A stretch of 64,000 nt of DNA from a virus: the IMG/VR virus record IMGVR_UViG_3300042502_000959, positions 3,035 through 67,034 of that record. The stretch is one strand, 5' to 3'. How positions within the stretch are numbered: position 1 is the first letter of the stretch; each line of letters starts with the position of its first letter. A model generated the notes under the pieces. It was not told where the DNA came from, ran no database searches, and saw nothing but the letters and a program-made list of their open reading frames with translations. Positions 1 through 64,000 of this stretch are shown in pieces. A program made the position numbers and the translations under genes.

Positions 1-96
1 AAGATTATTATTGAATATGACTACCACCAGATGCCAAGCATGACTAATTCAGACTGGGTTCCAGAAAGAATTTTACCAGTAAAACAGATTATTTAA
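1..96 (+). CDS. 3' end of upstream gene (partial; likely tail/neck protein)
   Basis: Open frame 1 KIIIEYDYHQ...KQII ending TAA at 94-96, directly before major tail gene. Confidence 0.5.
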   Translation, partial: KIIIEYDYHQMPSMTNSDWVPERILPVKQII

Positions 97-161
97 ATAA
101 GCTGATATACTTAAGCTTGAGGAAACACGCCTATTATCTATAAAAAGAAGAGGTGAAATAA

Positions 162-830
162 ATGGCATATACAAGAGGTACAAGCACCAACATTATTGTT
201 GGAGCAGCTGCTTTGTTTACTTACGAAGCAGGAGTATTGACAGACGCAGGTCTTCCAGCTTATGAAGCTGAAGGATCTGTTGGAAACACAACAGGAACAT
301 ATCGTGAAACCCTAGCTGACTCTGCAGCCTTCCGTAACGTTGGTTATACAATGAACGGTCTAGAGCTACAGTTCCAGCCAGATTTTGGCGAGGTACAGGT
401 TGATCAGGTTCTTGACGTTGCAAAGCTATACAAGCAGGGTATGCAGGTTAACCTGAACACTGCTTTTGCTGAAGCAACACTAGAGAACTTGCTGTTCTCC
501 TTGGCTGGTAGAGATGCAGATCTCACATCAAGCGCAGGAGCAACAGGAATTAAGGTTGGATCCCCAACCCTAAACCTATCAGCAGGTGACATCGGTGAGT
601 GTCCAGTTGAGCGTGGCCTAGTTGCTGTTGGTCCAGGTACAGGTGACTGTGACCCAGACGAGCAGATTGAGCGTATTTACGTTGCATACCGTGCACTTTC
701 TATTGAGAGTGTTACAGTTTCTGCAAAGCGTGATGAGCCAACTATGTACGAGGTTTCATTCCGTCTACTGCCAAACGATGCTGCATCCTACGGTAAGATC
801 GTAGACCGCACTATCCCAGCAGTATCGTAA
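162..830 (+). CDS. Major tail (tube) protein
   Basis: 222 aa, GAGG RBS, first gene of tail module before chaperones and tape measure, followed by terminator; NIIVGAA..GYT..G motif. Confidence 0.8.
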   Translation: MAYTRGTSTNIIVGAAALFTYEAGVLTDAGLPAYEAEGSVGNTTGTYRETLADSAAFRNVGYTMNGLELQFQPDFGEVQVDQVLDVAKLYKQGMQVNLNTAFAEATLENLLFSLAGRDADLTSSAGATGIKVGSPTLNLSAGDIGECPVERGLVAVGPGTGDCDPDEQIERIYVAYRALSIESVTVSAKRDEPTMYEVSFRLLPNDAASYGKIVDRTIPAVS

Positions 831-850
831 TACAAACTAACAACGCAGAG

Positions 851-886
851 TTACCCAGTCTTTTTAGGCTGGGTAATTTTGTTTTT
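851..886 (+). terminator. Rho-independent terminator
   Basis: TTACCCAGTC-TTTTTA-GGCTGGGTAA stem-loop followed by TTTTGTTTTT. Confidence 0.8.
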
Positions 887-902
887 GCGGTATACTTATA
901 TA

Positions 903-1604
903 ATGGCAACAACAATATATAAAACGGGAAAAGTCAGCTTAATTGACGGTACTGAGATTAACCTATCTCCATTAAAAATAAAGTATCTTAGAGAATTTAT
1001 GGAAGCCTTTGAGCTTGTAAAAACTGCAGATAGCGATGAAGAAGCTATCATATTTCTGTCAAATTGTGCTGCTATATCAATGCAACAGTACCATCCCAAA
1101 ATAGCAACAATTGCCGAGCTAGAAGATTCTATGGATTTGCCAGGAATATACAAGGTCTTAGAAATTGCTGCTGGAATAAAAATTAATGAAGATTCTGAAG
1201 ACTCTGTAAAAGATCAGGCTGGGGATGGCGGATCTTCTTGGGACAAGCTTGATTTAGCTAAGCTTGAAGCAGAAGCTTTTTTGCTGGGCATTTGGAAAGA
1301 CTACGAAGAATTAGAAATTAGCATGTCTATGCCAGAGCTCCTAATAACCTTAGAGTCAAAAAGAGAACTTGACTATCAAGAAAAGAAGTTCCTGGCCGCT
1401 ATTCAGGGGGTTGACATAGATAAGAACAATAGCCAAGCTCCAGAGAATAAGTGGGAAGACATGAAGGCCAGAGTGTTCAGTGGTGGAAAAGCTAAGGACG
1501 GAAATGACGTCTTAGCCCTCCAAGGAGTTAATGCTCAAAAGGCTGGTTTTGGAATTGGAATGGGCCTTGGATATGAAGACTTGACTAAAAAGCCTAAAAA
1601 ATAA
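903..1604 (+). CDS. Tail assembly chaperone, long (GT-like) form
   Basis: Between tail tube and tape measure; ATG 903 is 6 nt after TATACT (leaderless); N-terminal ~95 aa paralogous to 1657..1977. Confidence 0.7.
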   Translation: MATTIYKTGKVSLIDGTEINLSPLKIKYLREFMEAFELVKTADSDEEAIIFLSNCAAISMQQYHPKIATIAELEDSMDLPGIYKVLEIAAGIKINEDSEDSVKDQAGDGGSSWDKLDLAKLEAEAFLLGIWKDYEELEISMSMPELLITLESKRELDYQEKKFLAAIQGVDIDKNNSQAPENKWEDMKARVFSGGKAKDGNDVLALQGVNAQKAGFGIGMGLGYEDLTKKPKK

Positions 1605-1656
1605 AGCTTTTTGTGTTATAATTAATAAAGCCTCATAGCGGAAGGAATACAAAAAT

Positions 1657-1977
1657 ATGAGTACAGAAGTATACGAAGAGAAAACAATTAAGTTAATTGA
1701 CGGAACAGAAGTTAAGGTGCGCCCACTAAAGATTTCTTTGCTACGTCCATTTATGAAAAAGTTTGAGGGTATTACAGCAGTAGCAGAAGACAACGACAAG
1801 TCTATGAGCCTACTGATGGAATGTGTTCAAATTGCAATGAGACAGTACAAGCCAGAAATGGCTGAAGATTTAAAGGCTTTGGAAGATAATCTAGATCTTC
1901 CAACAGTCTACAAGATTGTAGAAGAAGCATCTGGGGTTAAGCTCTCAGAGGCATCTCTTGGTCTTGTAAATGCCTAA
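1657..1977 (+). CDS. Tail assembly chaperone, short (G-like) form
   Basis: 106 aa, own TGTTATAAT promoter and AAGGA RBS, immediately before tape measure; LIDGTE..PLKI..LR.FM shared with upstream ORF. Confidence 0.75.
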   Translation: MSTEVYEEKTIKLIDGTEVKVRPLKISLLRPFMKKFEGITAVAEDNDKSMSLLMECVQIAMRQYKPEMAEDLKALEDNLDLPTVYKIVEEASGVKLSEASLGLVNA

Positions 1978-1996
1978 GTAAAGAGGGTGCTAGTGG

Positions 1997-4900
1997 ATGG
2001 CTGAAGACGCCAATGCCAGAATAAGAGTCGATATTGACACAGCCGCAGCGCTGGCCAATATTAAGAATCTCCAACGGCAGATATCAACTTTCCACACCTC
2101 TCTGGCAAAGTCCAGTGCGCAGGCTACTGCATCTTCTTTACAGTTGCAGCAAAGCCTAATTAATGGTATAAATAAGACTGGTCAATTTTCTGCTGGTATT
2201 AAAACTATAAAAACTACCACAGACTCTTTTACCAATTCGCTTCAAAAAAATAAACTCTCTATGGGGGAATACTTTAGGTATTCTGCTGCAGCCACAAAGA
2301 GCTTTGGAAGATTTTTCTCATCAGAGTTTGAGACAATAAACAAGGTAGCACGTGAACGTGTTAAGGATTTGCAGACCCAGTATATTAAAATGGGTAGAGA
2401 TGCAAATGGAGCGATGCGAGCCATTGCGGTTAGACCGCTATCGCTTGACATGGAAAACCTAGCAACAAAAACTCAAATTGCTGCTCAGCGCCAAGCCCTT
2501 CTTAATCAAATGCTTAAGCAGGGATCTACTAATCTTCTAAACTTTGGTAAGAATACCCAGTGGGCTGGTCGTCAGCTTATGGTTGGTTTTACCGTACCCC
2601 TAATAATGCTTGGTAGCGTTGCAGCTAAAACATTCATGGACATGGAAAAGCAAGCTGTAAGATTTAAGCGTGTCTATGGCGAAATGTTTACTACAACAGA
2701 GGAAACCAATAAGGCTCTTCAGGATATAAAGAATCTTGCAAATGAGTTTACAAAGTATGGTGTCGCTGTATCAAAAACTATGGAACTGGCTGCTGACATT
2801 GCAGCTACTGGCAAGATGGGTGCAGAGCTTACCGCTCAAGTTGCAGAAACAACAAGGCTAGCCGTGCTTGGTGGGGTAGAGCAAGCAGAGGCCCTACAAG
2901 CAACAATATCATTAACAGACGCCTTTGGAGTTTCTGCAGAAGATCTAGCAGGGAAGATTGATTTCCTAAACGCTGTTGAAAACCAAACTATTACTTCTAT
3001 TGAAGACCTAACCATTGCTATTCCCAAAGCTGGTCCAGTCGTACAACAGCTTGGTGGAGATGTTGAAGACCTTACGTTCTTCCTAACAGCTATGCGTGAG
3101 GGTGGAATCAATGCCTCTGAAGGTGCTAACGCACTAAAGTCTGGTCTTGCAGCTCTTATTAACCCAACTGGAAAAGCGTCCGAGATGCTTGCAGGGTTTG
3201 GTATTAACATCAAGGGCATTGTTGAAGCAAATGCTGGAGATGTAAAAGGTCTAGTTATAGACTTTGCTTCAGCACTCGATGAGCTAGCCCCCCTAGATCG
3301 TGCACGAGCAATTGAACAGCTATTTGGAAAGTTTCAATTCTCTCGTCTATCAACTTTATTCCAAAACGTTATTAAGGATGGAAACCAAGCAAGTCGTGTC
3401 TTAAAGCTAACAAATGCCACCACTGCTGAACTAGCAGTTCTTTCCGAAAGAGAGCTTAAGAAAATTGAAGACTCTCCAATGTTTAAATTCCAAAAAGCTT
3501 TGGAAGACATTAAAGTAACTCTCGTACCACTTGGCGAGGCATTCCTAAAGGCAGTTACCCCACTGCTAGAGTTTGGAACTAGCGTACTTAAAAAGTTTGA
3601 TGAGCTAGATGAAGGCGCAAAGGGATTTGTTGTTGGCCTAACAGCTATTGCTGGAGTAATTGGTCCAATATTCCTAATGGGCTTTGGTCTTATTGCTAAC
3701 GGTGTAGCAAACGTAATAAAGGGATTTGTATTCTTTAAAACCGCAATGAATAAAGCTGGAAGTGCTAGCACACAGCTAGGAATGCAAACTGAGTACATGA
3801 CTCAGCAACAGCTAGAGGCAGCTGCAGTAGCAGCCTCTCTAGATCAGGTGCATACAAAACTAAAACAAACATTTACTTCTGAAGCAGCAGCTATAAATGG
3901 ATTGACTGCCGCATACGAAAGAGCAATCTTAAAGCAAGCTGCTTTTGCTGGAACTCCAATGGCTATAGGAAGAGGAGCAAAATCTCCTAAGAAGCTAGCT
4001 TCTGGAATTCTTTCAGTGCCTGGGCCAAAGGGTGCTGGAGACGTTGTTCCAGCCATGCTCTCTCCTGGAGAAGCAGTTATCCCAGCAGAAAAAGCAGAAA
4101 AATATCGTGGATTTATTCAAGCATTAATTTCTGGAAATATTCCTGGGTTTAGAAACGGTACGGGCGACGTAGACTATGTTAGGGCAATTGCAAAAAGAGA
4201 AGTTGCGGGTAGTGGGTTCAGTAGCTCTCCAGACGAGGTCAGAAGGCAAACCGAACTAAAGTCCTGGGCTGGCATGGATAAAGAAATGGCTGCCAAAAAA
4301 GCAGAACTTGAAAAAATGAGACAAGAGGGAAGAAAAATTTCTTCAAGTCAAGAACGATCTCTCCTTAAAGCAACTCCAGATGCTGCTCACGTTAAGCAGT
4401 CTAGCTACAAGATTTCAGTAGCTGGAAGACAAGTCCCCACCAAGTCCTGGATGGCCAGGAGCTTGCTGGCAGATGACCCAATGGTTAATAGGTACGCTGC
4501 TCAAGCTAATCTAGAAAAAGGCGGCGGCGGAACAAAAAGCACCCAGAATGCTTTAAAGGGCATGATGGATCCAAAGGGGCAAGAGGCTCTAGCCAAAAAG
4601 CTGGGCGTATCGCAAAAAGAACTTAACAAACAGTTAAAGCTGTTAAGTCAGGGAATATCTCCTTCTACTGCTGGCGGATCAAAAGTTATGCAAGAGCTGG
4701 CAAGAAGAGATCCAAAACCAAATCAAGGAAGGCTTGCTGCGTCAGTTCTAAAATCTAGGGATGATTTTGCAAAGAAGAATCCAGGAAAAGGTTTTTATGA
4801 AACATTAGGAAGTAGAAAATACGATCCTTCTAAGGATGAAGCTGTTAAGAAAAATCAAGAAGCGGCAACAGCAAAGGCTGACGCTAGGGCAAAGGCCAAA

Positions 4901-7900
4901 GTTGACAAACTTACTAAAGCTCAAAAAGACGAGTCTGCTAGGGCATTCGCAAAATCTCAAGAAGCAGAAAAAGCAAAAACAAGTGCTACCGCAAAACAAG
5001 CTTCTGTAATTAACAAAGAAACAAAAGCTACAGAAAAAGCAACAAAAGAAAAAGTTGCAGCTACAAAGGCAGTAAAAGAAAACAAAAAAGAAACAGTCAA
5101 AGAGACTAAGGCAAAGCAAAAGCTGGCAACCCCTGCTGGTCCAGGACAGTCTCAAAGAATTACAGCTAGAGAAACAAAAGCTGGCACACGTTACTACTCT
5201 GGAAACAAATTAGTTGCAGACCAAAAAGCTGGACAAACAACCTATAACAGACAGCAGGGGGCTGCAAAGGGTGTAGAGACAAGAAGGGCTAATGCTGCAC
5301 TAAGGTCCCAGGCTCCTCAAGCTCAGCAAAGAGGCTCTGGTGGTGGAAGGGCTGGTATGGTTGGCATGGTGGCTTCTGGAGCCGTAATGGGTGGGTCAAT
5401 GTTGCCTGGTGCCGCAGGAAAAGTTGCACAAGACCTAATGATGCCAATCATGGCACTTTCAATGATTTTGCCAATGTTGCCAGGCCCAGTAGCTATTGCA
5501 GTTGCTGCTATTTCTGGATTGGCCATGGCTGCCTTTGCTCTAAAGGGTGCATTTGACACCGCTCAAAAAGAGGCGATAGAATTAACAGAAACTTTGGGCT
5601 CTGGTTCAAAAGCAATTCTTGCTTATGCAGAATTTGCAGGAACGGCATCAGCTGGAGAAGTTATGGATAAGCAAAGAGCCAATAACGCTTCTCCCTTTTC
5701 TGTTCAGCAGGGTAAAACAACATTTGGAGAATCTTTTGTAACTAGCGAACAGGGTAAGGGTATGCTAGAGTCACTAAGAAAGAGTGTTGCAACTTCTGGG
5801 TCTTCTGCAACACAAGCTCAACTTGTAAATCAGCTAGGAACTGCCGTTGCCTCTGGGGCATTAAATGAAGCACAAGCAAGAAGCATTGCAGCTAGTATTG
5901 GAAAAGAATTAGGGAATCAATCTTTTGGCATTAACGTTAATGCAAAGCTCATTGAAATATTCGGTCCAAATGGAGAAAATCTTATAAACGAGCCCCTTGA
6001 GGTTAGAGTAAAAATGATAGAGCAAACTCAGGATCAGGTTGGAGCTACTATAAAAGCTGGCCAGGTTCGAAGCTCTACTGCAACTCCTTTAGTTAGCGAA
6101 GGACTTGCGTTATCCGCAGCCCTAGGGGCTACTGGCTTAATGGCAAACGCTGTTCCAGTAGTCGGACAAGTTGCCAGTGGAATACTTCTTGCATCGTCTG
6201 CAGCAGTCCTTTTAGGAACTGGTATTGCAGCTGGAGTAGACAGAATGGCAAAGCTGGGAGAAGTCTCTGGTACCAATGTTGCCATGGGAATGATTGCTAT
6301 GCAGCAGCAGCAAGAAATGGTAGACTCTCTAGATCTAGAATATCAGAAACGAATTGCCAATGCCGTTGCAGCTGGGGACGTGGCAAGAGCAGAAGAGCTT
6401 ACAACACAGCATATACGAGACAGGGAAGCCCTTCTTATCAAGAATGCGGAAACAACTCAAATGGTTCTTGACAACTTTGCTAAGCAAGACGTGTTTTTTG
6501 GACAAGGTGCTTATATGGATGCAGCCAAGAAGGCTGTTGATGTGGCTTACGCAGACGATCCCGTTAAGGGACAGATTGCTAAGGGTGCTACGGGACAAAT
6601 AGGCAGTGCAGCCTTAGACCAAACTCAAAAGTACCAGATGACGCTCATGCTTGCAAGCAAGGAGCTAGACCCAATGGTTGCTACTCAGCTACTATCTAGT
6701 TTTGGTAATGATGGCGAACAGTTGACGAAGGTCCTTAATATCATGACCAACATCGGATCCGCTGATGGAAATCGTGCAATCGCATTAATGAATGCGTTTG
6801 TTGATAAAGATGGCGAGGCTTTGCCAGATCAACAAAAAACATTTATTGCAAATATAGAGTCTAAAACTCCAGCACAAGCTCAAAAAGCCTTGGCCATGTT
6901 TGAAGAAGTGGCAAAGCTGGGTGGAGCTAACGTTCTTGAAGCTAGCGTAATTATGCAATTCTACAATAAGAATCCACAAGCACAGAAAAAAATGGAAGAC
7001 ATGATAGAGCAAATAAACTCTTATGGGGGAGAGTTGACCATGGACTTTGTTCAAAATCTAGTTGGAGAAGCACAGTTTGAAGCCTTTAAACAAAACCAAG
7101 CTTATTTCGAAAGTCTGGACAATGAACAAAGAAAAGACTATGTTTCTGCATTTGTTAATACCATGGAGTTGCGTGGTGATAAGGATATGCAAGATGCTTG
7201 GAGAGCATGGCAGAAAACACTACCTGCAGATCAAAAGGCTAGGGCCTTTGAAGACTTTGCAACTGTTACTGCAGTAAGAGTTACTGAGGCTGGGAAAGAC
7301 GCATCGGCGGTAGACATAGAACAAGAAGACACTAGCGGAGGCGGTGGCGGAGGACCATCTGCATCCCCACTAGACGACCTCTTGAAAAAACTTAGAGATA
7401 TTCGTAAAAACCAAATTGGTGTAACCAAGGGCTTTGAAGCATCAGCTAACGCAATCAATAAGTTGTTTGGAGGCGGAGCTGGAATCAATCTTTTCAGCGG
7501 TATTGAAAATGACATGAGACGACTAGGGGCTGGAGAAGACCTAATCAGCCTTATAGCTGGAATGGATCCAGAAGAGTTTGAAAAGAAAAAGAATACCCTA
7601 TTTAATTTTGACAAGCAAACTGGAGAAATTATAGGATTTAAAAATCAGTTAAAGAATATTGGAAAAGCTCTTTCTGCAATCGCTATTGGTCAATATGTTA
7701 ACCAGCAGCAGAAACAGGCTCAAGAGTCAAAGAATCAGGTATTAGCATTTAACCAGTTAAGGTCGTCTGGATATTCTGTTGCAGAAGCGTATGAAGCAAT
7801 TCAGGATGCAGCGCTTGCCGCAGGCATAGTTGCTGGAGATTACACCCAACAACAAATAGCTGAGATGCTTGCATTACAGAGAGCAACTGCAGAAGCAGCA

Positions 7901-9448
7901 AAGCAATTTGAAAGGCTAACTCCAGAAGGAATCCAACAGGTTTTTGATGAAGGCTTTAATAAGGCAATGGAAGCGTTTGACGTTCAAGAGAAAAAACTAA
8001 CTCTAGAGTATGAGCTAAAGATAGCAGATGATCAAAAAATTATTGAAGATGCTCAAAATCAGATAGATGGAATAAGATACCAGCTTGACGATTACGAAGC
8101 AGATTTGCGTGGTATTGAGCAGCAAGAGGATGCTATTAACAAGACTTATGACGATAAGCTAGAAGCACTAGAAAAGGTACGCAAAGCAAATCAAAAAGTT
8201 CTTGATCAAGAAAAGGGCAAGCTATCAGTTGCAGAAGCCATTACTCGTGGCGATCTTTCTGCAGCAGCTAGGGCTATTCAGGACGTAAGACAAACTTCTG
8301 CTTCTGGATACTTCTCAAGTCAAACTGACGCACTTAACCAGGGAAGACAAAACGCCCTTGACGCAATTAGAGGCGAAAATGGACTATCTAGAATTGAAAT
8401 ACAAGAAAGAATAGAAACTCTTACAAATCAGATATTTGAAATTGAAGAAAACTCTATAGAGCCAGCAACAGAAAGAGTCCGCTTGGCTGGAGTAGAGCTA
8501 GCATCAAGAATTAAAGAGCTAGAAGTTTTGGACAAAACAAAAACTGAATGGGAAACTATTAAGAACAATATTGATTTCGCTAGAGTAAATAGTAAAACTT
8601 ACAAAGATGCAATTATAGAAGCCGAAAAAATTGTTCAAAAGGTTCTAGATGCTTGGAATGAAATTGAGAAGCCAAAGAGCACTGTTTATACAGTAACGAC
8701 AGTTCGAGAGGGAGATGTAAGCCCTGGAGGCCCAGGCGGTCCAGGCGGTCCAGGAAACCCAGGCCCAGACCCACTAGATCCAAGCGCTGACACCCCAGCA
8801 GCTCAGGCAAATAGGATTAGACAAGCATTAAATAACGCTACCACTGCCCCTAAAGTTTCTAAGGCACTTAGAGACGCAGCTGGAGTAACTATGTCTAATG
8901 CCGATAGAGCAGAGGCATTAATAAATAGCTACCTTGCAAAAATAACAAAAGCTCAGGCAGACGCTATTCTTTCCAAGGCTGGCGTTACTGGAAGAAGCGG
9001 AGGCGGAAGTAATGCTAACCGATTCTTGGCTAATGGAGGAAGGGTTATGTCCTACATGTCAGATGGGGGATCTCCGTTAGGCTCAGATACCGTACCAGCA
9101 ATGTTAACTCCTGGAGAATTTGTAGTAAGAAGACCTATGGTTAGGAAGTATGGAACAGATTTATTTAACAAGATTAACTCTGGATCCTTTAGCAATGTTC
9201 AGGGCATGTCTAGTCCAAACATTCAAAACATAACAACCCCAATGTTTAACTCTACAGGACCTTCTGTATCAGTTGATAAAAACTCTGTGCCATCTACACA
9301 AGTTCTCTCACCATCTTCGAATTCAGTGTATAATTATAACTTAAGTGTAAACGTTGCGTCTCAGTCAGACCCTAACTCAATTGCACAAACCGTGATGGGT
9401 CAAATTAGAATGATTGACTCTCAAAGAATAAGGGGCAACAGGTTCTAA
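1997..9448 (+). CDS. Tape measure protein
   Basis: 2483 aa, Ala-rich helical/coiled-coil, TP901-like core (GINASEGANALKS), hydrophobic segments, two VPAML(S/T)PGE motifs. Confidence 0.93.
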   Translation: MAEDANARIRVDIDTAAALANIKNLQRQISTFHTSLAKSSAQATASSLQLQQSLINGINKTGQFSAGIKTIKTTTDSFTNSLQKNKLSMGEYFRYSAAATKSFGRFFSSEFETINKVARERVKDLQTQYIKMGRDANGAMRAIAVRPLSLDMENLATKTQIAAQRQALLNQMLKQGSTNLLNFGKNTQWAGRQLMVGFTVPLIMLGSVAAKTFMDMEKQAVRFKRVYGEMFTTTEETNKALQDIKNLANEFTKYGVAVSKTMELAADIAATGKMGAELTAQVAETTRLAVLGGVEQAEALQATISLTDAFGVSAEDLAGKIDFLNAVENQTITSIEDLTIAIPKAGPVVQQLGGDVEDLTFFLTAMREGGINASEGANALKSGLAALINPTGKASEMLAGFGINIKGIVEANAGDVKGLVIDFASALDELAPLDRARAIEQLFGKFQFSRLSTLFQNVIKDGNQASRVLKLTNATTAELAVLSERELKKIEDSPMFKFQKALEDIKVTLVPLGEAFLKAVTPLLEFGTSVLKKFDELDEGAKGFVVGLTAIAGVIGPIFLMGFGLIANGVANVIKGFVFFKTAMNKAGSASTQLGMQTEYMTQQQLEAAAVAASLDQVHTKLKQTFTSEAAAINGLTAAYERAILKQAAFAGTPMAIGRGAKSPKKLASGILSVPGPKGAGDVVPAMLSPGEAVIPAEKAEKYRGFIQALISGNIPGFRNGTGDVDYVRAIAKREVAGSGFSSSPDEVRRQTELKSWAGMDKEMAAKKAELEKMRQEGRKISSSQERSLLKATPDAAHVKQSSYKISVAGRQVPTKSWMARSLLADDPMVNRYAAQANLEKGGGGTKSTQNALKGMMDPKGQEALAKKLGVSQKELNKQLKLLSQGISPSTAGGSKVMQELARRDPKPNQGRLAASVLKSRDDFAKKNPGKGFYETLGSRKYDPSKDEAVKKNQEAATAKADARAKAKVDKLTKAQKDESARAFAKSQEAEKAKTSATAKQASVINKETKATEKATKEKVAATKAVKENKKETVKETKAKQKLATPAGPGQSQRITARETKAGTRYYSGNKLVADQKAGQTTYNRQQGAAKGVETRRANAALRSQAPQAQQRGSGGGRAGMVGMVASGAVMGGSMLPGAAGKVAQDLMMPIMALSMILPMLPGPVAIAVAAISGLAMAAFALKGAFDTAQKEAIELTETLGSGSKAILAYAEFAGTASAGEVMDKQRANNASPFSVQQGKTTFGESFVTSEQGKGMLESLRKSVATSGSSATQAQLVNQLGTAVASGALNEAQARSIAASIGKELGNQSFGINVNAKLIEIFGPNGENLINEPLEVRVKMIEQTQDQVGATIKAGQVRSSTATPLVSEGLALSAALGATGLMANAVPVVGQVASGILLASSAAVLLGTGIAAGVDRMAKLGEVSGTNVAMGMIAMQQQQEMVDSLDLEYQKRIANAVAAGDVARAEELTTQHIRDREALLIKNAETTQMVLDNFAKQDVFFGQGAYMDAAKKAVDVAYADDPVKGQIAKGATGQIGSAALDQTQKYQMTLMLASKELDPMVATQLLSSFGNDGEQLTKVLNIMTNIGSADGNRAIALMNAFVDKDGEALPDQQKTFIANIESKTPAQAQKALAMFEEVAKLGGANVLEASVIMQFYNKNPQAQKKMEDMIEQINSYGGELTMDFVQNLVGEAQFEAFKQNQAYFESLDNEQRKDYVSAFVNTMELRGDKDMQDAWRAWQKTLPADQKARAFEDFATVTAVRVTEAGKDASAVDIEQEDTSGGGGGGPSASPLDDLLKKLRDIRKNQIGVTKGFEASANAINKLFGGGAGINLFSGIENDMRRLGAGEDLISLIAGMDPEEFEKKKNTLFNFDKQTGEIIGFKNQLKNIGKALSAIAIGQYVNQQQKQAQESKNQVLAFNQLRSSGYSVAEAYEAIQDAALAAGIVAGDYTQQQIAEMLALQRATAEAAKQFERLTPEGIQQVFDEGFNKAMEAFDVQEKKLTLEYELKIADDQKIIEDAQNQIDGIRYQLDDYEADLRGIEQQEDAINKTYDDKLEALEKVRKANQKVLDQEKGKLSVAEAITRGDLSAAARAIQDVRQTSASGYFSSQTDALNQGRQNALDAIRGENGLSRIEIQERIETLTNQIFEIEENSIEPATERVRLAGVELASRIKELEVLDKTKTEWETIKNNIDFARVNSKTYKDAIIEAEKIVQKVLDAWNEIEKPKSTVYTVTTVREGDVSPGGPGGPGGPGNPGPDPLDPSADTPAAQANRIRQALNNATTAPKVSKALRDAAGVTMSNADRAEALINSYLAKITKAQADAILSKAGVTGRSGGGSNANRFLANGGRVMSYMSDGGSPLGSDTVPAMLTPGEFVVRRPMVRKYGTDLFNKINSGSFSNVQGMSSPNIQNITTPMFNSTGPSVSVDKNSVPSTQVLSPSSNSVYNYNLSVNVASQSDPNSIAQTVMGQIRMIDSQRIRGNRF
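8727..8768 (+). repeat. Gly-Gly-Pro low-complexity repeat in tape measure
   Basis: GGPGGPGGPGNPGP, imperfect 9-bp repeat CCAGGCGGT. Confidence 0.6.
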
Positions 9449-10161
9449 TGGCAACTAATGCATACATGACAAATAGGAAAAAGTATAGTCGTCCGCAAGC
9501 AATGCTTTGGGCAAACAATCCAGGTAATGCTGTTGGTGGGTTCTATATTCCGTCGGGATTTGAAGTTGGACAAACTAGGCCAACAACTGCAACAGAAGAA
9601 GAGTTGCTTAATGAGTTCTTAATTTTATCAGACGATAATCGATCGGCTTTGCAGTTTAACTCGCTAAGAATTGAAAAAAAGGAAAGAATGATAAATGGTA
9701 GGATGAGGTCATACCATGTTGCAGATAAGATAGAGTTGTCTACTTCTTGGAGCATGCTCCCATCTAGATCATTTTCTGACTTTCCAGGATTTGATGAGTA
9801 TGGAAGACAGCAAGAGTTAGTAACCTCTATAGACCATGATAGTAATCCCATAACGCCAAATCAAACTATTCAGCTTAGTGGATCACCCCTATATAAAGAT
9901 CAGCAATACACCTCTGACGGCGGAGCTGGCGGGTTGGAAATACTTGATTGGTATACCAACTACAAGGGCCCTTTTTATGTTTATCTTGCCTATGATAAAT
10001 ATACAGAATTTTCTGACCAAGACACACTAAAGTATTCTAGGTTGGGCCAGTATAATGAAATTCTTGAAATGTATATTTCTAGCTTTACTTACTCAGTTGA
10101 AAAACGTGGGGGATCAAACCACGATTTATGGAACATAAGCGTAAGCCTAGAAGAGGTTTAA
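9448..10161 (+). CDS. Minor tail protein (distal-tail-like)
   Basis: Coupled (TAATG) to tape measure; size and position. Confidence 0.6.
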   Translation: MATNAYMTNRKKYSRPQAMLWANNPGNAVGGFYIPSGFEVGQTRPTTATEEELLNEFLILSDDNRSALQFNSLRIEKKERMINGRMRSYHVADKIELSTSWSMLPSRSFSDFPGFDEYGRQQELVTSIDHDSNPITPNQTIQLSGSPLYKDQQYTSDGGAGGLEILDWYTNYKGPFYVYLAYDKYTEFSDQDTLKYSRLGQYNEILEMYISSFTYSVEKRGGSNHDLWNISVSLEEV

Positions 10162-13100
10162 ATGTTTGAAAGCAAAGAGCTAAACGATCATCTTAGTACT
10201 TCTTCTACAATAAAGTCTCGTGCTGCAGTTATTGCAGAATGGAACATGAATTTCTTTGAAAATATTGCAGATATTGGAAACTACAGATACCGTCCACTTC
10301 TTGGAATTGCTCAAAAATACGGATCAATACCAAACATCTATGACCCAAAAGACCTAGGAAACTTTTACACTGGCGCAACAGATGCTGATGTTTTAGTAGA
10401 TGGTGGTTTTGAAGAGGATGGCCAAACTCCAGTTGTTTTTAAACCTAAAAAAGAAAAAGAAAAACTTTTATTTTCTCTAGAAGAGTGTTTTGGAAAGTTT
10501 AGGCCAAGGTCTGGAATCAACAAACTTAGATACGGAATTACTGGAAAATACCTACATCACAGTAATGTTGACATGTTTAATCGGCCAAGATACTATATGC
10601 CAGACAAGAATGATACTTTTAAATACTGGACCTCATATAGGACTGAGGATGGAAAAGAGTACGGAATTGCAAACAATACTCTTAATGGCAATTACCACGT
10701 AGAAGATGTAGCCCCATATGTTGTATATAAAGAAGAAATTCCAGTAAACAGGATTGTTGTAAAGACGCAAACCAATGTTGGAAATGTTGATCTTGGACCA
10801 TTCTCCAACTCATCTGGAATATTTGCAGATCCATTTTTTGGAGAGGAAAATAAAACAACCCCAGTAAAATGGAAAATCCAATATCTAAAAAACAATATTT
10901 GGCTAGACGCAATTTCCTTTAATAAAAACTCTGTACGCTATAATGGCGATGCCATAATCGGAACAGATGGATACTTAGAAATTGGGTATGGACTTATTGT
11001 TCCAGATAGTTTTAGGTCAAACTTTATAAATAATGGAATCCTAGCCTCCACAACTATGCTTCCAACAGAAAATGAAAATGGTCAGGCCTACCTTGTAAAA
11101 CAAAACACGAATGACCTTGGGCGATACTATATTTGGAAAGACAGTGGCTACCTTGAATTTCACCCAGAATATGGTTGGTACGTAGTAGATGAAAACGTAG
11201 ACCAGCTTACAAACTTTGTAACAGATACAACAAGCCCTAAGAAATACAATACAGCTCAGGCTGGTATTTTAGACTATGAAGAGTTTTTGTTTATTTCAGG
11301 AATCAGGGTAGTTGTTGAAACAATGAATCGTTTTGGAGCAACCCTAGACCTAATAGAACTTTCTCCAAGACTAACAGTAGATCTAACTGAAAAAACAGTA
11401 GCATACTCAGTAACTAAAAATGCTTCAGATCTTGGGGTAAGTGGTTTGCCAGTTGGTCAGCTACTTGCATCTAATGGAGAGCTGTCCCTCTTTGACTATG
11501 ACCAGTCTTTTAATCAAAATAATATTTGGAATCCAAAAACTGGAACTGGAAGCATTATTGCAAAATACATAAACAAAAATATTCAAATAAAGTTTTATGA
11601 GATAATCTCAGATGTTACTGTCATAGATAATGAAGAAAATAAGATTAAAAAAAGTTTTTATGTTCCAATAAAAACATTGTATTCAGAATCTTTTCCACAG
11701 TCAAACCTAAAGAGTAGAGAGCTTAAGCTATCACTAAGAGACCTTTTCTTCTATTTTGAGTCTCAGTCAGCCCCAGAGCTTTTGATTCCAAACGCATCCT
11801 TGTCATACGCACTTGCAACAATTTTTGACAGCATAGGTTTTAGCAACTACTCCTTTAAAAGACTTGACGGAGAAAGCGATCCAATTATTCCATACTTCTT
11901 TGTTTCTCCAGATAAAACTATAGCAGAGGTATTAAACGATCTAGCCATAGCAACACAGACCGCAATGTATTTTGACGAGTACAACAACTTTGTTATGATG
12001 AGCAAAAACTACTCCTTGCCAACTGAAGAAGAAAGGCAAACAGATGTAATTTTGCTGGGATCAAATACTGATCCAAAGTTAACCACAACAGAACAAATTC
12101 GTGATGCTCAACCAAGACAATTAGAGAACATTATAGACATAGCCTCTCAGGATAACAACATCTATAATGATGGAAAAATAAGCTATATTGCAAGATACAT
12201 CCAGAAATCTATGGGCTCAATCAAGCAGGCCTATGTAGCAGACAAAAATATTTCTTGGATATATAAGCCAGCCCTGCTTTGGGAAGTATCTGGCACAGAA
12301 AATCTAAAGCCAACAAATGGACAAACAGCTACTGGAAATAAGTATGCCCTAGCAGCTATACCACTAAATTCAGATTTAAATGATCAAGTACCAGCAGTTC
12401 TAAATCATGAACTTGTTAATAATATTATTGATTTTGGCGATGGCATTTTGTACATTGGAAGATATAACGGATACTTTTATTCTAATGGAGAGGTCGTTAG
12501 ATACGACGCAGTAGAATACAATGTTTCGGTTTTGCCATCAAGCGTGGTAGACTCTAATTTTACTGGAGGAAACGTTTGGATATCTAGTCCACAAGAATAC
12601 GAAGACTATTTTTCTAAACTTTCTTTTAACGGAAAGATTTACCCAACTGGCCGTGCAAGAATTTATGCAGAGCCAAACTATGAAACTTTTGATGGAATAA
12701 CAAGAATGTCTAATGGCTCAGTAGCCAAGCACGGTAGGGGGCAGTTTGGAACAACAGTTGTAAATCACACAGCTGGCCTAAACCCATACTGGACAAATAA
12801 TGAAAATGTTTATGGCTGTAAAATGAAGTCTGCTTATCTATTTGGAAACCTTGCTTTTGAAGGTGACACCAGTGCTGGTACAGCTGGAGTAAGCAAATCT
12901 CTAGCTACAAAAGCCTCAAGATCTAGCGTAATTAAAAACTATCTTTCTTTTTCTCATAATGAAGAAACCTCTAATAAGAATAAACTCTCTTCAACTTCAG
13001 AAACTGTTCAGGCTTCGGCTCTTGTATTTAACGGTCCGTCTTTTTCATCACAAGAAACCCCCATTGACTTTATTTCCTATGTAAACAAACCTCTTAGTGG

Positions 13101-15381
13101 TTCTTTTAAACATTTTGGAACAAGAATGAGAATTGTCGGTAAACTTGAAAATAACGAGAAATCTGTTCAAACTCCAGCTGGGGCCACAACATACTTTAAC
13201 GTTCCTACTACAACTCCAGATGAAAATAAAACTATTTCTGGGGGAAGTGGTGGAATTGCAACATTGTTAAATCCAGAAAATAACAATGGGTATTATTTTG
13301 AAATAGCAGCATTGTCAGAAAAAAACATAGACCTATATAAAAGAAGTACCCCTAACATCAAAAAAAGCATAACCCGCTTTGATGCTACCACAACCAGCGT
13401 TGCAACTGTTTATGTATCTTCCGCAGCCACTAGCTATCCAGTCGGCAGTAAGGTTATGATATCTTCTGGAAAATCTGCTACTTCTAGCCCAGTAAATTTG
13501 CCAGTATATGCATTAGGAACTTGGACTGTAACTGCAGCAACATCTACCACAATAACAATAAGTGGATCTGGGTTTACTGTTGCAAATACTACAGGAATTA
13601 ATCAAACTGAAAATATTTCTTTGGCCCCCGCTACTTATAGTGCCGATGGAATATCCAATATATTTTTCTATAAACTATTAAAAAATACCAGCTATGATAT
13701 TCAGACTCCTGTGAGAGACCCCCTAGCACTACCAACCCCAACAGCAACAAGTTTAACTTTGGACAATAATCTTCCTGCAGTTGCTACAGAAACAACTTTA
13801 ACAGCTTCAACCAACTCACCACTAATATTGCCATCTGGCAGTCTTGCTCCTTCCATCGTTCAGGCTGGGCAAAGAGTTTTGCTAAGGGGACAAACAATTA
13901 CCTCACAAAATGGTTATTATAAATTAACCAATGCTGGAAATAATCCGCCAACAATTGTTGTAACCAGCCCTACCACCTTTGTTATGCCATTGCCAACTAG
14001 CGGCACAATTCCTGATTATGTTTCTGGTGGTTATGTATCTCGGCATGTTGAAGATGGACAATTTGGTATTGCGGTTGTATATGAAATTAGTCAAATCACT
14101 AAGAACGTATCTACTTTAACCTATACAACAACGACGCCTCACGGCTATACAACTGGTAATCGTGTTATTATTTCTGGGGTAAATCCTCCAATATATAACT
14201 CTGGGCCACCATCAAAATGGGTTTTAACTAAAGATGAAGACGCAATACCAGTCAGACTTTGGAGTGGACTTTCTTCAATTATTGTTGATGACGGAAATTT
14301 TGCTGGCCAGTCTAGGGTAATAGCTGAGGAGTATACAACGGTATACGACCTTGCAATAGAGTATGAAGATCTAGAAAAATCTAGAAGATTTTACCTATAT
14401 CTAAATGATACTCAGGTTGCTGTCGTAGATGACCCAGACCCCCTTCCGCTAAATAATGCAAACAACATGTCTTTATTTGTTCGTGGTGGTTCTCACTGTA
14501 TGTTTGAAAACGTATATGCTCTAGCTAATAACTATAGTCAAAACTCAGATGTTTCTTTGGGTCCAATTGCAAATAAAATTTTTACAAATAAAACTGATAT
14601 ATCGTCTAACGAAGCATTCAGAAAATATTCAATTAACGGTATTGTCCAGCCAACCTTTCTTTCTGGAATAAGTCCAGCGCAGCCACCACAGTATAATATT
14701 TTTTATGAGGAGTTTGGAAGTATTCTTAGAGAAATGGCATACTTTAACGTCAAATATGATAAGGCATATCCAGCTTTATATTCGATGGTATCTCCAACCT
14801 TTAACAAGCTTCGTGGATATACCGTATCTGGATTTTTTGGAGGAGCCTATGGGGCAGAGTTCCTAATCTTTAATGCTACAGATACCTTCTTGTTCTTAGA
14901 TGAAACTGTAGGAAACTACCTAAGAATTCAAGGAATTACTTTTACCCAAGATTCTCGCTACGAACTAACGGTAGATAATTATTTTGAAAAAACTGCAAAT
15001 TTTGCTAACCCTCAGATAAAAGAAGATATGACTATCTTATCTCCAACTACCCAAAAAGAGCTTTACAATGATATAAAGACTAGCAGAATAACTTATGGCA
15101 GAAATCAATTCTTGCTTGACTCTATCTATATTCAAAGCGCTGATACAGCTAACAATCTGATGAAATGGATAATATCAAAAATAATGAAGCCGAGAAAATC
15201 TGTGGGAGTTAACATTTTTGCTAACCCAACAATACAGCTAGGAGATATAGTTTCTATAAACTATTCCGATAGCTCTGACGAGGTAGCCTTTGAACCAGAA
15301 AAAAGATTTGTAGTATACAGCATAGACTACGCAAAAGATTCTTCTGGACCAAGCATGAGCCTATATTTGAGTGAGGTGTAG
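10162..15381 (+). CDS. Large minor tail / tail-tip protein
   Basis: 1739 aa, beta-rich; C-terminal NPTIQLGDIV hub-type motif; tail-fibre-type GQRVLLRGQT..SQNGYY motif. Confidence 0.75.
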   Translation: MFESKELNDHLSTSSTIKSRAAVIAEWNMNFFENIADIGNYRYRPLLGIAQKYGSIPNIYDPKDLGNFYTGATDADVLVDGGFEEDGQTPVVFKPKKEKEKLLFSLEECFGKFRPRSGINKLRYGITGKYLHHSNVDMFNRPRYYMPDKNDTFKYWTSYRTEDGKEYGIANNTLNGNYHVEDVAPYVVYKEEIPVNRIVVKTQTNVGNVDLGPFSNSSGIFADPFFGEENKTTPVKWKIQYLKNNIWLDAISFNKNSVRYNGDAIIGTDGYLEIGYGLIVPDSFRSNFINNGILASTTMLPTENENGQAYLVKQNTNDLGRYYIWKDSGYLEFHPEYGWYVVDENVDQLTNFVTDTTSPKKYNTAQAGILDYEEFLFISGIRVVVETMNRFGATLDLIELSPRLTVDLTEKTVAYSVTKNASDLGVSGLPVGQLLASNGELSLFDYDQSFNQNNIWNPKTGTGSIIAKYINKNIQIKFYEIISDVTVIDNEENKIKKSFYVPIKTLYSESFPQSNLKSRELKLSLRDLFFYFESQSAPELLIPNASLSYALATIFDSIGFSNYSFKRLDGESDPIIPYFFVSPDKTIAEVLNDLAIATQTAMYFDEYNNFVMMSKNYSLPTEEERQTDVILLGSNTDPKLTTTEQIRDAQPRQLENIIDIASQDNNIYNDGKISYIARYIQKSMGSIKQAYVADKNISWIYKPALLWEVSGTENLKPTNGQTATGNKYALAAIPLNSDLNDQVPAVLNHELVNNIIDFGDGILYIGRYNGYFYSNGEVVRYDAVEYNVSVLPSSVVDSNFTGGNVWISSPQEYEDYFSKLSFNGKIYPTGRARIYAEPNYETFDGITRMSNGSVAKHGRGQFGTTVVNHTAGLNPYWTNNENVYGCKMKSAYLFGNLAFEGDTSAGTAGVSKSLATKASRSSVIKNYLSFSHNEETSNKNKLSSTSETVQASALVFNGPSFSSQETPIDFISYVNKPLSGSFKHFGTRMRIVGKLENNEKSVQTPAGATTYFNVPTTTPDENKTISGGSGGIATLLNPENNNGYYFEIAALSEKNIDLYKRSTPNIKKSITRFDATTTSVATVYVSSAATSYPVGSKVMISSGKSATSSPVNLPVYALGTWTVTAATSTTITISGSGFTVANTTGINQTENISLAPATYSADGISNIFFYKLLKNTSYDIQTPVRDPLALPTPTATSLTLDNNLPAVATETTLTASTNSPLILPSGSLAPSIVQAGQRVLLRGQTITSQNGYYKLTNAGNNPPTIVVTSPTTFVMPLPTSGTIPDYVSGGYVSRHVEDGQFGIAVVYEISQITKNVSTLTYTTTTPHGYTTGNRVIISGVNPPIYNSGPPSKWVLTKDEDAIPVRLWSGLSSIIVDDGNFAGQSRVIAEEYTTVYDLAIEYEDLEKSRRFYLYLNDTQVAVVDDPDPLPLNNANNMSLFVRGGSHCMFENVYALANNYSQNSDVSLGPIANKIFTNKTDISSNEAFRKYSINGIVQPTFLSGISPAQPPQYNIFYEEFGSILREMAYFNVKYDKAYPALYSMVSPTFNKLRGYTVSGFFGGAYGAEFLIFNATDTFLFLDETVGNYLRIQGITFTQDSRYELTVDNYFEKTANFANPQIKEDMTILSPTTQKELYNDIKTSRITYGRNQFLLDSIYIQSADTANNLMKWIISKIMKPRKSVGVNIFANPTIQLGDIVSINYSDSSDEVAFEPEKRFVVYSIDYAKDSSGPSMSLYLSEV

Positions 15382-15383
15382 TT

Positions 15384-16304
15384 ATGGCACTTAGTAAAGA
15401 CTCAAACTCAAGAATACAAAGAGTTGCTGCACCAGCAGCAAAGCCAACGGCACAACAAGTAGGAAAGTCCCCAGATCAAATAGAGAGGGAGGTTGCAGCA
15501 AAAGCTGCTCAAATAAAGAGAGACCAGGAGGCAAGTGCTGCAGCCTTTAAAGCCTCTAAGCTAGGTATTTCTGGATTTAATAGTATGACAGACTCCAAGG
15601 CTACGGCTGCGGCCAAACCTTCAGCTCCTTCAACCCCTTCGGCCCCTTCAGCCCCATCACGACCCGCTGCTCCAGCGGTAGATCAGGGAGCCCTGGACAG
15701 GGCAGCCCAGGCAGAAAGAGATAGGCTGGCTCAACTGGAAAGAGAAAGACAGGCCCAGCTCGAAAGAGAACGACTTGAAAGAGAAAGGCAGGAAGCGGTA
15801 GAGCGAGCCAAGCAAGAGGCTATTGCCAGAATGCCAATACCACTCGTTCCAGCTACAAGAGAACCAGTCAAGTATGCGACACCAGAAGATGTCCTTATTG
15901 ATGAAAACGATGTGCCGATAGAATTAATCCTTAAACTAACTTTAGAAAAAATTGGCGGCTTAGAATTAATAAACCTTGTAAGACACGATACTGTTAATGG
16001 ACAAAACATAATCTATAGGCCAATAAAAAACGTTTCTCAGTTGGCAATTGATTATAACCCACAAAACATGGTAAAGATGCCAGGCTCTGGAGAAGAATAT
16101 TTTAAGAATTTTGCAATAAAGCTAGAAAATCATATAGAGCAAACTACAAACGAAGACCCACCCCTAGTAGCCTACATTGATCCAATTACTAAAAATGTTA
16201 TAATTGATGTAATTAACACTAAGGCAGATTACGAAATAGAGGTCCAAATGGTCTCTTCTGGAAAAGTTTTTGATGGTACAATATATGAAGAGGATTATTC
16301 ATGA
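15384..16304 (+). CDS. Tail-associated hypothetical protein with Pro/Ala-rich and charged coiled-coil N-terminus
   Basis: 306 aa in tail operon; PSAPS and ERERL repeats. Confidence 0.55.
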   Translation: MALSKDSNSRIQRVAAPAAKPTAQQVGKSPDQIEREVAAKAAQIKRDQEASAAAFKASKLGISGFNSMTDSKATAAAKPSAPSTPSAPSAPSRPAAPAVDQGALDRAAQAERDRLAQLERERQAQLERERLERERQEAVERAKQEAIARMPIPLVPATREPVKYATPEDVLIDENDVPIELILKLTLEKIGGLELINLVRHDTVNGQNIIYRPIKNVSQLAIDYNPQNMVKMPGSGEEYFKNFAIKLENHIEQTTNEDPPLVAYIDPITKNVIIDVINTKADYEIEVQMVSSGKVFDGTIYEEDYS

Positions 16305-17482
16305 TTACAGATGTTGGCAAAAACCTATTGGCTAAGTACCTTATTGGACAGGCTCCATCTTACGCAACTCATATTGCTATTGGTTGTGGACCAACCCCTA
16401 AAGCTATAACCTATGACCCAACCAGCGAGGACATAACCGACATCCTAGCAAAGAAAAATTTAGACTTTGAAATGTTTCGTGTTCCAATTAGCTCAAGGGG
16501 ATATGTAAATGAAAATGGCGATTCTAAAATTGTTTTAACAGCCGAACTACCAACGATTGAAAGATACGAAATTACAGAAATAGGAATTTATTCTGCTGCA
16601 TCAAATCCAACTGCTGGAGCATACGATAGTAAAACCGTTTATTCTTTTTCAACAGCAGAAAACTGGGAGTATCACACAGCAACTGCAGCATCCACGATTG
16701 AGGTGGTTAATACCCCCTTGGCGCAAGACCCTCTAGAGAAAGCAATAATTACTCCTAGAGTTCCCGCAGTCTTTCAAACCAATGCTGACAATACAACCCT
16801 TCTTGACATTAATAGGCTAAATAGATATGAGTCTTGCAGGTATTTAAATAACACAATATTTATCCCAGGAAATGAGTCAACCCTATCTATTCCTTCAGGA
16901 TCAAGGATGGTAGCCACTAATGGATCAAATCATATACACTTGACTGGAGCAAGTCTTGATTTTAATAAAAATTCAGCAAGTGATGAGCTAAAGCTTGCAT
17001 TTTCTATTGTTAATAAAAGTGCAACGCCTACAGCAAATGGCTTTCACCCAACAAGAGTAAAGCTGTTAGTTGAGTTTGCAGATAGCGATGCTGAAGAAGC
17101 AACAAACTATGCTCAGTTCCAAGTAGACATAACTAACGGAGTTGGTGGCTATGATTTTGCAACCAATAGATATATTGTTGTAACCAAGCAATTAAAAGAT
17201 TTAATCAAAAGCACAAGCTTTACTTGGAATACTGTTAACGTTGTAAAAATTTGGGCATCGGTATTGGGAGCTGGGGGAACACCAACCTCAGACTACTACG
17301 TAGCTCTCGACGCAATTAGGCTAGAAAATACTTCTTCTATTAATCCATTATACGGAATGACTGGCTATTCCGTAGTAAGATCTCCAGATATTCTTCCAAT
17401 TGTAAAAGTTTCAAATACTGCAAACCTAGTAGAGTTTCGTTTTGCACTAGATGTAGATCTGGGTACTGGAAATGCCAGCTAA
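16301..17482 (+). CDS. Minor tail/baseplate protein
   Basis: MITDVGKNLLAKY..HIAIG..ITEIGIY motif typical of tail fibre attachment/baseplate proteins. Confidence 0.6.
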   Translation: MITDVGKNLLAKYLIGQAPSYATHIAIGCGPTPKAITYDPTSEDITDILAKKNLDFEMFRVPISSRGYVNENGDSKIVLTAELPTIERYEITEIGIYSAASNPTAGAYDSKTVYSFSTAENWEYHTATAASTIEVVNTPLAQDPLEKAIITPRVPAVFQTNADNTTLLDINRLNRYESCRYLNNTIFIPGNESTLSIPSGSRMVATNGSNHIHLTGASLDFNKNSASDELKLAFSIVNKSATPTANGFHPTRVKLLVEFADSDAEEATNYAQFQVDITNGVGGYDFATNRYIVVTKQLKDLIKSTSFTWNTVNVVKIWASVLGAGGTPTSDYYVALDAIRLENTSSINPLYGMTGYSVVRSPDILPIVKVSNTANLVEFRFALDVDLGTGNAS

Positions 17483-17933
17483 AAAGGTAACTATTGAAAA
17501 AAAGGACTTGCCACCACTTTCTCCAAATGGGGAGTACCTAATTCGATACCGAGTTATTTCGGAAGATAAGAATAGAACATCCCCCTGGTCTCCCATATAC
17601 ACCTTAGATGCAAAACCTTTTATAGAAGATGTACTTGGGGGCCTTCAGTTGTCTGACACCTCTTTAGCAATTACAGCAATTTGGGAAGAATCTCCCGTAG
17701 CTTCATCATATGATGTTTTTGTAAGTTTTGGCATATATAATACTGGAACCTCAACGTTTGCTTGGGGCAGCTATGCCTATCATGGATCTTCATTATCTCA
17801 ATCTTATTCTTTTTTAAGACCTTCTGCTGCCACTGGTATACGTGTCAAGATACAGCTTGCTGGGATAGAAAAGGTATTAAGCCCTGCCCTAGAGATTTGC
17901 AATATAGAAGATTTTGTAGTTAGCCTCTCATAA
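17472..17933 (+). CDS. Minor tail protein (FnIII-like)
   Basis: Overlaps previous gene; YLIRYRV..RTSPWSP motif. Confidence 0.5.
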   Translation: MPAKKVTIEKKDLPPLSPNGEYLIRYRVISEDKNRTSPWSPIYTLDAKPFIEDVLGGLQLSDTSLAITAIWEESPVASSYDVFVSFGIYNTGTSTFAWGSYAYHGSSLSQSYSFLRPSAATGIRVKIQLAGIEKVLSPALEICNIEDFVVSLS

Positions 17934-17960
17934 ACCCGTTTGTTTGTGTTATAATTAACT

Positions 17961-18404
17961 ATGGCAAGAATACCAACACCAGACAGAGGACAGCCTCTAG
18001 ACGTAAATTATGTCTATCAAATAGTTGAAGCAATCAATGATTTATCTTCTCAGATATCTTCTGCAAGATATAAGTATGCATCGATAGATACATCAGAGGG
18101 CCGCCAAAGTACACTGCTTACGGATACAAAAGTGGTGGCTGGAGAGCATGTTATTTATCCAACCCTAACAAATGTAACTGCAGAAACAGACCAATCTTTT
18201 ACATACTCTTTTAAGGGTGAATACAAGTATCCTCCAATTGTCACAGCTACCCCAGTTCTTATCGAGGGAACATCATCTGGAAAAGATGTGTCTGTAGTTA
18301 TTTCAAGCGTTACTAACTCGGCAGTAAATGGAATTGTTCGTTTTAATAGCCCAGGACAGCTAGCCGTTAAGGTTCATATTATTGCTGTCGGTATTCCAAA
18401 CTAA
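17961..18404 (+). CDS. Minor tail protein (small beta-sandwich)
   Basis: Leaderless after TATAAT; F...YKYPPIVTAT..HIIAVG motif resembles H-type-lectin-like/gp53-like fibre tips. Confidence 0.5.
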   Translation: MARIPTPDRGQPLDVNYVYQIVEAINDLSSQISSARYKYASIDTSEGRQSTLLTDTKVVAGEHVIYPTLTNVTAETDQSFTYSFKGEYKYPPIVTATPVLIEGTSSGKDVSVVISSVTNSAVNGIVRFNSPGQLAVKVHIIAVGIPN

Positions 18405-18406
18405 CA

Positions 18407-18949
18407 ATGGCTAAAAGACACGGCCAAGTCGACATGGTAGAGTATAACTCTTTACCAGTTATTCCAGGAAACAAGAAGGTTTGGTTTTTAAACGGAGACC
18501 TAATAAGAGTTCATCACTTAAACAAGTCTAATGGAATCATGTCAGTTTACAATATTGTAAAAGATAGGATTGAGAGTTGTTTGATTTCAGATTTTAAAAA
18601 AAATAGGGAGAGGGCTTATACTGTTGGAGAAACAGCCTCACTAGTAAATCGTCATAAGAAGTATATGCCAAGCTTGATGAAGCGTGAAATTATTCCTCAT
18701 CCTACTGGATCCCAAAAAGGCGGGGGAACTGGATGGCAAGTAAGATCCTATTACGCAGAATCACAGGTAAAAGAAATTCGTGATATACTAGCTACCTACC
18801 ACATGGGTAGACCAAGAAATGATAAGCTAATAACCAACGATATAACTCCTAGCCGTCAGGAATTGACAAGGCGTCTGGGAGATGGTATACTGACTTATAC
18901 GAAAACAGAAGATGGTAGATTTATTCCAATTTGGAATGAAAGCATATAA
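18407..18949 (+). CDS. MerR-like HTH DNA-binding protein
   Basis: YTVGETASLVNRH...GWQVRSYY winged-HTH pattern. Confidence 0.55.
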   Translation: MAKRHGQVDMVEYNSLPVIPGNKKVWFLNGDLIRVHHLNKSNGIMSVYNIVKDRIESCLISDFKKNRERAYTVGETASLVNRHKKYMPSLMKREIIPHPTGSQKGGGTGWQVRSYYAESQVKEIRDILATYHMGRPRNDKLITNDITPSRQELTRRLGDGILTYTKTEDGRFIPIWNESI

Positions 18950-18964
18950 TAGAAGGAACTGGGT

Positions 18965-19174
18965 ATGGAAAACGAAAGCACTAGAGTAAAAGTTGGGTTA
19001 GGATACACTCTTAACCTTGGCAACTTTCAGTCACTAAGAATTGACCTAGAGGTATCAGATAGCAAGCGAGACAGCGAAAACACTGGAGAAGCCTTTGAAC
19101 GTGTCTATGAATTTGTAGAAAACAAGCTAGCAGAAAAGGTTAAAGAAGCCTCTTCTGAAATCGACAGCAAGTAA
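18965..19174 (+). CDS. Hypothetical protein
   Basis: 69 aa, AAGGA RBS, GYTLNLGNFQSLRID motif. Confidence 0.7.
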   Translation: MENESTRVKVGLGYTLNLGNFQSLRIDLEVSDSKRDSENTGEAFERVYEFVENKLAEKVKEASSEIDSK

Positions 19175-19482
19175 TGGCTGAGCGTAAATACCGAATGGCT
19201 TTGCTTAGTAGGTATAGTAAACTACACAAAGCTAGGTATGAAGAAAAGCCAATCGTAAATCTTAACGTAGAGCAATGGGCTGCAGATGCCTTGATAGAGT
19301 CTTTTACCCTAGAGATTTGTTACGATATGCTAGACTACTATTTTGAAGTAAGCCCTAACCCATCTTGGAAGTATTTTGCAAACTACGCAGAAACAATTAT
19401 AGAATCTAGAGAAAGAATTGTTCAGGACTTAAGGGAAAGATCTGAAAGACGACAAAAAGCGAAGGAATGGTTAAGTGAGTAA
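19174..19482 (+). CDS. Hypothetical protein (possible helicase loader)
   Basis: Coupled between the previous gene and helicase. Confidence 0.6.
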   Translation: MAERKYRMALLSRYSKLHKARYEEKPIVNLNVEQWAADALIESFTLEICYDMLDYYFEVSPNPSWKYFANYAETIIESRERIVQDLRERSERRQKAKEWLSE

Positions 19483-20695
19483 TGTAGAGGCTAAGCTAAT
19501 ATCTGCAGTCTTAAAAGACAAACAGGTCCACGTTTTGCTGCAAGCAAACGTAGAAAACCTATTGCGCACTCACACAGATGTTTGGCAGTTCATTAGAAAA
19601 TATTCTGAGGTAAATGGATCCGTTCCCCCAACAACCCTAGTTGTAGAAAAATTTAGAGACTTCTCTACTACAGAAGATGTAGGTTCAACAAAGCACCACC
19701 TAGAAGAATTACAAGCAGAGTATCTTAATGCTAGTCTAAAAGATATCCTTATGACAACAGCTGCAGATGTCCAAAGTGGCAAAGGCCCAGAAGCACTAGA
19801 AGAGCTAATCACAAAAACATCAGAGTTAAAAAAGAATACGGCTGTTATTCGTGACATTGACGTCACAGATATTGACTCTGCTGTAGCTTACTTTGAGAAT
19901 GTGCAAAGACAGAAAGAGCTGGGCATACTTGGAATTAAAACTGGTTTGCCAGGTTTTGACAACTACCTCCCTTCTGGAATTATGCCAGGACAGCTAGGAG
20001 TGTTCCTTGCTTATCCAGGTATTGGAAAGTCTTGGCTATCTCTTTACTTTGCTGTTCAAGCTTGGAAGCAGGGCAAGTCTCCAATGGTCATCAGCCTTGA
20101 GATGTCGGAGACAGAAGTTCGTAATCGTGTATTTACTATTATGGGCGAGGGTCTTTGGTCGCACCGTAAGATAAGTAACGGAGAAATAGATATTGAAGAC
20201 CTTAAGCGTTGGCACAAGGTAAACGTCGAGGGTAAGCCAGAGTTTCACATCATTTCTAATGATACTGGTGGAGACATTACCCCATCGGTTCTTCGTGGAA
20301 AGATAGATCAGTATAAGCCAGACTTTGTTATTGTTGACTATCTACAGCTAATGAGTCCTAATCAAAAGTCAGATAACGAAACTGTAAGAATGAAGAACTT
20401 GTCTCGTGAGCTAAAGCTTATGGCTATTGGAGAAGAAGTTCCAATTATGGCTATTTCTTCTGCCACGCCAGATGATGTTACAAAGCTAGACACCGTCCCT
20501 ACGCTGGGTCAGACAGCTTGGTCACGTCAAATTGCCTACGATGCCGACTGGGTCCTAGCAATGGGTAGAGCTGCTAATAGCGATATCCTAGAATGTGTAT
20601 TCAGGAAAAACCGTAATGGATTTATGGGAGACTTCCTTGTTCAAGCTGACTTTGACAAGGGATGGTACAAATATAAAGATTATGAAGATAAGTAG
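19475..20695 (+). CDS. dnaB: DnaB-like replicative helicase
   Basis: Walker A AYPGIGKS, SLEM, VIVDYLQLM, AYDADWV, KNRNG. Confidence 0.93.
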   Translation: MSNVEAKLISAVLKDKQVHVLLQANVENLLRTHTDVWQFIRKYSEVNGSVPPTTLVVEKFRDFSTTEDVGSTKHHLEELQAEYLNASLKDILMTTAADVQSGKGPEALEELITKTSELKKNTAVIRDIDVTDIDSAVAYFENVQRQKELGILGIKTGLPGFDNYLPSGIMPGQLGVFLAYPGIGKSWLSLYFAVQAWKQGKSPMVISLEMSETEVRNRVFTIMGEGLWSHRKISNGEIDIEDLKRWHKVNVEGKPEFHIISNDTGGDITPSVLRGKIDQYKPDFVIVDYLQLMSPNQKSDNETVRMKNLSRELKLMAIGEEVPIMAISSATPDDVTKLDTVPTLGQTAWSRQIAYDADWVLAMGRAANSDILECVFRKNRNGFMGDFLVQADFDKGWYKYKDYEDK

Positions 20696-20707
20696 TTATA
20701 ATGGTTT

Positions 20708-21034
20708 ATGGACAGTTTACACCATAAACCGATTAAGAGCTTCTTCCTAGATGGCATCATCTATGACGATTCAACAATTGCACGACTAAAAATAGAATAC
20801 ATAAAACTATTACTAGTTGAAATGAAAACTTTGGGGTATGTGCCAAGGCTAGACCTTGACCCAGACTTCACAATAAGGTATAATAAAGAAGTACAAATAT
20901 TTGAATTTAAATTAACGACATATGGAATATACGTAGGAAAGAAAAAAACACAGTGGATAATAGGACTAGACGGAACAAGAGTAATCTATACACAAAAGAG
21001 CAAGTTGAAAGAGTTCTTGAGGGATCGGGTATAG
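20708..21034 (+). CDS. Hypothetical protein
   Basis: 108 aa, leaderless after TATAAT 20697-20702. Confidence 0.65.
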   Translation: MDSLHHKPIKSFFLDGIIYDDSTIARLKIEYIKLLLVEMKTLGYVPRLDLDPDFTIRYNKEVQIFEFKLTTYGIYVGKKKTQWIIGLDGTRVIYTQKSKLKEFLRDRV

Positions 21035-21897
21035 ACGTTCAGTCTGAGGTTGATTCCGACTTTATAATCTTCTGCCCATTTCACAACAACTATCGTAGCC
21101 CAGCTGGAGAAGTAGACAAAAAGAGTGGTATCTTTTATTGCTTCTCTTGTCACAAAACATCAGATCTTGTGGAGTTTGTAATGTTTACATCTGCAAGAAC
21201 ATACTTTGAGTCAGTTCGTTTTATAAAAAGCAAAGAGCAGCAAACAGATCTTGAGCAAGAGATGACAAGGCAGCTACATACCAGGCAAGAGTATGTTCCC
21301 TACGATGAGCTGCAAGTTAAAAAACTTCACCTTCAAGCTATGGACTCTCCAAGAGCTAGCACCTACTTTAATGGTAGAAAAATTAATAAAGAATCTATGG
21401 CAAAGTTTGGCCTAGGCTTTTCAGAAAATTTTGATATGGTCACTGTTCCAGTTCACTCCCCAGACGGAATGCTCTTGGGTTTTGTTGGCAGATCAATTGA
21501 GGGTAAAGAGTTTAAGAATACTCCAGGACTTCCCAAGAGCAAAACCCTGTTTAACATAAATCGTGTAAAAACTGCAGAGCAGGTTTATGTGGTAGAATCT
21601 TCTTTCGATGCAATTAGGCTAGATCAGGTTGGCCTTTCTGCAGTCGCAACGCTAGGGGCAAACGTCTCTGGTATGCAAATAGAACTTCTTCAGAAATATT
21701 TCAATAACATTATTGTTATTGCAGATAATGATGAGGCAGGCGGTAATATGAAAAACAGGCTGCTAGAAAAGCTTGGCTCTCGTGTTTCCGTAATACAACT
21801 AGATAATAAGTATAAAGACATTGGTGATATGTCGGACGAAGACATAAAGTTATTAGACTTTAAGTTTGACAACGCTATTGCCAATATGCTAAAATAA
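20953..21897 (+). CDS. dnaG: DNA primase
   Basis: Zn finger CPFH...CFSC; TOPRIM VVESSFD and ADND. Confidence 0.92.
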   Translation: MDNRTRRNKSNLYTKEQVERVLEGSGIDVQSEVDSDFIIFCPFHNNYRSPAGEVDKKSGIFYCFSCHKTSDLVEFVMFTSARTYFESVRFIKSKEQQTDLEQEMTRQLHTRQEYVPYDELQVKKLHLQAMDSPRASTYFNGRKINKESMAKFGLGFSENFDMVTVPVHSPDGMLLGFVGRSIEGKEFKNTPGLPKSKTLFNINRVKTAEQVYVVESSFDAIRLDQVGLSAVATLGANVSGMQIELLQKYFNNIIVIADNDEAGGNMKNRLLEKLGSRVSVIQLDNKYKDIGDMSDEDIKLLDFKFDNAIANMLK

Positions 21898-21926
21898 TAA
21901 ATAACAAATAAAATAGGAGAAATAAT

Positions 21927-22583
21927 ATGAGCGTAACAAAGGGATTAAAAGATATCAACGCCCTGCTTGACAGACCAAAATACGAAGGAACTGGAAGCAA
22001 AGTTCGCTGGCTAAAGCTAGCTGACGGACAAGCTGTAAAGATCCGCTTTATTGAAGAGCTAGACGAAGACTCGTCAAACTATGACGCAAAAAGAGGTCTG
22101 GCAATTGTAGTAAAAGAACACACAAATCCAAAGGACTACAAGCGTAAGGCTGTAGACACAATGGAAACAGAAGGCCGTGACTGGGCAGAAGAGATGCACC
22201 GTAAAGATCCAAAGGCTGGCTGGAAAGCACGTCTTCGTTTTTACTGCAACGTTCTTGTCGATGACGGAATTGAAGACCCATATGTCGCAATCTGGTCTAT
22301 GGGTATTAGCAAGCAGTCTGCTTTCAACACAATTCGTGAGTATGCTCTAGAAACTGGAAGCATTTCGAACCTAAGCTGGAAGCTAAAGCGCAGTGGTCAA
22401 GGAACAGAAACAACCTACACGTTGTTCCCGTCTGGACCAGACACAGAGCCGTATAGTTGGGGTGGCGTTGAGGCATTCCCACTAGAGCTAGCTCTTAGAA
22501 ATATTCCATATTCGGAGCAGGAAGCTTTCTATCTAGGCTTTGACACTCCATCATTAACATCAGCTACCAATATTGACTGGTAG
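21927..22583 (+). CDS. Single-stranded DNA-binding protein (gp32-like)
   Basis: WLKLADGQAVKIRF, KLKRSGQGTETTY; between primase and polymerase. Confidence 0.7.
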   Translation: MSVTKGLKDINALLDRPKYEGTGSKVRWLKLADGQAVKIRFIEELDEDSSNYDAKRGLAIVVKEHTNPKDYKRKAVDTMETEGRDWAEEMHRKDPKAGWKARLRFYCNVLVDDGIEDPYVAIWSMGISKQSAFNTIREYALETGSISNLSWKLKRSGQGTETTYTLFPSGPDTEPYSWGGVEAFPLELALRNIPYSEQEAFYLGFDTPSLTSATNIDW

Positions 22584-22596
22584 TAGGTAATAATAC

Positions 22597-25500
22597 ATGG
22601 GGTATGTTGGCTTACACGTTCACACGCACTACTCGCTTTTTGATGGAATTGCAACTCCTCAAGAGTACGTAGATCGTGCTTCAGAACTAGGGATGCCTGC
22701 CATTGCAATCACTGACCACGGTTCTTTGTCTGGACACAGAGAAATGTATCGTGCTGCAAAAGAAAAAGGTATCAAGCCAATACTTGGCGTAGAAGGATAT
22801 ATAACGGAGGATCGTTTTGACCGTCGTGATAAAGACGAAAGAACAGGGCCATTAGACCTTGTTTATAACCACCTTGTCCTTCTTGCCAAGAACCCCAAAG
22901 GTTTAGAAAACCTAAATAGACTAAATGAAATTGCTTGGACTGAGGGATTTTTTAAGAAGCCAAGAATTGATTGGAAAGTCTTAGAGCAATATAAAGAAGG
23001 CATAATTGTTACCTCTGGGTGCCTTAGCGGTGTCTTGGCTAAAGCAATTGAGGCTGGAGATTTAGCCTTTGCAAAAACACATATTAAGTGGTGTAAGGAT
23101 ACTTTTGGTGATGACTATTACCTAGAGGTAATGCCACACAACCCACCAGAGATGAATAAGACAATTCTTGAGCTTGCCGATGAGTTTAAGATTAAGCCTG
23201 TAGTAACTCCAGACTGCCACCACTCAGATCCAGGGCAGAAAGAAATTCAAGAACTAAAGCTTATTCTTAATACTTATTCTAATAAGGTTGAAAAAGATGC
23301 AACCTATGAAAAGTCTAAAAAGTTTAACAATTTGATGGACCGCCTAGATTACCTTTATGGTGCAGACAGGCAGATGAGCTTTAACAACTTTGAGATTCAT
23401 TTACTTTCTTATGAGGAAATGAGAAGTGCCATGGAGGCTCAGGGTATTGACAGAGACGACATGTATGAAAACACTCTTGAAATAACAAACAAGATTGAAG
23501 AGTATGACATTAAAGACCACATGAACCTATTGCCAGTTCAGTACAAAGACCCAGATAAAGAATTAAAGACTTTGGCTATTGAAGGACTAAAAGCCAGAGG
23601 GCTAGATGGCAATGCCGAATATCTAGATAGGCTTGAAGAAGAGCTTAAGGTAATTAAAGATAAAAACTTTGGACCATACTTTCTTGTTGTGCGCTCTATG
23701 ATTGCATGGGCAAAGAAGGAAGACATCATGGTTGGTCCAGGACGAGGATCGTCTGCGGGATCTTTGCTTTGTTACTCTCTGGGCATTACAGACATTGACC
23801 CAATTAAGCATGGCCTTCTGTTCTTCCGATTTATTAATCCAGAACGTAATGACTTCCCAGATATTGATACAGACATCCAGGATAACCGTCGTGAAGAAGT
23901 TAAAGATTATCTTGTTCGTCAATATCGTCACGTTGCATCTATTGCAACATTCTTATCTTTTAAGGATAAGGGTGTAGTAAGAGACATTGCACGTGTACTA
24001 AATATTCCTTTGCCAGACGTAAACAAGGTTATGAAACTTGTAGACACTTGGGATGAATACTGTAGCTCAAAGTCTACTGCGGAGTTCCGTGAGAAGTATC
24101 CAGAGATTGAAAAGTATGGAGAGCAACTACGTGGACGAATTCGTGGTACTGGTATTCATGCTGCTGGAGTTGTAACCTCTAAAGAACCAATCTTTAGGTA
24201 TGCGCCAATGGAAACCAGATCATCTCCTGGCTCTGACGAAAGAATTCCAGTAGTTGCAGTTGACATGGCTGAGGCCGAAAGAATTGGATTAATTAAGATT
24301 GATGCTTTGGGTCTAAAAACTTTGAGTGTGCTACAGGACACCCTAAAGATTATTGAACATAGAAATGGAAAAAAGATTGATCTCCTATCTATCCCAATGG
24401 AAGATTTAAAAGTTTACGAAATGCTCTCTTCTGGATACACCAAAGGAGTTTTCCAATGTGAAGCTACGCCATACACAAACTTGCTGGTAAAAATGGGTGT
24501 CAAAAACTTTAATGAGCTAGCAGCTTCCAATGCGTTGGTTCGTCCAGGCGCTATGAATACAATTGGTAAAGACTATATTGCTCGTAAGCATGGAAAACAA
24601 AATATTTCTTATCACCACCAAGTTATGAAAAAGTTTACAGAAGATACTTACGGATGTATCCTTTATCAGGAACAAGTTATGCAAGCTTGTACAGAGCTCG
24701 GTGGAATGACCATGGCAGAAGCAGACCAAGTTCGTAAGATCATTGGTAAGAAGAAAGACGCCAAAGAGTTTGATAAGTTTAAGGATAAGTTCATAGACGG
24801 ATCATCTAAGTTTATGGCACCCAACTTGGCAAGAGATCTTTGGCACGACTTTGAAGCCCACGCAGGGTACTCGTTCAACAAGTCTCACGCTGTAGCCTAC
24901 TCAACCCTGTCTTATTGGACAGCATGGTTAAAGTTCTATCACCCACTAGAATTTATGTATTCCTTGCTTAAGAATGAAAAAGATAAAGATACCAGAACAG
25001 AATACTTGATTGAGGCAAAGCGTATGGGGATTGCCGTAAAGCTACCGCACGTAAACGACTCCGACGCTGACTTTAAAATTGAGGGCAAGGGAATTCGTTT
25101 TGGACTAACCGCTATCAAGTACATCTCCGATAACATTGCTTCTAAGTATATTGCTCAGAGACCATTCAAAAACTATAAGCATCTAGAAGAATTTACCCAT
25201 ACAAAAGGAAGTGGTGTCAACAGCAGGTCCTTGCAGGCCTTGCGTGTAATTGGTGCTGCAACCTTTGAAGATAACTCTAGAAACGAAGAAGAAATTAAAG
25301 AAAATCTTTATGAGTTTCTGAATCTTCCAGAGTTTAATATCACAGTGCCATCTCACTATTACGCTTTCATCAATCCTGTAGAAGAGTTTGAAGAAAAGGG
25401 TGCGTTTGTTTTGATGGGAATGGTAAAATCAATTAAGCGTGGAAAAGGCTGGTCACGAGTAGAAGTACTAGATAAAACTGGAAGCGTAGGAATATTTGAT

Positions 25501-25875
25501 GAAGAGCAAACAGTTATTGAGGCTGGCAGGAGTTACCTTCTTCTATGTGATAACAATAGGATTGTTACTGCCATTCCCGTGGATGAAATAAAACAATCTA
25601 GTAATGCCTTAGTAAAGTTTTTGGGGTATAAGCAATTGCCCTACAAAGATGAAGAAATGTTTGTAGTTTCTTTTAAGCCAAGGATAACTAAGGCTGGTAA
25701 AAAGATGGCTTCCCTTACCCTTGCAGATAGTTCTAGAAACCTACACTCAGTAACCGTTTTCCCAACAACCTTTCCAAAAGCATACATGAAGATCCAAGAG
25801 GGTTCATCATACGACTTTTCGTTTGGAAAAACAAAAGACGGAACAATAATTATGGAGGATGTAAATGATATATAA
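22597..25875 (+). CDS. dnaE: DNA polymerase III alpha subunit (C-family)
   Basis: PHP domain HVHTHYS/TDHG/DCH, GPGRGSSAGS, PDIDTD, KIDALGL, YSFNKSHA. Confidence 0.97.
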   Translation: MGYVGLHVHTHYSLFDGIATPQEYVDRASELGMPAIAITDHGSLSGHREMYRAAKEKGIKPILGVEGYITEDRFDRRDKDERTGPLDLVYNHLVLLAKNPKGLENLNRLNEIAWTEGFFKKPRIDWKVLEQYKEGIIVTSGCLSGVLAKAIEAGDLAFAKTHIKWCKDTFGDDYYLEVMPHNPPEMNKTILELADEFKIKPVVTPDCHHSDPGQKEIQELKLILNTYSNKVEKDATYEKSKKFNNLMDRLDYLYGADRQMSFNNFEIHLLSYEEMRSAMEAQGIDRDDMYENTLEITNKIEEYDIKDHMNLLPVQYKDPDKELKTLAIEGLKARGLDGNAEYLDRLEEELKVIKDKNFGPYFLVVRSMIAWAKKEDIMVGPGRGSSAGSLLCYSLGITDIDPIKHGLLFFRFINPERNDFPDIDTDIQDNRREEVKDYLVRQYRHVASIATFLSFKDKGVVRDIARVLNIPLPDVNKVMKLVDTWDEYCSSKSTAEFREKYPEIEKYGEQLRGRIRGTGIHAAGVVTSKEPIFRYAPMETRSSPGSDERIPVVAVDMAEAERIGLIKIDALGLKTLSVLQDTLKIIEHRNGKKIDLLSIPMEDLKVYEMLSSGYTKGVFQCEATPYTNLLVKMGVKNFNELAASNALVRPGAMNTIGKDYIARKHGKQNISYHHQVMKKFTEDTYGCILYQEQVMQACTELGGMTMAEADQVRKIIGKKKDAKEFDKFKDKFIDGSSKFMAPNLARDLWHDFEAHAGYSFNKSHAVAYSTLSYWTAWLKFYHPLEFMYSLLKNEKDKDTRTEYLIEAKRMGIAVKLPHVNDSDADFKIEGKGIRFGLTAIKYISDNIASKYIAQRPFKNYKHLEEFTHTKGSGVNSRSLQALRVIGAATFEDNSRNEEEIKENLYEFLNLPEFNITVPSHYYAFINPVEEFEEKGAFVLMGMVKSIKRGKGWSRVEVLDKTGSVGIFDEEQTVIEAGRSYLLLCDNNRIVTAIPVDEIKQSSNALVKFLGYKQLPYKDEEMFVVSFKPRITKAGKKMASLTLADSSRNLHSVTVFPTTFPKAYMKIQEGSSYDFSFGKTKDGTIIMEDVNDI

Positions 25876-26194
25876 CTCATTAGATAATTTGGCAAAAGAT
25901 ATTCACACTACGGCAGTAGAAAAAGGATTTTGGCCAGACAAGGTGGATGATATTTTTATTGCCAAACAGATGATGATGATTGTATCAGAAGTGGTAGAGG
26001 CGATGGAGGCTATTCGCAAGAATAAGGGAAAGCAAGAAGTTGCTGATGAAATGGCAGACATTATAATCAGAACACTTGACTTATACCAAGGATTGGTGGA
26101 TAATGGATATGTCGACCAAGAGCTACAGGTAGCTCTAAACAATAAGACTAGTTTTAACAAGTCACGACCAGAAAGACATGGAGTAAAGTTTTAA
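25865..26194 (+). CDS. MazG-like nucleotide pyrophosphohydrolase
   Basis: SEVVEAMEA..DEMADIIIR motif. Confidence 0.8.
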   Translation: MIYNSLDNLAKDIHTTAVEKGFWPDKVDDIFIAKQMMMIVSEVVEAMEAIRKNKGKQEVADEMADIIIRTLDLYQGLVDNGYVDQELQVALNNKTSFNKSRPERHGVKF

Positions 26195-27201
26195 TGACAA
26201 CTATAGAAGAAGCGTTTGCACTGTTAGATCCAAAGATTAGAAAAAGAATTGCCTCTGGGGTAGGAGTTAAAACAGAACTACAGCCTACGCCAAGCGTTGG
26301 CCTTAATAGAGCACTGGGCGGTGGCTTTCCATATGGAAGACAGGTTCTTCTTTGGGGAAGCAAGTCTAGTGCAAAGTCTTCGCTCTGCTTGCAAACGATT
26401 GCTATGGCACAGAAAGAGGGAAAGCTTTGTGCTTGGGTAGATGCAGAAATGTCCTATGATGAAGATTGGGCAAAAAAGCTTGGGGTAGACACATCTAAAC
26501 TTATATACTCTGAGGCCAGAAGTGTAAACGACATGGTAGATGTTGGTGTTGCACTTCTTCATGCAGGGGTAGATATTATTGTAATCGATAGTATTAGCTC
26601 TCTTCTCCCAGCCGTATACTTTGAAAAAGATTCTGATGAGCTAAAGGCTTTGGACCAGACCAAGCAAATTGGGGCAGAGTCTAAAGACTTAAAACACGCT
26701 TGGTTAATGCTAAACTATGCAAATAATCGTGAAAAGCCCGCTCTAATTATTGCAATTTCTCAAGCAAGAAATAACATTACCGCAATGTATACCCAGTCAG
26801 TGCCAACTGGTGGTCTAACCACTCAGTTTATGTCTTCAACTATCGTTAAGTTGTTTTCTTCAAGCTCTGACTCTAAAGCTATAAAGGGCAAGATCAAGGT
26901 TGGAGACAAGCTAATTGAACAAAAGCTTGGCAGAAGGGTTCTATGGGAAGTCCAGAACTCAAAAACCTCTGCCCCAGGAGATACTGGAGAATATGACTTC
27001 TACTTCAGAGGCGACACAATCGGCATAGACGGGATTGGGGACCTAGTGGACACTGCAGAGATGTTAGGGGTTGTAGAGCGCTCAGGGGCCTGGTACATCC
27101 TCCCAGACGGGTCTAAGGTCCAGGGTAGAGATGGTTTCGTAAATAAGGTCAAAGAAGACAAAGACCTTGAAGCCTCTATTAGAAGCAAGCTAGATGTCTA
27201 A
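26194..27201 (+). CDS. recA: RecA-like recombinase
   Basis: ALGGGFPYGR, WVDAE, VIDSI, TGG, ERSGAWY; variant Walker A GSKSSAKS. Confidence 0.9.
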   Translation: MTTIEEAFALLDPKIRKRIASGVGVKTELQPTPSVGLNRALGGGFPYGRQVLLWGSKSSAKSSLCLQTIAMAQKEGKLCAWVDAEMSYDEDWAKKLGVDTSKLIYSEARSVNDMVDVGVALLHAGVDIIVIDSISSLLPAVYFEKDSDELKALDQTKQIGAESKDLKHAWLMLNYANNREKPALIIAISQARNNITAMYTQSVPTGGLTTQFMSSTIVKLFSSSSDSKAIKGKIKVGDKLIEQKLGRRVLWEVQNSKTSAPGDTGEYDFYFRGDTIGIDGIGDLVDTAEMLGVVERSGAWYILPDGSKVQGRDGFVNKVKEDKDLEASIRSKLDV

Positions 27202-27370
27202 ATATATAGTTATTAGCGGTAAATTCCCTTGTCATACTTGCAAGAAAGAGGTAACGTCTTTGCGTTGCTATGGAGAAGATCAGCTACTTAGCTGGATGTG
27301 TGAAGACAAACACCTAACAAACGTAAGCTTAAAGTCAAAACGAAAGAAGGATTATGAGCGAGAAAAGTGA
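27194..27370 (+). CDS. Small Zn-finger protein (58 aa; not in ORF track)
   Basis: MSKYIVISGKFPCHTCKK...WMCEDKH; overlaps both neighbours. Confidence 0.65.
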   Translation: MSKYIVISGKFPCHTCKKEVTSLRCYGEDQLLSWMCEDKHLTNVSLKSKRKKDYEREK

Positions 27371-27635
27371 AAGCAAAAGGCTTGGAGCTAAGCAGCACAA
27401 GAATTCTGGCAGGGGGCTTCACAAGGGCGACGCTTCTTGGGAAAACTTTACCGTTGACTTTAAGGAAGTTGGCAAGTCGTTTACCCTAAACAAAGATGTC
27501 TGGGCAAAGGCAACTACGGATGCGATTAAGAATAACAACGATCCAGCAATCGTAGTCGTACTAGGAGAGTCTGGAATGAAAACAAGATTAGCAATTATAG
27601 AATTATCAATACTAGAAGAACTGACAGGAAAATAA
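27354..27635 (+). CDS. Holliday-junction-resolvase-like PD-(D/E)xK nuclease
   Basis: SE...KNSG...KGDA...VDFK pattern. Confidence 0.65.
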   Translation: MSEKSESKRLGAKQHKNSGRGLHKGDASWENFTVDFKEVGKSFTLNKDVWAKATTDAIKNNNDPAIVVVLGESGMKTRLAIIELSILEELTGK

Positions 27636-27638
27636 AAA

Positions 27639-28253
27639 ATGAAAATACTACTACTAGATATAGAAACAACACCAATGCAGGTCTATGCGTGGGGCCTTTG
27701 GGACCAGAACATCAGCATTGATCAAATCATCAAGAGCACAGAGATGCTATGCTTTGGTGCAAGGTGGCTAGATGGAAAGAAGGTAATCTTTAAATCCGTT
27801 CACCACGATGGCAAGAAAGAAATGCTAAAAGAGTTGCACAAGCTAATGGACGAGGCAGACTTGTTAGTTGGCTGGAACTCTGCAGCTTTTGACCACAAGC
27901 ATATTAATCGAGAGTTCTTAGAGAATAAGATGGCACCGCCATCACCTACAAAAGACCTAGATCTTATGAGCATCACAAAGGCTAACTTCTTGTTCCCATC
28001 GAACAAGCTAGACTATGTGGCACAAAAGCTAGACGTTGGTGCCAAGGTAAAGCACTCTGGATTTAAGCTATGGATTCGCTGTATGGAAGGCGATAAAAAA
28101 GCTTGGAAAGAGATGAAAGAATACCAGATTCAGGATGTGAATCTTCTGGTAGATCTATACCAAGAGCTGCTTCCTTGGTTTGTTGGCAAGGCAAGTGCAA
28201 CAACAAAAGAAAAGATAGCTATCTCTGGGTATGACAGGGAATCTGAGGTATAA
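27639..28253 (+). CDS. DnaQ/RNase H-like 3'-5' exonuclease
   Basis: ExoI LDIET, ExoII WNSAAFD, ExoIII YQIQDV. Confidence 0.85.
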   Translation: MKILLLDIETTPMQVYAWGLWDQNISIDQIIKSTEMLCFGARWLDGKKVIFKSVHHDGKKEMLKELHKLMDEADLLVGWNSAAFDHKHINREFLENKMAPPSPTKDLDLMSITKANFLFPSNKLDYVAQKLDVGAKVKHSGFKLWIRCMEGDKKAWKEMKEYQIQDVNLLVDLYQELLPWFVGKASATTKEKIAISGYDRESEV

Positions 28254-28260
28254 TATTATT

Positions 28261-28566
28261 ATGGAACAACAGCAAACAACTATCGATTCAATTAACGGAC
28301 TATCTGAAATTGCAGAGTATATGCAGGATGAGGAGCTAAACACAGCTCTTACCTTTATTGCCAAGGTAATTATTAAGCCAGATATCCCTATTAACGTAGT
28401 GACAATAGAGATTGTAAGATTACAGGCTATTGCCGCTAAGATGGCATTCAAGGCTACTTGGATGGCTAACGTAGATAAGTCAGATCGTGGCAAGAAAAAT
28501 CTATACTATACTGCTGCAGAAGCAATCAACAACCTTGTCTCTGCCTTGAAATATATCGCTAGATAG
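28261..28566 (+). CDS. Hypothetical protein
   Basis: ATG 6 nt after TATAAT 28249-28254; helical. Confidence 0.65.
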   Translation: MEQQQTTIDSINGLSEIAEYMQDEELNTALTFIAKVIIKPDIPINVVTIEIVRLQAIAAKMAFKATWMANVDKSDRGKKNLYYTAAEAINNLVSALKYIAR

Positions 28567-28600
28567 TGTATACTAGAGGTATATAGAAAGACTTTAAACA

Positions 28601-29407
28601 ATGACAAAAAGCTTGCTGCAACAAATAATGATAAAGACAGAACAAAAGATTGCCTCTAGGCCTTCTTTTCTAGACCAGGCAGCACTTATTGAAAAGATTA
28701 AGTCTGGCTATATTGTCAATCGTGTAGATAAGTTTACCACAAAGACTAGCTTTGCCCCATCAACTATCGCATACTCTCACGGGGAATGTCCTAGATACTG
28801 GTATCTTGCCTTTAGTGGTGCCATGTTTACAGACAATGCAGATGCATATGGCGGAGCAAACATGACTGCTGGAACAAAGTCACACGAAAGAATCCAGAAA
28901 GCTATGGGCGATGCTGGCATTCTTAAGGATTCAGAATTTAAGATAACATCATCAGATCCACCAATCTTTGGTTATGGAGACGTTGTGCTAGATTGGGATG
29001 GTCAAGATCTTCTTGGAGAGATTAAGACTATGCCCAACGAAGGCTTTGAATATAGGAAAATTGCAGGAAAACCTAAGTCTGGCCATCTAATACAGCTACT
29101 TATTTATATGAAAATTTTAAACAAAAGTAAAGCTGTAATGATTTATGAAAATAAAAACAATCATGAACTTTTGATTTTTCCTGTAGAACTAAATGAGTAT
29201 TCTTTTAAGTGGGTAGAGAACGCTTTTGAATGGATGAGAACAGTTAGAAAGGCTTGGGAAGATAAAGCCCTGCCAGAGAAAAACTATAGGTCCAATTCAA
29301 AAATTTGCAAGACTTGTCCGATTCGGGCAACTTGTGATGTAGCGGGTACTGGGGAGATAAAGATTAAATCCTTGGAGCCGCTAGATGAAGCATTGTCAAT
29401 GGTGTGA
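28601..29407 (+). CDS. Cas4/RecB-family exonuclease
   Basis: CPRYWY, GTKSHE, GYGD..EIKT, QLLIYM, C-terminal CKTCPIRATC Fe-S ligands. Confidence 0.85.
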   Translation: MTKSLLQQIMIKTEQKIASRPSFLDQAALIEKIKSGYIVNRVDKFTTKTSFAPSTIAYSHGECPRYWYLAFSGAMFTDNADAYGGANMTAGTKSHERIQKAMGDAGILKDSEFKITSSDPPIFGYGDVVLDWDGQDLLGEIKTMPNEGFEYRKIAGKPKSGHLIQLLIYMKILNKSKAVMIYENKNNHELLIFPVELNEYSFKWVENAFEWMRTVRKAWEDKALPEKNYRSNSKICKTCPIRATCDVAGTGEIKIKSLEPLDEALSMV

Positions 29408-29669
29408 CCTAGGTTTTGAAACCAAGGTTTCTTATCAAATATATTGTTCTGCAGAGTGTAGAGATTTAGCTACAAAACAAAAAATTGCAGAGAGGTATCA
29501 GCTTTCTAGAATTAGTCGCAGAACTGGCAAGCCCAGGAAGTGCAAGAAGTGTGAGCAAAATTTGTCAATCTACAATGACGATCCAATCTGTAGCAAGTGT
29601 TTAATTAATCCAATAGACATATCTATTGCTTTAAAGGACATAAAAAGGTTGTCTAATGGTAAATCTTAA
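29385..29669 (+). CDS. Cys-rich Zn-finger protein
   Basis: CQWC, CSAEC, CKKC, CSKC. Confidence 0.7.
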   Translation: MKHCQWCDLGFETKVSYQIYCSAECRDLATKQKIAERYQLSRISRRTGKPRKCKKCEQNLSIYNDDPICSKCLINPIDISIALKDIKRLSNGKS

Positions 29670-30231
29670 TCTATTAAAAGACCTACCCAAAAACATTTGT
29701 GCTATTGATGCCAGCACAAACAACCTAGCCTTTGCTATTTTTAACGACAAGTCCCTAGTCGCTTTTGGAAAGATTAGCTTTAAAGGATTAGATACCTACT
29801 CTAAGGTTGGAGATGCTGCAAGAAAGTCATTGGCCTTTTTTGAAAAGTTTGACATTGATGCAATTGTTATTGAGCACACCGTTTTTATGAACAGCCCCAA
29901 GACTGCTGCAGACCTTGCTCTTGTTCAGGGTGGCCTTTTGGGGGCAGCAAGAATTGTGGGCATCAAGAAGTTTGGCTCTGTGAGTCCAATTACTTGGCAA
30001 AACTTTATAGGAAATAAAAAACTAACTACCCCAGAAAAACTAGAGGTAGCTAAGAATAATCCAAACAAAGCTCCTTCCACACTCAAAACAATTGAGAGAG
30101 AGTTTCGCAAACAAAGAACTATTAAGTTTGTGAACACCTACTACGACAAAAAGATAGATGACAACGATGTTGCTGATGCAGTAGCAATTGGGCACTATGC
30201 TGTGAATAATCCAGGAAAGATTGGTTTGTAA
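29656..30231 (+). CDS. ruvC: RuvC-like Holliday junction resolvase
   Basis: AIDAS, IVIEH, DDNDVADAVAIG catalytic motifs. Confidence 0.8.
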   Translation: MVNLNLLKDLPKNICAIDASTNNLAFAIFNDKSLVAFGKISFKGLDTYSKVGDAARKSLAFFEKFDIDAIVIEHTVFMNSPKTAADLALVQGGLLGAARIVGIKKFGSVSPITWQNFIGNKKLTTPEKLEVAKNNPNKAPSTLKTIEREFRKQRTIKFVNTYYDKKIDDNDVADAVAIGHYAVNNPGKIGL

Positions 30232-30233
30232 AA

Positions 30234-30389
30234 ATGGCAGCGAAGCTGTATACTAGTGAAGCATGGCTTAAAAAAAGATATTGGCTGGACAAAAAAAGTC
30301 CAGAAGATATTGCAAAAGAATGTGGAACAAGCGTAGAAACTATATATGTTTACCTAGCAAAATTTGGACTAAGAAAGAGTAGAAGATGA
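30234..30389 (+). CDS. Small HTH protein (51 aa; not in ORF track)
   Basis: MAAKLYTSEAWLKKRY..KSPEDIAKECGTSVETIYVYL. Confidence 0.75.
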   Translation: MAAKLYTSEAWLKKRYWLDKKSPEDIAKECGTSVETIYVYLAKFGLRKSRR

Positions 30390-30658
30390 GCATACAAACA
30401 GAAAAAGATATTGAGAGAGTTTCAGATCAAGTAAAAGAATTATTAATTTCTAAGAATAGATCTTACGGAGACTCTGCACTACATCCTTCGAGAATATTCT
30501 CAAAGACCGACAACGTAGAGCAGCTGCTTGTCCGCATTGACGACAAGCTTTCTCGCATACAGAATGGGCACGACTGGCCAGGGGATAACGAGATTGATGA
30601 CTTGCTAGGATATCTGATCCTACTAAAGATTGCAAAAGAAAGATCTTCTAGTGAATAA
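30386..30658 (+). CDS. DUF1599 / nucleotide-modification-associated domain 1 protein
   Basis: KNRSYGDS...VRIDDKLSRI...DLLGYLIL. Confidence 0.75.
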   Translation: MSIQTEKDIERVSDQVKELLISKNRSYGDSALHPSRIFSKTDNVEQLLVRIDDKLSRIQNGHDWPGDNEIDDLLGYLILLKIAKERSSSE

Positions 30659-30932
30659 AAGAAGGCTTGCTCCAATTAAGGAAACCAAGTTTGAAAGAAT
30701 AAAAGAAATGCAGATTGGAACTAGGACCCTTATCTCTGGAGAGATTATTAAAATTGCTGGAGAGTACGGCTCAAGATTTAGGTTTGATAGTCTTGTGACT
30801 AATAAAGAAACTGGCTCTCAGTGGGTAGACTGCTTTGAACTTAGCAAGGGAGTGATTTCTGGATGGAGATCGTTTAAATCTGATAGAATTAGACTAATGC
30901 CAATAAAAAGGGGTAAAAAGAATGTCGACTGA
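30651..30932 (+). CDS. Hypothetical protein (SH3-like)
   Basis: GTG start overlapping previous stop; fills operon. Confidence 0.6.
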   Translation: MNKRRLAPIKETKFERIKEMQIGTRTLISGEIIKIAGEYGSRFRFDSLVTNKETGSQWVDCFELSKGVISGWRSFKSDRIRLMPIKRGKKNVD

Positions 30933-31455
30933 AGATAACCTAATTGAACACCTAGACAAGGTTAATAAGGTCGTAGAAGAATACCTAAAGGGTAGCGAAG
31001 CAACGCAAATATCCAAAGAGCTTGACATACCAAGACAAAAGGTTGTTAGCTATATAAACGAGTGGAAGCAGATGGCTTCTGATAACGCAGCTATTCGTGC
31101 AAGAGCCAAAGAGGCTTTGGTTGGCGCAGACACACACTACAACAAACTAATTAATAAAGCTTATGAAGTTATTGATGATGCAACTACAACTGCAAACCTA
31201 AGTGCAAAAACTGCTGCTATTAAACTAGTTCTTGACATTGAGGCAAGAAGAATTGACATGCTTCAAAAAGCTGGGTTACTTGAAAACAAAGAGTTGGCAG
31301 AAGAAATGCTTGAGATTGAAAGAAAGCAAGATGTTCTTGTGAACATTCTTAAAGACATTGCTTCGGAATACCCACAAATACGAGACGAGATTATGCGCAG
31401 GCTATCTGCTGTTTCAAAAAACAAAGAGGTAATTACAATTGTCAGCGATGTTTGA
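30922..31455 (+). CDS. HTH protein, probable terminase small subunit
   Basis: N-terminal HTH, coiled coil, directly upstream of large terminase. Confidence 0.55.
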   Translation: MSTEDNLIEHLDKVNKVVEEYLKGSEATQISKELDIPRQKVVSYINEWKQMASDNAAIRARAKEALVGADTHYNKLINKAYEVIDDATTTANLSAKTAAIKLVLDIEARRIDMLQKAGLLENKELAEEMLEIERKQDVLVNILKDIASEYPQIRDEIMRRLSAVSKNKEVITIVSDV

Positions 31456-33223
31456 TGACTTCTTAGAAGTTTTAAAAGACAGCAACTTTGACGAGACGCC
31501 AGTTGATGCAAAAACATTTGTAGAAGGCGAAGACTATCTTGCTCAACCACCACTGTCAGATGTTCAATACGATATTGTCGAAGCTATGAGTCAAATTTAT
31601 AAACTAGAAGATTTAATTAATTTAATGGGACAGGAAGAGGGTACAAAATATTACAAAAAGTATACAAAAAATGAGGTTATTCTTCAGCTTGGTAAAGGAT
31701 CTGGCAAGGATTTTACGTCTACTGTTGCGTGTTCTTACATCGTATACAAGCTCCTTTGTCTTAAGGACCCAGCGAGATACTTTGGAAAGCCAGCTGGCGA
31801 TGCGATTGATATCATTAACGTGGCGATTAACGCTCAGCAAGCTAAGAATGTTTTCTTTAAGGGTTTCAAAAATAAAATAGAGAGATCTCCTTGGTTTGCT
31901 GGAAAGTTTTACGCAAAGGCTGAGTCAATTGAATTTGATAAAGCTATCACGGTTTACTCTGGACATTCAGAGCGTGAATCTCATGAGGGTCTTAACCTTA
32001 TCTTGGCAGTCCTAGATGAGATATCTGGATTTGCACAAGAAATTGGTGGCGGTAATGATCAAGGCAAAACCGCCGATAACATTTATAAAGCGTTCCGTGC
32101 ATCTGTAGATTCTCGATTCCCAGATCTTGGAAAAGTAGCGTTGCTATCATTCCCACGTTTTCCAGGGGACTTTATTTCTCAAAGATACGACTCAGTGATT
32201 GCAGAAAAAGAAAGCATTGCCAAAACTCATACCTTTATAATGAACCCAGACTTGCCAGAAAATGCTGAGGGCAACTCTCTAAAAATTGATTGGGATGAGG
32301 ACATTATTATCTCATACAAATATCCAGGGGTGTTTGCACTAAAGAGACCAACTTGGGTTGTCAATCCAACCAGAACTATTGACGACTTTAAATTAGCCTT
32401 CTACACAGACATTGGCGATGCAATGCAGAGATTTGCATGTGTTCCCACCTTCGCATCTGACGCATTTTTTAAACAGCGTGAGAAGGTTAGAGCCTGCATG
32501 ACAATTAGAAATCCAATTGATTCCTCAAAAAGATTTGACGAAGCATTCAAACCAGATCCAGAGAAAAAATATTTTGTTCATGCCGACCTTGCACAAAAGC
32601 ATGACAAGTGTGCGGTAGCAATTGCTCACGTAGAAAAATGGGTATCTGTTCAAGTCATGAAAGATTATGAGCAGGTTGTTCCAATGGTTATTGTAGATGC
32701 TGTTGTCTACTGGGAACCAAGAGTTGAAGGCCCCGTAAACCTTTCTGAAGTAAAGCAATGGATTCAAAACTTACGTAGACAGGGATTCGATCTAGGAATG
32801 GTTAGCTTTGACCGTTGGCAATCTTTTGATATACAGAACGAGCTAAAGTCCGTTGGTATTAAAACTGAAACGGTATCTGTAGCAAAGAAACATTACGAAG
32901 ATATGGCAATGCTTATGTACGAAGAAAGACTAGCCATGCCAGCAATTGAGCTACTTTTTGAGGAGCTAACAGAATTAAAGATTATGAAAAACAATAGGGT
33001 AGACCACCCAAGGAAAAGCTCCAAGGACTTAGCTGACGCTGTTTGTGGCGCAATCTTTGGTGCAATATCGCATACGCCAAGGGATCAAAATCTTGAAGTA
33101 GATATCCACACCTTCAGAGATAGGCCCAAGACTCAGCTTGACACTGGTAAGGACAATGTGATACAATATAAGCCTATCCCGAAAGACATCAAAGACTATC
33201 TGGATAGTTTCGAAATAATCTAA
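31448..33223 (+). CDS. terL: Terminase large subunit
   Basis: Walker A GKGSGKD, Walker B AVLDEI, nuclease HADLA and DHP..SKDLADAV. Confidence 0.9.
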   Translation: MFDDFLEVLKDSNFDETPVDAKTFVEGEDYLAQPPLSDVQYDIVEAMSQIYKLEDLINLMGQEEGTKYYKKYTKNEVILQLGKGSGKDFTSTVACSYIVYKLLCLKDPARYFGKPAGDAIDIINVAINAQQAKNVFFKGFKNKIERSPWFAGKFYAKAESIEFDKAITVYSGHSERESHEGLNLILAVLDEISGFAQEIGGGNDQGKTADNIYKAFRASVDSRFPDLGKVALLSFPRFPGDFISQRYDSVIAEKESIAKTHTFIMNPDLPENAEGNSLKIDWDEDIIISYKYPGVFALKRPTWVVNPTRTIDDFKLAFYTDIGDAMQRFACVPTFASDAFFKQREKVRACMTIRNPIDSSKRFDEAFKPDPEKKYFVHADLAQKHDKCAVAIAHVEKWVSVQVMKDYEQVVPMVIVDAVVYWEPRVEGPVNLSEVKQWIQNLRRQGFDLGMVSFDRWQSFDIQNELKSVGIKTETVSVAKKHYEDMAMLMYEERLAMPAIELLFEELTELKIMKNNRVDHPRKSSKDLADAVCGAIFGAISHTPRDQNLEVDIHTFRDRPKTQLDTGKDNVIQYKPIPKDIKDYLDSFEII

Positions 33224-33242
33224 AATAAGGAGATCCAAAAAT

Positions 33243-34121
33243 ATGACTTCGTTCAAGAAGCCACTAATTGCTATTGCTTCTGCAGTAGCCCTAGTAGGAA
33301 CTATGCTAATTGCTGGTCCTGCCATTGCATCATCTGCTACACTAACGGTTGCTGGATCGTCTCCAGCCTCTGCAGGAACCTCATCTGCAAGTGCAATTGC
33401 ACTCCCCGTCCCATCCGACAATGACGTAAGCTCTGCTGACGCACTTCGCATTTCCCTGTCTGGCGTAACTGCTGGCAGCAATGTTGTTGTGACTGCTACC
33501 AATGCAAAGATTGTCACAGCTGTTACTTCTGGTTCTACCACCGTAAAGGTCGACTCTGGAGTGTCTACAGCAACAATCGCAACTGGCACAGGAACAACTG
33601 CTGATGTTTATGTTTACACAACTACTACCGAAACTGGAACTGTTGTAGTTACTGCAAACAGTAACACAACAACGTACTACGTTAAGGGCACTGCAGGTGC
33701 TGCGTACAACCTAGTTGTTGCTGCTCCATCTGTTGCTAACCTAGGTGCTGCAGTAGAACTAACTGCAACTGTAACTGACGTGTTTGGTAATGCTGTAACT
33801 AACGCTAGCATTTCTTCCGCAGTAATTCGTGGTACAGTTGGTTCATTCTCATACGATGCAACTGACAAGCGTTACGAGGCAACTCTAACCGCTCCTGCAA
33901 CTGCAGGCACAACGGTAATTGCTAACACAATTACTGCATCTGCTGTAACAGGTCTTGCAAAGCCAGCTACTGAGGTTGTTTCAAACATCTCTGTTGCAGA
34001 CCTTGCTGGTCAGGTTGCTGTACTTCAGGCATCCGTTGCAGCTCTAAAAGCTGATCACAACGCACTGGCAAAAAAGTACAACAAGCTAGTAAAGAAGAGC
34101 AAGAGAGTTGCTCTAAAGTAA
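33243..34121 (+). CDS. Secreted Ig-like, Thr/Ala-rich surface protein
   Basis: Signal peptide MTSFKKPLIAIA..PAIA, invasin-like TVTDVFGNAV motif, basic C-terminal coil; AAGGAG RBS. Confidence 0.7.
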   Translation: MTSFKKPLIAIASAVALVGTMLIAGPAIASSATLTVAGSSPASAGTSSASAIALPVPSDNDVSSADALRISLSGVTAGSNVVVTATNAKIVTAVTSGSTTVKVDSGVSTATIATGTGTTADVYVYTTTTETGTVVVTANSNTTTYYVKGTAGAAYNLVVAAPSVANLGAAVELTATVTDVFGNAVTNASISSAVIRGTVGSFSYDATDKRYEATLTAPATAGTTVIANTITASAVTGLAKPATEVVSNISVADLAGQVAVLQASVAALKADHNALAKKYNKLVKKSKRVALK

Positions 34122-34135
34122 TTTGAATAACGTTG

Positions 34136-34170
34136 GAAAGGGGGGCTAAAATCCCCCCTTTTCTATTTTT
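34136..34170 (+). terminator. Rho-independent terminator
   Basis: GAAAGGGGGG-CTAAAAT-CCCCCCTTTTC then TATTTTT. Confidence 0.8.
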
Positions 34171-34267
34171 AAAAACTCTCATGTAAAGCTTTAAGGAGTG
34201 TTTTGTATTTTTAAAAACACTGTGCTATAATTGATCTCTAATCCCAACTCTCGAAAGGTAACATTTT

Positions 34268-36313
34268 ATGTCCGATTTTTTCTCCTTCAGACTTCCAGTA
34301 GATTTTGTTGAAAAATACACTACTGTAGAGGCACCATTTGGTTTCAAAGACGCAGGAGAAAACTCCATTGGAGAAATTACTTTTGCTAGAACTTACTCTC
34401 GCATCAAAGAAGATGGAACCAAAGAACGCTGGTATGAAGTTTGTAGGAGAGTTATCGAGGGTATGTATTCTGTCCAGAAAAATCATGCAAAAGACAACCG
34501 CCTTCCATGGAATGATTACAAGGCACAGAAGTCTGCACAAGAAGCTTTTGACCGCATGTTCAATCTAAAGTGGACCCCTCCAGGACGTGGCATGTGGACT
34601 TTTGGAACCCCACTAACAATGGAGAAGAGAAACTCTGCAGCACTACAGAACTGTGCTGTTGTGTCTACAAAAGATTTGGATAAGAACGACCCAGGAGCTT
34701 TGTTTGCTTGGGTAATGGATGCTCTAATGCTCGGCATTGGTGTCGGCTTTGATACCCTTGGACAAGATAAGGCGTTTCCAATTCACGCACCAACTGAGCC
34801 AAAGGTGGTCTACGAAATTCCAGACACTCGTGAAGGCTGGGTAGAGGCAACAAGACTACTTCTTAACTCATTCTTAAGACCAAACCAAAACATTCAGGAG
34901 CTGGACTACTCTCTTATTAGACCGCTGGGTGCACCAATCAAGGGCTTTGGAGGAACTGCTTCTGGACCAGCACCACTAAAGCAGCTTCACGAACAAATTA
35001 GCAAAGTAATTGGAGGACGTGCTGGAGAAACCCTAGACTCTCGTGCAATTGTAGACATCATTAATCTTATTGGAACTTGTGTTGTTTCTGGAAACGTTCG
35101 TCGTTCTGCCACATTAGCTTTGGGAGTAGAGGGAGACGACGACTTCTTAAACTTAAAAAATGCAGAAGCCTTCCCAGAGCGTAACAGCTATGACTCAAAC
35201 AATCCAGGCTGGGCATGGATGAGCAACAACTCTATCTCTGCTACTGTTGGCATGGATTACTCAAAGTATGTAGATCGTATTGTAGATAACGGAGAGCCAG
35301 GATTTATTTGGTTGGATGTTGCTCGTAACTACGGACGTTTGGCTGACCAGCCAGACGGTGCAGACTACCGTGTAGTAGGCTTTAATCCGTGTGCAGAACA
35401 GCCACTAGAGTCCTATGAGCTCTGCACCCTAGTTGAAGTACATCTAAACCGTCACGAGTCCAAGGAGGACTTCCTACGGACCCTGAAGTTTGCTTACCTA
35501 TATGGTAAGACCGTTACTTTGTTGCCAACTCACTGGCAACAGACCAACGGTATCATGCAAAGAAACCGTAGAATTGGAACATCCCTAACTGGCATTGCAT
35601 CATTTGCGGATGAGAATGGTCTTCCAACTGTTCGCAACTGGATGGATGAGGGGTATAACAAGATCCGTTTCTATGACAAGAAGTATTCTGAATGGTTATG
35701 TGTTCGTGAATCAATTCGTGTGACTACCGTAAAGCCATCTGGATCAGTATCCTTGCTGTCAGGTGCAACCCCTGGAGTTCACTGGGGACCAGGTGGGGCC
35801 TTCTACCTACGTGCCATTCGTTTTGGAAACACAGACCCAATGCTACACCTATTTAGGGCAGCTGGATACAGGTGTGAGGATGATCTGGTATCAGCAAATA
35901 CTACAGTTGTATACTTCCCAATTAAGTCTGGGCAGAAACGTAGCGAGAAGCAGGTCTCTTTGTTTGAAAAGATGTCTCTTGCTGCAACTGCCCAAGAGTA
36001 TTGGTCGGACAACGGGGTATCAGTAACCCTATCCTTTGACAAAGAAACAGAAAGGCAGCACGTATCATCTGTTCTTAATATGTATGAGGGCAAGCTAAAG
36101 GCTGTATCATTCTTGCCAATGGGCAACAAGGTGTATCCACAGCAACCATACACAGAGATTACAGAAGAAGAGTATGACTACTTTATTGGTCGCATTGCCA
36201 AGATTGACTTCTCTGCCATTTATGACGGGGTAGACAATTTAGAAGCACTTGGAGAATCGTACTGTACAACAGACTACTGCGAGATCAAGATTCCAGACAA
36301 GAGGGCAAAGTAA
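34268..36313 (+). CDS. nrdJ: Class II adenosylcobalamin-dependent ribonucleotide reductase (monomeric RTPR type)
   Basis: PPGRG, LQNC, GNVRRSA, NPCAEQ, ELCTL, TTVKPSG, C-terminal CTTDYC; no small subunit gene. Confidence 0.93.
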   Translation: MSDFFSFRLPVDFVEKYTTVEAPFGFKDAGENSIGEITFARTYSRIKEDGTKERWYEVCRRVIEGMYSVQKNHAKDNRLPWNDYKAQKSAQEAFDRMFNLKWTPPGRGMWTFGTPLTMEKRNSAALQNCAVVSTKDLDKNDPGALFAWVMDALMLGIGVGFDTLGQDKAFPIHAPTEPKVVYEIPDTREGWVEATRLLLNSFLRPNQNIQELDYSLIRPLGAPIKGFGGTASGPAPLKQLHEQISKVIGGRAGETLDSRAIVDIINLIGTCVVSGNVRRSATLALGVEGDDDFLNLKNAEAFPERNSYDSNNPGWAWMSNNSISATVGMDYSKYVDRIVDNGEPGFIWLDVARNYGRLADQPDGADYRVVGFNPCAEQPLESYELCTLVEVHLNRHESKEDFLRTLKFAYLYGKTVTLLPTHWQQTNGIMQRNRRIGTSLTGIASFADENGLPTVRNWMDEGYNKIRFYDKKYSEWLCVRESIRVTTVKPSGSVSLLSGATPGVHWGPGGAFYLRAIRFGNTDPMLHLFRAAGYRCEDDLVSANTTVVYFPIKSGQKRSEKQVSLFEKMSLAATAQEYWSDNGVSVTLSFDKETERQHVSSVLNMYEGKLKAVSFLPMGNKVYPQQPYTEITEEEYDYFIGRIAKIDFSAIYDGVDNLEALGESYCTTDYCEIKIPDKRAK

Positions 36314-36564
36314 TGAAACAACTATTACACTTTACTGCAACATGGTGTCAGCCATGCAAACAGATGGAAGTCCCGATTGCAATGCTTGTGTCTTCAAATC
36401 TAGATATTAATTATAATAAGATTGATGTGAGCGATGTTTTTGATGAAGCTGTTGAGTATGGAGTTAGAGGTGTTCCAACTTTTATTGCATTAAAAGATGG
36501 AATAGAAGTTGCTAGACACACAGGTGTCGCAACAAACGAAAAACTACTTAGCTTATTTGACTAA
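36313..36564 (+). CDS. Thioredoxin
   Basis: FTATWCQPCK, GVRGVPT; coupled to RNR. Confidence 0.9.
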   Translation: MKQLLHFTATWCQPCKQMEVPIAMLVSSNLDINYNKIDVSDVFDEAVEYGVRGVPTFIALKDGIEVARHTGVATNEKLLSLFD

Positions 36565-36620
36565 AAAATAAAATGTTATAATAGTCTTGTTAGAATTAAC
36601 CCCACTAACAAGGAGAAACA

Positions 36621-38033
36621 ATTAAAAAACCCCTATACTTTGTCATAGCCGTATCCATAGTTTTTGTATCACTACTTTGGCCAGTTGCGGCTAAAGCATC
36701 TACGACTGCAGTATGTGATACCCATCAGGTTAACGGTGGAGATCAGGCATTCTTGATGAACCTAAATACCCCACTAGAATTTGGTGGCACTGTATATAAT
36801 GGTAACGTTTATGTAAGTCCAAAAGGAACAGTTACTTTTGGTCAGGGTGACTACACCTACTGGGACTATCCAGCAACCCCATCAATATCAATTGGTTCTT
36901 GGGACTACCACGCTTTTGCTACTGGAACCCACCCTTGGGCAGGACAGAACGACCTGTATGTAAGGTACGGCTCAACATCTACTTCTATTTGCGTTGACTG
37001 GAAAGTAATGGTATGGGGTCAGTCTTCTGGAGAACCAATCTACATAAGAATGATTGCAGAAGTAAATCCAGTAAACTATACTTGGACTCCAACTTATCAG
37101 GTAAGCTCTAATGCACCAGCTAATGCTAGGTATGGAGTTCGTTATACACAAGGTGGCCCAGTACAGCCTCTAGAAATTCAGACAATTACTACCCCACCTG
37201 AGCCAGCTCCTATTGTCCCCCCTGCCCCAGAACCTACCCCAACGCCAGAGCCTACCCCAGAACCTAGTCCAGAACCTAGTCCAGAACCTAGTCCAGAACC
37301 TAGTCCAGAACCAACTCCTGAGCCTAGCCCAACTCCAGTAGAGCCAGAACCAACTCCTACTCCTGAGCCATCCCCAGTCGTGCCCGTTGTACCAGAGCCA
37401 CAGCCCTCCACACCAGTAACCCCAGAACCAGAACCGTCGCTGGAGCCAGAGCCAGAAGAACCGACCACACCACAGCCAGAGGAACCAGTGCAACCAGAAG
37501 AGCCAGCCGTAGAACCTGAAGAACCCGTTGAAGAACCATCTCCCATTGAACCCGAACCAATTGAACCTCCTATTATAGAACCTGAAGAAGAGTCTATCAC
37601 ATCTGCGGAAGAATTACCAGAGGAGCTTTCTACTGAAGAATTGATGCAAGTAGATCTAGAGCAGATCATAGCTACAGATCTCTCAGAGGCTCAGGTAGAG
37701 GCTCTTATAGAGGCAGCACTTGAGACCTTTGAAACAGCTGAACAGGGCTCAGAGGAGTATGTGCAGGCTCTAGAAGCCCTTTTTGTAGCAGCTCAGGCAG
37801 ACGACATTGTCTTGGATGAGGCTCTAGCAGCAATTCCGCTTCTTGGAGATGTGCTTGGTGAAGCAGCAGAGCTTGTTAACTTCCTTGGAAATGCTGGGGC
37901 AGACATGAGTCCAGAAGTTAGAGAAGACTCAGAAAAAGTAGTAGTTACAGCAATTGTTGCAGTGCAAGCAGCACTATCAGCAATTTCTATAAGCGGTATA
38001 GCAACAACAGTAAACATAAGGAGCGGAGCATAA
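36621..38033 (+). CDS. Secreted/membrane-anchored protein: NIDO-like domain, Pro-Glu stalk, acidic helical domain (ATT start inferred)
   Basis: AGGAG 36611-15 then ATT 36621 in frame, giving signal peptide [25 protein letters not shown]; [23 protein letters not shown] motif; hydrophobic C-terminus. Confidence 0.7.
37257..37312 (+). repeat. Perfect 12-bp tandem repeat CCAGAACCTAGT (4 full copies plus a partial; PEPS)
   Basis: Read directly from sequence. Confidence 0.9.
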
Positions 38034-38034
38034 C

Positions 38035-38445
38035 ATGTACGAATATCGAGTAAAGCAAGTGCTAAGAGTCGTTGATGGCGACACTATTGACGTTGATCTG
38101 GACTTAGGCTTCAACATCTCTTATACCCAGCGAGTTCGTCTAGCAGGTATTGACACCCCAGAATCACGCACAACTGACAAAACAGAAAAAGCTCTAGGGC
38201 TAGAGGTCAAAAAGCACTTGAGCGATCTTTTAAAATCCGCAACTCAGACTGTTATTCGCACTGAAAAGCCAGACTCTACTGAAAAGTATGGCCGCATTTT
38301 AGGTTGGATATTTTTAGACGGGTCAAGCGAATCAGTTAATTCTGCATTAGTTGCAGAGGGGTATGCGTGGGACTACATGGGAGAAACAAAAGTAAAAGAC
38401 TTTGAGCTGCTAAAGCAAAGAAGGAAGAAGGAGCAAAATAAATGA
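38035..38445 (+). CDS. Thermonuclease (SNase-like)
   Basis: VVDGDTI, VRLAGIDTPE, KYGRILG, LVAEGYA. Confidence 0.9.
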   Translation: MYEYRVKQVLRVVDGDTIDVDLDLGFNISYTQRVRLAGIDTPESRTTDKTEKALGLEVKKHLSDLLKSATQTVIRTEKPDSTEKYGRILGWIFLDGSSESVNSALVAEGYAWDYMGETKVKDFELLKQRRKKEQNK

Positions 38446-38627
38446 AATTTTTAATAGCATTAGTTAAGGACGTCATAGAACAGGCATGGACATTGCTTGG
38501 TATGGTCGTGGCTTGGCTTGTCTTGGAAGGTTCTGCAAAGGAACTTACAGGAAATCTAATACTAATTACCCTATTAGTATGGATAGTAACATTTCCGATT
38601 TTTCGTTATGAAAAAGAAGATAAATAG
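38442..38627 (+). CDS. Small two-TM membrane protein
   Basis: 61 aa, AAGGAG RBS, two hydrophobic segments. Confidence 0.7.
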   Translation: MKFLIALVKDVIEQAWTLLGMVVAWLVLEGSAKELTGNLILITLLVWIVTFPIFRYEKEDK

Positions 38628-38645
38628 TAGAGAGGAAACCCAAAA

Positions 38646-38915
38646 ATGGAACAAGAATATGGAGTAACTGGTGGCTGGGCCACAGTTAAGAATATCATCT
38701 TTAGGATTGTAGCAGTATTTGCAGCATCTGGACTTACGGTCCTAGGTGCAGGAGCAGTTGTAGGCATTGACCTAATTTCTGCTGTGCTAATGGCTGGAAT
38801 TCTGGGGGTAGCTGCGGTAGTTGAGAAACTAGCACGTTCCTACCTAGATGATGGTAAGCTAACTATGGCCGAAATCAACGATGCATTTGCCACAGTTGAC
38901 AAAAAGTCCAAGTAA
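38646..38915 (+). CDS. Small two-TM membrane protein (holin-like)
   Basis: 89 aa, two TM segments then DDGKLT..EIN. Confidence 0.65.
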   Translation: MEQEYGVTGGWATVKNIIFRIVAVFAASGLTVLGAGAVVGIDLISAVLMAGILGVAAVVEKLARSYLDDGKLTMAEINDAFATVDKKSK

Positions 38916-38922
38916 ATAGCCC

Positions 38923-38951
38923 TTGACAGTCCCCTCTGGGTAGTGTATAAT
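38923..38951 (+). promoter_or_regulatory. Consensus sigma70/SigA promoter
   Basis: TTGACA-17 nt-TATAAT. Confidence 0.85.
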
Positions 38952-38983
38952 AAACCTATACAAAACTTAGAGGGGACTTTCCT

Positions 38984-39514
38984 ATGACCTGTATAGCCGC
39001 TTTGAAGGCTAACGGTAAGGTGTACATGGCTGGTGATCGTGGTGCATCCACTGAAGACAGCATCATGCATATATCTAAACCTAAGATTAAAATTGTTGGT
39101 CCATATCTAATTGGATATGCTGGAACCATGGAAGGGCAAAAGCTTCAGTATAGCTTTGATCCACCCAGACCACATCCAGAAGAAGACCTAGATATTTTTA
39201 TGCACACAACTTTTCTTAAGTACCTTAAAGAGTTTTATGACGAATGGTGGATTGAAACCTCTAAAGATGCGGAACTAGAAATGCTAGTCTCAATTGGAGA
39301 TAAGCTATATGAGCACAGCTCTTCAGATATGTCCATGAATGAATTTTCTTCACACTTCTTATCTATTGGATCTGGCTCACCATTTGCAATGGGGTATATG
39401 TCAGCAGTGTCTTCTACCAAAATACCACCAGAAAAAATGGTAGAGGGTGCAGTAAAGACTGCAATTAAATTTTCACCAACTTGCTCTGGCACAGTTGACA
39501 TTCTTTCTACGTAG
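38984..39514 (+). CDS. Ntn-hydrolase protease (HslV/proteasome beta-like)
   Basis: N-terminal M-T-CIAA, AGD, K, IGSGS..AMG. Confidence 0.8.
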   Translation: MTCIAALKANGKVYMAGDRGASTEDSIMHISKPKIKIVGPYLIGYAGTMEGQKLQYSFDPPRPHPEEDLDIFMHTTFLKYLKEFYDEWWIETSKDAELEMLVSIGDKLYEHSSSDMSMNEFSSHFLSIGSGSPFAMGYMSAVSSTKIPPEKMVEGAVKTAIKFSPTCSGTVDILST

Positions 39515-39530
39515 GAGTATAATATTGGGT

Positions 39531-39791
39531 ATGAATAAAAAAACATTTGATGAATGGCTACAAGAAGGGCTAGACCTTAACTTTTGTGGCCCAGCAATTT
39601 GCTATCCACACGATGGGCTGCCACTGACTCTTGAAGAAGAGCAGGAGTTTGATGACGGAAGCGATCCTTGCATTCACATCATAAGACTCTACGAAGATAA
39701 AGAAACAAAAGTTGCTGTAGAGGATAACCACTCTCCATCTATCTGGAGAGCAACCAATGCTGGATTTAATTTAGAAGTAAGGAAAGATTGA
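39531..39791 (+). CDS. Hypothetical protein
   Basis: Leaderless after TATAAT 39518-23; CGPAIC..HDG..DPCIHI. Confidence 0.65.
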   Translation: MNKKTFDEWLQEGLDLNFCGPAICYPHDGLPLTLEEEQEFDDGSDPCIHIIRLYEDKETKVAVEDNHSPSIWRATNAGFNLEVRKD

Positions 39792-39792
39792 A

Positions 39793-39903
39793 ATGGCAAA
39801 AACAAAGGGCAATAGGAATGACGATCGTCCAAATGGAAAAGCTGCAAAAAAGCATCCAAAAATTTTTGATGCAATTAAGCGTAGACTAGTAGTTAAAAAC
39901 TAA
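39793..39903 (+). CDS. Small basic protein (36 aa; not in ORF track)
   Basis: MAKTKGNRNDDRPNGKAAKKHPKIFDAIKRRLVVKN, AAGGA RBS. Confidence 0.55.
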   Translation: MAKTKGNRNDDRPNGKAAKKHPKIFDAIKRRLVVKN

Positions 39904-39912
39904 ATACTGAAT

Positions 39913-39984
39913 TCCTTCTTAGCTCAGCGGCAGAGCAGAGAGCTGTTAACTCTAAGGTCCCTGGTTCGATCCCAGGAGAAGGAG
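39913..39984 (+). tRNA. tRNA-Asn (GTT)
   Basis: Acceptor TCCTTCT/AGAAGGA, D-arm, loop CTGTTAA, GGTTCGATCC; no encoded CCA. Confidence 0.92.
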
Positions 39985-40038
39985 CTATTGGTGTGGTCCA
40001 TACCACTCCCACGGGTATAGGGATAAAAATGGACATCA

Positions 40039-40109
40039 GTGACTATTGCATAGTGGTAGTGCGTAACCTTGCCAAGGTTAATGTGCGAGTTCGATTCTCG
40101 CTAGTCGCT
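40039..40109 (+). tRNA. tRNA-Gly (GCC)
   Basis: Acceptor GTGACTA/TAGTCGC, anticodon arm TAACC-TTGCCAA-GGTTA, GTTCGATT. Confidence 0.9.
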
Positions 40110-40162
40110 CTGAGAGTATCCTAGCATGACTCATAAGAACCATTCACTGGGTACTCTCTTTA

Positions 40163-40236
40163 GGCTCTGTAGCTCAGTTGGTTAGAGCGCCTCCCTGTCA
40201 CGGAGGAGGTCGCCAGTTCAAGTCTGGTCAGAGTCG
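40163..40236 (+). tRNA. tRNA-Asp (GTC)
   Basis: Acceptor GGCTCTG/CAGAGTC, anticodon arm CCTCC-CTGTCAC-GGAGG, GTTCAAGT. Confidence 0.93.
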
Positions 40237-40240
40237 CAAT

Positions 40241-40316
40241 GCCTCTATAGCTCATCTGGTAGAGCGACGCACTTGTAATGCGTAGGTGACGGGTTCAAGT
40301 CCTGTTGGAGGCTCCA
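40241..40316 (+). tRNA. tRNA-Thr (TGT)
   Basis: Acceptor GCCTCTA/TGGAGGC, anticodon arm ACGCA-CTTGTAA-TGCGT, encoded CCA. Confidence 0.93.
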
Positions 40317-40351
40317 ATATTTTACTGCTGTCTGTAGTGTATAATAAAAGT

Positions 40352-40912
40352 ATGATCCTTACCAGACCTTTTCCAAACACAGAAATCATTGTAATAAAAG
40401 AGTTTGCAAGTGAAGAGGAAAATTCTATTATCTATGAATATCTTTATTCTATGTATCTTGCACAAAAAGAAAAAGATGATTCTTTAAAAAGACTAGATCT
40501 TGTAGACAAAAGTTTTGAAACGATTAACAGGTTAGAAAAAAGATACACAGAATTTGCAAAAGAAAACCTGTTTTTTGTTGTAGAGCCCAGCTTTACTACT
40601 TTAAAAAATTATGTATATTGGGAAGCTGGAAAAGAAATGGCTCCTCATTATGATAATTTTCATGTAGAACATGCATTTCCAGTAATGTATGGTTGCATAT
40701 ACTATATAAATGATAATTTTAATGGGGGAGAGCTCCACTACCCTGGCTTGGGGGTATCCTATAAGCCAGTAGCTAGGGACATGCTTATTCATCCAGGCAC
40801 AAAAGAGTATAGCCACGGAGTAAGGGCGGTAGATGAGGGAGTAAGGATTACTGCTTCGTCTTTTATTACCAAAAAAGACATGAGTGATGAAAGATTTACA
40901 TTTGAGGGCTAG
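40352..40912 (+). CDS. 2OG-Fe(II) oxygenase (P4H-like)
   Basis: HYD, YINDNFNGGELHY, HGV..V..G.R; leaderless ATG 40352. Confidence 0.85.
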   Translation: MILTRPFPNTEIIVIKEFASEEENSIIYEYLYSMYLAQKEKDDSLKRLDLVDKSFETINRLEKRYTEFAKENLFFVVEPSFTTLKNYVYWEAGKEMAPHYDNFHVEHAFPVMYGCIYYINDNFNGGELHYPGLGVSYKPVARDMLIHPGTKEYSHGVRAVDEGVRITASSFITKKDMSDERFTFEG

Positions 40913-41015
40913 ACCGCCCCAATACAAATGATGACAAGCCCTGCCAAAACTTTAAATCTTAATGATATAATAAACCTATGTTCTAATTTGTTAGGACATA
41001 TAATTAAGGAGATTT

Positions 41016-41675
41016 ATGGCAAAAACACAATACCCGATTGATGGGAAAAAAGGAAAGGCTTGGAAGATTACAAGTCCTTTTGGATGGAGGGTGCATCCTA
41101 TTGAAAAAATCAAGAAGCATCATAATGGCACGGACCTTTGGGGCAGCAATCCAAAGATCTATTGCGAAGCTTGGCACGACGGCACAGTCGTTTATGCTGG
41201 CCCATCAAAGCTAAAGAACGCTGACGGCTCTCTAGGGGGCGTAGGATACTATGTAGACCTACGCTGCAAGGTTAATGGTGTTTGGTACGTTGCTCGCTAT
41301 GGACACATGGAAGAGGGTTCATTAAAGGTCAAGACTGGTCAAAAGGTTGAGGCTGGAACTATTCTTGGAATCATGGGAAACACTGGCGCATCTGCTGGTC
41401 GTCACCTCCACTTCGAGATTGTTGAAGGCAAGGTCCACCGCTGGGATCTAAACGGCAAGGGCTTTGTTAGTCCAATCGAGTTTGTTGAAGCTGTAATGGC
41501 TTATGAAAAACTAAGAGACTCTGCTCCAGCTGCAACTCCAGAGGACGGTATTGTTGATGAGACCCCACCAAGCTTTGATGCATCTAGTCTAAAAGCAAAA
41601 AAGAAACCAACTGGAAAGCTAGTAAACCCAGTTCCAGGTTTTGGTGGCACAGCTAAGAAAAACCCAACAAAATAA
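41016..41675 (+). CDS. M23 family peptidase (endolysin-like)
   Basis: ITSPFGWR.HP, HNGTD, YGHM, GNTG.S.GRHLHFEI. Confidence 0.9.
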   Translation: MAKTQYPIDGKKGKAWKITSPFGWRVHPIEKIKKHHNGTDLWGSNPKIYCEAWHDGTVVYAGPSKLKNADGSLGGVGYYVDLRCKVNGVWYVARYGHMEEGSLKVKTGQKVEAGTILGIMGNTGASAGRHLHFEIVEGKVHRWDLNGKGFVSPIEFVEAVMAYEKLRDSAPAATPEDGIVDETPPSFDASSLKAKKKPTGKLVNPVPGFGGTAKKNPTK

Positions 41676-41686
41676 TTTATAGGAAA

Positions 41687-41730
41687 GTGTTCCTCACATA
41701 AATTTAATATTTGTGTGGGGGCATTTTTAT
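41687..41730 (+). terminator. Probable terminator
   Basis: TGTTCCTCACATAAAT/ATTTGTGTGGGGGCA imperfect stem then TTTTT. Confidence 0.55.
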
Positions 41731-41846
41731 ATTCATAAACAAACATATAAAGCATTTTTTATCTATTAATGTTATAATAAGATGTACGCTGAAAAGCGGT
41801 AACAATACACATTCCAAATAATTATGGAAAACTAAGGAGATTTAAT

Positions 41847-42524
41847 ATGACAACTTGGATAAGGCCAGTAGATGGCGGTTCAATTTCAGACGGCTTTGAA
41901 GGTCACAAGAACAGAGCAAAGCCAGCCCTCAACCCAGGAATAGACTATGCGGTTGGTACTGGTACACCAGTAAAAGCAGTTGCCGATGGAACTGTGACTG
42001 GTATTGTTACAACATTCACTGGCTCTGGTGGCATGATGATATTCCTAAGCTTCCCTTCAGGTCACACAGCAGACTACTTACATCTTTCACGTATTGATGT
42101 TACGCCAGGACAGGCAGTAAAGCAAGGTCAAGTACTTGGTCTCTCTGGTGGCTCAGGACTGGGCTCAATGACTGGCTACGGAGCACACCTTCACTTCTCT
42201 TTCCGTGTTGGCGGTAAACCAACAATGGGTGCTGGAAACATTGACTACGAGGCTTTCCGTGGAGCACCTACAAGTGCTGCACCTGCTGCACCAGCAAAGG
42301 CACCAGCTGCACCTGCTAGTGGATCAAGACCTTATCCTGGCAAAGAGCTAAAGCAAGGAGCTCCAGAGGGGCCAGACGTTCTTCACTTACAAAACAAACT
42401 AGGCGTAAGCCCCACTGGCCCATTTGGTCCAAAAACTCACGCTGCTGTTGTTGCTTTCCAAAAGAAGCACAAGTTGCTGGCTGACGGTATCGTCGGTCCT
42501 CTAACTTGGTCCAAATTAAAATAA
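41847..42524 (+). CDS. M23 peptidase with C-terminal peptidoglycan-binding domain (endolysin)
   Basis: NPGID, YLHL, AHLHFS; FQKKH.L.ADGIVGPLTW. Confidence 0.88.
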   Translation: MTTWIRPVDGGSISDGFEGHKNRAKPALNPGIDYAVGTGTPVKAVADGTVTGIVTTFTGSGGMMIFLSFPSGHTADYLHLSRIDVTPGQAVKQGQVLGLSGGSGLGSMTGYGAHLHFSFRVGGKPTMGAGNIDYEAFRGAPTSAAPAAPAKAPAAPASGSRPYPGKELKQGAPEGPDVLHLQNKLGVSPTGPFGPKTHAAVVAFQKKHKLLADGIVGPLTWSKLK

Positions 42525-42587
42525 CCGAGAACGGTACCTGTTGGCTTTAGTAAAATAAAGCAAACTCTAATAAAATAAGGAGAAAAA

Positions 42588-43334
42588 ATGACATGGTATC
42601 CAAAAGTATCAGGCATTAAAGACAACGGATTTGGAGGCAGTCGTAACGGACAGCCAATAAACGGTGTAGTGATTCACCACGTTGCAGGAACTAACGGATT
42701 GGGATATGTTGCGAATGCTAATACTCGCAACTCTCATCCAACTTATCACATTGCAAACAGCGGGGCTGTGACTGGAATTGTTAATCCAGATCGCAGACCA
42801 TACTCAACAGGCGGAAGCCCTGACCCTAATGCTGTAACATTTGAGATTGATAACTCATCTGCTGGAGGGGATTGGCCAGTTTCAACTGCTGCATTAGAAG
42901 CACTTGTTGACGTAATTGTTTATCACGCCAGTCAGTCGCCTAGGGCTGGAAAAGGCTTTGCTAAGAACGAACCATCAGTTAAACAATCAGAGTTCTTTAT
43001 AGCTTGGCACTCACAATACAAGGCTACTGCTTGCCCTGGACCTTTCATAATGTCTCAGCTTGACTACATAGTGGATCAGTGCAACAAAAAAGCTTCTGGT
43101 GTTGCACCTGCTTCTACTCCAGCTCCAGCAGCAATTCCAACAAAACCAAGACTAACTAATTCTTTAAGAAGAGGGTCGACTGGTGCAAACGTCAGATACC
43201 TTCAGACAATTCTTGGAATTAAGTCCGACGGTCAGTTTGGCCCCATTACTGATAGATCGGTTAGGGCATTCCAGGCAGCACAGGGAATCAAAGTTGACGG
43301 AATTGTTGGTCCAATTACTTGGTCAAGGTTGTAA
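42588..43334 (+). CDS. N-acetylmuramoyl-L-alanine amidase with PG-binding domain (endolysin)
   Basis: VVIHH, TFEI, H...ATACPG; DGQFGP and DGIVGPITW repeats. Confidence 0.88.
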   Translation: MTWYPKVSGIKDNGFGGSRNGQPINGVVIHHVAGTNGLGYVANANTRNSHPTYHIANSGAVTGIVNPDRRPYSTGGSPDPNAVTFEIDNSSAGGDWPVSTAALEALVDVIVYHASQSPRAGKGFAKNEPSVKQSEFFIAWHSQYKATACPGPFIMSQLDYIVDQCNKKASGVAPASTPAPAAIPTKPRLTNSLRRGSTGANVRYLQTILGIKSDGQFGPITDRSVRAFQAAQGIKVDGIVGPITWSRL

Positions 43335-43370
43335 ACTTTATAACTTTGTGCTAAAATGTAATAGATAAAT

Positions 43371-43556
43371 ATGCCTATATACGAGTATGAGTGTTCAGAT
43401 TGCAAGCAACGCTATACGTTTGATCGGGGAATCAATGATAAAGATCCTGGATATGAATGTAAGGCTTGCAGCCTGAGCCTCACTCGTGTATACTCGTTAG
43501 GTGCCGTTACATTTAATGGCAGTGGATTCTATAGAACGGATAGTCGGGCTAAGTAA
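43371..43556 (+). CDS. FmdB-family zinc ribbon protein
   Basis: MPIYEYECSDC...CKAC...FNGSGFYRTDSR. Confidence 0.88.
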   Translation: MPIYEYECSDCKQRYTFDRGINDKDPGYECKACSLSLTRVYSLGAVTFNGSGFYRTDSRAK

Positions 43557-43557
43557 A

Positions 43558-44370
43558 ATGAAGACCCCAGAAATTATTAATTTTATAAGCATCCAGGACA
43601 TCTCTGACAACATCTCTTTATATAAGGATATTCTTATTCGGGATGGTGTTTTGGTTTTTAGGGATGCAAATCTTTCCCACGAAGATCACGGAATAGTTAG
43701 CAATAATATAAATAACCATTTTGGTATATATGACGAGGGAGATTTTGATGGATATCTAGAAAATCATTCTAAAACCAGTAAAAATAGTTATAAAAAATTC
43801 GGTCCAGATGACATAATGTTGCCTTGGCATATAGAGAATCCAACCTACAGTAACCCAATTGTTCTTGGAGCATGGAACATGCATAAATTTAAAACAAACG
43901 AAGAAAATGGCAAAACATATTTTGTAAATAGTAAATTACTATATAAAGAAATGCCAGACAGATTTAAAGACTTTATTGGTAAGTGTGTAATATACGATGA
44001 CGTAGCCAGTCGAGGAGAAAAACAAACACATAAAGTGATTCACAGCCACTGGCTAACTAGCGAGCCAGTAATCAGAACAAGTTTTGTTTATTCAGAAAAC
44101 AATCAAATCCTTTATTCTGTAGATGGAGAGGTCCCTTCTGTAAATGACCTCATCATCTATGACGAGGCCATGACTTGGATACGTAATCAGCTTTATGATA
44201 ATCTAGACATAAGAATTGTTCATAAGTGGAAGCAGGGAGATCTAGTTATTCCAGATATGTTTGTCATGTATCATGCCGTTACTGGAGGATTTACCCCAGA
44301 CGAAAGAGAGTTTGTTGGCATTTGGAGTCGTAGAGACAAAAAAAATGTGGAGGTACAGAGTGATAGGTGA
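43558..44370 (+). CDS. TauD/TfdA-family dioxygenase
   Basis: GVLVFRD, WHIE, G.TYFV, HKWKQGDLVIPD..YHAV. Confidence 0.8.
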   Translation: MKTPEIINFISIQDISDNISLYKDILIRDGVLVFRDANLSHEDHGIVSNNINNHFGIYDEGDFDGYLENHSKTSKNSYKKFGPDDIMLPWHIENPTYSNPIVLGAWNMHKFKTNEENGKTYFVNSKLLYKEMPDRFKDFIGKCVIYDDVASRGEKQTHKVIHSHWLTSEPVIRTSFVYSENNQILYSVDGEVPSVNDLIIYDEAMTWIRNQLYDNLDIRIVHKWKQGDLVIPDMFVMYHAVTGGFTPDEREFVGIWSRRDKKNVEVQSDR

Positions 44371-44605
44371 AACCAAAGAGGCAAAAAAAGAATATCAACT
44401 TAATGCATCAGACCGTTGCGACTCTTGTGGAGCACAAGCCTATATCTGGGCTAATGGTTTAAACGGAGACTTAATGTTTTGTGCACATCACTATGAAGGA
44501 ATTATGGCAAATGCTGTGGGGTATGACGGGATGATGAAATTTGCAATAGAAGTTGTTGACGAGCGTGAAAAACTTATTGAAAATAGATTGAAAGTAGATG
44601 AGTAG
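44360..44605 (+). CDS. Small actinobacterial-type Cys/His protein (DUF7455-like)
   Basis: GGAGG then GTG 44360; LNASDRCDSCGAQAY..LMFCAHH. Confidence 0.7.
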   Translation: MIGETKEAKKEYQLNASDRCDSCGAQAYIWANGLNGDLMFCAHHYEGIMANAVGYDGMMKFAIEVVDEREKLIENRLKVDE

Positions 44606-44607
44606 CC

Positions 44608-45036
44608 ATGGACTATCTTTTGGGATTTTTAGTGGCAATTGGAATGCTTCTATTTTTTAGGTTTGTGGCTCCCAAAGTAATATCTAAAGACTTTGGCAAC
44701 AAGGTACGTTATAGCCAAAGCCATATACACGAAATGATAAAATATAACATTCCAGAATCAATGTTTTATCCTATAAAAAGACCTAGCCAATCCTCCCGCC
44801 ATGAAAAAAGCATTAATCTTAGGGTTCTTTTTATAGAAAAAGAAGCTTATTGGATTAAAGAGAATGCCCTTTTTATTGCGGAACAAGAAGACGGCATCGT
44901 ACAAGAGGGCACAGCTAGGAGAGTTGACACAATGGGTATGAATAGGGTACAATTAGAGAAGTTAATCTACATCGTAGATACTCTAAACGAAGGAACCGAC
45001 AATGATCGTGGCTATACAGGGAACAAAGGCTTTTGA
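44608..45036 (+). CDS. Membrane-anchored hypothetical protein
   Basis: N-terminal TM, 142 aa. Confidence 0.65.
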   Translation: MDYLLGFLVAIGMLLFFRFVAPKVISKDFGNKVRYSQSHIHEMIKYNIPESMFYPIKRPSQSSRHEKSINLRVLFIEKEAYWIKENALFIAEQEDGIVQEGTARRVDTMGMNRVQLEKLIYIVDTLNEGTDNDRGYTGNKGF

Positions 45037-45352
45037 CCTATACCCTGTATTTTTGCGAGCCATGGGTGTAGCCCTTTCAAATCTACCAGATGAAGATAAA
45101 GAGTTTTACATTTATTCTGCAGGGCCTTCACAAATAAATTCTATGTGTTCAGAATTTTCTAATATTTCTGAAAGAGGTCTCAGGGCACGTGGAATTAAGA
45201 TAAAGATGATAAAGGTACCGCCAAGTTGGATAAAAGAAAACATACATAGCGTTAATTATTTTGCGTTCTTTAGTAAGCCTAAAGAGCCCGTATCAACAAT
45301 AGTGTCATATGCAGAAAGCAAAGATGCTAAAGTTGGAATTTACCGCTATTAA
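45002..45352 (+). CDS. SLOG/YspA-like protein
   Basis: MIVAIQGTKAF..Y..F..AM Rossmannoid start. Confidence 0.5.
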   Translation: MIVAIQGTKAFDLYPVFLRAMGVALSNLPDEDKEFYIYSAGPSQINSMCSEFSNISERGLRARGIKIKMIKVPPSWIKENIHSVNYFAFFSKPKEPVSTIVSYAESKDAKVGIYRY

Positions 45353-45371
45353 ACAAAAGAGAGAAAAGATC

Positions 45372-45593
45372 ATGGTCATCAAAACAATTGAAGAAATGGA
45401 AAAGTTTGTTTCATCAAACAAAAATTTTTCTTGGGACGGTTGGACTGTTTTAAAAACATATAAGTCTGATAAGGCTAGAACATCTTCTAGTGGCGTCTGC
45501 ATTAGCGGAGACTGGTTTATCCAGGAAAGGTTCGCTCCTGGTATTGATGGCTGGGTTATTCCAGAAAGTATAGTTCCCAATGGGAAGGCATGA
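45372..45593 (+). CDS. Hypothetical protein
   Basis: GAGAG RBS, SWDGWTV motif, overlaps whiB start. Confidence 0.65.
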   Translation: MVIKTIEEMEKFVSSNKNFSWDGWTVLKTYKSDKARTSSSGVCISGDWFIQERFAPGIDGWVIPESIVPNGKA

Positions 45594-45867
45594 GTGGAAA
45601 GATGAAGGCTCGTGCAAGGGCTACGACACAAATCTATTCTTTGATAAATATGAAGAAGATATTGCCCTTCGTCCTGCGATTGACAAACTTTGTGCTGGTT
45701 GTCCAGTATCAAGGCAGTGCTTTGCTGTCGGAGTTTCTCAAAAAGAATGGGGAGTCTGGGGAGGAATATTTCTTGAAAATGGAAAAATATCTAGAGAATT
45801 TGCCAAGCATAGAAGCAAAGAACAATGGGCCGAAACTTGGAAGAGCTTAACGATGGAGGATAACTAA
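45580..45867 (+). CDS. whiB: WhiB-family transcription factor
   Basis: W...GSC..TNLFF..CAGCPV..QC..WGVWGG. Confidence 0.92.
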   Translation: MGRHEWKDEGSCKGYDTNLFFDKYEEDIALRPAIDKLCAGCPVSRQCFAVGVSQKEWGVWGGIFLENGKISREFAKHRSKEQWAETWKSLTMEDN

Positions 45868-46091
45868 TGGAGCTGTGGTCATGGATACTTGCTGCTATTG
45901 GTGTATCTGGAATTTATTTTGTTGGCAGAAAAACTATTTGGGGCTGGCTTGTCCTATTATTTAATGAGGCTATTTGGATTGCCTATGCATTGGTTACCGA
46001 ACAGTATGGCTTTATTGTTTCTGCCGTCGCTTATGCAGCGGTATACATCAGATCTTATCTACACTGGAAAGAGGATTCACATGTACACTGA
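45867..46091 (+). CDS. Small three-TM membrane protein (PnuC/SemiSWEET-like size)
   Basis: 74 aa hydrophobic, WGWLV..NEAIWIAYA..QYGF. Confidence 0.65.
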   Translation: MELWSWILAAIGVSGIYFVGRKTIWGWLVLLFNEAIWIAYALVTEQYGFIVSAVAYAAVYIRSYLHWKEDSHVH

Positions 46092-46320
46092 TGCGATGAA
46101 AAGGGCATTTCATTCTTTGGCTCACTATGCACCAAAAGGATTTTACCTACAAGTAATTGATAATGAACACTTCATTAGCGTTAAAGCACAAGAAAAAATG
46201 TTTATGCTTTTAACTGGAGAAGGAAAGAAGCAAGCTGTAGAGTATATGATCAGAGTTAAAAAGGCACTAGAAGACAACGGTGCAATCGTTTTACTTGTTA
46301 GAGAGGGTGGAGAAGAATGA
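46081..46320 (+). CDS. Hypothetical protein
   Basis: GAGG RBS then ATG 46081 MYTDAMKRAF. Confidence 0.65.
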   Translation: MYTDAMKRAFHSLAHYAPKGFYLQVIDNEHFISVKAQEKMFMLLTGEGKKQAVEYMIRVKKALEDNGAIVLLVREGGEE

Positions 46321-46748
46321 TTCTAGATTTTATTGCTTTTCTATTTTTAGTGGTAGTAATCGTTGCTTTAATTATTATTGCAATAAATCTAAAAATAAAG
46401 AATAGAAGGCTGGCTGTTGAACTTCTTCAGTCAACCATAGATCACAACATAGCATTAACAATGTTTGCAGAAGAACTTAAAGAAAAACAAAATGTTTCAG
46501 TGGAAAAAACTGATGGGTTCTTAAAGTTTATTTCTGAGTCAAGGGATCTTGCCTTTCAATATATAGAAAAGGTACAGGAGTCTGTTGCTAAATTTAAGAC
46601 TAAGATGGACCCAGAAATAAAATATATGCTTTCCTATGGAGCAGCCGCTGGAGATAATCTTTACCTAAAATCATTTAGGAAAATTGAAAAAGCGTATGCA
46701 GAGCTACTTCATGAAGCTCTGCCACCAGAAGAAAATAAAAAGAATTAA
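46317..46748 (+). CDS. Membrane-anchored hypothetical protein
   Basis: N-terminal TM plus helical domain. Confidence 0.65.
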   Translation: MILDFIAFLFLVVVIVALIIIAINLKIKNRRLAVELLQSTIDHNIALTMFAEELKEKQNVSVEKTDGFLKFISESRDLAFQYIEKVQESVAKFKTKMDPEIKYMLSYGAAAGDNLYLKSFRKIEKAYAELLHEALPPEENKKN

Positions 46749-46792
46749 GGTTTCTATACAAAAGTATGGGAAAAGTAAAAACAAGGAGAAAA

Positions 46793-47092
46793 ATGAATAC
46801 AAAAGAAATCAAGGCAATCGCAGACTCGTATCTACGTAACCTGCTAGGTGTAGCCCTAGCACTGATTACCACAACAATGGCAAACTCTGGATTGGCTTCG
46901 CCTCTAGACTTTGGCACTGGAGAATGGCTAACTGTAGCCAATGGTTTGTGGGCAGCAGCTGTACCAACAATTCTACGCTATGTAAACAAGCAAGATCCAG
47001 CTTTTGGACTAATTGCTGAAGTAGCTACCAAAGAGGTCTCAAAGAAGCTCTCAGAGGCTGCTAAGAAGAAGACAGCAACAAAGAAGAAGTAA
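46793..47092 (+). CDS. Holin-like membrane protein
   Basis: AAGGAG RBS; SYLR..TM..WAA.VP.ILRYVN..DPAFG, basic tail. Confidence 0.65.
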   Translation: MNTKEIKAIADSYLRNLLGVALALITTTMANSGLASPLDFGTGEWLTVANGLWAAAVPTILRYVNKQDPAFGLIAEVATKEVSKKLSEAAKKKTATKKK

Positions 47093-47107
47093 TTAAACAA
47101 AACAAGG

Positions 47108-47139
47108 AACAGGTCATCTTTTTGGTGGCCTGTTTTTTG
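47108..47139 (+). terminator. Rho-independent terminator
   Basis: AACAGGTCATC-TTTTT-GGTGGCCTGTT then TTTT. Confidence 0.8.
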
Positions 47140-47159
47140 TATGATAGAATTGGTTAAGT

Positions 47160-47870
47160 ATGTCTAATTTAAAGGTTGCAATAGTAATGCTGACTTGGCA
47201 AAGACTAGAAAGGTTGCCAGAGTCTTTAGAAATGCTGTCTAAGCAAACTAACAATAATTTTTCTTTATATATCTCTAATTCAAACCTTGAGGAGATTTCC
47301 AGGGTAGAGGAGTTGGTAACTCCATTTAAACAAAACCTAAGTATTAATCTTACACATGATAGCAATGAGCTATATTCCTTTAGACGGCTCTTCATAGGGA
47401 AAGATCTAGCAGAAAAAGGCTTTGAGGTAATCTTGTTTTTAGATGATGACGTAATAATCCCAGAAAACTATGTGGATCAATTGCTAAACCATTTTGAACC
47501 AAACTCCTACAAATCAGCTTACGCTTGGAAATTTTTAGAGAATGGTAAAAACTATTACAGAAATCGTGTCAGAATAGATAATGCCAACTCGAAAGTTCAT
47601 TATTGCGGTACAGCAGTATCTATAATAGATGCCAAAATATTTTTAGAAAATGGACTATTTGCTGTTGATTCAGAAGTACATAAAATAGAAGACCTCTGGA
47701 TGTCTTACTATGCAGACCATGTTCTTGGATGGAAGCTAGAGTATATTCACATAAACAATCTGTCTATTGGTGGCAATGATAGCGTTGCCCTGAGTAAATT
47801 AGTAAAAAGAGACAGAACCAATAAAGCTGTTCTTTTAAGAAAACTAGTTGGTACTGGCTGGAAGATTTAA
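47160..47870 (+). CDS. Glycosyltransferase family 2
   Basis: VAIVMLTWQR, LFLDDDV, EDLW. Confidence 0.8.
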   Translation: MSNLKVAIVMLTWQRLERLPESLEMLSKQTNNNFSLYISNSNLEEISRVEELVTPFKQNLSINLTHDSNELYSFRRLFIGKDLAEKGFEVILFLDDDVIIPENYVDQLLNHFEPNSYKSAYAWKFLENGKNYYRNRVRIDNANSKVHYCGTAVSIIDAKIFLENGLFAVDSEVHKIEDLWMSYYADHVLGWKLEYIHINNLSIGGNDSVALSKLVKRDRTNKAVLLRKLVGTGWKI

Positions 47871-48890
47871 AAGAATATCTAAGTATTTTTGCTTTAAAGA
47901 TTCGCTAGAAAACTTTGAATATCCAACATCAAAAGCTGCCTTTTTTGCTTCTGTTTGATCATTAGACATATAATGATCTATCTTGGCTGCAAGCAAAACT
48001 GGATCGGCAGAATAGACATCTAGCATAGTCCTTGTCATTAGCTCACCTACCTTGTGAGACGCTACAAGCCAATCTGAGGGCAGAACTTGGTTGTTTGGTG
48101 ATATATCAGTCATAAAGACTGGCAGGCCGCTCAGGAGCGCCTCATTCATTGGCAGGCATAGTCCAGCATATCTTCTTGGCAAGATCATTGCGTCGTATCC
48201 AGAATATAAGTCCTTCTGGTCTTTAACGTTATCAGAAATAATCTTAATTCTATCGTCATTTATGTTGTATTCAAGCTTATCTTGGCATCTAATCTCTAGG
48301 GTAAAGTCTTCTTTTGAATATTTCATCATTTCAATTACTGTATCTGTACCGTTTCTATCCATCACAGCAACTTTTCCAGCAATATGCAAAAGCTTCCTTG
48401 TTGATCTTGAATTTATTTTCCTGACATCTTCGAATGTTCTATGGTCGGTTGGTGGTGGTAGGTGAATTACACTACAAGATTGACCAAATTTTCTTACAAC
48501 GTCATCCAGATTCCACTTACTTGGAGATAACAAGATGTCTGGTAGTGCCAGCCTAGGGCTTTGCAAATTATCTAAAAACTCATAGTTATATTGTAATATA
48601 GTCTTAACACCACTTTGCTTAGCTAACTTTGGAAAATTTTTATTATAGAAAATTTCACAACTAATGACTACGTCTAGATTTTTTAAGAACTCTAGGGCCA
48701 CTGAGTCACCAATAAAACCTAGATTAGTCTGGACATTGTAGTTGCTATACCAGTCTGGATTTTGTGTATTTTGATTAAAAGAGCTAGAGTCTATTAGCAA
48801 TATTTTGCTAGGATTTAGCATGTATGCTAATTCTCTAGTCTGATTCCCCAAGCCAGAATTATCTGATCTAGCAATAAGTCCTATTCTCAT
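47844..48890 (-). CDS. Glycosyltransferase (GT-B, GT4-like)
   Basis: MRIGLIA..SGLG, DAMILP..AGLCLPMNEALLSGLPV. Confidence 0.82.
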   Translation of the reverse strand: MRIGLIARSDNSGLGNQTRELAYMLNPSKILLIDSSSFNQNTQNPDWYSNYNVQTNLGFIGDSVALEFLKNLDVVISCEIFYNKNFPKLAKQSGVKTILQYNYEFLDNLQSPRLALPDILLSPSKWNLDDVVRKFGQSCSVIHLPPPTDHRTFEDVRKINSRSTRKLLHIAGKVAVMDRNGTDTVIEMMKYSKEDFTLEIRCQDKLEYNINDDRIKIISDNVKDQKDLYSGYDAMILPRRYAGLCLPMNEALLSGLPVFMTDISPNNQVLPSDWLVASHKVGELMTRTMLDVYSADPVLLAAKIDHYMSNDQTEAKKAAFDVGYSKFSSESLKQKYLDILLNLPASTN

Positions 48891-49552
48891 AGATCCATTT
48901 CTTTGTATAGCTGCTTCAATCCTTTTAGTGTTCCAATGTCCATATACTTGCCACCAGGCCTTACCGCTCTGATGTCGGCACTGTTGGATAACCATTCTTT
49001 TAGTTGTTTTCCAGGGTGGTCTAGCGTTGTGTCTAAGTGTTTAATCATGTTTTTACTAAACATCATGGTTCCCCACATGTCTAGGTAATCACAATTTTCT
49101 ACCTTATCTTCAGACTGGATTACTTTATTGCCAGACAATAATACCTGCCCAACACGACCCTTTAACTCATCTGTGCATTCCCAAACGCCCAAGACTAAGT
49201 CGGCATCTGTCTCTTTCATCATTTCTTTATAAATGTTTACTGGTGTATTTATTATGTAGGTATCTGGCATACCAACAAGTATAGTATCGTTATAGTCACC
49301 AACCATAAATTTAATTGCATCAGACATTGTGGTAGGTTCACGAACAATTAGCTTAATGTTCATGTCCATATTTTGTACAATAGGAACCCACTCAGGCCTA
49401 GTTGATACACGAACTTCATCGCATACTTCTAGCATTTGTTCTACATGCCACTGAAGCAAAGATCTTTCATCCGAAATAGGCAAACAAAATTTTGGTATAC
49501 CACCAATTCGAGATGCTTTTCCAGATGCTGGTAAGACTCCTATTGTATGCAT
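48887..49552 (-). CDS. Sugar-phosphate nucleotidyltransferase (RmlA-like)
   Basis: GVLPASGKASRIGGIPKFCLP, YMDIGT. Confidence 0.85.
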   Translation of the reverse strand: MHTIGVLPASGKASRIGGIPKFCLPISDERSLLQWHVEQMLEVCDEVRVSTRPEWVPIVQNMDMNIKLIVREPTTMSDAIKFMVGDYNDTILVGMPDTYIINTPVNIYKEMMKETDADLVLGVWECTDELKGRVGQVLLSGNKVIQSEDKVENCDYLDMWGTMMFSKNMIKHLDTTLDHPGKQLKEWLSNSADIRAVRPGGKYMDIGTLKGLKQLYKEMDL

Positions 49553-50340
49553 TAGCTTAAACCATAATTTTTCTTTAGAGTAGCTATATCATTGACTGGC
49601 CAGTAGTCTAAAGATTTAGTAGGATCATTAAATGGATACTTATATTCTCCCCAGCCTTCTCTTGTTCTATCCCCACCCCATTTAGACTTAAAGTAATCAT
49701 GAACACCGTCAATATTTATCTTTAGACCATCTATTGTTGCACCACCATCTACCTGACATGTAACATCAACCTCTGCCGTTGCAGCACTAATTCTCATAAC
49801 ATAACTTATTGGGGTATTAGAGTGTATAAACTGACTACGCCAGGATACTACAAGGTCTGATTCAGTATCTGGCATAGACTGTTCTTCAAGCAGTCTGCAC
49901 CTATGATCCCAGTCACAATCATCAAAGTTATATGGATAAAAGTTTTCATCAAAATATCCAATTGCACTAACCAGCTTCTTGTTTATTCCACAAAGATGCC
50001 ATCCGTGTTGTGTTCTAAACATTACACCATTAAATCCTTTAAGCATTTCAATAATGTGTGAAAAGGGCTGATTAAACAACATTGAAGAGGAGACAACAAA
50101 AGTCCAATCATGGTTCTTTTTTAATGCGATGTTCCATGCTCTTGCTAGCCCAATATTTTCCGACTGATACTCTACCTGGAACCCGTATTGTTTTTCAAAT
50201 ACTTCGCATTCTCTATTGCCACTATTATCTATAAGCAAAACATTTTTATCTTTTATGGACTCCATGCATTTGTAAATTCTCTCTGTTACTTTATAGATGG
50301 GAATACAAATTAAATAATCAATTTTGGTATCTGTTTCCAT
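49552..50340 (-). CDS. Glycosyltransferase family 2-like
   Basis: LLIDNS, NIGLARAWN, IGYFDENFYP..FDDCDW..R. Confidence 0.78.
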   Translation of the reverse strand: METDTKIDYLICIPIYKVTERIYKCMESIKDKNVLLIDNSGNRECEVFEKQYGFQVEYQSENIGLARAWNIALKKNHDWTFVVSSSMLFNQPFSHIIEMLKGFNGVMFRTQHGWHLCGINKKLVSAIGYFDENFYPYNFDDCDWDHRCRLLEEQSMPDTESDLVVSWRSQFIHSNTPISYVMRISAATAEVDVTCQVDGGATIDGLKINIDGVHDYFKSKWGGDRTREGWGEYKYPFNDPTKSLDYWPVNDIATLKKNYGLS

Positions 50341-51016
50341 AAATATACCCCCCTCTTTCGGGGCTTCCTAAAATTTCTAAGCCAAACTGCTTAGCTAATT
50401 TCTCAACCATGATTCCAAATTTGCCGTCAAAAGACTTATCAAACTCAAGCACTAAATAATTAATTTTTGCAAGTATTTTTTCGGGGGCATTAATTATAAG
50501 ATCAAACTCTGCACCCTCAATGTCAATCTTCATAACTTCAACACGCTTAATGTTATTCTCTTTAAACAGCTTTTCCAATGTGATTGCCTGGATCTTTGTT
50601 TGCTCAACACCTTCGATTTCAAAAATGCTGCTATTTCCACCACGATTAGTTATTAAAACTTCTTTATTCTCGTGCCAAATTGCTTTATTAATAACGGTAA
50701 CATTCTCTACTGGATTGTCTTCTATGTTTTTCTGCAAAAGAATTAGGTTATGTGGCTCAGGCTCAATAGCAAAGACCCTGATCTTTCTTTTTCTATCTTT
50801 ATTAAAGTTGTCAACAAAAAGACTTACGGAGCCAACGTTGGCACCAATATCAACAAAAACAGCATTTTTATTTTTAGCAAAGTGCCATTGATGAATTCTA
50901 TAAACGTTTTCATTCCAAGTTTCTTCAATAACCTTCCAGTCCAGGTCGTGATCATCGCTTGGATCATGCTCTTCATCTCGCAAATTAAAGACATAGCCGT
51001 TAGTTTCTAAAATCAT
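50318..51016 (-). CDS. FkbM-family SAM methyltransferase
   Basis: FVDIGANVG, AIEP, MKIDIEGAE. Confidence 0.88.
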   Translation of the reverse strand: MILETNGYVFNLRDEEHDPSDDHDLDWKVIEETWNENVYRIHQWHFAKNKNAVFVDIGANVGSVSLFVDNFNKDRKRKIRVFAIEPEPHNLILLQKNIEDNPVENVTVINKAIWHENKEVLITNRGGNSSIFEIEGVEQTKIQAITLEKLFKENNIKRVEVMKIDIEGAEFDLIINAPEKILAKINYLVLEFDKSFDGKFGIMVEKLAKQFGLEILGSPERGGYIYGNRYQN

Positions 51017-51954
51017 AGGTTTAATTCCTTTAAGATATGCTGCCATCTATTTTTATAGGTGTAGTTGTTTTTGACCATGTCGTGACCAGACCTTCTAATT
51101 TCTTCACGTTCTTCTTCGTGCTCTAAATAGTATTCAATTAATTGGTTTAGTTGATCTAAATTATTATACTCATAAAATACTACATGCTTCTTATCTTCAA
51201 ATTCTTTTTCAAGACCTGGGATATAGGGGTGAATCAAGAAGCCACCACGACCAAGGGTTTCGTAGATCCTGTCGGACCAATAGTCTGGGTAGTCAAAGTT
51301 TGGACATAGAGTATCTCCAACTACAATCTTAGTAGAAGCATACAAGTTGTTTAGCTCTTGTCCTCTTACAACCCCAAGCCCTTCTTTTCCATATAAATTA
51401 AACCTTGCTCCATATGTCTGACTTAAAAAATTAATAAGCTTTGGTCTATAAGGCCACTCTGCATGATAAGTTTTACTTCCAACAAAAATAATTTCTTCTT
51501 TTGGAATAGCTGGTGTGTAAACACACTCTTTATCATATACCCCAGCTGGTAAGTAGTGACCTTTTACGGATGTTCGTGTATTAAACCAATCAGCCATTTT
51601 GTTATCTACGGTAAAAAAGTGATCTATAAATTGATACACTGGCTTACGCAACAAATCTCTTTGTCTGTTTAGCCCAAGCCAAAGGTCTAAGTGGTAGGTC
51701 ATGCTCGGAACGTTATGTTTTTTTAACTCAATCAGCATGTCTTGCATCGTAAGTCTTCCTGGGGTATCCCAGCCATGAGTATGGACCCAAACAAAAAGAT
51801 CGCTGTTTATTGCATTGTTAAAAATATCTTCAGCGGTTGCTTCGCTTTCTTGCATCCTAACAACCTGATGTCCCATAGACTCTAAAGTTTTTGTGTGATG
51901 TGTTTCGGTACTATAGTCTACTCTAAAATTTCCTAAGAATGTTATTTTTGCCAT
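51013..51954 (-). CDS. Glycosyltransferase (CgeB/Glyco_trans_1_2-like)
   Basis: IIFVGS, WSDRIYETLGRGGFLI, YTYKNRW; start MAKITF at 51954. Confidence 0.8.
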   Translation of the reverse strand: MAKITFLGNFRVDYSTETHHTKTLESMGHQVVRMQESEATAEDIFNNAINSDLFVWVHTHGWDTPGRLTMQDMLIELKKHNVPSMTYHLDLWLGLNRQRDLLRKPVYQFIDHFFTVDNKMADWFNTRTSVKGHYLPAGVYDKECVYTPAIPKEEIIFVGSKTYHAEWPYRPKLINFLSQTYGARFNLYGKEGLGVVRGQELNNLYASTKIVVGDTLCPNFDYPDYWSDRIYETLGRGGFLIHPYIPGLEKEFEDKKHVVFYEYNNLDQLNQLIEYYLEHEEEREEIRRSGHDMVKNNYTYKNRWQHILKELNL

Positions 51955-51967
51955 ACTATTTCCTATA

Positions 51968-52558
51968 TTAGATGCGAATAGCCTTAGCAAAAACAACTCT
52001 AGATGCCATTTTAGATGCTGCAATAATTGCGATAGGAGCAGCAATGCTCAGAACTGTTCCTGCCCACATGCGTGGCTCCAAGTATTCCCATGCCCAAAAG
52101 TCGAGGGTATGGAAAGCATTTGCCAAAACAGCAATGCCACCAAACATTAGCATTCCAACAACAGCACCAAGCGTTTTTTCTGGCTTGCCGTCTTCATTCA
52201 TTCTAGAAGCAAGAACTAGGTATGCAACCAAGAACAATAGGTACATAAGCTCAATAAAGAAAAAGAATAGTCCAGCCATCCAGCTCTGAGAAAGGCCAAC
52301 AAATTCTGCAACAGCTGTAATACCATTAAAAGAGACAATAGCAGAAGAAATAAAGGCAATCCCAATTCCTATAAGCCATGTCCAAAGAATTATCTTTTGA
52401 TCAATCTGAATTTTTGGAGCACGTTTTGATTCCTGTAGCTCATAGCGCTGTCTTTTGGTATCTTCTACACGTCTCACAGTAGCCTCTTGACTGTTTGGAT
52501 TGTTGACTTTATCGGCAAGAACTTGTTGCCTTCTTCTAAATGACATAGGATTACTCAT
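51968..52558 (-). CDS. Four-TM membrane protein (DUF2637-like)
   Basis: Four hydrophobic segments, SF.GI..VA, ANAFH. Confidence 0.65.
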   Translation of the reverse strand: MSNPMSFRRRQQVLADKVNNPNSQEATVRRVEDTKRQRYELQESKRAPKIQIDQKIILWTWLIGIGIAFISSAIVSFNGITAVAEFVGLSQSWMAGLFFFFIELMYLLFLVAYLVLASRMNEDGKPEKTLGAVVGMLMFGGIAVLANAFHTLDFWAWEYLEPRMWAGTVLSIAAPIAIIAASKMASRVVFAKAIRI

Positions 52559-52622
52559 AATGTATTAATTATACCACTAAAGTGTATTAAGGGCAAGGGT
52601 TGTTTTGTATGCTATAATATTT

Positions 52623-52675
52623 ATGCCTGCCCAATTGGGGGGCATTAACTCGCTTAACATAAGGAGATGATATAA
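52623..52675 (+). promoter_or_regulatory. ROSE-like RNA thermometer 5' UTR
   Basis: After TGCTATAAT (52610-18): hairpin 52623-45, then CTC-G-CTTA/TAAG-GAG with UCGCU opposite the SD. Confidence 0.55.
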
Positions 52676-53065
52676 ATGGTTATTACAACACCATTCGGAG
52701 GACTTGGTCTAGATATTGACAAGTTCTTTAGCACAACACCAGCAGCAAACACCTATCCACCATACAACGTTGTCAGGATTGACGATGATAAGATCGTGAT
52801 GGAGTTTGCGGTAGCTGGATTCAAAAAGGACGAGATCAGTATTACTACTGAAAAAAATGTCCTATCTATAAAAGCAGAAAGACCAGACGCTGACGATAAG
52901 AAATACCTACACAAAGGTATTGCTGCTCGTAGGTTTGCTCGCTCATTCTCACTGCCAGAATACTATGAAGTTGATTCGGCTGGATTTGAGGACGGTATTC
53001 TGTATGTTCATTTGGTAAGAGACATCCCAGAAGAAAAGAAACCAAAATCAATTAAGATTGGTTAA
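52676..53065 (+). CDS. Hsp20 small heat-shock protein (IbpA-like)
   Basis: YPPYNV, EFAVAGF, YLHKGIAARRF, FEDGIL, PKSIKI. Confidence 0.95.
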   Translation: MVITTPFGGLGLDIDKFFSTTPAANTYPPYNVVRIDDDKIVMEFAVAGFKKDEISITTEKNVLSIKAERPDADDKKYLHKGIAARRFARSFSLPEYYEVDSAGFEDGILYVHLVRDIPEEKKPKSIKIG

Positions 53066-53175
53066 AAACGATGATATCCTTTAGGTAGCTTGATTTTCCT
53101 AGGACCGCTACCTTGGGATACAACCTGGGCATGTTGGCAAAAGGCCTACCATAATACCTGTGGTATAATAACTAT

Positions 53176-54333
53176 ATGCCATATCATGTTGGAGAAAAGG
53201 GATCTTACGGTTGCTCAGGCTACCCTGCCCTTAAAGACGATGGAACCGTAATGGGTTGCCACACTACAGCCGAAGAAGCTGCTAATCAAATTTATGCCAT
53301 CAACCAGTCTGAGGGAAATATTGAAGCTGGTGTTGGTATTAAAAATCCAGAAGAGTGGCCAGGAACTGCTATAAAGGCAGCAACAGATAAAGACGGCATG
53401 GGTTCTGCTATTGGACAGCCAGAGCCAGCATCTAAAAAACCTTCTGCACTAAAAGATCCTAAGAAAAAACCAAAGGCTAGAGTCGGTGGTGTTGGTGGAG
53501 ATTCTGCTGGTGCAATTGCAACTACAAATGGTGGAACATCTATGGGAACTAAAGCCGATGAAAAGGTTGCTCCTTGCTGGGATGGATACACCCAAAGGGG
53601 GATGAAGCCAGGAGACAACGGACGCATGGTTCCTAACTGTATTCCAGTTTCTAAGGCAGAAGCTCGTATTACTGAGGGAGACTTTGTAAGTGCAAGGACC
53701 ACAGAAGGCATGATCGTTGGTCAAGTAGAGCACGTTATGCGTGAGGGTGGCAGATATGGTGAGCCAGGAAACCCTTACTCTGTTGAGTCTACTCCAGAAA
53801 ATCCAGCGGTAGCTATTAGAATTTTAGAAGAAGACGATGAAGTCTATCACTACACACCATACTCAATTGGTGCGTTGATGTCAGATGTTGAAAGAATTAA
53901 CATGCCAAACATTAGTATGGAAGATTATGAGGATGATGATTATGATGAATACATGGACAAAGCTGAAGGCTACTCTCCTCCTGCTGGGGCTAGGTCTGCT
54001 GCTCGTAGGGCTATCAAGTTCAAAGAAGATGGCAAGGCCACAGGAGCAGGAACTGCAGTTGGATGGACTAGAGCTAGACAGCTGGCTAATGGAGAGACAC
54101 TATCGCTAAGCACTGTAAAGCGTATGTACTCTTACTTCTCCCGCCACGAGGTAGACAAAAAAGGCAAGGACTGGGCAAATCGGGCTAATCCTTCTAACGG
54201 ATATATTATGTGGCTAGCGTGGGGCGGAGATGCAGGATACTCTTGGTCTCGCAGGATCGCTCAAAGAGAAGCAGACAAAGCTTTATTCTCTGACTTTGGA
54301 AAAAATTATACCTCAGTCACAAGATTGATTTAG
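53176..54333 (+). CDS. Modular head-associated/internal protein (mosaic of small phage domains)
   Basis: GCH..A..Q, CWDGY..VPNCIP, Tudor-like EGDFV, and RARQLA..RMYSYFSRH..WGGDAG modules. Confidence 0.6.
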   Translation: MPYHVGEKGSYGCSGYPALKDDGTVMGCHTTAEEAANQIYAINQSEGNIEAGVGIKNPEEWPGTAIKAATDKDGMGSAIGQPEPASKKPSALKDPKKKPKARVGGVGGDSAGAIATTNGGTSMGTKADEKVAPCWDGYTQRGMKPGDNGRMVPNCIPVSKAEARITEGDFVSARTTEGMIVGQVEHVMREGGRYGEPGNPYSVESTPENPAVAIRILEEDDEVYHYTPYSIGALMSDVERINMPNISMEDYEDDDYDEYMDKAEGYSPPAGARSAARRAIKFKEDGKATGAGTAVGWTRARQLANGETLSLSTVKRMYSYFSRHEVDKKGKDWANRANPSNGYIMWLAWGGDAGYSWSRRIAQREADKALFSDFGKNYTSVTRLI

Positions 54334-54335
54334 TT

Positions 54336-54740
54336 TTAATTCATATCTATTAGATATCGAACATTGTCAATAAAACCAGCCCTGACTGCTGCTTTCAACA
54401 TTTTATGAGAAGACGATCCATACTTTGGTAAATCTGAAAAGTAAACAATGTATTGTGTGTCTGGATTTAAAGATTTAATTAAAGCAGCATTTGCTATAGC
54501 TTTTTTAACATTGTCAGTTCTCTTTGCTCCAGGACGCTTCTTCTCTCCCTGCAAGCCACCCTTAGCCTCAACATAAACTTGAGTGCCTCTTTGATCGTAA
54601 GCAAAGTCAACCTCACACCCAGTATCCTCAACCATCACATTCTTTTTTATATTGGTTGTTCCAAATCGGGATAAGTCAGCTAAGACTTTAGACTCAAATG
54701 CATCGCCAGAACGCTTAGACTCTGCCTGAAAGTTAATCAT
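54336..54740 (-). CDS. PD-(D/E)xK restriction-like endonuclease
   Basis: GDAFE, EVDF, YVEAKGG. Confidence 0.7.
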   Translation of the reverse strand: MINFQAESKRSGDAFESKVLADLSRFGTTNIKKNVMVEDTGCEVDFAYDQRGTQVYVEAKGGLQGEKKRPGAKRTDNVKKAIANAALIKSLNPDTQYIVYFSDLPKYGSSSHKMLKAAVRAGFIDNVRYLIDMN

Positions 54741-54922
54741 TTTTCTTCAGACATCCTGTTAATTCCAGCAATGTATCCAGCTTGCCAAGCTTTTATCTCT
54801 GGCTCTGAAGGCAGTTCCTGAAGCGTCTCAATATACTCTTGCATATCTACCTTGGCTTTCTTAATGATAGATGCCGTCTGCCTGTCTAGCTTTCGCTTTT
54901 CTTGTCTTTCAAATTTACTCAT
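54737..54922 (-). CDS. Hypothetical protein
   Basis: 61 aa, leaderless after TTGACA/TATCAT on minus strand. Confidence 0.65.
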   Translation of the reverse strand: MSKFERQEKRKLDRQTASIIKKAKVDMQEYIETLQELPSEPEIKAWQAGYIAGINRMSEEK

Positions 54923-54953
54923 AAATAAATGATACCAAAAAAATAGCGGTATG

Positions 54954-55073
54954 TCAATCTTCTTGAGAAGCTTCTATAATGTCACAATAACAATACTCTT
55001 TATGCTTAATGATATCAAAATAAAGATCTAACTTTAGCACATGCACCTTGCCGCAAACACACTTATATAGCAT
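54954..55073 (-). CDS. Small Cys-rich protein (39 aa; not in ORF track)
   Basis: TGGTAGAAT-5 nt-ATG; MLYKCVCGKVH...YCYCD. Confidence 0.5.
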   Translation of the reverse strand: MLYKCVCGKVHVLKLDLYFDIIKHKEYCYCDIIEASQED

Positions 55074-55116
55074 ACTCAATTCTACCAATGTTTTATGAAT
55101 CTGCTATACTTTTACC

Positions 55117-55275
55117 ATGGACCTAGAAGAAGAGATAAACAACATCTTATTTAATCTTGGCAAAGAGATTAAGATACATAGGGTAGACCAAGAAAATACG
55201 CTTATTGAGATTGAGTATGAAAAATACACTATTGAAATCTTGAGAGTATTCATGAAATACCTGTCAGAAGAATGA
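55117..55275 (+). CDS. Hypothetical protein (52 aa; not in ORF track)
   Basis: TGCTATACT-6 nt-ATG; MDLEEEINNILF... Confidence 0.6.
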   Translation: MDLEEEINNILFNLGKEIKIHRVDQENTLIEIEYEKYTIEILRVFMKYLSEE

Positions 55276-55276
55276 C

Positions 55277-55305
55277 TTGACATCCCCAGACAAATGCCAT
55301 ATAAT
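55277..55305 (+). promoter_or_regulatory. Consensus sigma70/SigA promoter
   Basis: TTGACA-17-TATAAT. Confidence 0.85.
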
Positions 55306-55335
55306 ATAACATAGCTAAAAAATAGGAGAATAAAA

Positions 55336-55590
55336 ATGAAAAACGTTTATAAGAGTATCGTAGTTGCTGTAGTGTTTGGAAACATTATTGCATTCCCAGT
55401 AGTAGCCTATAGCTTTCCATGGGAAACCTATTTAATTGATCCAACTCCCTACTACATTGTGCAGTCAGGCTCTCTTGGATTGCTTATCGCAGCCTGTATC
55501 TTTGTCTATGAATGGGCTAGATATTCAGAGAAGCCTTGGCTAAAAAGAGCTACTACACGTAAGCCAAAAATAAGAAATAAAACTAATTAA
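55336..55590 (+). CDS. Two-TM membrane protein
   Basis: AGGAG RBS, two hydrophobic segments, basic tail. Confidence 0.65.
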   Translation: MKNVYKSIVVAVVFGNIIAFPVVAYSFPWETYLIDPTPYYIVQSGSLGLLIAACIFVYEWARYSEKPWLKRATTRKPKIRNKTN

Positions 55591-55736
55591 TGTTTATTTT
55601 GTATTAATTTGTGGTAAAATAGTAGTACCCCTTTGAGATGGATGTGTCTATCTCAAGGGTTTATAACTTAATAGGGAAACCACCCGCTAACGCTCAACGA
55701 CCGAGTACTAACTACCAAGGAAAGGTAGGTCGCCAA

Positions 55737-56495
55737 ATGAAAAGAAAAAGGTTCATAGCAATTGGTATGATTGCACTAGTAATGACAACTGGTACTGGAG
55801 TAGCTTTTGCAGCTATGCTAGACGCAAGTGAGTCATCGAACAAAGAACTACCAGTAACACAAGTAACAAAGCCAACACCATTAATTGATTCTCCAGTAAC
55901 AACAGAAGTGGTTCTTTCGGGACCAGTTCGTTCAATTGAAGTTTCATCAGGCCCAGTGCTTAGGTCAGACGCTCCAAAGGTTGGCTCGCATGATTGGATG
56001 GCTCAGGTAAAAGCTGCAAAAGATAAGCTCAAGGCTCAGGCTGAGAAAAAGCAAAATGAGCTAGAGTCAAAGATTGCTAGGCTAGAGAAAATTGCTGCCG
56101 ACACCAAAGCCCTGAATGAGACTCTTGTCTTAGTTAAAAAACAAATTGGCATCACCCCTTGGGTTTTTCAGGGATCTGACACACGCTCCTGGGATTGCTC
56201 TGGTCTGGTCAAATGGACTTACGCTCAGCTTGGAATAGACCTGTATCACAGTGCCACATGGCAAAGATATTGGGGTGCAATTGTGACTGAGCCTAAAATT
56301 GGAGACCTAGTGTCATTCAATTACCAAAACCATTCAAGTGCCTACCACATTGGAATCTATATAGGCCCTGACGAGATGATTCATGCTGGTGGTAAGCCAG
56401 GGGACAGGACTGAGATAATTTCTATAAGCGACTGGGCAAAAGATAACTCTAATAGTGATGTTATTTATACAAGAATAATTGAAACAAATAATTAA
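55737..56495 (+). CDS. Secreted NlpC/P60 peptidoglycan endopeptidase
   Basis: Signal peptide MKRKRF..VAFA, coiled coil, WDCSGLV, YHIGIY, MIHA. Confidence 0.9.
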   Translation: MKRKRFIAIGMIALVMTTGTGVAFAAMLDASESSNKELPVTQVTKPTPLIDSPVTTEVVLSGPVRSIEVSSGPVLRSDAPKVGSHDWMAQVKAAKDKLKAQAEKKQNELESKIARLEKIAADTKALNETLVLVKKQIGITPWVFQGSDTRSWDCSGLVKWTYAQLGIDLYHSATWQRYWGAIVTEPKIGDLVSFNYQNHSSAYHIGIYIGPDEMIHAGGKPGDRTEIISISDWAKDNSNSDVIYTRIIETNN

Positions 56496-56514
56496 ATAAT
56501 GCTATAATAAAATC

Positions 56515-56796
56515 ATGACTACTCACTCTCTAATCACTCTTAGCAGTTCTGCTGCTACCCTTTTAACTCCTAATGGAGTTCACTCTGGAATGGACGTTAC
56601 CATTCAGAATATTCACGCCTCTGCCTATGTTTATATTGGTGGAGAAGGTGTAACAAGTTCTTCTTATGGATACCGCTTAAGTCCTGGATCAGCTATTTCT
56701 TTTGAGCTTCCAGGAACAGATGCCTTATATGCAATCACTAACACAAACAGCTCTCAGGTTGCAGTTATAAAGACTAACCTAGAGGCTGGTCACTAA
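56515..56796 (+). CDS. Small beta-rich protein (possible virion decoration)
   Basis: VTIQN..YVYIGG..VT.S.YGY motif; leaderless. Confidence 0.6.
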   Translation: MTTHSLITLSSSAATLLTPNGVHSGMDVTIQNIHASAYVYIGGEGVTSSSYGYRLSPGSAISFELPGTDALYAITNTNSSQVAVIKTNLEAGH

Positions 56797-57242
56797 TGGC
56801 TAGACTTAGTGGTGGTTCTGGCAATGCTGTTGAGTCAAACGGATCTTGGAACCCTAACTTTACAGATGCTTCAGGAACGCTTGCAGGAATCACTGCTACT
56901 GGAAACTACAATCGCATCGGCAACATGGTATTTTTCTGTGTGAGCGTAATATTCAATGGTTATACAAACCTAGGTACTGGCCAGTATCAGTTTGATTTAC
57001 CATTCCAGCCAAGACAGACCTTTACTTCTCGTGGAGGAACTCTACACAACCCCAATACTGATTCTAGGTATCACATTGCTTCTATCGTAGACATTGTGGC
57101 TGAGGGGCCAAATGCAAAAGCAAAGCTTTACTACTCAGGCAGCACTACTGATCTTGCTTGGAAGTACAACACTCCTGTCAGCTGGGCACATAATACCGCC
57201 CACTTTGACATGTCTGGTTTCTACGAAATACTGCCTTCTTAA
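56796..57242 (+). CDS. Tail-fibre-tip-like beta protein
   Basis: GSWNP..GNYNRIGNMVF..LPF..SGFYE pattern. Confidence 0.55.
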   Translation: MARLSGGSGNAVESNGSWNPNFTDASGTLAGITATGNYNRIGNMVFFCVSVIFNGYTNLGTGQYQFDLPFQPRQTFTSRGGTLHNPNTDSRYHIASIVDIVAEGPNAKAKLYYSGSTTDLAWKYNTPVSWAHNTAHFDMSGFYEILPS

Positions 57243-57276
57243 AGGATATTTTATTCTAAGGTATCTTAACCTTTAC

Positions 57277-57305
57277 TTGACATCCATCCCCATATCCTGT
57301 ACAAT
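57277..57305 (+). promoter_or_regulatory. Sigma70/SigA promoter of putative B12 operon
   Basis: TTGACA-17-TACAAT, ATG 6 nt downstream. Confidence 0.8.
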
Positions 57306-57311
57306 ATAGGT

Positions 57312-57527
57312 ATGACAAATACTGATGATGGAATCGACGATTATTTTAACAATCATTGGCTTAACAACCAATCCATTAACCCACAAGATCGGGTTTCTAT
57401 GCATATCCAGAATATTGCCAAGGTAAAGCAAGAAGAGCAAGAACGCATCATTCAATTGCTTGAAGATAATCTTGGTAACATGGACCTAAACGATTTACTA
57501 AAACTAATTAAGGAAGAAACAAAATGA
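57312..57527 (+). CDS. Hypothetical protein
   Basis: 71 aa, EQERIIQLLE motif. Confidence 0.65.
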   Translation: MTNTDDGIDDYFNNHWLNNQSINPQDRVSMHIQNIAKVKQEEQERIIQLLEDNLGNMDLNDLLKLIKEETK

Positions 57528-57985
57528 ATAAGGCAACTATAGCAATTGGAGCAGTTCTGGGTATTCTGACAACTGGAATTGTATTTCATAATGTCAATGC
57601 GGACTGTGTTAATGTCTATGTAGACTATGGGACACTTAAAAATAATGAAAAGATTGAAGAGTGTATTGCGGTAAATGGAAAAACTAATGCCTTGGATCTA
57701 TTGTCTACCGCTGGGTTTACCACAGAAGGAACTGTAGAATACGGCGAAGCAATCCTTTGTAGGTTAAACAATCTTCCAGATGCCACAGCAGAGACTTGCG
57801 AGAGTATGCCGCCAGCCGAGTCTTACTGGGGTGTCCTTGTAAAAGAACATCAGGTTGTTCCAGTTCCCCTTGGAATCACTGGGGCATGGGGATGGGCCCA
57901 AACAGGCATTGATGGTGTATACTTGAATCCTGGAGATTCGCTAGGGCTAGTCTTTGCAGATAACGGAGAAGTAAGATTTCCATGA
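57524..57985 (+). CDS. Secreted/anchored DUF4430/transcobalamin-C-like (putative cobalamin-binding) protein
   Basis: N-terminal hydrophobic helix; VYVDYG, NALDLL..AGF, ILCRLNNLP, YW, W.WAQTGID..LNPGDSLGLVF beta-grasp pattern. Confidence 0.55.
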   Translation: MNKATIAIGAVLGILTTGIVFHNVNADCVNVYVDYGTLKNNEKIEECIAVNGKTNALDLLSTAGFTTEGTVEYGEAILCRLNNLPDATAETCESMPPAESYWGVLVKEHQVVPVPLGITGAWGWAQTGIDGVYLNPGDSLGLVFADNGEVRFP

Positions 57986-58152
57986 AAACAATAACAGATA
58001 AGTTTGATGCAATTATTGAATATCAAGACTTTAAGAAGCAAAGCTGGATAGAGGCTACCACGCCCTACCTCCAGGTTGCTTTTAGCCTTCTTGCACTATT
58101 TGCATCTAACGATCTGTTGGTTACAATCTGGCGTTCGATGACGGGACACTAA
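57982..58152 (+). CDS. Small single-TM protein (56 aa; not in ORF track)
   Basis: ATGA overlap upstream, TAATG coupling to pduO; YLQVAFSLLALFA..LLVTIW. Confidence 0.6.
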   Translation: MKTITDKFDAIIEYQDFKKQSWIEATTPYLQVAFSLLALFASNDLLVTIWRSMTGH

Positions 58153-58739
58153 TGGTAAACCTAACTCGAATTTATACTAAGACTGGTGATGATGGCACTA
58201 CCTCTTTGGGGGACATGAGTCGTACATCAAAGAATGATCCAAGACTTGAGGCTTTTGCCACGGTAGACGAAGCCAACTCTGTCATCGGAGTAGCCATTCT
58301 ACATGTAGTTAACCAAGACGTTAGGAATATCCTTAATCAGATACAGAATGACCTGTTTGATGTAGGAGCAGACTTATGTACACCAGTGATAGATAATCCT
58401 CCTGTAGAGCCTCTGAGAGTTACTGAGGGCCAAGTTAGCAACCTTGAGTCCCAGATAGACAGATTCAATGCAGAGCTGGATTCTCTCAGGTCTTTTGTTA
58501 TTCCTGGAGGAACTGCCTCATCTGCCAACCTGCATGTTGCTAGGACTGTAGCTCGTCGTGCAGAAAGACTTACCTGGAATGCTATTCACCAATTTGGCGA
58601 GGGTGTAAGTAAACTAACCGCAAAATATTTAAACAGACTATCAGACCTACTATTTGTATTAGCTAGGTATGAGAATAAGTCCGTAGGAGACGTCTTATGG
58701 GTTCCAGGAAAAAATACATTAGGAGAAACAAATGGCTAA
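58152..58739 (+). CDS. pduO: ATP:cob(I)alamin adenosyltransferase, PduO type
   Basis: IYTKTGDDGTT, VDEANS, QNDLFD.GADL, FVIPGG, RTVARRAER, YLNRLSDLLF. Confidence 0.95.
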   Translation: MVNLTRIYTKTGDDGTTSLGDMSRTSKNDPRLEAFATVDEANSVIGVAILHVVNQDVRNILNQIQNDLFDVGADLCTPVIDNPPVEPLRVTEGQVSNLESQIDRFNAELDSLRSFVIPGGTASSANLHVARTVARRAERLTWNAIHQFGEGVSKLTAKYLNRLSDLLFVLARYENKSVGDVLWVPGKNTLGETNG

Positions 58740-58830
58740 AATGGCAAGCCTTCATGCCGAAGGACTAACAGACGAAGATCTAGAATCTGCAGAAATTGCT
58801 GAAATTCTAGAAGAGATATTTGTAGACTAA
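58732..58830 (+). CDS. Small acidic protein (32 aa; not in ORF track)
   Basis: AGGAG RBS; MAKMASLHAEGLTDEDLE... Confidence 0.5.
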   Translation: MAKMASLHAEGLTDEDLESAEIAEILEEIFVD

Positions 58831-58831
58831 T

Positions 58832-58996
58832 ATGGATAAGCAAATCATTAAAGACAGTATAAAGATTGGACTATTGATTGTAGCTATCCTATTTATATTT
58901 GTAGTAGCCTTACCTTTTATTGTAAGTGATGAGGCAGATAGGCTAATAATTGAGTATGGCTTAGATCAGTGGGTTCGAGACCTACTTGGAAGATAG
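58832..58996 (+). CDS. Small single-TM protein (54 aa; not in ORF track)
   Basis: MDKQIIKDSIKIGLLIVAILFIFVVALPFIV... Confidence 0.5.
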   Translation: MDKQIIKDSIKIGLLIVAILFIFVVALPFIVSDEADRLIIEYGLDQWVRDLLGR

Positions 58997-59782
58997 AGCT
59001 GGATTTACGATAGATCTCTTACCAGCTATTAGCTCTTCGATATCCTGGCAAATGATAGCCCACTCTTCTTCAAAGATTTTTTTAGAACGACCAGGCCCAA
59101 TGCCAACCTTGCCACCAGAATCAGCTGTTGCCTCTTTAACAGTTTTTTCAACATCAATATTTAAAGTTGTGCACTGATAATGCTTGTGAACATATCCGTC
59201 TTTGTCAATTAGGTACTTCTCAAAGTTGCCACCCATCTGGTCTCCATTATAGAACCCCATGTTTAGCCAGTAAGAATAATACTTATCCTTAAACATTGTT
59301 TCTGGGTCAAGGCCGCTTTCTTCTATCTTACTTTTTGCAGTCATTTGATGATCTTTGATTGTCAGGTAAAGTTCGTGTGGATCACCATTAGGTTGGTTTA
59401 GACCATTGTGTCCTGGCTCTACGTTGAGCTGCTTGCTGACACCGCCACTAGGGATAGAAGAAACCATTTCAGAAAATTGGAAAGTAGTTCCATAAACATC
59501 TTTGCCATAGTTTGCGGAATCTAGTCCACAGGTAATTCCTTGAGACCACTTGCCATAGGTGATACCTGGCCCACAGTAATCATTTGTTGGAATAGCAATA
59601 ATTTGAAAGTATTGGCCACCGTACTTTTCCTGTAGCCATTGCAAAACTTCCATTTGGTTGGCATTTCCGCATCCGACAGTAGTGTTGACCACAATAGCGG
59701 CCTTGCCCTTAAACTGCTGTAAAAAGCCTGACTCTCCGTCTGCAGAATTTAGCTCAATATCATAGATAGATTTTAATGTCAT
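58982..59782 (-). CDS. Glutathione-peroxidase-family protein
   Basis: KGKAAIVVNTTVGCG, IIAIPTNDY, GNFEKYLIDKDG; GGAGG RBS. Confidence 0.8.
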   Translation of the reverse strand: MTLKSIYDIELNSADGESGFLQQFKGKAAIVVNTTVGCGNANQMEVLQWLQEKYGGQYFQIIAIPTNDYCGPGITYGKWSQGITCGLDSANYGKDVYGTTFQFSEMVSSIPSGGVSKQLNVEPGHNGLNQPNGDPHELYLTIKDHQMTAKSKIEESGLDPETMFKDKYYSYWLNMGFYNGDQMGGNFEKYLIDKDGYVHKHYQCTTLNIDVEKTVKEATADSGGKVGIGPGRSKKIFEEEWAIICQDIEELIAGKRSIVNPALSSK

Positions 59783-59839
59783 TTTGAATGACCTCCTGCT
59801 TTAAATTATAGCAGTATTTTCAGGGTATAAGTTAGGCAA

Positions 59840-59868
59840 TTGACAATGGCTCTGAAGTATAGTATAAT
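59840..59868 (+). promoter_or_regulatory. Consensus sigma70/SigA promoter (divergent from peroxidase promoter)
   Basis: TTGACA-17-TATAAT. Confidence 0.85.
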
Positions 59869-59890
59869 TGACATAAGAGAAAGATAAAAC

Positions 59891-60088
59891 ATGGAAAGCA
59901 CTAAAAGAAGTTTAGTCAAGACCCTTAGCTGGGAGTTTGTTCACCTTGTTATTATAGCAGGAGTAATCTACATAATCACAGGAGAATGGGAGTATGCCAC
60001 TCTGGGAGCACTTGTATACATTGCCTGGGAAGCTGTAGCATACTTCATCCACGAGCGTATCTGGTCTAAGTTCGTAAAGATCAAGTAA
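59891..60088 (+). CDS. DUF2061 membrane protein
   Basis: ES.KRSLVKTLSW...YFIHERIW. Confidence 0.8.
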   Translation: MESTKRSLVKTLSWEFVHLVIIAGVIYIITGEWEYATLGALVYIAWEAVAYFIHERIWSKFVKIK

Positions 60089-60090
60089 TA

Positions 60091-60300
60091 GTGGCCAGCA
60101 AAAAACGTTCGTTAGCTAAGTCCATAACCTGGAGACTCATAGCTATATTTGTGACATTTGCAGTTGGGTTTGTCATGACTAACAGCTGGGAGTTTGCGGC
60201 TTCCCTATCTCTAGTATCAAATCTTATTAACTTTGTACTGTATTACATCCATGAAAGATTTTGGCTTAAGGTTGAGTGGGGAAAATCAAGGGTATCTTAA
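60091..60300 (+). CDS. DUF2061 membrane protein (paralog)
   Basis: KRSLAKSITWR...YYIHERFW.KV.WG. Confidence 0.8.
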   Translation: MASKKRSLAKSITWRLIAIFVTFAVGFVMTNSWEFAASLSLVSNLINFVLYYIHERFWLKVEWGKSRVS

Positions 60301-60321
60301 AAGACCCACTATAATTAGTGT

Positions 60322-60531
60322 ATGGTTTTAACTCAAGAATGTCCTACCTGCCAAAAGACTATGGTACCAATAGTTTATGCACATAGGACGCCAGATCTCC
60401 AGAAGATGGAGAATGATGGTGTAATTAAGGTAGCTGGGTGCCAAGCTTATATTGGCTACACCAATGGTCCAACCCTTTTTTGTAATTCATGCAGAGACAC
60501 TGTTTGGCCAGGCCCCGAGGATGTTGCTTAA
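60322..60531 (+). CDS. Zn-ribbon protein
   Basis: CPTC..VPIVY..GC..CNSC. Confidence 0.7.
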   Translation: MVLTQECPTCQKTMVPIVYAHRTPDLQKMENDGVIKVAGCQAYIGYTNGPTLFCNSCRDTVWPGPEDVA

Positions 60532-60534
60532 ATT

Positions 60535-61086
60535 ATGAAAAATGTCTATGAAATTTCAAACTTTCTTTTGCCAGAAGAACTTGAGATGATAGAGCGTGAT
60601 GCAAATAATAAAGAAATTGATAAGGAAGATGTTGTATTAGGAAGAATTCTTTACATGGTCCCAAACCTTTATGAAATGAATAATGCCATACAAAAAAGAG
60701 TGGCCCATCTAGTCGGTAAAGAACTAAACTCAATATTTGGGGTATTTGCAGAATATAACAGTAAATACGGACAGCCGAACCTTCCCCCACATTTTGATGG
60801 GGACAATAACAGCCTAATAATTGATTATCAGTATAAATCAAATACTTCGTGGGGGCTTGGCGTAGACACAACAGTATTTGAAATGGAAGATAATAAGGCT
60901 ATTATATTTAACCCTAATGAATACCCACACTGGAGACCTCATAAAGTTTTTAAAGATGGGGAGTTTATAACAATGATCTTCTTTAGGTTTCCAGACGGAA
61001 GCGGAGAGACAGACTACTCTCACAAGAGGCAGTGGCCTAGCGACGAGATCTTCGCAGATATCCGTGAAATAAGAGACAACAGCTAA
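60535..61086 (+). CDS. 2OG-Fe(II) oxygenase-like protein
   Basis: LPPHFD, W, HWR motif. Confidence 0.7.
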   Translation: MKNVYEISNFLLPEELEMIERDANNKEIDKEDVVLGRILYMVPNLYEMNNAIQKRVAHLVGKELNSIFGVFAEYNSKYGQPNLPPHFDGDNNSLIIDYQYKSNTSWGLGVDTTVFEMEDNKAIIFNPNEYPHWRPHKVFKDGEFITMIFFRFPDGSGETDYSHKRQWPSDEIFADIREIRDNS

Positions 61087-61106
61087 AGAAATGATACAAT
61101 ATCCTT

Positions 61107-61784
61107 ATGGAAATTAAACGTACCGTACTACCTCCCTATGGAGGGCCAAGAGAAGACTCTGGGGCCAACGGCAGTCTCTGGTCAATGGGTGGCAAAATTA
61201 TTGGTAGCTCAGGAGCTGAAGATAACAGAGTCGCTGTTCCGATGCTGATTGGCCTTACTGCCTCACAAGCACTAGAAGCACTTGAGAGTGTTGGTTTGAT
61301 TCCTGGCCCAAGCACAACAACTTTCGGGGCAACTGAGGGTAATGATGGCACGGTAGCTGCACAGGCCGAACTAGCTAATACTTTGGTAAATGTTGGGACC
61401 ATAGTTTCGTATGCTATTTTTGAGTATACGGCACCACCCGCCGCACTTGTTGGTCCAACTACTAACTGGCTAACTGCTTTTGGAGGTAAATTTATTTTAC
61501 CTTCCACGATCTACCCTGAGCCAGAAACAGAGTGGGCTGACATTGTTGCTAACCCAATTGCATATAGCTTAGTTATTGAAGGCGGGCCACTGGCTGGCAC
61601 TTACCCCATTAGCGAAGCACTTCAGTTTGGCCCAACAGCACCTGGGATAGTTGCTCTTTCGGTTGATACTCTAGAATTTGACTTTCCAGATCGATTGATA
61701 GGTCTTGAGGGAGCTGAAATGTCTTACTGGGTTGGCAACGGGTGGGCACCTACGGCTGGTACTGCATCTATAGTTTTATCCTAA
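61107..61784 (+). CDS. PASTA-domain protein
   Basis: VPMLIGLTASQA..AL.SVGL..GTVAAQ..NTLV..GT.V. Confidence 0.7.
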   Translation: MEIKRTVLPPYGGPREDSGANGSLWSMGGKIIGSSGAEDNRVAVPMLIGLTASQALEALESVGLIPGPSTTTFGATEGNDGTVAAQAELANTLVNVGTIVSYAIFEYTAPPAALVGPTTNWLTAFGGKFILPSTIYPEPETEWADIVANPIAYSLVIEGGPLAGTYPISEALQFGPTAPGIVALSVDTLEFDFPDRLIGLEGAEMSYWVGNGWAPTAGTASIVLS

Positions 61785-61855
61785 TTATTTAATTAATATA
61801 AAGTTCGGGCGAAAAGTTCGGCGGTAAATAAGAGAACAATACAAGCACAAGGTGC

Positions 61856-61884
61856 TTGACATCCTCTAGTATCCCCTGTATAAT
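61856..61884 (+). promoter_or_regulatory. Consensus sigma70/SigA promoter (leaderless)
   Basis: TTGACA-17-TATAAT, ATG 6 nt later. Confidence 0.85.
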
Positions 61885-61890
61885 TTATAT

Positions 61891-62112
61891 ATGAGTCAAT
61901 TTGCTACAGCTAAGAAAGATACATACATTAACCGAATGAGCAATTCTGACATAGAATATCTTATCCCAGAGGGTAAGTGGCTATTCCACATTACATCCCC
62001 AACTCAGGTCAAATACCTACAGCTAGGAGAGATCGCTGTCTGGGATATGACCACTGGTGGGGTCTGCTATGGGTATGCCAAAGATTGGGAAGTATCTAAC
62101 AACCCGCAGTAG
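61891..62112 (+). CDS. Hypothetical protein
   Basis: 73 aa behind consensus promoter. Confidence 0.65.
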   Translation: MSQFATAKKDTYINRMSNSDIEYLIPEGKWLFHITSPTQVKYLQLGEIAVWDMTTGGVCYGYAKDWEVSNNPQ

Positions 62113-62113
62113 G

Positions 62114-62791
62114 CTATTTAATCTCGAACAAATCTTTATATAAAAACCAGTTCTTATCAAAAAATACCCAAAGATCTGGCTCATATTCAAATATTTGTCC
62201 AGTCGGACAATGCCTAACAACCTGGTCTATAAAGTTAAACCCTATACTATTTTCATATTTTAGTATGCAGTCACTTATAATACTCCAGCCTATAAATAGC
62301 TTTTCCTCATCGTCTTTAAAGACCCACCCCTCTAAAAGGGCTCTCTCATCTTTGGCTAAACAGATATCTTTAATAATATTATTACATGTATTCGATTTTT
62401 TAGGTGCGGCATGTGTTCCAGTCACTACTCTCTTTTTGCCATCAATATAAAATTCTGGCATACAAAAAAACTCTTTGCTCTCGTCAAATTCAGAGACAAC
62501 TTCGTTCAACCTTCCACAAGCATGGGTATCCATATCAACATAAACCCCACCATGAAGGTATAGGGCTACATATCTCCAGATATCTGACTGGGTTATTCCA
62601 TCACAGCTATTGTAAAATTTTAAAAGACTTTTATCGTATTCTTTTATATCTTTTTCTCTGTCTTTTTTGCTCACATACCTATAGTCCCAGTCTTTGTTTA
62701 GATTTCTCCAGGTCAAAGAAGCCATCTTGTAATCATAAGGTAGGTCCTCATAGTCCCACTCGTGAGTTTGCCAGATTATCTTGGGGATCAT
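62114..62791 (-). CDS. GT32/OCH1-like DXD glycosyltransferase
   Basis: MIPKIIWQT, QSDIWRY..LY..GGVYVDMD. Confidence 0.88.
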   Translation of the reverse strand: MIPKIIWQTHEWDYEDLPYDYKMASLTWRNLNKDWDYRYVSKKDREKDIKEYDKSLLKFYNSCDGITQSDIWRYVALYLHGGVYVDMDTHACGRLNEVVSEFDESKEFFCMPEFYIDGKKRVVTGTHAAPKKSNTCNNIIKDICLAKDERALLEGWVFKDDEEKLFIGWSIISDCILKYENSIGFNFIDQVVRHCPTGQIFEYEPDLWVFFDKNWFLYKDLFEIK

Positions 62792-62824
62792 AGTATTATT
62801 ATACAGGGTGTTAAATAGCTAGTA

Positions 62825-63292
62825 TTAAAAAGAATGGACATAATCCAATCTGTTGTGCTTTTTGATATTACACTGACCATGAGAGGGCCTTACGTTTTCT
62901 AGGATATCATGACCGCCTCTTGACAATGGAATGACATGGTCAATATGAAGACCTCTTTCCCATCCAGGCTGACCCACACCTCTGGGGGCATCTAAATCAA
63001 CCTCATAATTACACAAATGACAGACAGTTCCATAAGTCATTATAACCGTAGATGCAGAGAAGAAGTCTCTTTGGATATCAAATCCTTGCTTGATTAGCTT
63101 CTTAAACCTAGTGCCACTTCTAATGTTTCTATTGGTACGGTTATACTTTTTGATACGTTCTTTCTTTTCAGGACGCTTCCTATACTCTATCCAATAGGCT
63201 CTCATAGCCTCTACACAGGGTTGACAGAACTCATCTAGATATTTACGCCTATGGTCGTCATGACCAGCTTTAGTTCCACATTTAGGATGCAT
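62825..63292 (-). CDS. HNH endonuclease
   Basis: CHLC, HIDHVIPLSRGG...NVRPSHGQCNIKK; N-terminal CGT..C..C. Confidence 0.9.
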   Translation of the reverse strand: MHPKCGTKAGHDDHRRKYLDEFCQPCVEAMRAYWIEYRKRPEKKERIKKYNRTNRNIRSGTRFKKLIKQGFDIQRDFFSASTVIMTYGTVCHLCNYEVDLDAPRGVGQPGWERGLHIDHVIPLSRGGHDILENVRPSHGQCNIKKHNRLDYVHSF

Positions 63293-63355
63293 CTATCAAT
63301 TGTATCAAACTTTCGGGGTATGTCAAGAGATCTTCTTAATCCCTAGTATAACAAT

Positions 63356-63393
63356 AACCCCTAGTAAGAATACATAAGCTTGCTAGGGGTTTT
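63356..63393. terminator. Stem-loop / probable terminator
   Basis: AACCCCTAGTAAG...CTTGCTAGGGGTT followed by TT. Confidence 0.6.
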
Positions 63394-63468
63394 GCTATGT
63401 CCAAATAGCCAAATACCGATATCCCCATATCCCCAATAACCCCATATGCCTGATCTAAATACCCCAAA

Positions 63469-63554
63469 TTTTACACAGAGTTATACACAAGTTATACACA
63501 TCTGTGGATAATATATCTTACTAATCCTATTTGTATATCTTAGCATGTGGATAA
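63469..63554. promoter_or_regulatory. Cluster of five DnaA boxes in non-coding AT-rich region
   Basis: TTTTACACA 63469, TTATACACA 63481 and 63492, TGTGGATAA 63503 and 63546; all match TTWTNCACA. Confidence 0.7.
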
Positions 63555-64000
63555 GTTAATTTGTATATGGGTAATTGGCCCCATTTAAGAAGGCGTTCGT
63601 AATCAAATTTTTTAGCGGAAGGCCCCCTATACCATACTTTGACCAAATTGTCAAATCCTGATATCCAAATATGTTATCAAATTGTTATAATCTTTGTAGG
63701 TTTCCACATATAAAAACATAGGATAATATGCCTATTTTATTAACAAATATCAAATAATGTTTATCTTATTTGTATAAACATATCCACTTTCTGGGAAAAT
63801 ATATCAAGCGATCGTAATGTATTATACTAGGAGGAATGGTGTATGTCTTTTAGATACCCTGCTTTTAAAAGGGCCCAAATATACAATCGCTTTGCGATTT
63901 GTCCAGGGTATTTAACAAGACTAGCAAATGTCCTATCTATTTTATACATAGTCTCTGCATCAACCTTAGCTCTATCTGATGTCAAATACTCAGATGAAGT

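Follow-up and report, generated by a model that had tools for sequence, protein, structure and literature searches.

A three-gene phage cassette that probably secures vitamin B12 for the phage's B12-dependent DNA-precursor enzyme

Described B12 systems and the gene chain of the phage

Genes for a class II ribonucleotide reductase (RNR) and for vitamin B12 uptake and activation lie together in Lactobacillus delbrueckii. Passages of PMC5997447 describe an nrdJ-cbrS-cbrT-pduO cluster with the ECF-CbrT vitamin B12 transporter, and its authors read the cluster as B12 uptake and activation for NrdJ. In viruses, B12-dependent RTPR virioplankton are known, and cobS, cobT and cobA appear among the viral cobalamin genes in metagenomic AMG lists. 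It has been suggested in a section of PMC10547690 that B12-dependent viruses might 'regulate or enhance B12 uptake', and an excerpt of PMC11183165 already places a viral cob(I)alamin adenosyltransferase in an AMG catalogue. Class II RNR phages depend on host B12, as B12-dependent RTPR virioplankton do. Our literature search, which covered main article texts, found no description of a phage-encoded exported corrinoid-binding candidate. Supplementary AMG tables might carry the present PduO or its 153-aa neighbour as 'hypothetical'. BtuH of Bacteroides was considered as a transcobalamin-like parallel and set aside, as PMC8941943 does not use the words transcobalamin, intrinsic factor or DUF.

In this study, we analyzed 64,000 nucleotides of a 67-kb virus record (IMG/VR IMGVR_UViG_3300042502_000959), a stretch referred to here as the window. 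On its + strand, ORFs chained by overlaps occupy positions 57312-58996, downstream of a near-consensus promoter-like site. These ORFs and the B12-related genes located elsewhere in the window are as follows.

34268..36313, + strand: NrdJ, class II RTPR-type ribonucleotide reductase (PF17975, PF21995, TIGR02505)
about 36316..36555, + strand: thioredoxin, directly 3' of nrdJ (PF00085, E 1.1e-15; approximate coordinates, as the Pfam match was converted from record numbering)
57277..57305, + strand: promoter-like site TTGACA-17-TACAAT (11 of 12 consensus matches)
57312..57527, + strand: 71-aa ORF, first of the chain, lineage-specific and without a Pfam family
57524..57985, + strand: 153-aa protein, candidate for corrinoid capture (predicted fold, profile-profile comparison, hydrophobic N-terminus)
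57982..58152, + strand: 56-aa membrane peptide with one hydrophobic helix and the C-terminal end WRSMTGH
58152..58739, + strand: PduO-type cob(I)alamin adenosyltransferase, 195 aa (PF01923, TIGR00636)
58732..58830, + strand: 32-aa acidic ORF overlapping the end of pduO, not conserved
58832..58996, + strand: 54-aa hydrophobic ORF, last of the chain, not conserved and beyond the range of the preliminary description

The junctions along the chain are, in order, ATGA, ATGA, TAATG, an 8-nt overlap and a 1-nt gap. These junctions and the ORF coordinates agree with the translationally coupled genes of the preliminary description. The first ATG of the chain lies 6 nt past the end of the promoter-like site, so a leaderless transcript is possible. 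Promoter-like sites between 56400 and 60400 were not more frequent than in shuffled sequence (10 against a shuffle mean of 10.6), and a single promoter for the whole chain is a plausible prediction. The preliminary description had counted the 71-aa 'hypothetical protein' as an operon member. It lies outside the conserved module, since tblastn matched it in only one of 80 related viral loci, and at a different position there. The 32-aa and 54-aa ORFs were found by tblastn in none of the 80. The conserved core is three genes, which encode the 153-aa protein, PduO and, between them, the 56-aa peptide. A blastn search of the region against GenBank phages gave no match, and tblastn of the 153-aa protein found it absent from 50,697 GenBank phage records.

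The enzymes named earlier from the sequence were readily recognized by family profiles. The product of 58152-58739 matched PF01923 with 206.5 bits (cut-off 24, E 4e-61) over positions 1-170 of 171, and TIGR00636 PduO_Nterm with 184.6 bits (cut-off 108.45). Judged by these profiles, it is shown to be a bona fide PduO-type adenosyltransferase. NrdJ exceeded the cut-offs of the RNR alpha domain PF17975 (104.2 bits, cut-off 26.4) and of the B12-dependent RNR insertion domain PF21995 (60.2 bits, cut-off 27), and its score of 334 bits for TIGR02505 RTPR was just below the equivalog cut-off of 340.05. At the level of sequence families, NrdJ is shown to be an AdoCbl-type, RTPR-like reductase. As had been stated, it is the only RNR, being the sole RNR-barrel match within the 67-kb record, and the thioredoxin follows it. 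NrdJ is presumed to be the user of the cofactor that PduO makes.

In the window, nrdJ lies 21 kb from the cassette, whereas in many relatives it directly adjoins it. The phage arrangement and the L. delbrueckii cluster of PMC5997447 share one order: class II RNR first, then two small genes related to transport, then PduO. The present genes differ in being phage-borne, and the position of cbrT is occupied by a one-helix peptide of 41-61 aa, too small for a six-helix S-component. The peptide was therefore rejected as an ECF S-component like CbrT, for which about 160-210 residues would be expected.

The 153-aa protein and its cellular relatives

The predicted layout of the 153-aa protein is an N-terminal signal/anchor helix followed by a transcobalamin-beta/DUF4430-like domain. 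The protein had no match in Pfam, PHROG or NCBIfam, and thus did not match the SCO2322 family model NF040672. Searches against PDB sequences with phmmer and a profile also gave no match. PF14478 (DUF4430) did not match the 153-aa protein at E up to 1 and had no match in the whole record; among 116 distant relatives, it matched one below threshold (18.3 bits against a cut-off of 23.8). An AlphaFold2 model from 44 sequences had a pLDDT of 85.3 and a pTM of 0.75, with an insertion of about 15-20 residues modelled at low confidence (residues 110-120). When this model was compared with the PDB using Foldseek, ranks 1-13 were all transcobalamin, its isolated beta domain (apo 5no0 and cyanocobalamin-bound 5np4) or the DUF4430 structure 3u7z, for which the TM-score was 0.74. 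Intrinsic factor appeared at ranks 23 and 38. The probabilities of the top matches were 0.95-1.0, with E values of only 0.008-0.12 (about 0.01). Viral structures in BFVD showed weak ubiquitin-like resemblances (E 0.18 or worse).

Profile-profile comparison was performed using hhalign with 129 family domains and 25 canonical DUF4430 domains drawn from Actinomycetota genomes. The two profiles aligned over 98 columns with a Prob of 94.9 and an E of 4.5e-8. The score was 47.6 against 19.1 for the best of 30 column shuffles, and the reversed profile gave an E of 0.5. With the 44 close sequences alone, the Prob was 29.7 and the E 5.6e-4. This homology and the predicted fold are common to the phage protein, the beta domain of transcobalamin and intrinsic factor, and DUF4430. 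In contrast to these, the phage protein lies below the Pfam threshold, carries four conserved Cys and the insertion, and lacks an alpha domain on the same chain. Across the family, these Cys are invariant or nearly so. A hydrophobic N-terminal segment was present in 41 of 44 family members, in line with the export predicted earlier, and a lipobox in none of the 44. At the level of model and profile, these results place the 153-aa protein in the DUF4430/transcobalamin-beta superfamily, as a diverged member with export signals, and the DUF4430/transcobalamin-C-like pattern first noticed in the sequence is thereby borne out.

Cellular relatives were recovered from genome contigs with a five-sequence alignment; a profile scan of genome contigs with the viral alignment found no relative. 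The cellular homologues are Microbacteriaceae lipoproteins with lipoprotein signal sequences. In 80 Microbacteriaceae loci, a gene for a fused EcfT-ATPase-ATPase follows in 78, a 255-aa membrane protein is encoded in 72, and B12-dependent metH lies convergent in 67. The fused protein consists of a CbiQ family domain and two ABC_tran domains. A model of the 255-aa protein (pLDDT 84.4) had its best matches among S-components (4huq_S, 4hzu_S, RibU, PanT and FolT), at probabilities of up to 1.0 and with E near 0.1. By domain content and model, the lipoprotein gene stands at the head of a dedicated ECF transporter operon, with EcfT, two ATPase domains and a predicted S-component. The ECF association proposed in the preliminary description is therefore seen for the cellular homologues. 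The adjacency of metH was seen within one bacterial family and could reflect inherited synteny.

The SCO2322/SCO2321 families (NF040672, NF053823; Pfam 38.1 PF28005) were found as phmmer relatives, and they are anchored proteins or lipoproteins encoded before ECF genes. The viral proteins differ from them in having a signal/anchor helix, not a lipobox, and in being followed by the peptide and pduO, not by ECF genes. Against NF040672, the Aurantimicrobium homologue scored 21.1 bits and Streptomyces-like relatives about 34 bits, with a cut-off of 85. PF28005 appears as a precomputed label for three relatives and for 27% of an Atlas cluster. One relative of the 153-aa protein, in a Streptomyces-like genome, is flanked by an SCO2321-like alpha/alpha-toroid protein on one side and ECF ATPases on the other. 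Some relatives carry such a toroid in fusion, and the alpha domain of transcobalamin has a fold of this class. No mention of SCO2322 was found in the literature, so these families are themselves uncharacterized.

In a tree of the 153-aa family, the viral proteins formed one clade (SH-aLRT 100), which nests among Aquiluna, Pontimonas and Aurantimicrobium together with Microbacteriaceae MAGs (95). The host assignment rests on this single-gene, midpoint-rooted tree, and an actinobacterial host, as suggested previously, also fits the WhiB gene in the record. Five aquatic Microbacteriaceae-type genomes, incomplete MAGs among them, gave no match for the corrin-synthesis marker CbiC, a PduO-type or CobA-type adenosyltransferase or the RTPR insertion domain. 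Aquatic Microbacteriaceae are the closest cellular lineage, and we infer that they take up B12 for use by MetH. In a host lineage that lacks both adenosyltransferase and RTPR, a phage that brings NrdJ must also bring adenosylation. As B12 would serve only MetH there and the searched genomes gave no adenosyltransferase, the phage would import the whole cofactor branch.

Linkage among viral relatives and the 56-aa peptide

Co-occurrence of the 153-aa gene with pduO and nrdJ had been set beforehand as a check on the proposed function. IMG/VR contains 149 contigs with a relative of the 153-aa protein, and the best 80 of these 149 were examined. The pduO gene lies directly downstream, within 116-340 nt, in 67 of the 80 loci. 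The end of nrdJ lies at most 60 nt upstream of the 153-aa gene in 31 of the 80, and at 350 nt in two more. Clustering at 80% identity reduced the 80 loci to 29 clusters, with pduO in 26 and adjacent nrdJ in 14. Ten contigs without adjacent nrdJ were checked; eight encode a class II RNR elsewhere, and the other two are 47-50% complete. No adjacent pduO was found in 13 of the 80 loci. Eight whole records of this kind had pduO elsewhere in one case and none in seven, which are 13-44% complete. These results bear out the expected co-occurrence. The viral copies all belong to one clade, and the locus counts are thus not independent events.

The linkage extends over different enzymes and neighbourhoods. 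It spans two NrdJ types, with 62-84% and 28-31% identity to NrdJ of the window, and two PduO types, with 63-84% and 44-49% identity to its PduO. One PduO match of 56%, cut at a contig end, lies outside these two ranges. The cassette follows tail and lysin genes in the window, whereas in another viral locus (L062) it lies between RecA/SSB and nuclease/RuvC genes. The trio is retained though the proteins have diverged to 45-65% identity, and its overlapping start and stop codons are retained in viral relatives.

Within the cassette, the small peptide shows the tightest linkage to the 153-aa protein. It lies between the 153-aa gene and the pduO position in 78 of 80 viral loci and in none of 117 cellular loci, and within these two sets the peptide family is seen only in phages. 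The 56-aa product was without a Pfam or NCBIfam match. It is a single hydrophobic helix carrying polar residues, consistent with the earlier description of a single-TM protein ending in His, and belongs to a family of 41-61 aa with the C-terminal motif WRSxTGH. W50 and R51 are invariant, and G55 and H56 are present in at least 90%. One variant ends in TCNC instead. The N-terminal side of the helix is more positive in 23 of 26 members. When the peptide and the mature 153-aa domain were modelled as a complex, the score was 0.00; run without controls, this prediction speaks neither for nor against binding.

Proposed function and alternative explanations

The fold and the gene linkage suggest a role of the cassette in B12 supply. 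We consider it fairly likely that the cassette captures a corrinoid on the outside of the cell and supplies NrdJ with the adenosylated form, with binding and uptake being putative. The exported 153-aa protein would be held at the outer face of the membrane and bind cobalamin or another corrinoid. Corrinoid binding is proposed by likeness to the isolated transcobalamin beta domain, and the human domain has been crystallized with cyanocobalamin according to the entry title of 5np4. The peptide would insert N-in/C-out, which would place its WRSxTGH end beside the 153-aa domain. It may tether or complete the binder, or dock it to the ECF transporter of the host. The phage encodes no transporter gene, so any gain in uptake would depend on a host system. 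More corrinoid would then enter the infected cell and be adenosylated by PduO, and AdoCbl would load the phage NrdJ for dNTP supply, with the adjacent thioredoxin as its putative reductant. A phage with NrdJ in such a host would gain from improved B12 scavenging. The scavenging and activation reading of the preliminary description is thus supported by the transcobalamin-beta fold and by co-occurrence with pduO and nrdJ.

Transcobalamin uses a His of its alpha domain as an axial ligand to cobalt. A bolder form of the proposal, which we regard as rather unlikely, is a two-piece 'viral transcobalamin' in which the beta-like domain is complemented by the N-in/C-out peptide. The WR..GH end of the peptide might, through the terminal His, supply the axial cobalt ligand or a lid over the corrin, and the membrane helix might pass the complex, once loaded, on to the ECF transporter of the host. 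If this is true, a peptide of about 50 residues replaces a whole alpha domain or S-component to hijack vitamin import.

The 153-aa protein could instead bind cobalt, another metal or another ECF-type micronutrient, and its link with pduO and nrdJ would then be indirect. Its closest small structural match, 3u7z, was deposited as a 'putative metal binding protein'; the 255-aa model resembles ECF S-components generally and not the B12 one specifically; and a search for cobalamin riboswitches in the window and nine cellular loci found none. We nevertheless judge a non-corrinoid ligand unlikely. Two separate associations with B12 enzymes are seen, nrdJ/pduO in phages and metH in cells. In addition, the other top structural matches are corrinoid binders, including the cyanocobalamin-bound beta domain, and relatives occur paired with or fused to alpha/alpha toroids, an arrangement like that of transcobalamin.

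Polar residues are frequent in the helices of small membrane-protein modulators, and this phage-specific peptide has them as well. The exported protein and the peptide might act on the host ECF lipoprotein or transporter through receptor masking, superinfection exclusion or uptake shutdown, with no B12 supply involved. Such a role is compatible with the tree, by which the viral gene arose from that of a surface lipoprotein of the host, and with the tail and lysin-type genes before the cassette in the window. However, the pair is set tightly between nrdJ and pduO in many lineages, the L062 copy lies inside a replication and recombination block, and blocked B12 uptake would starve the phage's own NrdJ. 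An action on the host surface is thus quite improbable.

PduO-type enzymes pass AdoCbl directly to client enzymes. This transfer and the gene order, with the 153-aa protein between two enzymes, would suit an intracellular corrinoid chaperone passing cobalamin to PduO or NrdJ. The hydrophobic N-terminal segment, the near-invariant Cys, as expected of extracytoplasmic disulfides, and the lipoprotein signal sequences of the cellular homologues argue against it, and we consider this role very unlikely. Least probable of all is that the arrangement is functionless synteny from one ancestral phage, as the single viral clade with its non-independent counts would allow, since the trio and its overlapping codons have been kept across divergence, changed neighbours, two NrdJ types and two PduO types.

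Corrinoid capture and adenosylation for NrdJ by the phage cassette would matter beyond this virus. Aquatic viromes are rich in phages with class II RNRs, and B12 is in short supply and exchanged between microbes. A section of PMC10547690 raises the question whether these phages actively acquire B12 or simply rely on that of the host. The cassette is a concrete genetic candidate for active acquisition, present on at least 149 viral contigs, and would follow an AMG logic in which the phage brings capture, adenosylation and the client enzyme together. It would give a first functional handle on the actinobacterial SCO2322/SCO2321-ECF systems, as probable corrinoid importers, on B12 scavenging by streamlined freshwater actinobacteria, and on a new micro-peptide family with transporters as possible targets.

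Organization of the gene chain and its enzymes

The gene of the 153-aa protein and pduO belong to one unbroken chain of ORFs. The features of the window are as follows.

57312-58996 (+), six-ORF chain (71, 153, 56, 195, 32 and 54 aa)
34268-36313 (+), nrdJ, encoding a 681-aa class II RNR
39913-40316 (+), cluster of four tRNA genes (Asn-GTT, Gly-GCC, Asp-GTC, Thr-TGT), detected by Rfam and again by ARAGORN
about 45595-45768 (+), WhiB-family gene (PF02467, E 1.9e-13)
1997-9448 (+), very long ORF (2483 aa) towards the left end of the window; 10162-15381 (+), a second such ORF (1739 aa)
58982-59782 (-), convergent gene overlapping the end of the last chain ORF by 15 nt; 266 aa, with a glutathione peroxidase match confined to the first 70 residues (profile positions 1-65 of 108)
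59840-59868 (+), perfect 12/12 promoter-like site, TTGACA-17-TATAAT
within 59840-60300 (+), 3' of that site, two tandem, mutually similar membrane proteins (65 and 69 aa)
61107-61784 (+), 225-aa protein with a PASTA-domain match below threshold (21.7 bits, cut-off 23.2); PASTA domains are typical of Gram-positive cell-wall sensing proteins

The chain junctions were, in order, ATGA, ATGA, TAATG, an 8-nt overlap and a 1-nt gap. A promoter-like site, TTGACA-17-TACAAT (11/12 matches), ended 6 nt upstream of the first ATG, so a leaderless transcript would result. Because such sites were not commoner around the chain (10) than in shuffles (mean 10.6), the single promoter of the preliminary description is plausible, short of demonstrated. 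No terminator-like site was seen 3' of the chain.

The product of the 195-aa ORF is a PduO-type adenosyltransferase of full length, scoring 206.5 bits with PF01923 and 184.6 bits with TIGR00636 (cut-off 108.45). NrdJ holds the sole RNR-barrel match of the 67-kb IMG/VR virus record, whose completeness is estimated at 62%. It contains the RNR alpha and class II insertion domains, and against the RTPR equivalog model (cut-off 340) it reached 334 bits. A thioredoxin gene lies directly 3' of nrdJ. WhiB genes mark actinobacteria and the phages that infect them, and the one in the record points to an actinobacterial host.

Fold and cellular relatives of the 153-aa protein

Searches of Pfam, PHROGs, NCBIfam and PDB sequences found no match for the 153-aa protein. 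Its family is well conserved, with members of about 150 aa; a first search gave 95 relatives and exhaustive phmmer 262 (E <=1e-3). A hydrophobic N-terminal segment was present in 41 of 44 family members, and no lipobox was seen among the 44. Four Cys residues show full or almost full conservation, and GDSLGLVFADNGEVxFP forms the C-terminus. The AlphaFold2 model from 44 sequences was confident (pLDDT 85.3), with values of 91-97 over most of residues 31-150 except loop 110-120. Foldseek ranks 1-13 in the PDB were occupied exclusively by transcobalamin, by its isolated beta domain (apo or with cyanocobalamin bound) and by 3u7z, a DUF4430 structure; intrinsic factor appeared at ranks 23 and 38. 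Probabilities were 0.95-1.0 and the TM-score against 3u7z was 0.74, with modest E-values (0.008-0.12).

Homology was examined separately by hhalign, in which 129 family domains were aligned as a profile with 25 canonical DUF4430 domains from Actinomycetota genomes. The profiles aligned over 98 columns (Prob 94.9, E 4.5e-8), pairing the motifs expected: the YG..V.R.NG.P stretch, the G.....L..GD...L.F end and an aromatic W ahead of the final strands. The controls gave no signal (reversed template, E 0.5; 30 column-shuffled templates, <=19.1 against 47.6 observed). The 44 close sequences by themselves gave a weak signal (Prob 29.7, E 5.6e-4). The fold and this homology therefore bear out the DUF4430/transcobalamin-C-like pattern of the preliminary description at the superfamily level; the protein itself falls short of Pfam's own threshold. 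Of 301 Actinomycetota genomes sampled, 53 encode PF14478 (DUF4430). Some canonical domains (cellular loci L162-L186) lie within giant multi-repeat proteins with open frames of 1312-1902 aa.

Distant relatives were high-GC actinobacterial lipoproteins or anchored proteins. In 78 of 80 Microbacteriaceae loci a fused EcfT-ATPase-ATPase gene lay 3' of the lipoprotein gene, and a 255-aa polytopic protein came next in 72; the model of the latter (pLDDT 84.4) best matched ECF S-components. A convergent B12-dependent metH adjoined in 67, the misses being mostly contig ends. In a Streptomyces-like genome (G320; locus L201, 5310-10592, -), genes follow one another for an SCO2321-like alpha/alpha-toroid membrane protein, a relative (the SCO2322-like beta-domain protein), a 446-aa protein and fused ECF ATPases, the separate toroid and beta-domain genes resembling a split transcobalamin. 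Other relatives are fused to alpha/alpha toroids, and the 1032-aa protein P0158 joins toroid and beta domain; this is the two-domain plan of transcobalamin. Nearby families are named SCO2322 and SCO2321 in NCBIfam and Pfam 38.1, and we found no paper mentioning SCO2322. One genome (G285; cellular locus L200) encodes both an SCO2322-like protein (7134-8177, +) and, about 6 kb from it, a canonical DUF4430 protein (13436-14137, +).

Linkage in phages and the small peptide

Among the best 80 of 149 IMG/VR contigs encoding a relative of the 153-aa protein, pduO lay directly 3' in 67, and nrdJ ended <=60 nt upstream in 31 and 350 nt away in two more. Many of these loci are near-copies; by cluster at 80% identity (n = 29), 26 had pduO and 14 an adjacent nrdJ. 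A class II RNR was encoded elsewhere on 8 of 10 long contigs without adjacent nrdJ, the remaining two being about half complete. Of eight records without adjacent pduO, one carried it elsewhere and seven were fragments (13-44% complete). The trio of 153-aa gene, peptide and pduO was kept across two NrdJ types, two PduO types and differing settings: 3' of tail and lysin-like genes in the window, and between RecA/SSB and PD-(D/E)XK nuclease/RuvC in viral locus L062. The 153-aa gene was absent from 50,697 GenBank phage records, just 15 of which PduO matched.

In 78 of the best 80 viral loci, an ORF of 41-61 aa starts at the 153-aa gene's stop codon and ends where pduO begins. The peptides form a real family. 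Each has a basic N-terminus, a hydrophobic helix of 19-22 residues in which polar positions (Q, T, N, D) are conserved, and a C-terminal WRSxTGH, of which W and R never vary while G and H are kept in at least 90%; 77 loci end in WRxxxGH. Positive charge was greater on the N-terminal than on the C-terminal side in 23 of 26 sequences; under the positive-inside rule, the predicted topology is N-in/C-out. The peptide was absent from all 117 cellular loci searched. Two loci without pduO carry an 80-aa variant with WR..GH mid-sequence and a second hydrophobic stretch (L047, 6589-6831; L053, 1238-1480), and another variant (L008, 5205-5390) ends in VWRVVTCNC, with Cys for the terminal His. As the peptide stays beside the 153-aa gene in loci that lack pduO too, it is that gene's closest partner.

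Origin and proposed role

In a quick, midpoint-rooted maximum-likelihood tree built from 121 domains, the 29 rows of viral origin formed one clade (SH-aLRT 100). It was nested in a group, supported at 95, whose 21 other rows belong to Aquiluna, Pontimonas, Aurantimicrobium and uncultured Microbacteriaceae. A single capture from this lineage is likely, though short of proven because of the midpoint root and short alignment. Five genomes of the nearest lineage, some of them incomplete MAGs, had metH and the ECF operon; no CbiC, PduO-type or CobA-type adenosyltransferase, or RTPR insertion domain was found in them.

The nearest described arrangement is the nrdJ-cbrS-cbrT-pduO cluster of L. delbrueckii (PMC5997447). 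Viral-contig adenosyltransferase genes appear in AMG lists (PMC11183165), and authors studying RTPR viruses speculate that these may enhance B12 uptake (PMC10547690). We found no published description of a phage-encoded corrinoid-capture candidate or the WRSxTGH peptide.

Several observations weigh against the reading proposed here. No cobalamin riboswitch was found in the window or nine cellular loci, Foldseek gave modest E-values, and the metH adjacency is drawn from a single bacterial family. The viral loci behind the linkage counts are interdependent, and the phage itself encodes no transporter. The best-supported reading is a four-step route. The enzyme identities, fold, homology and syntenies on which it builds are shown by the analysis; export, ligand, topology and any effect on uptake are inferred. 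The beta-like domain of a putatively exported 153-aa protein would capture corrinoid, its predicted ligand, at the cell surface, with the peptide helping or docking; the corrinoid would enter via a host transporter, an uptake that the cassette may enhance; PduO would adenosylate it; and NrdJ would use the cofactor, with thioredoxin as reductant.
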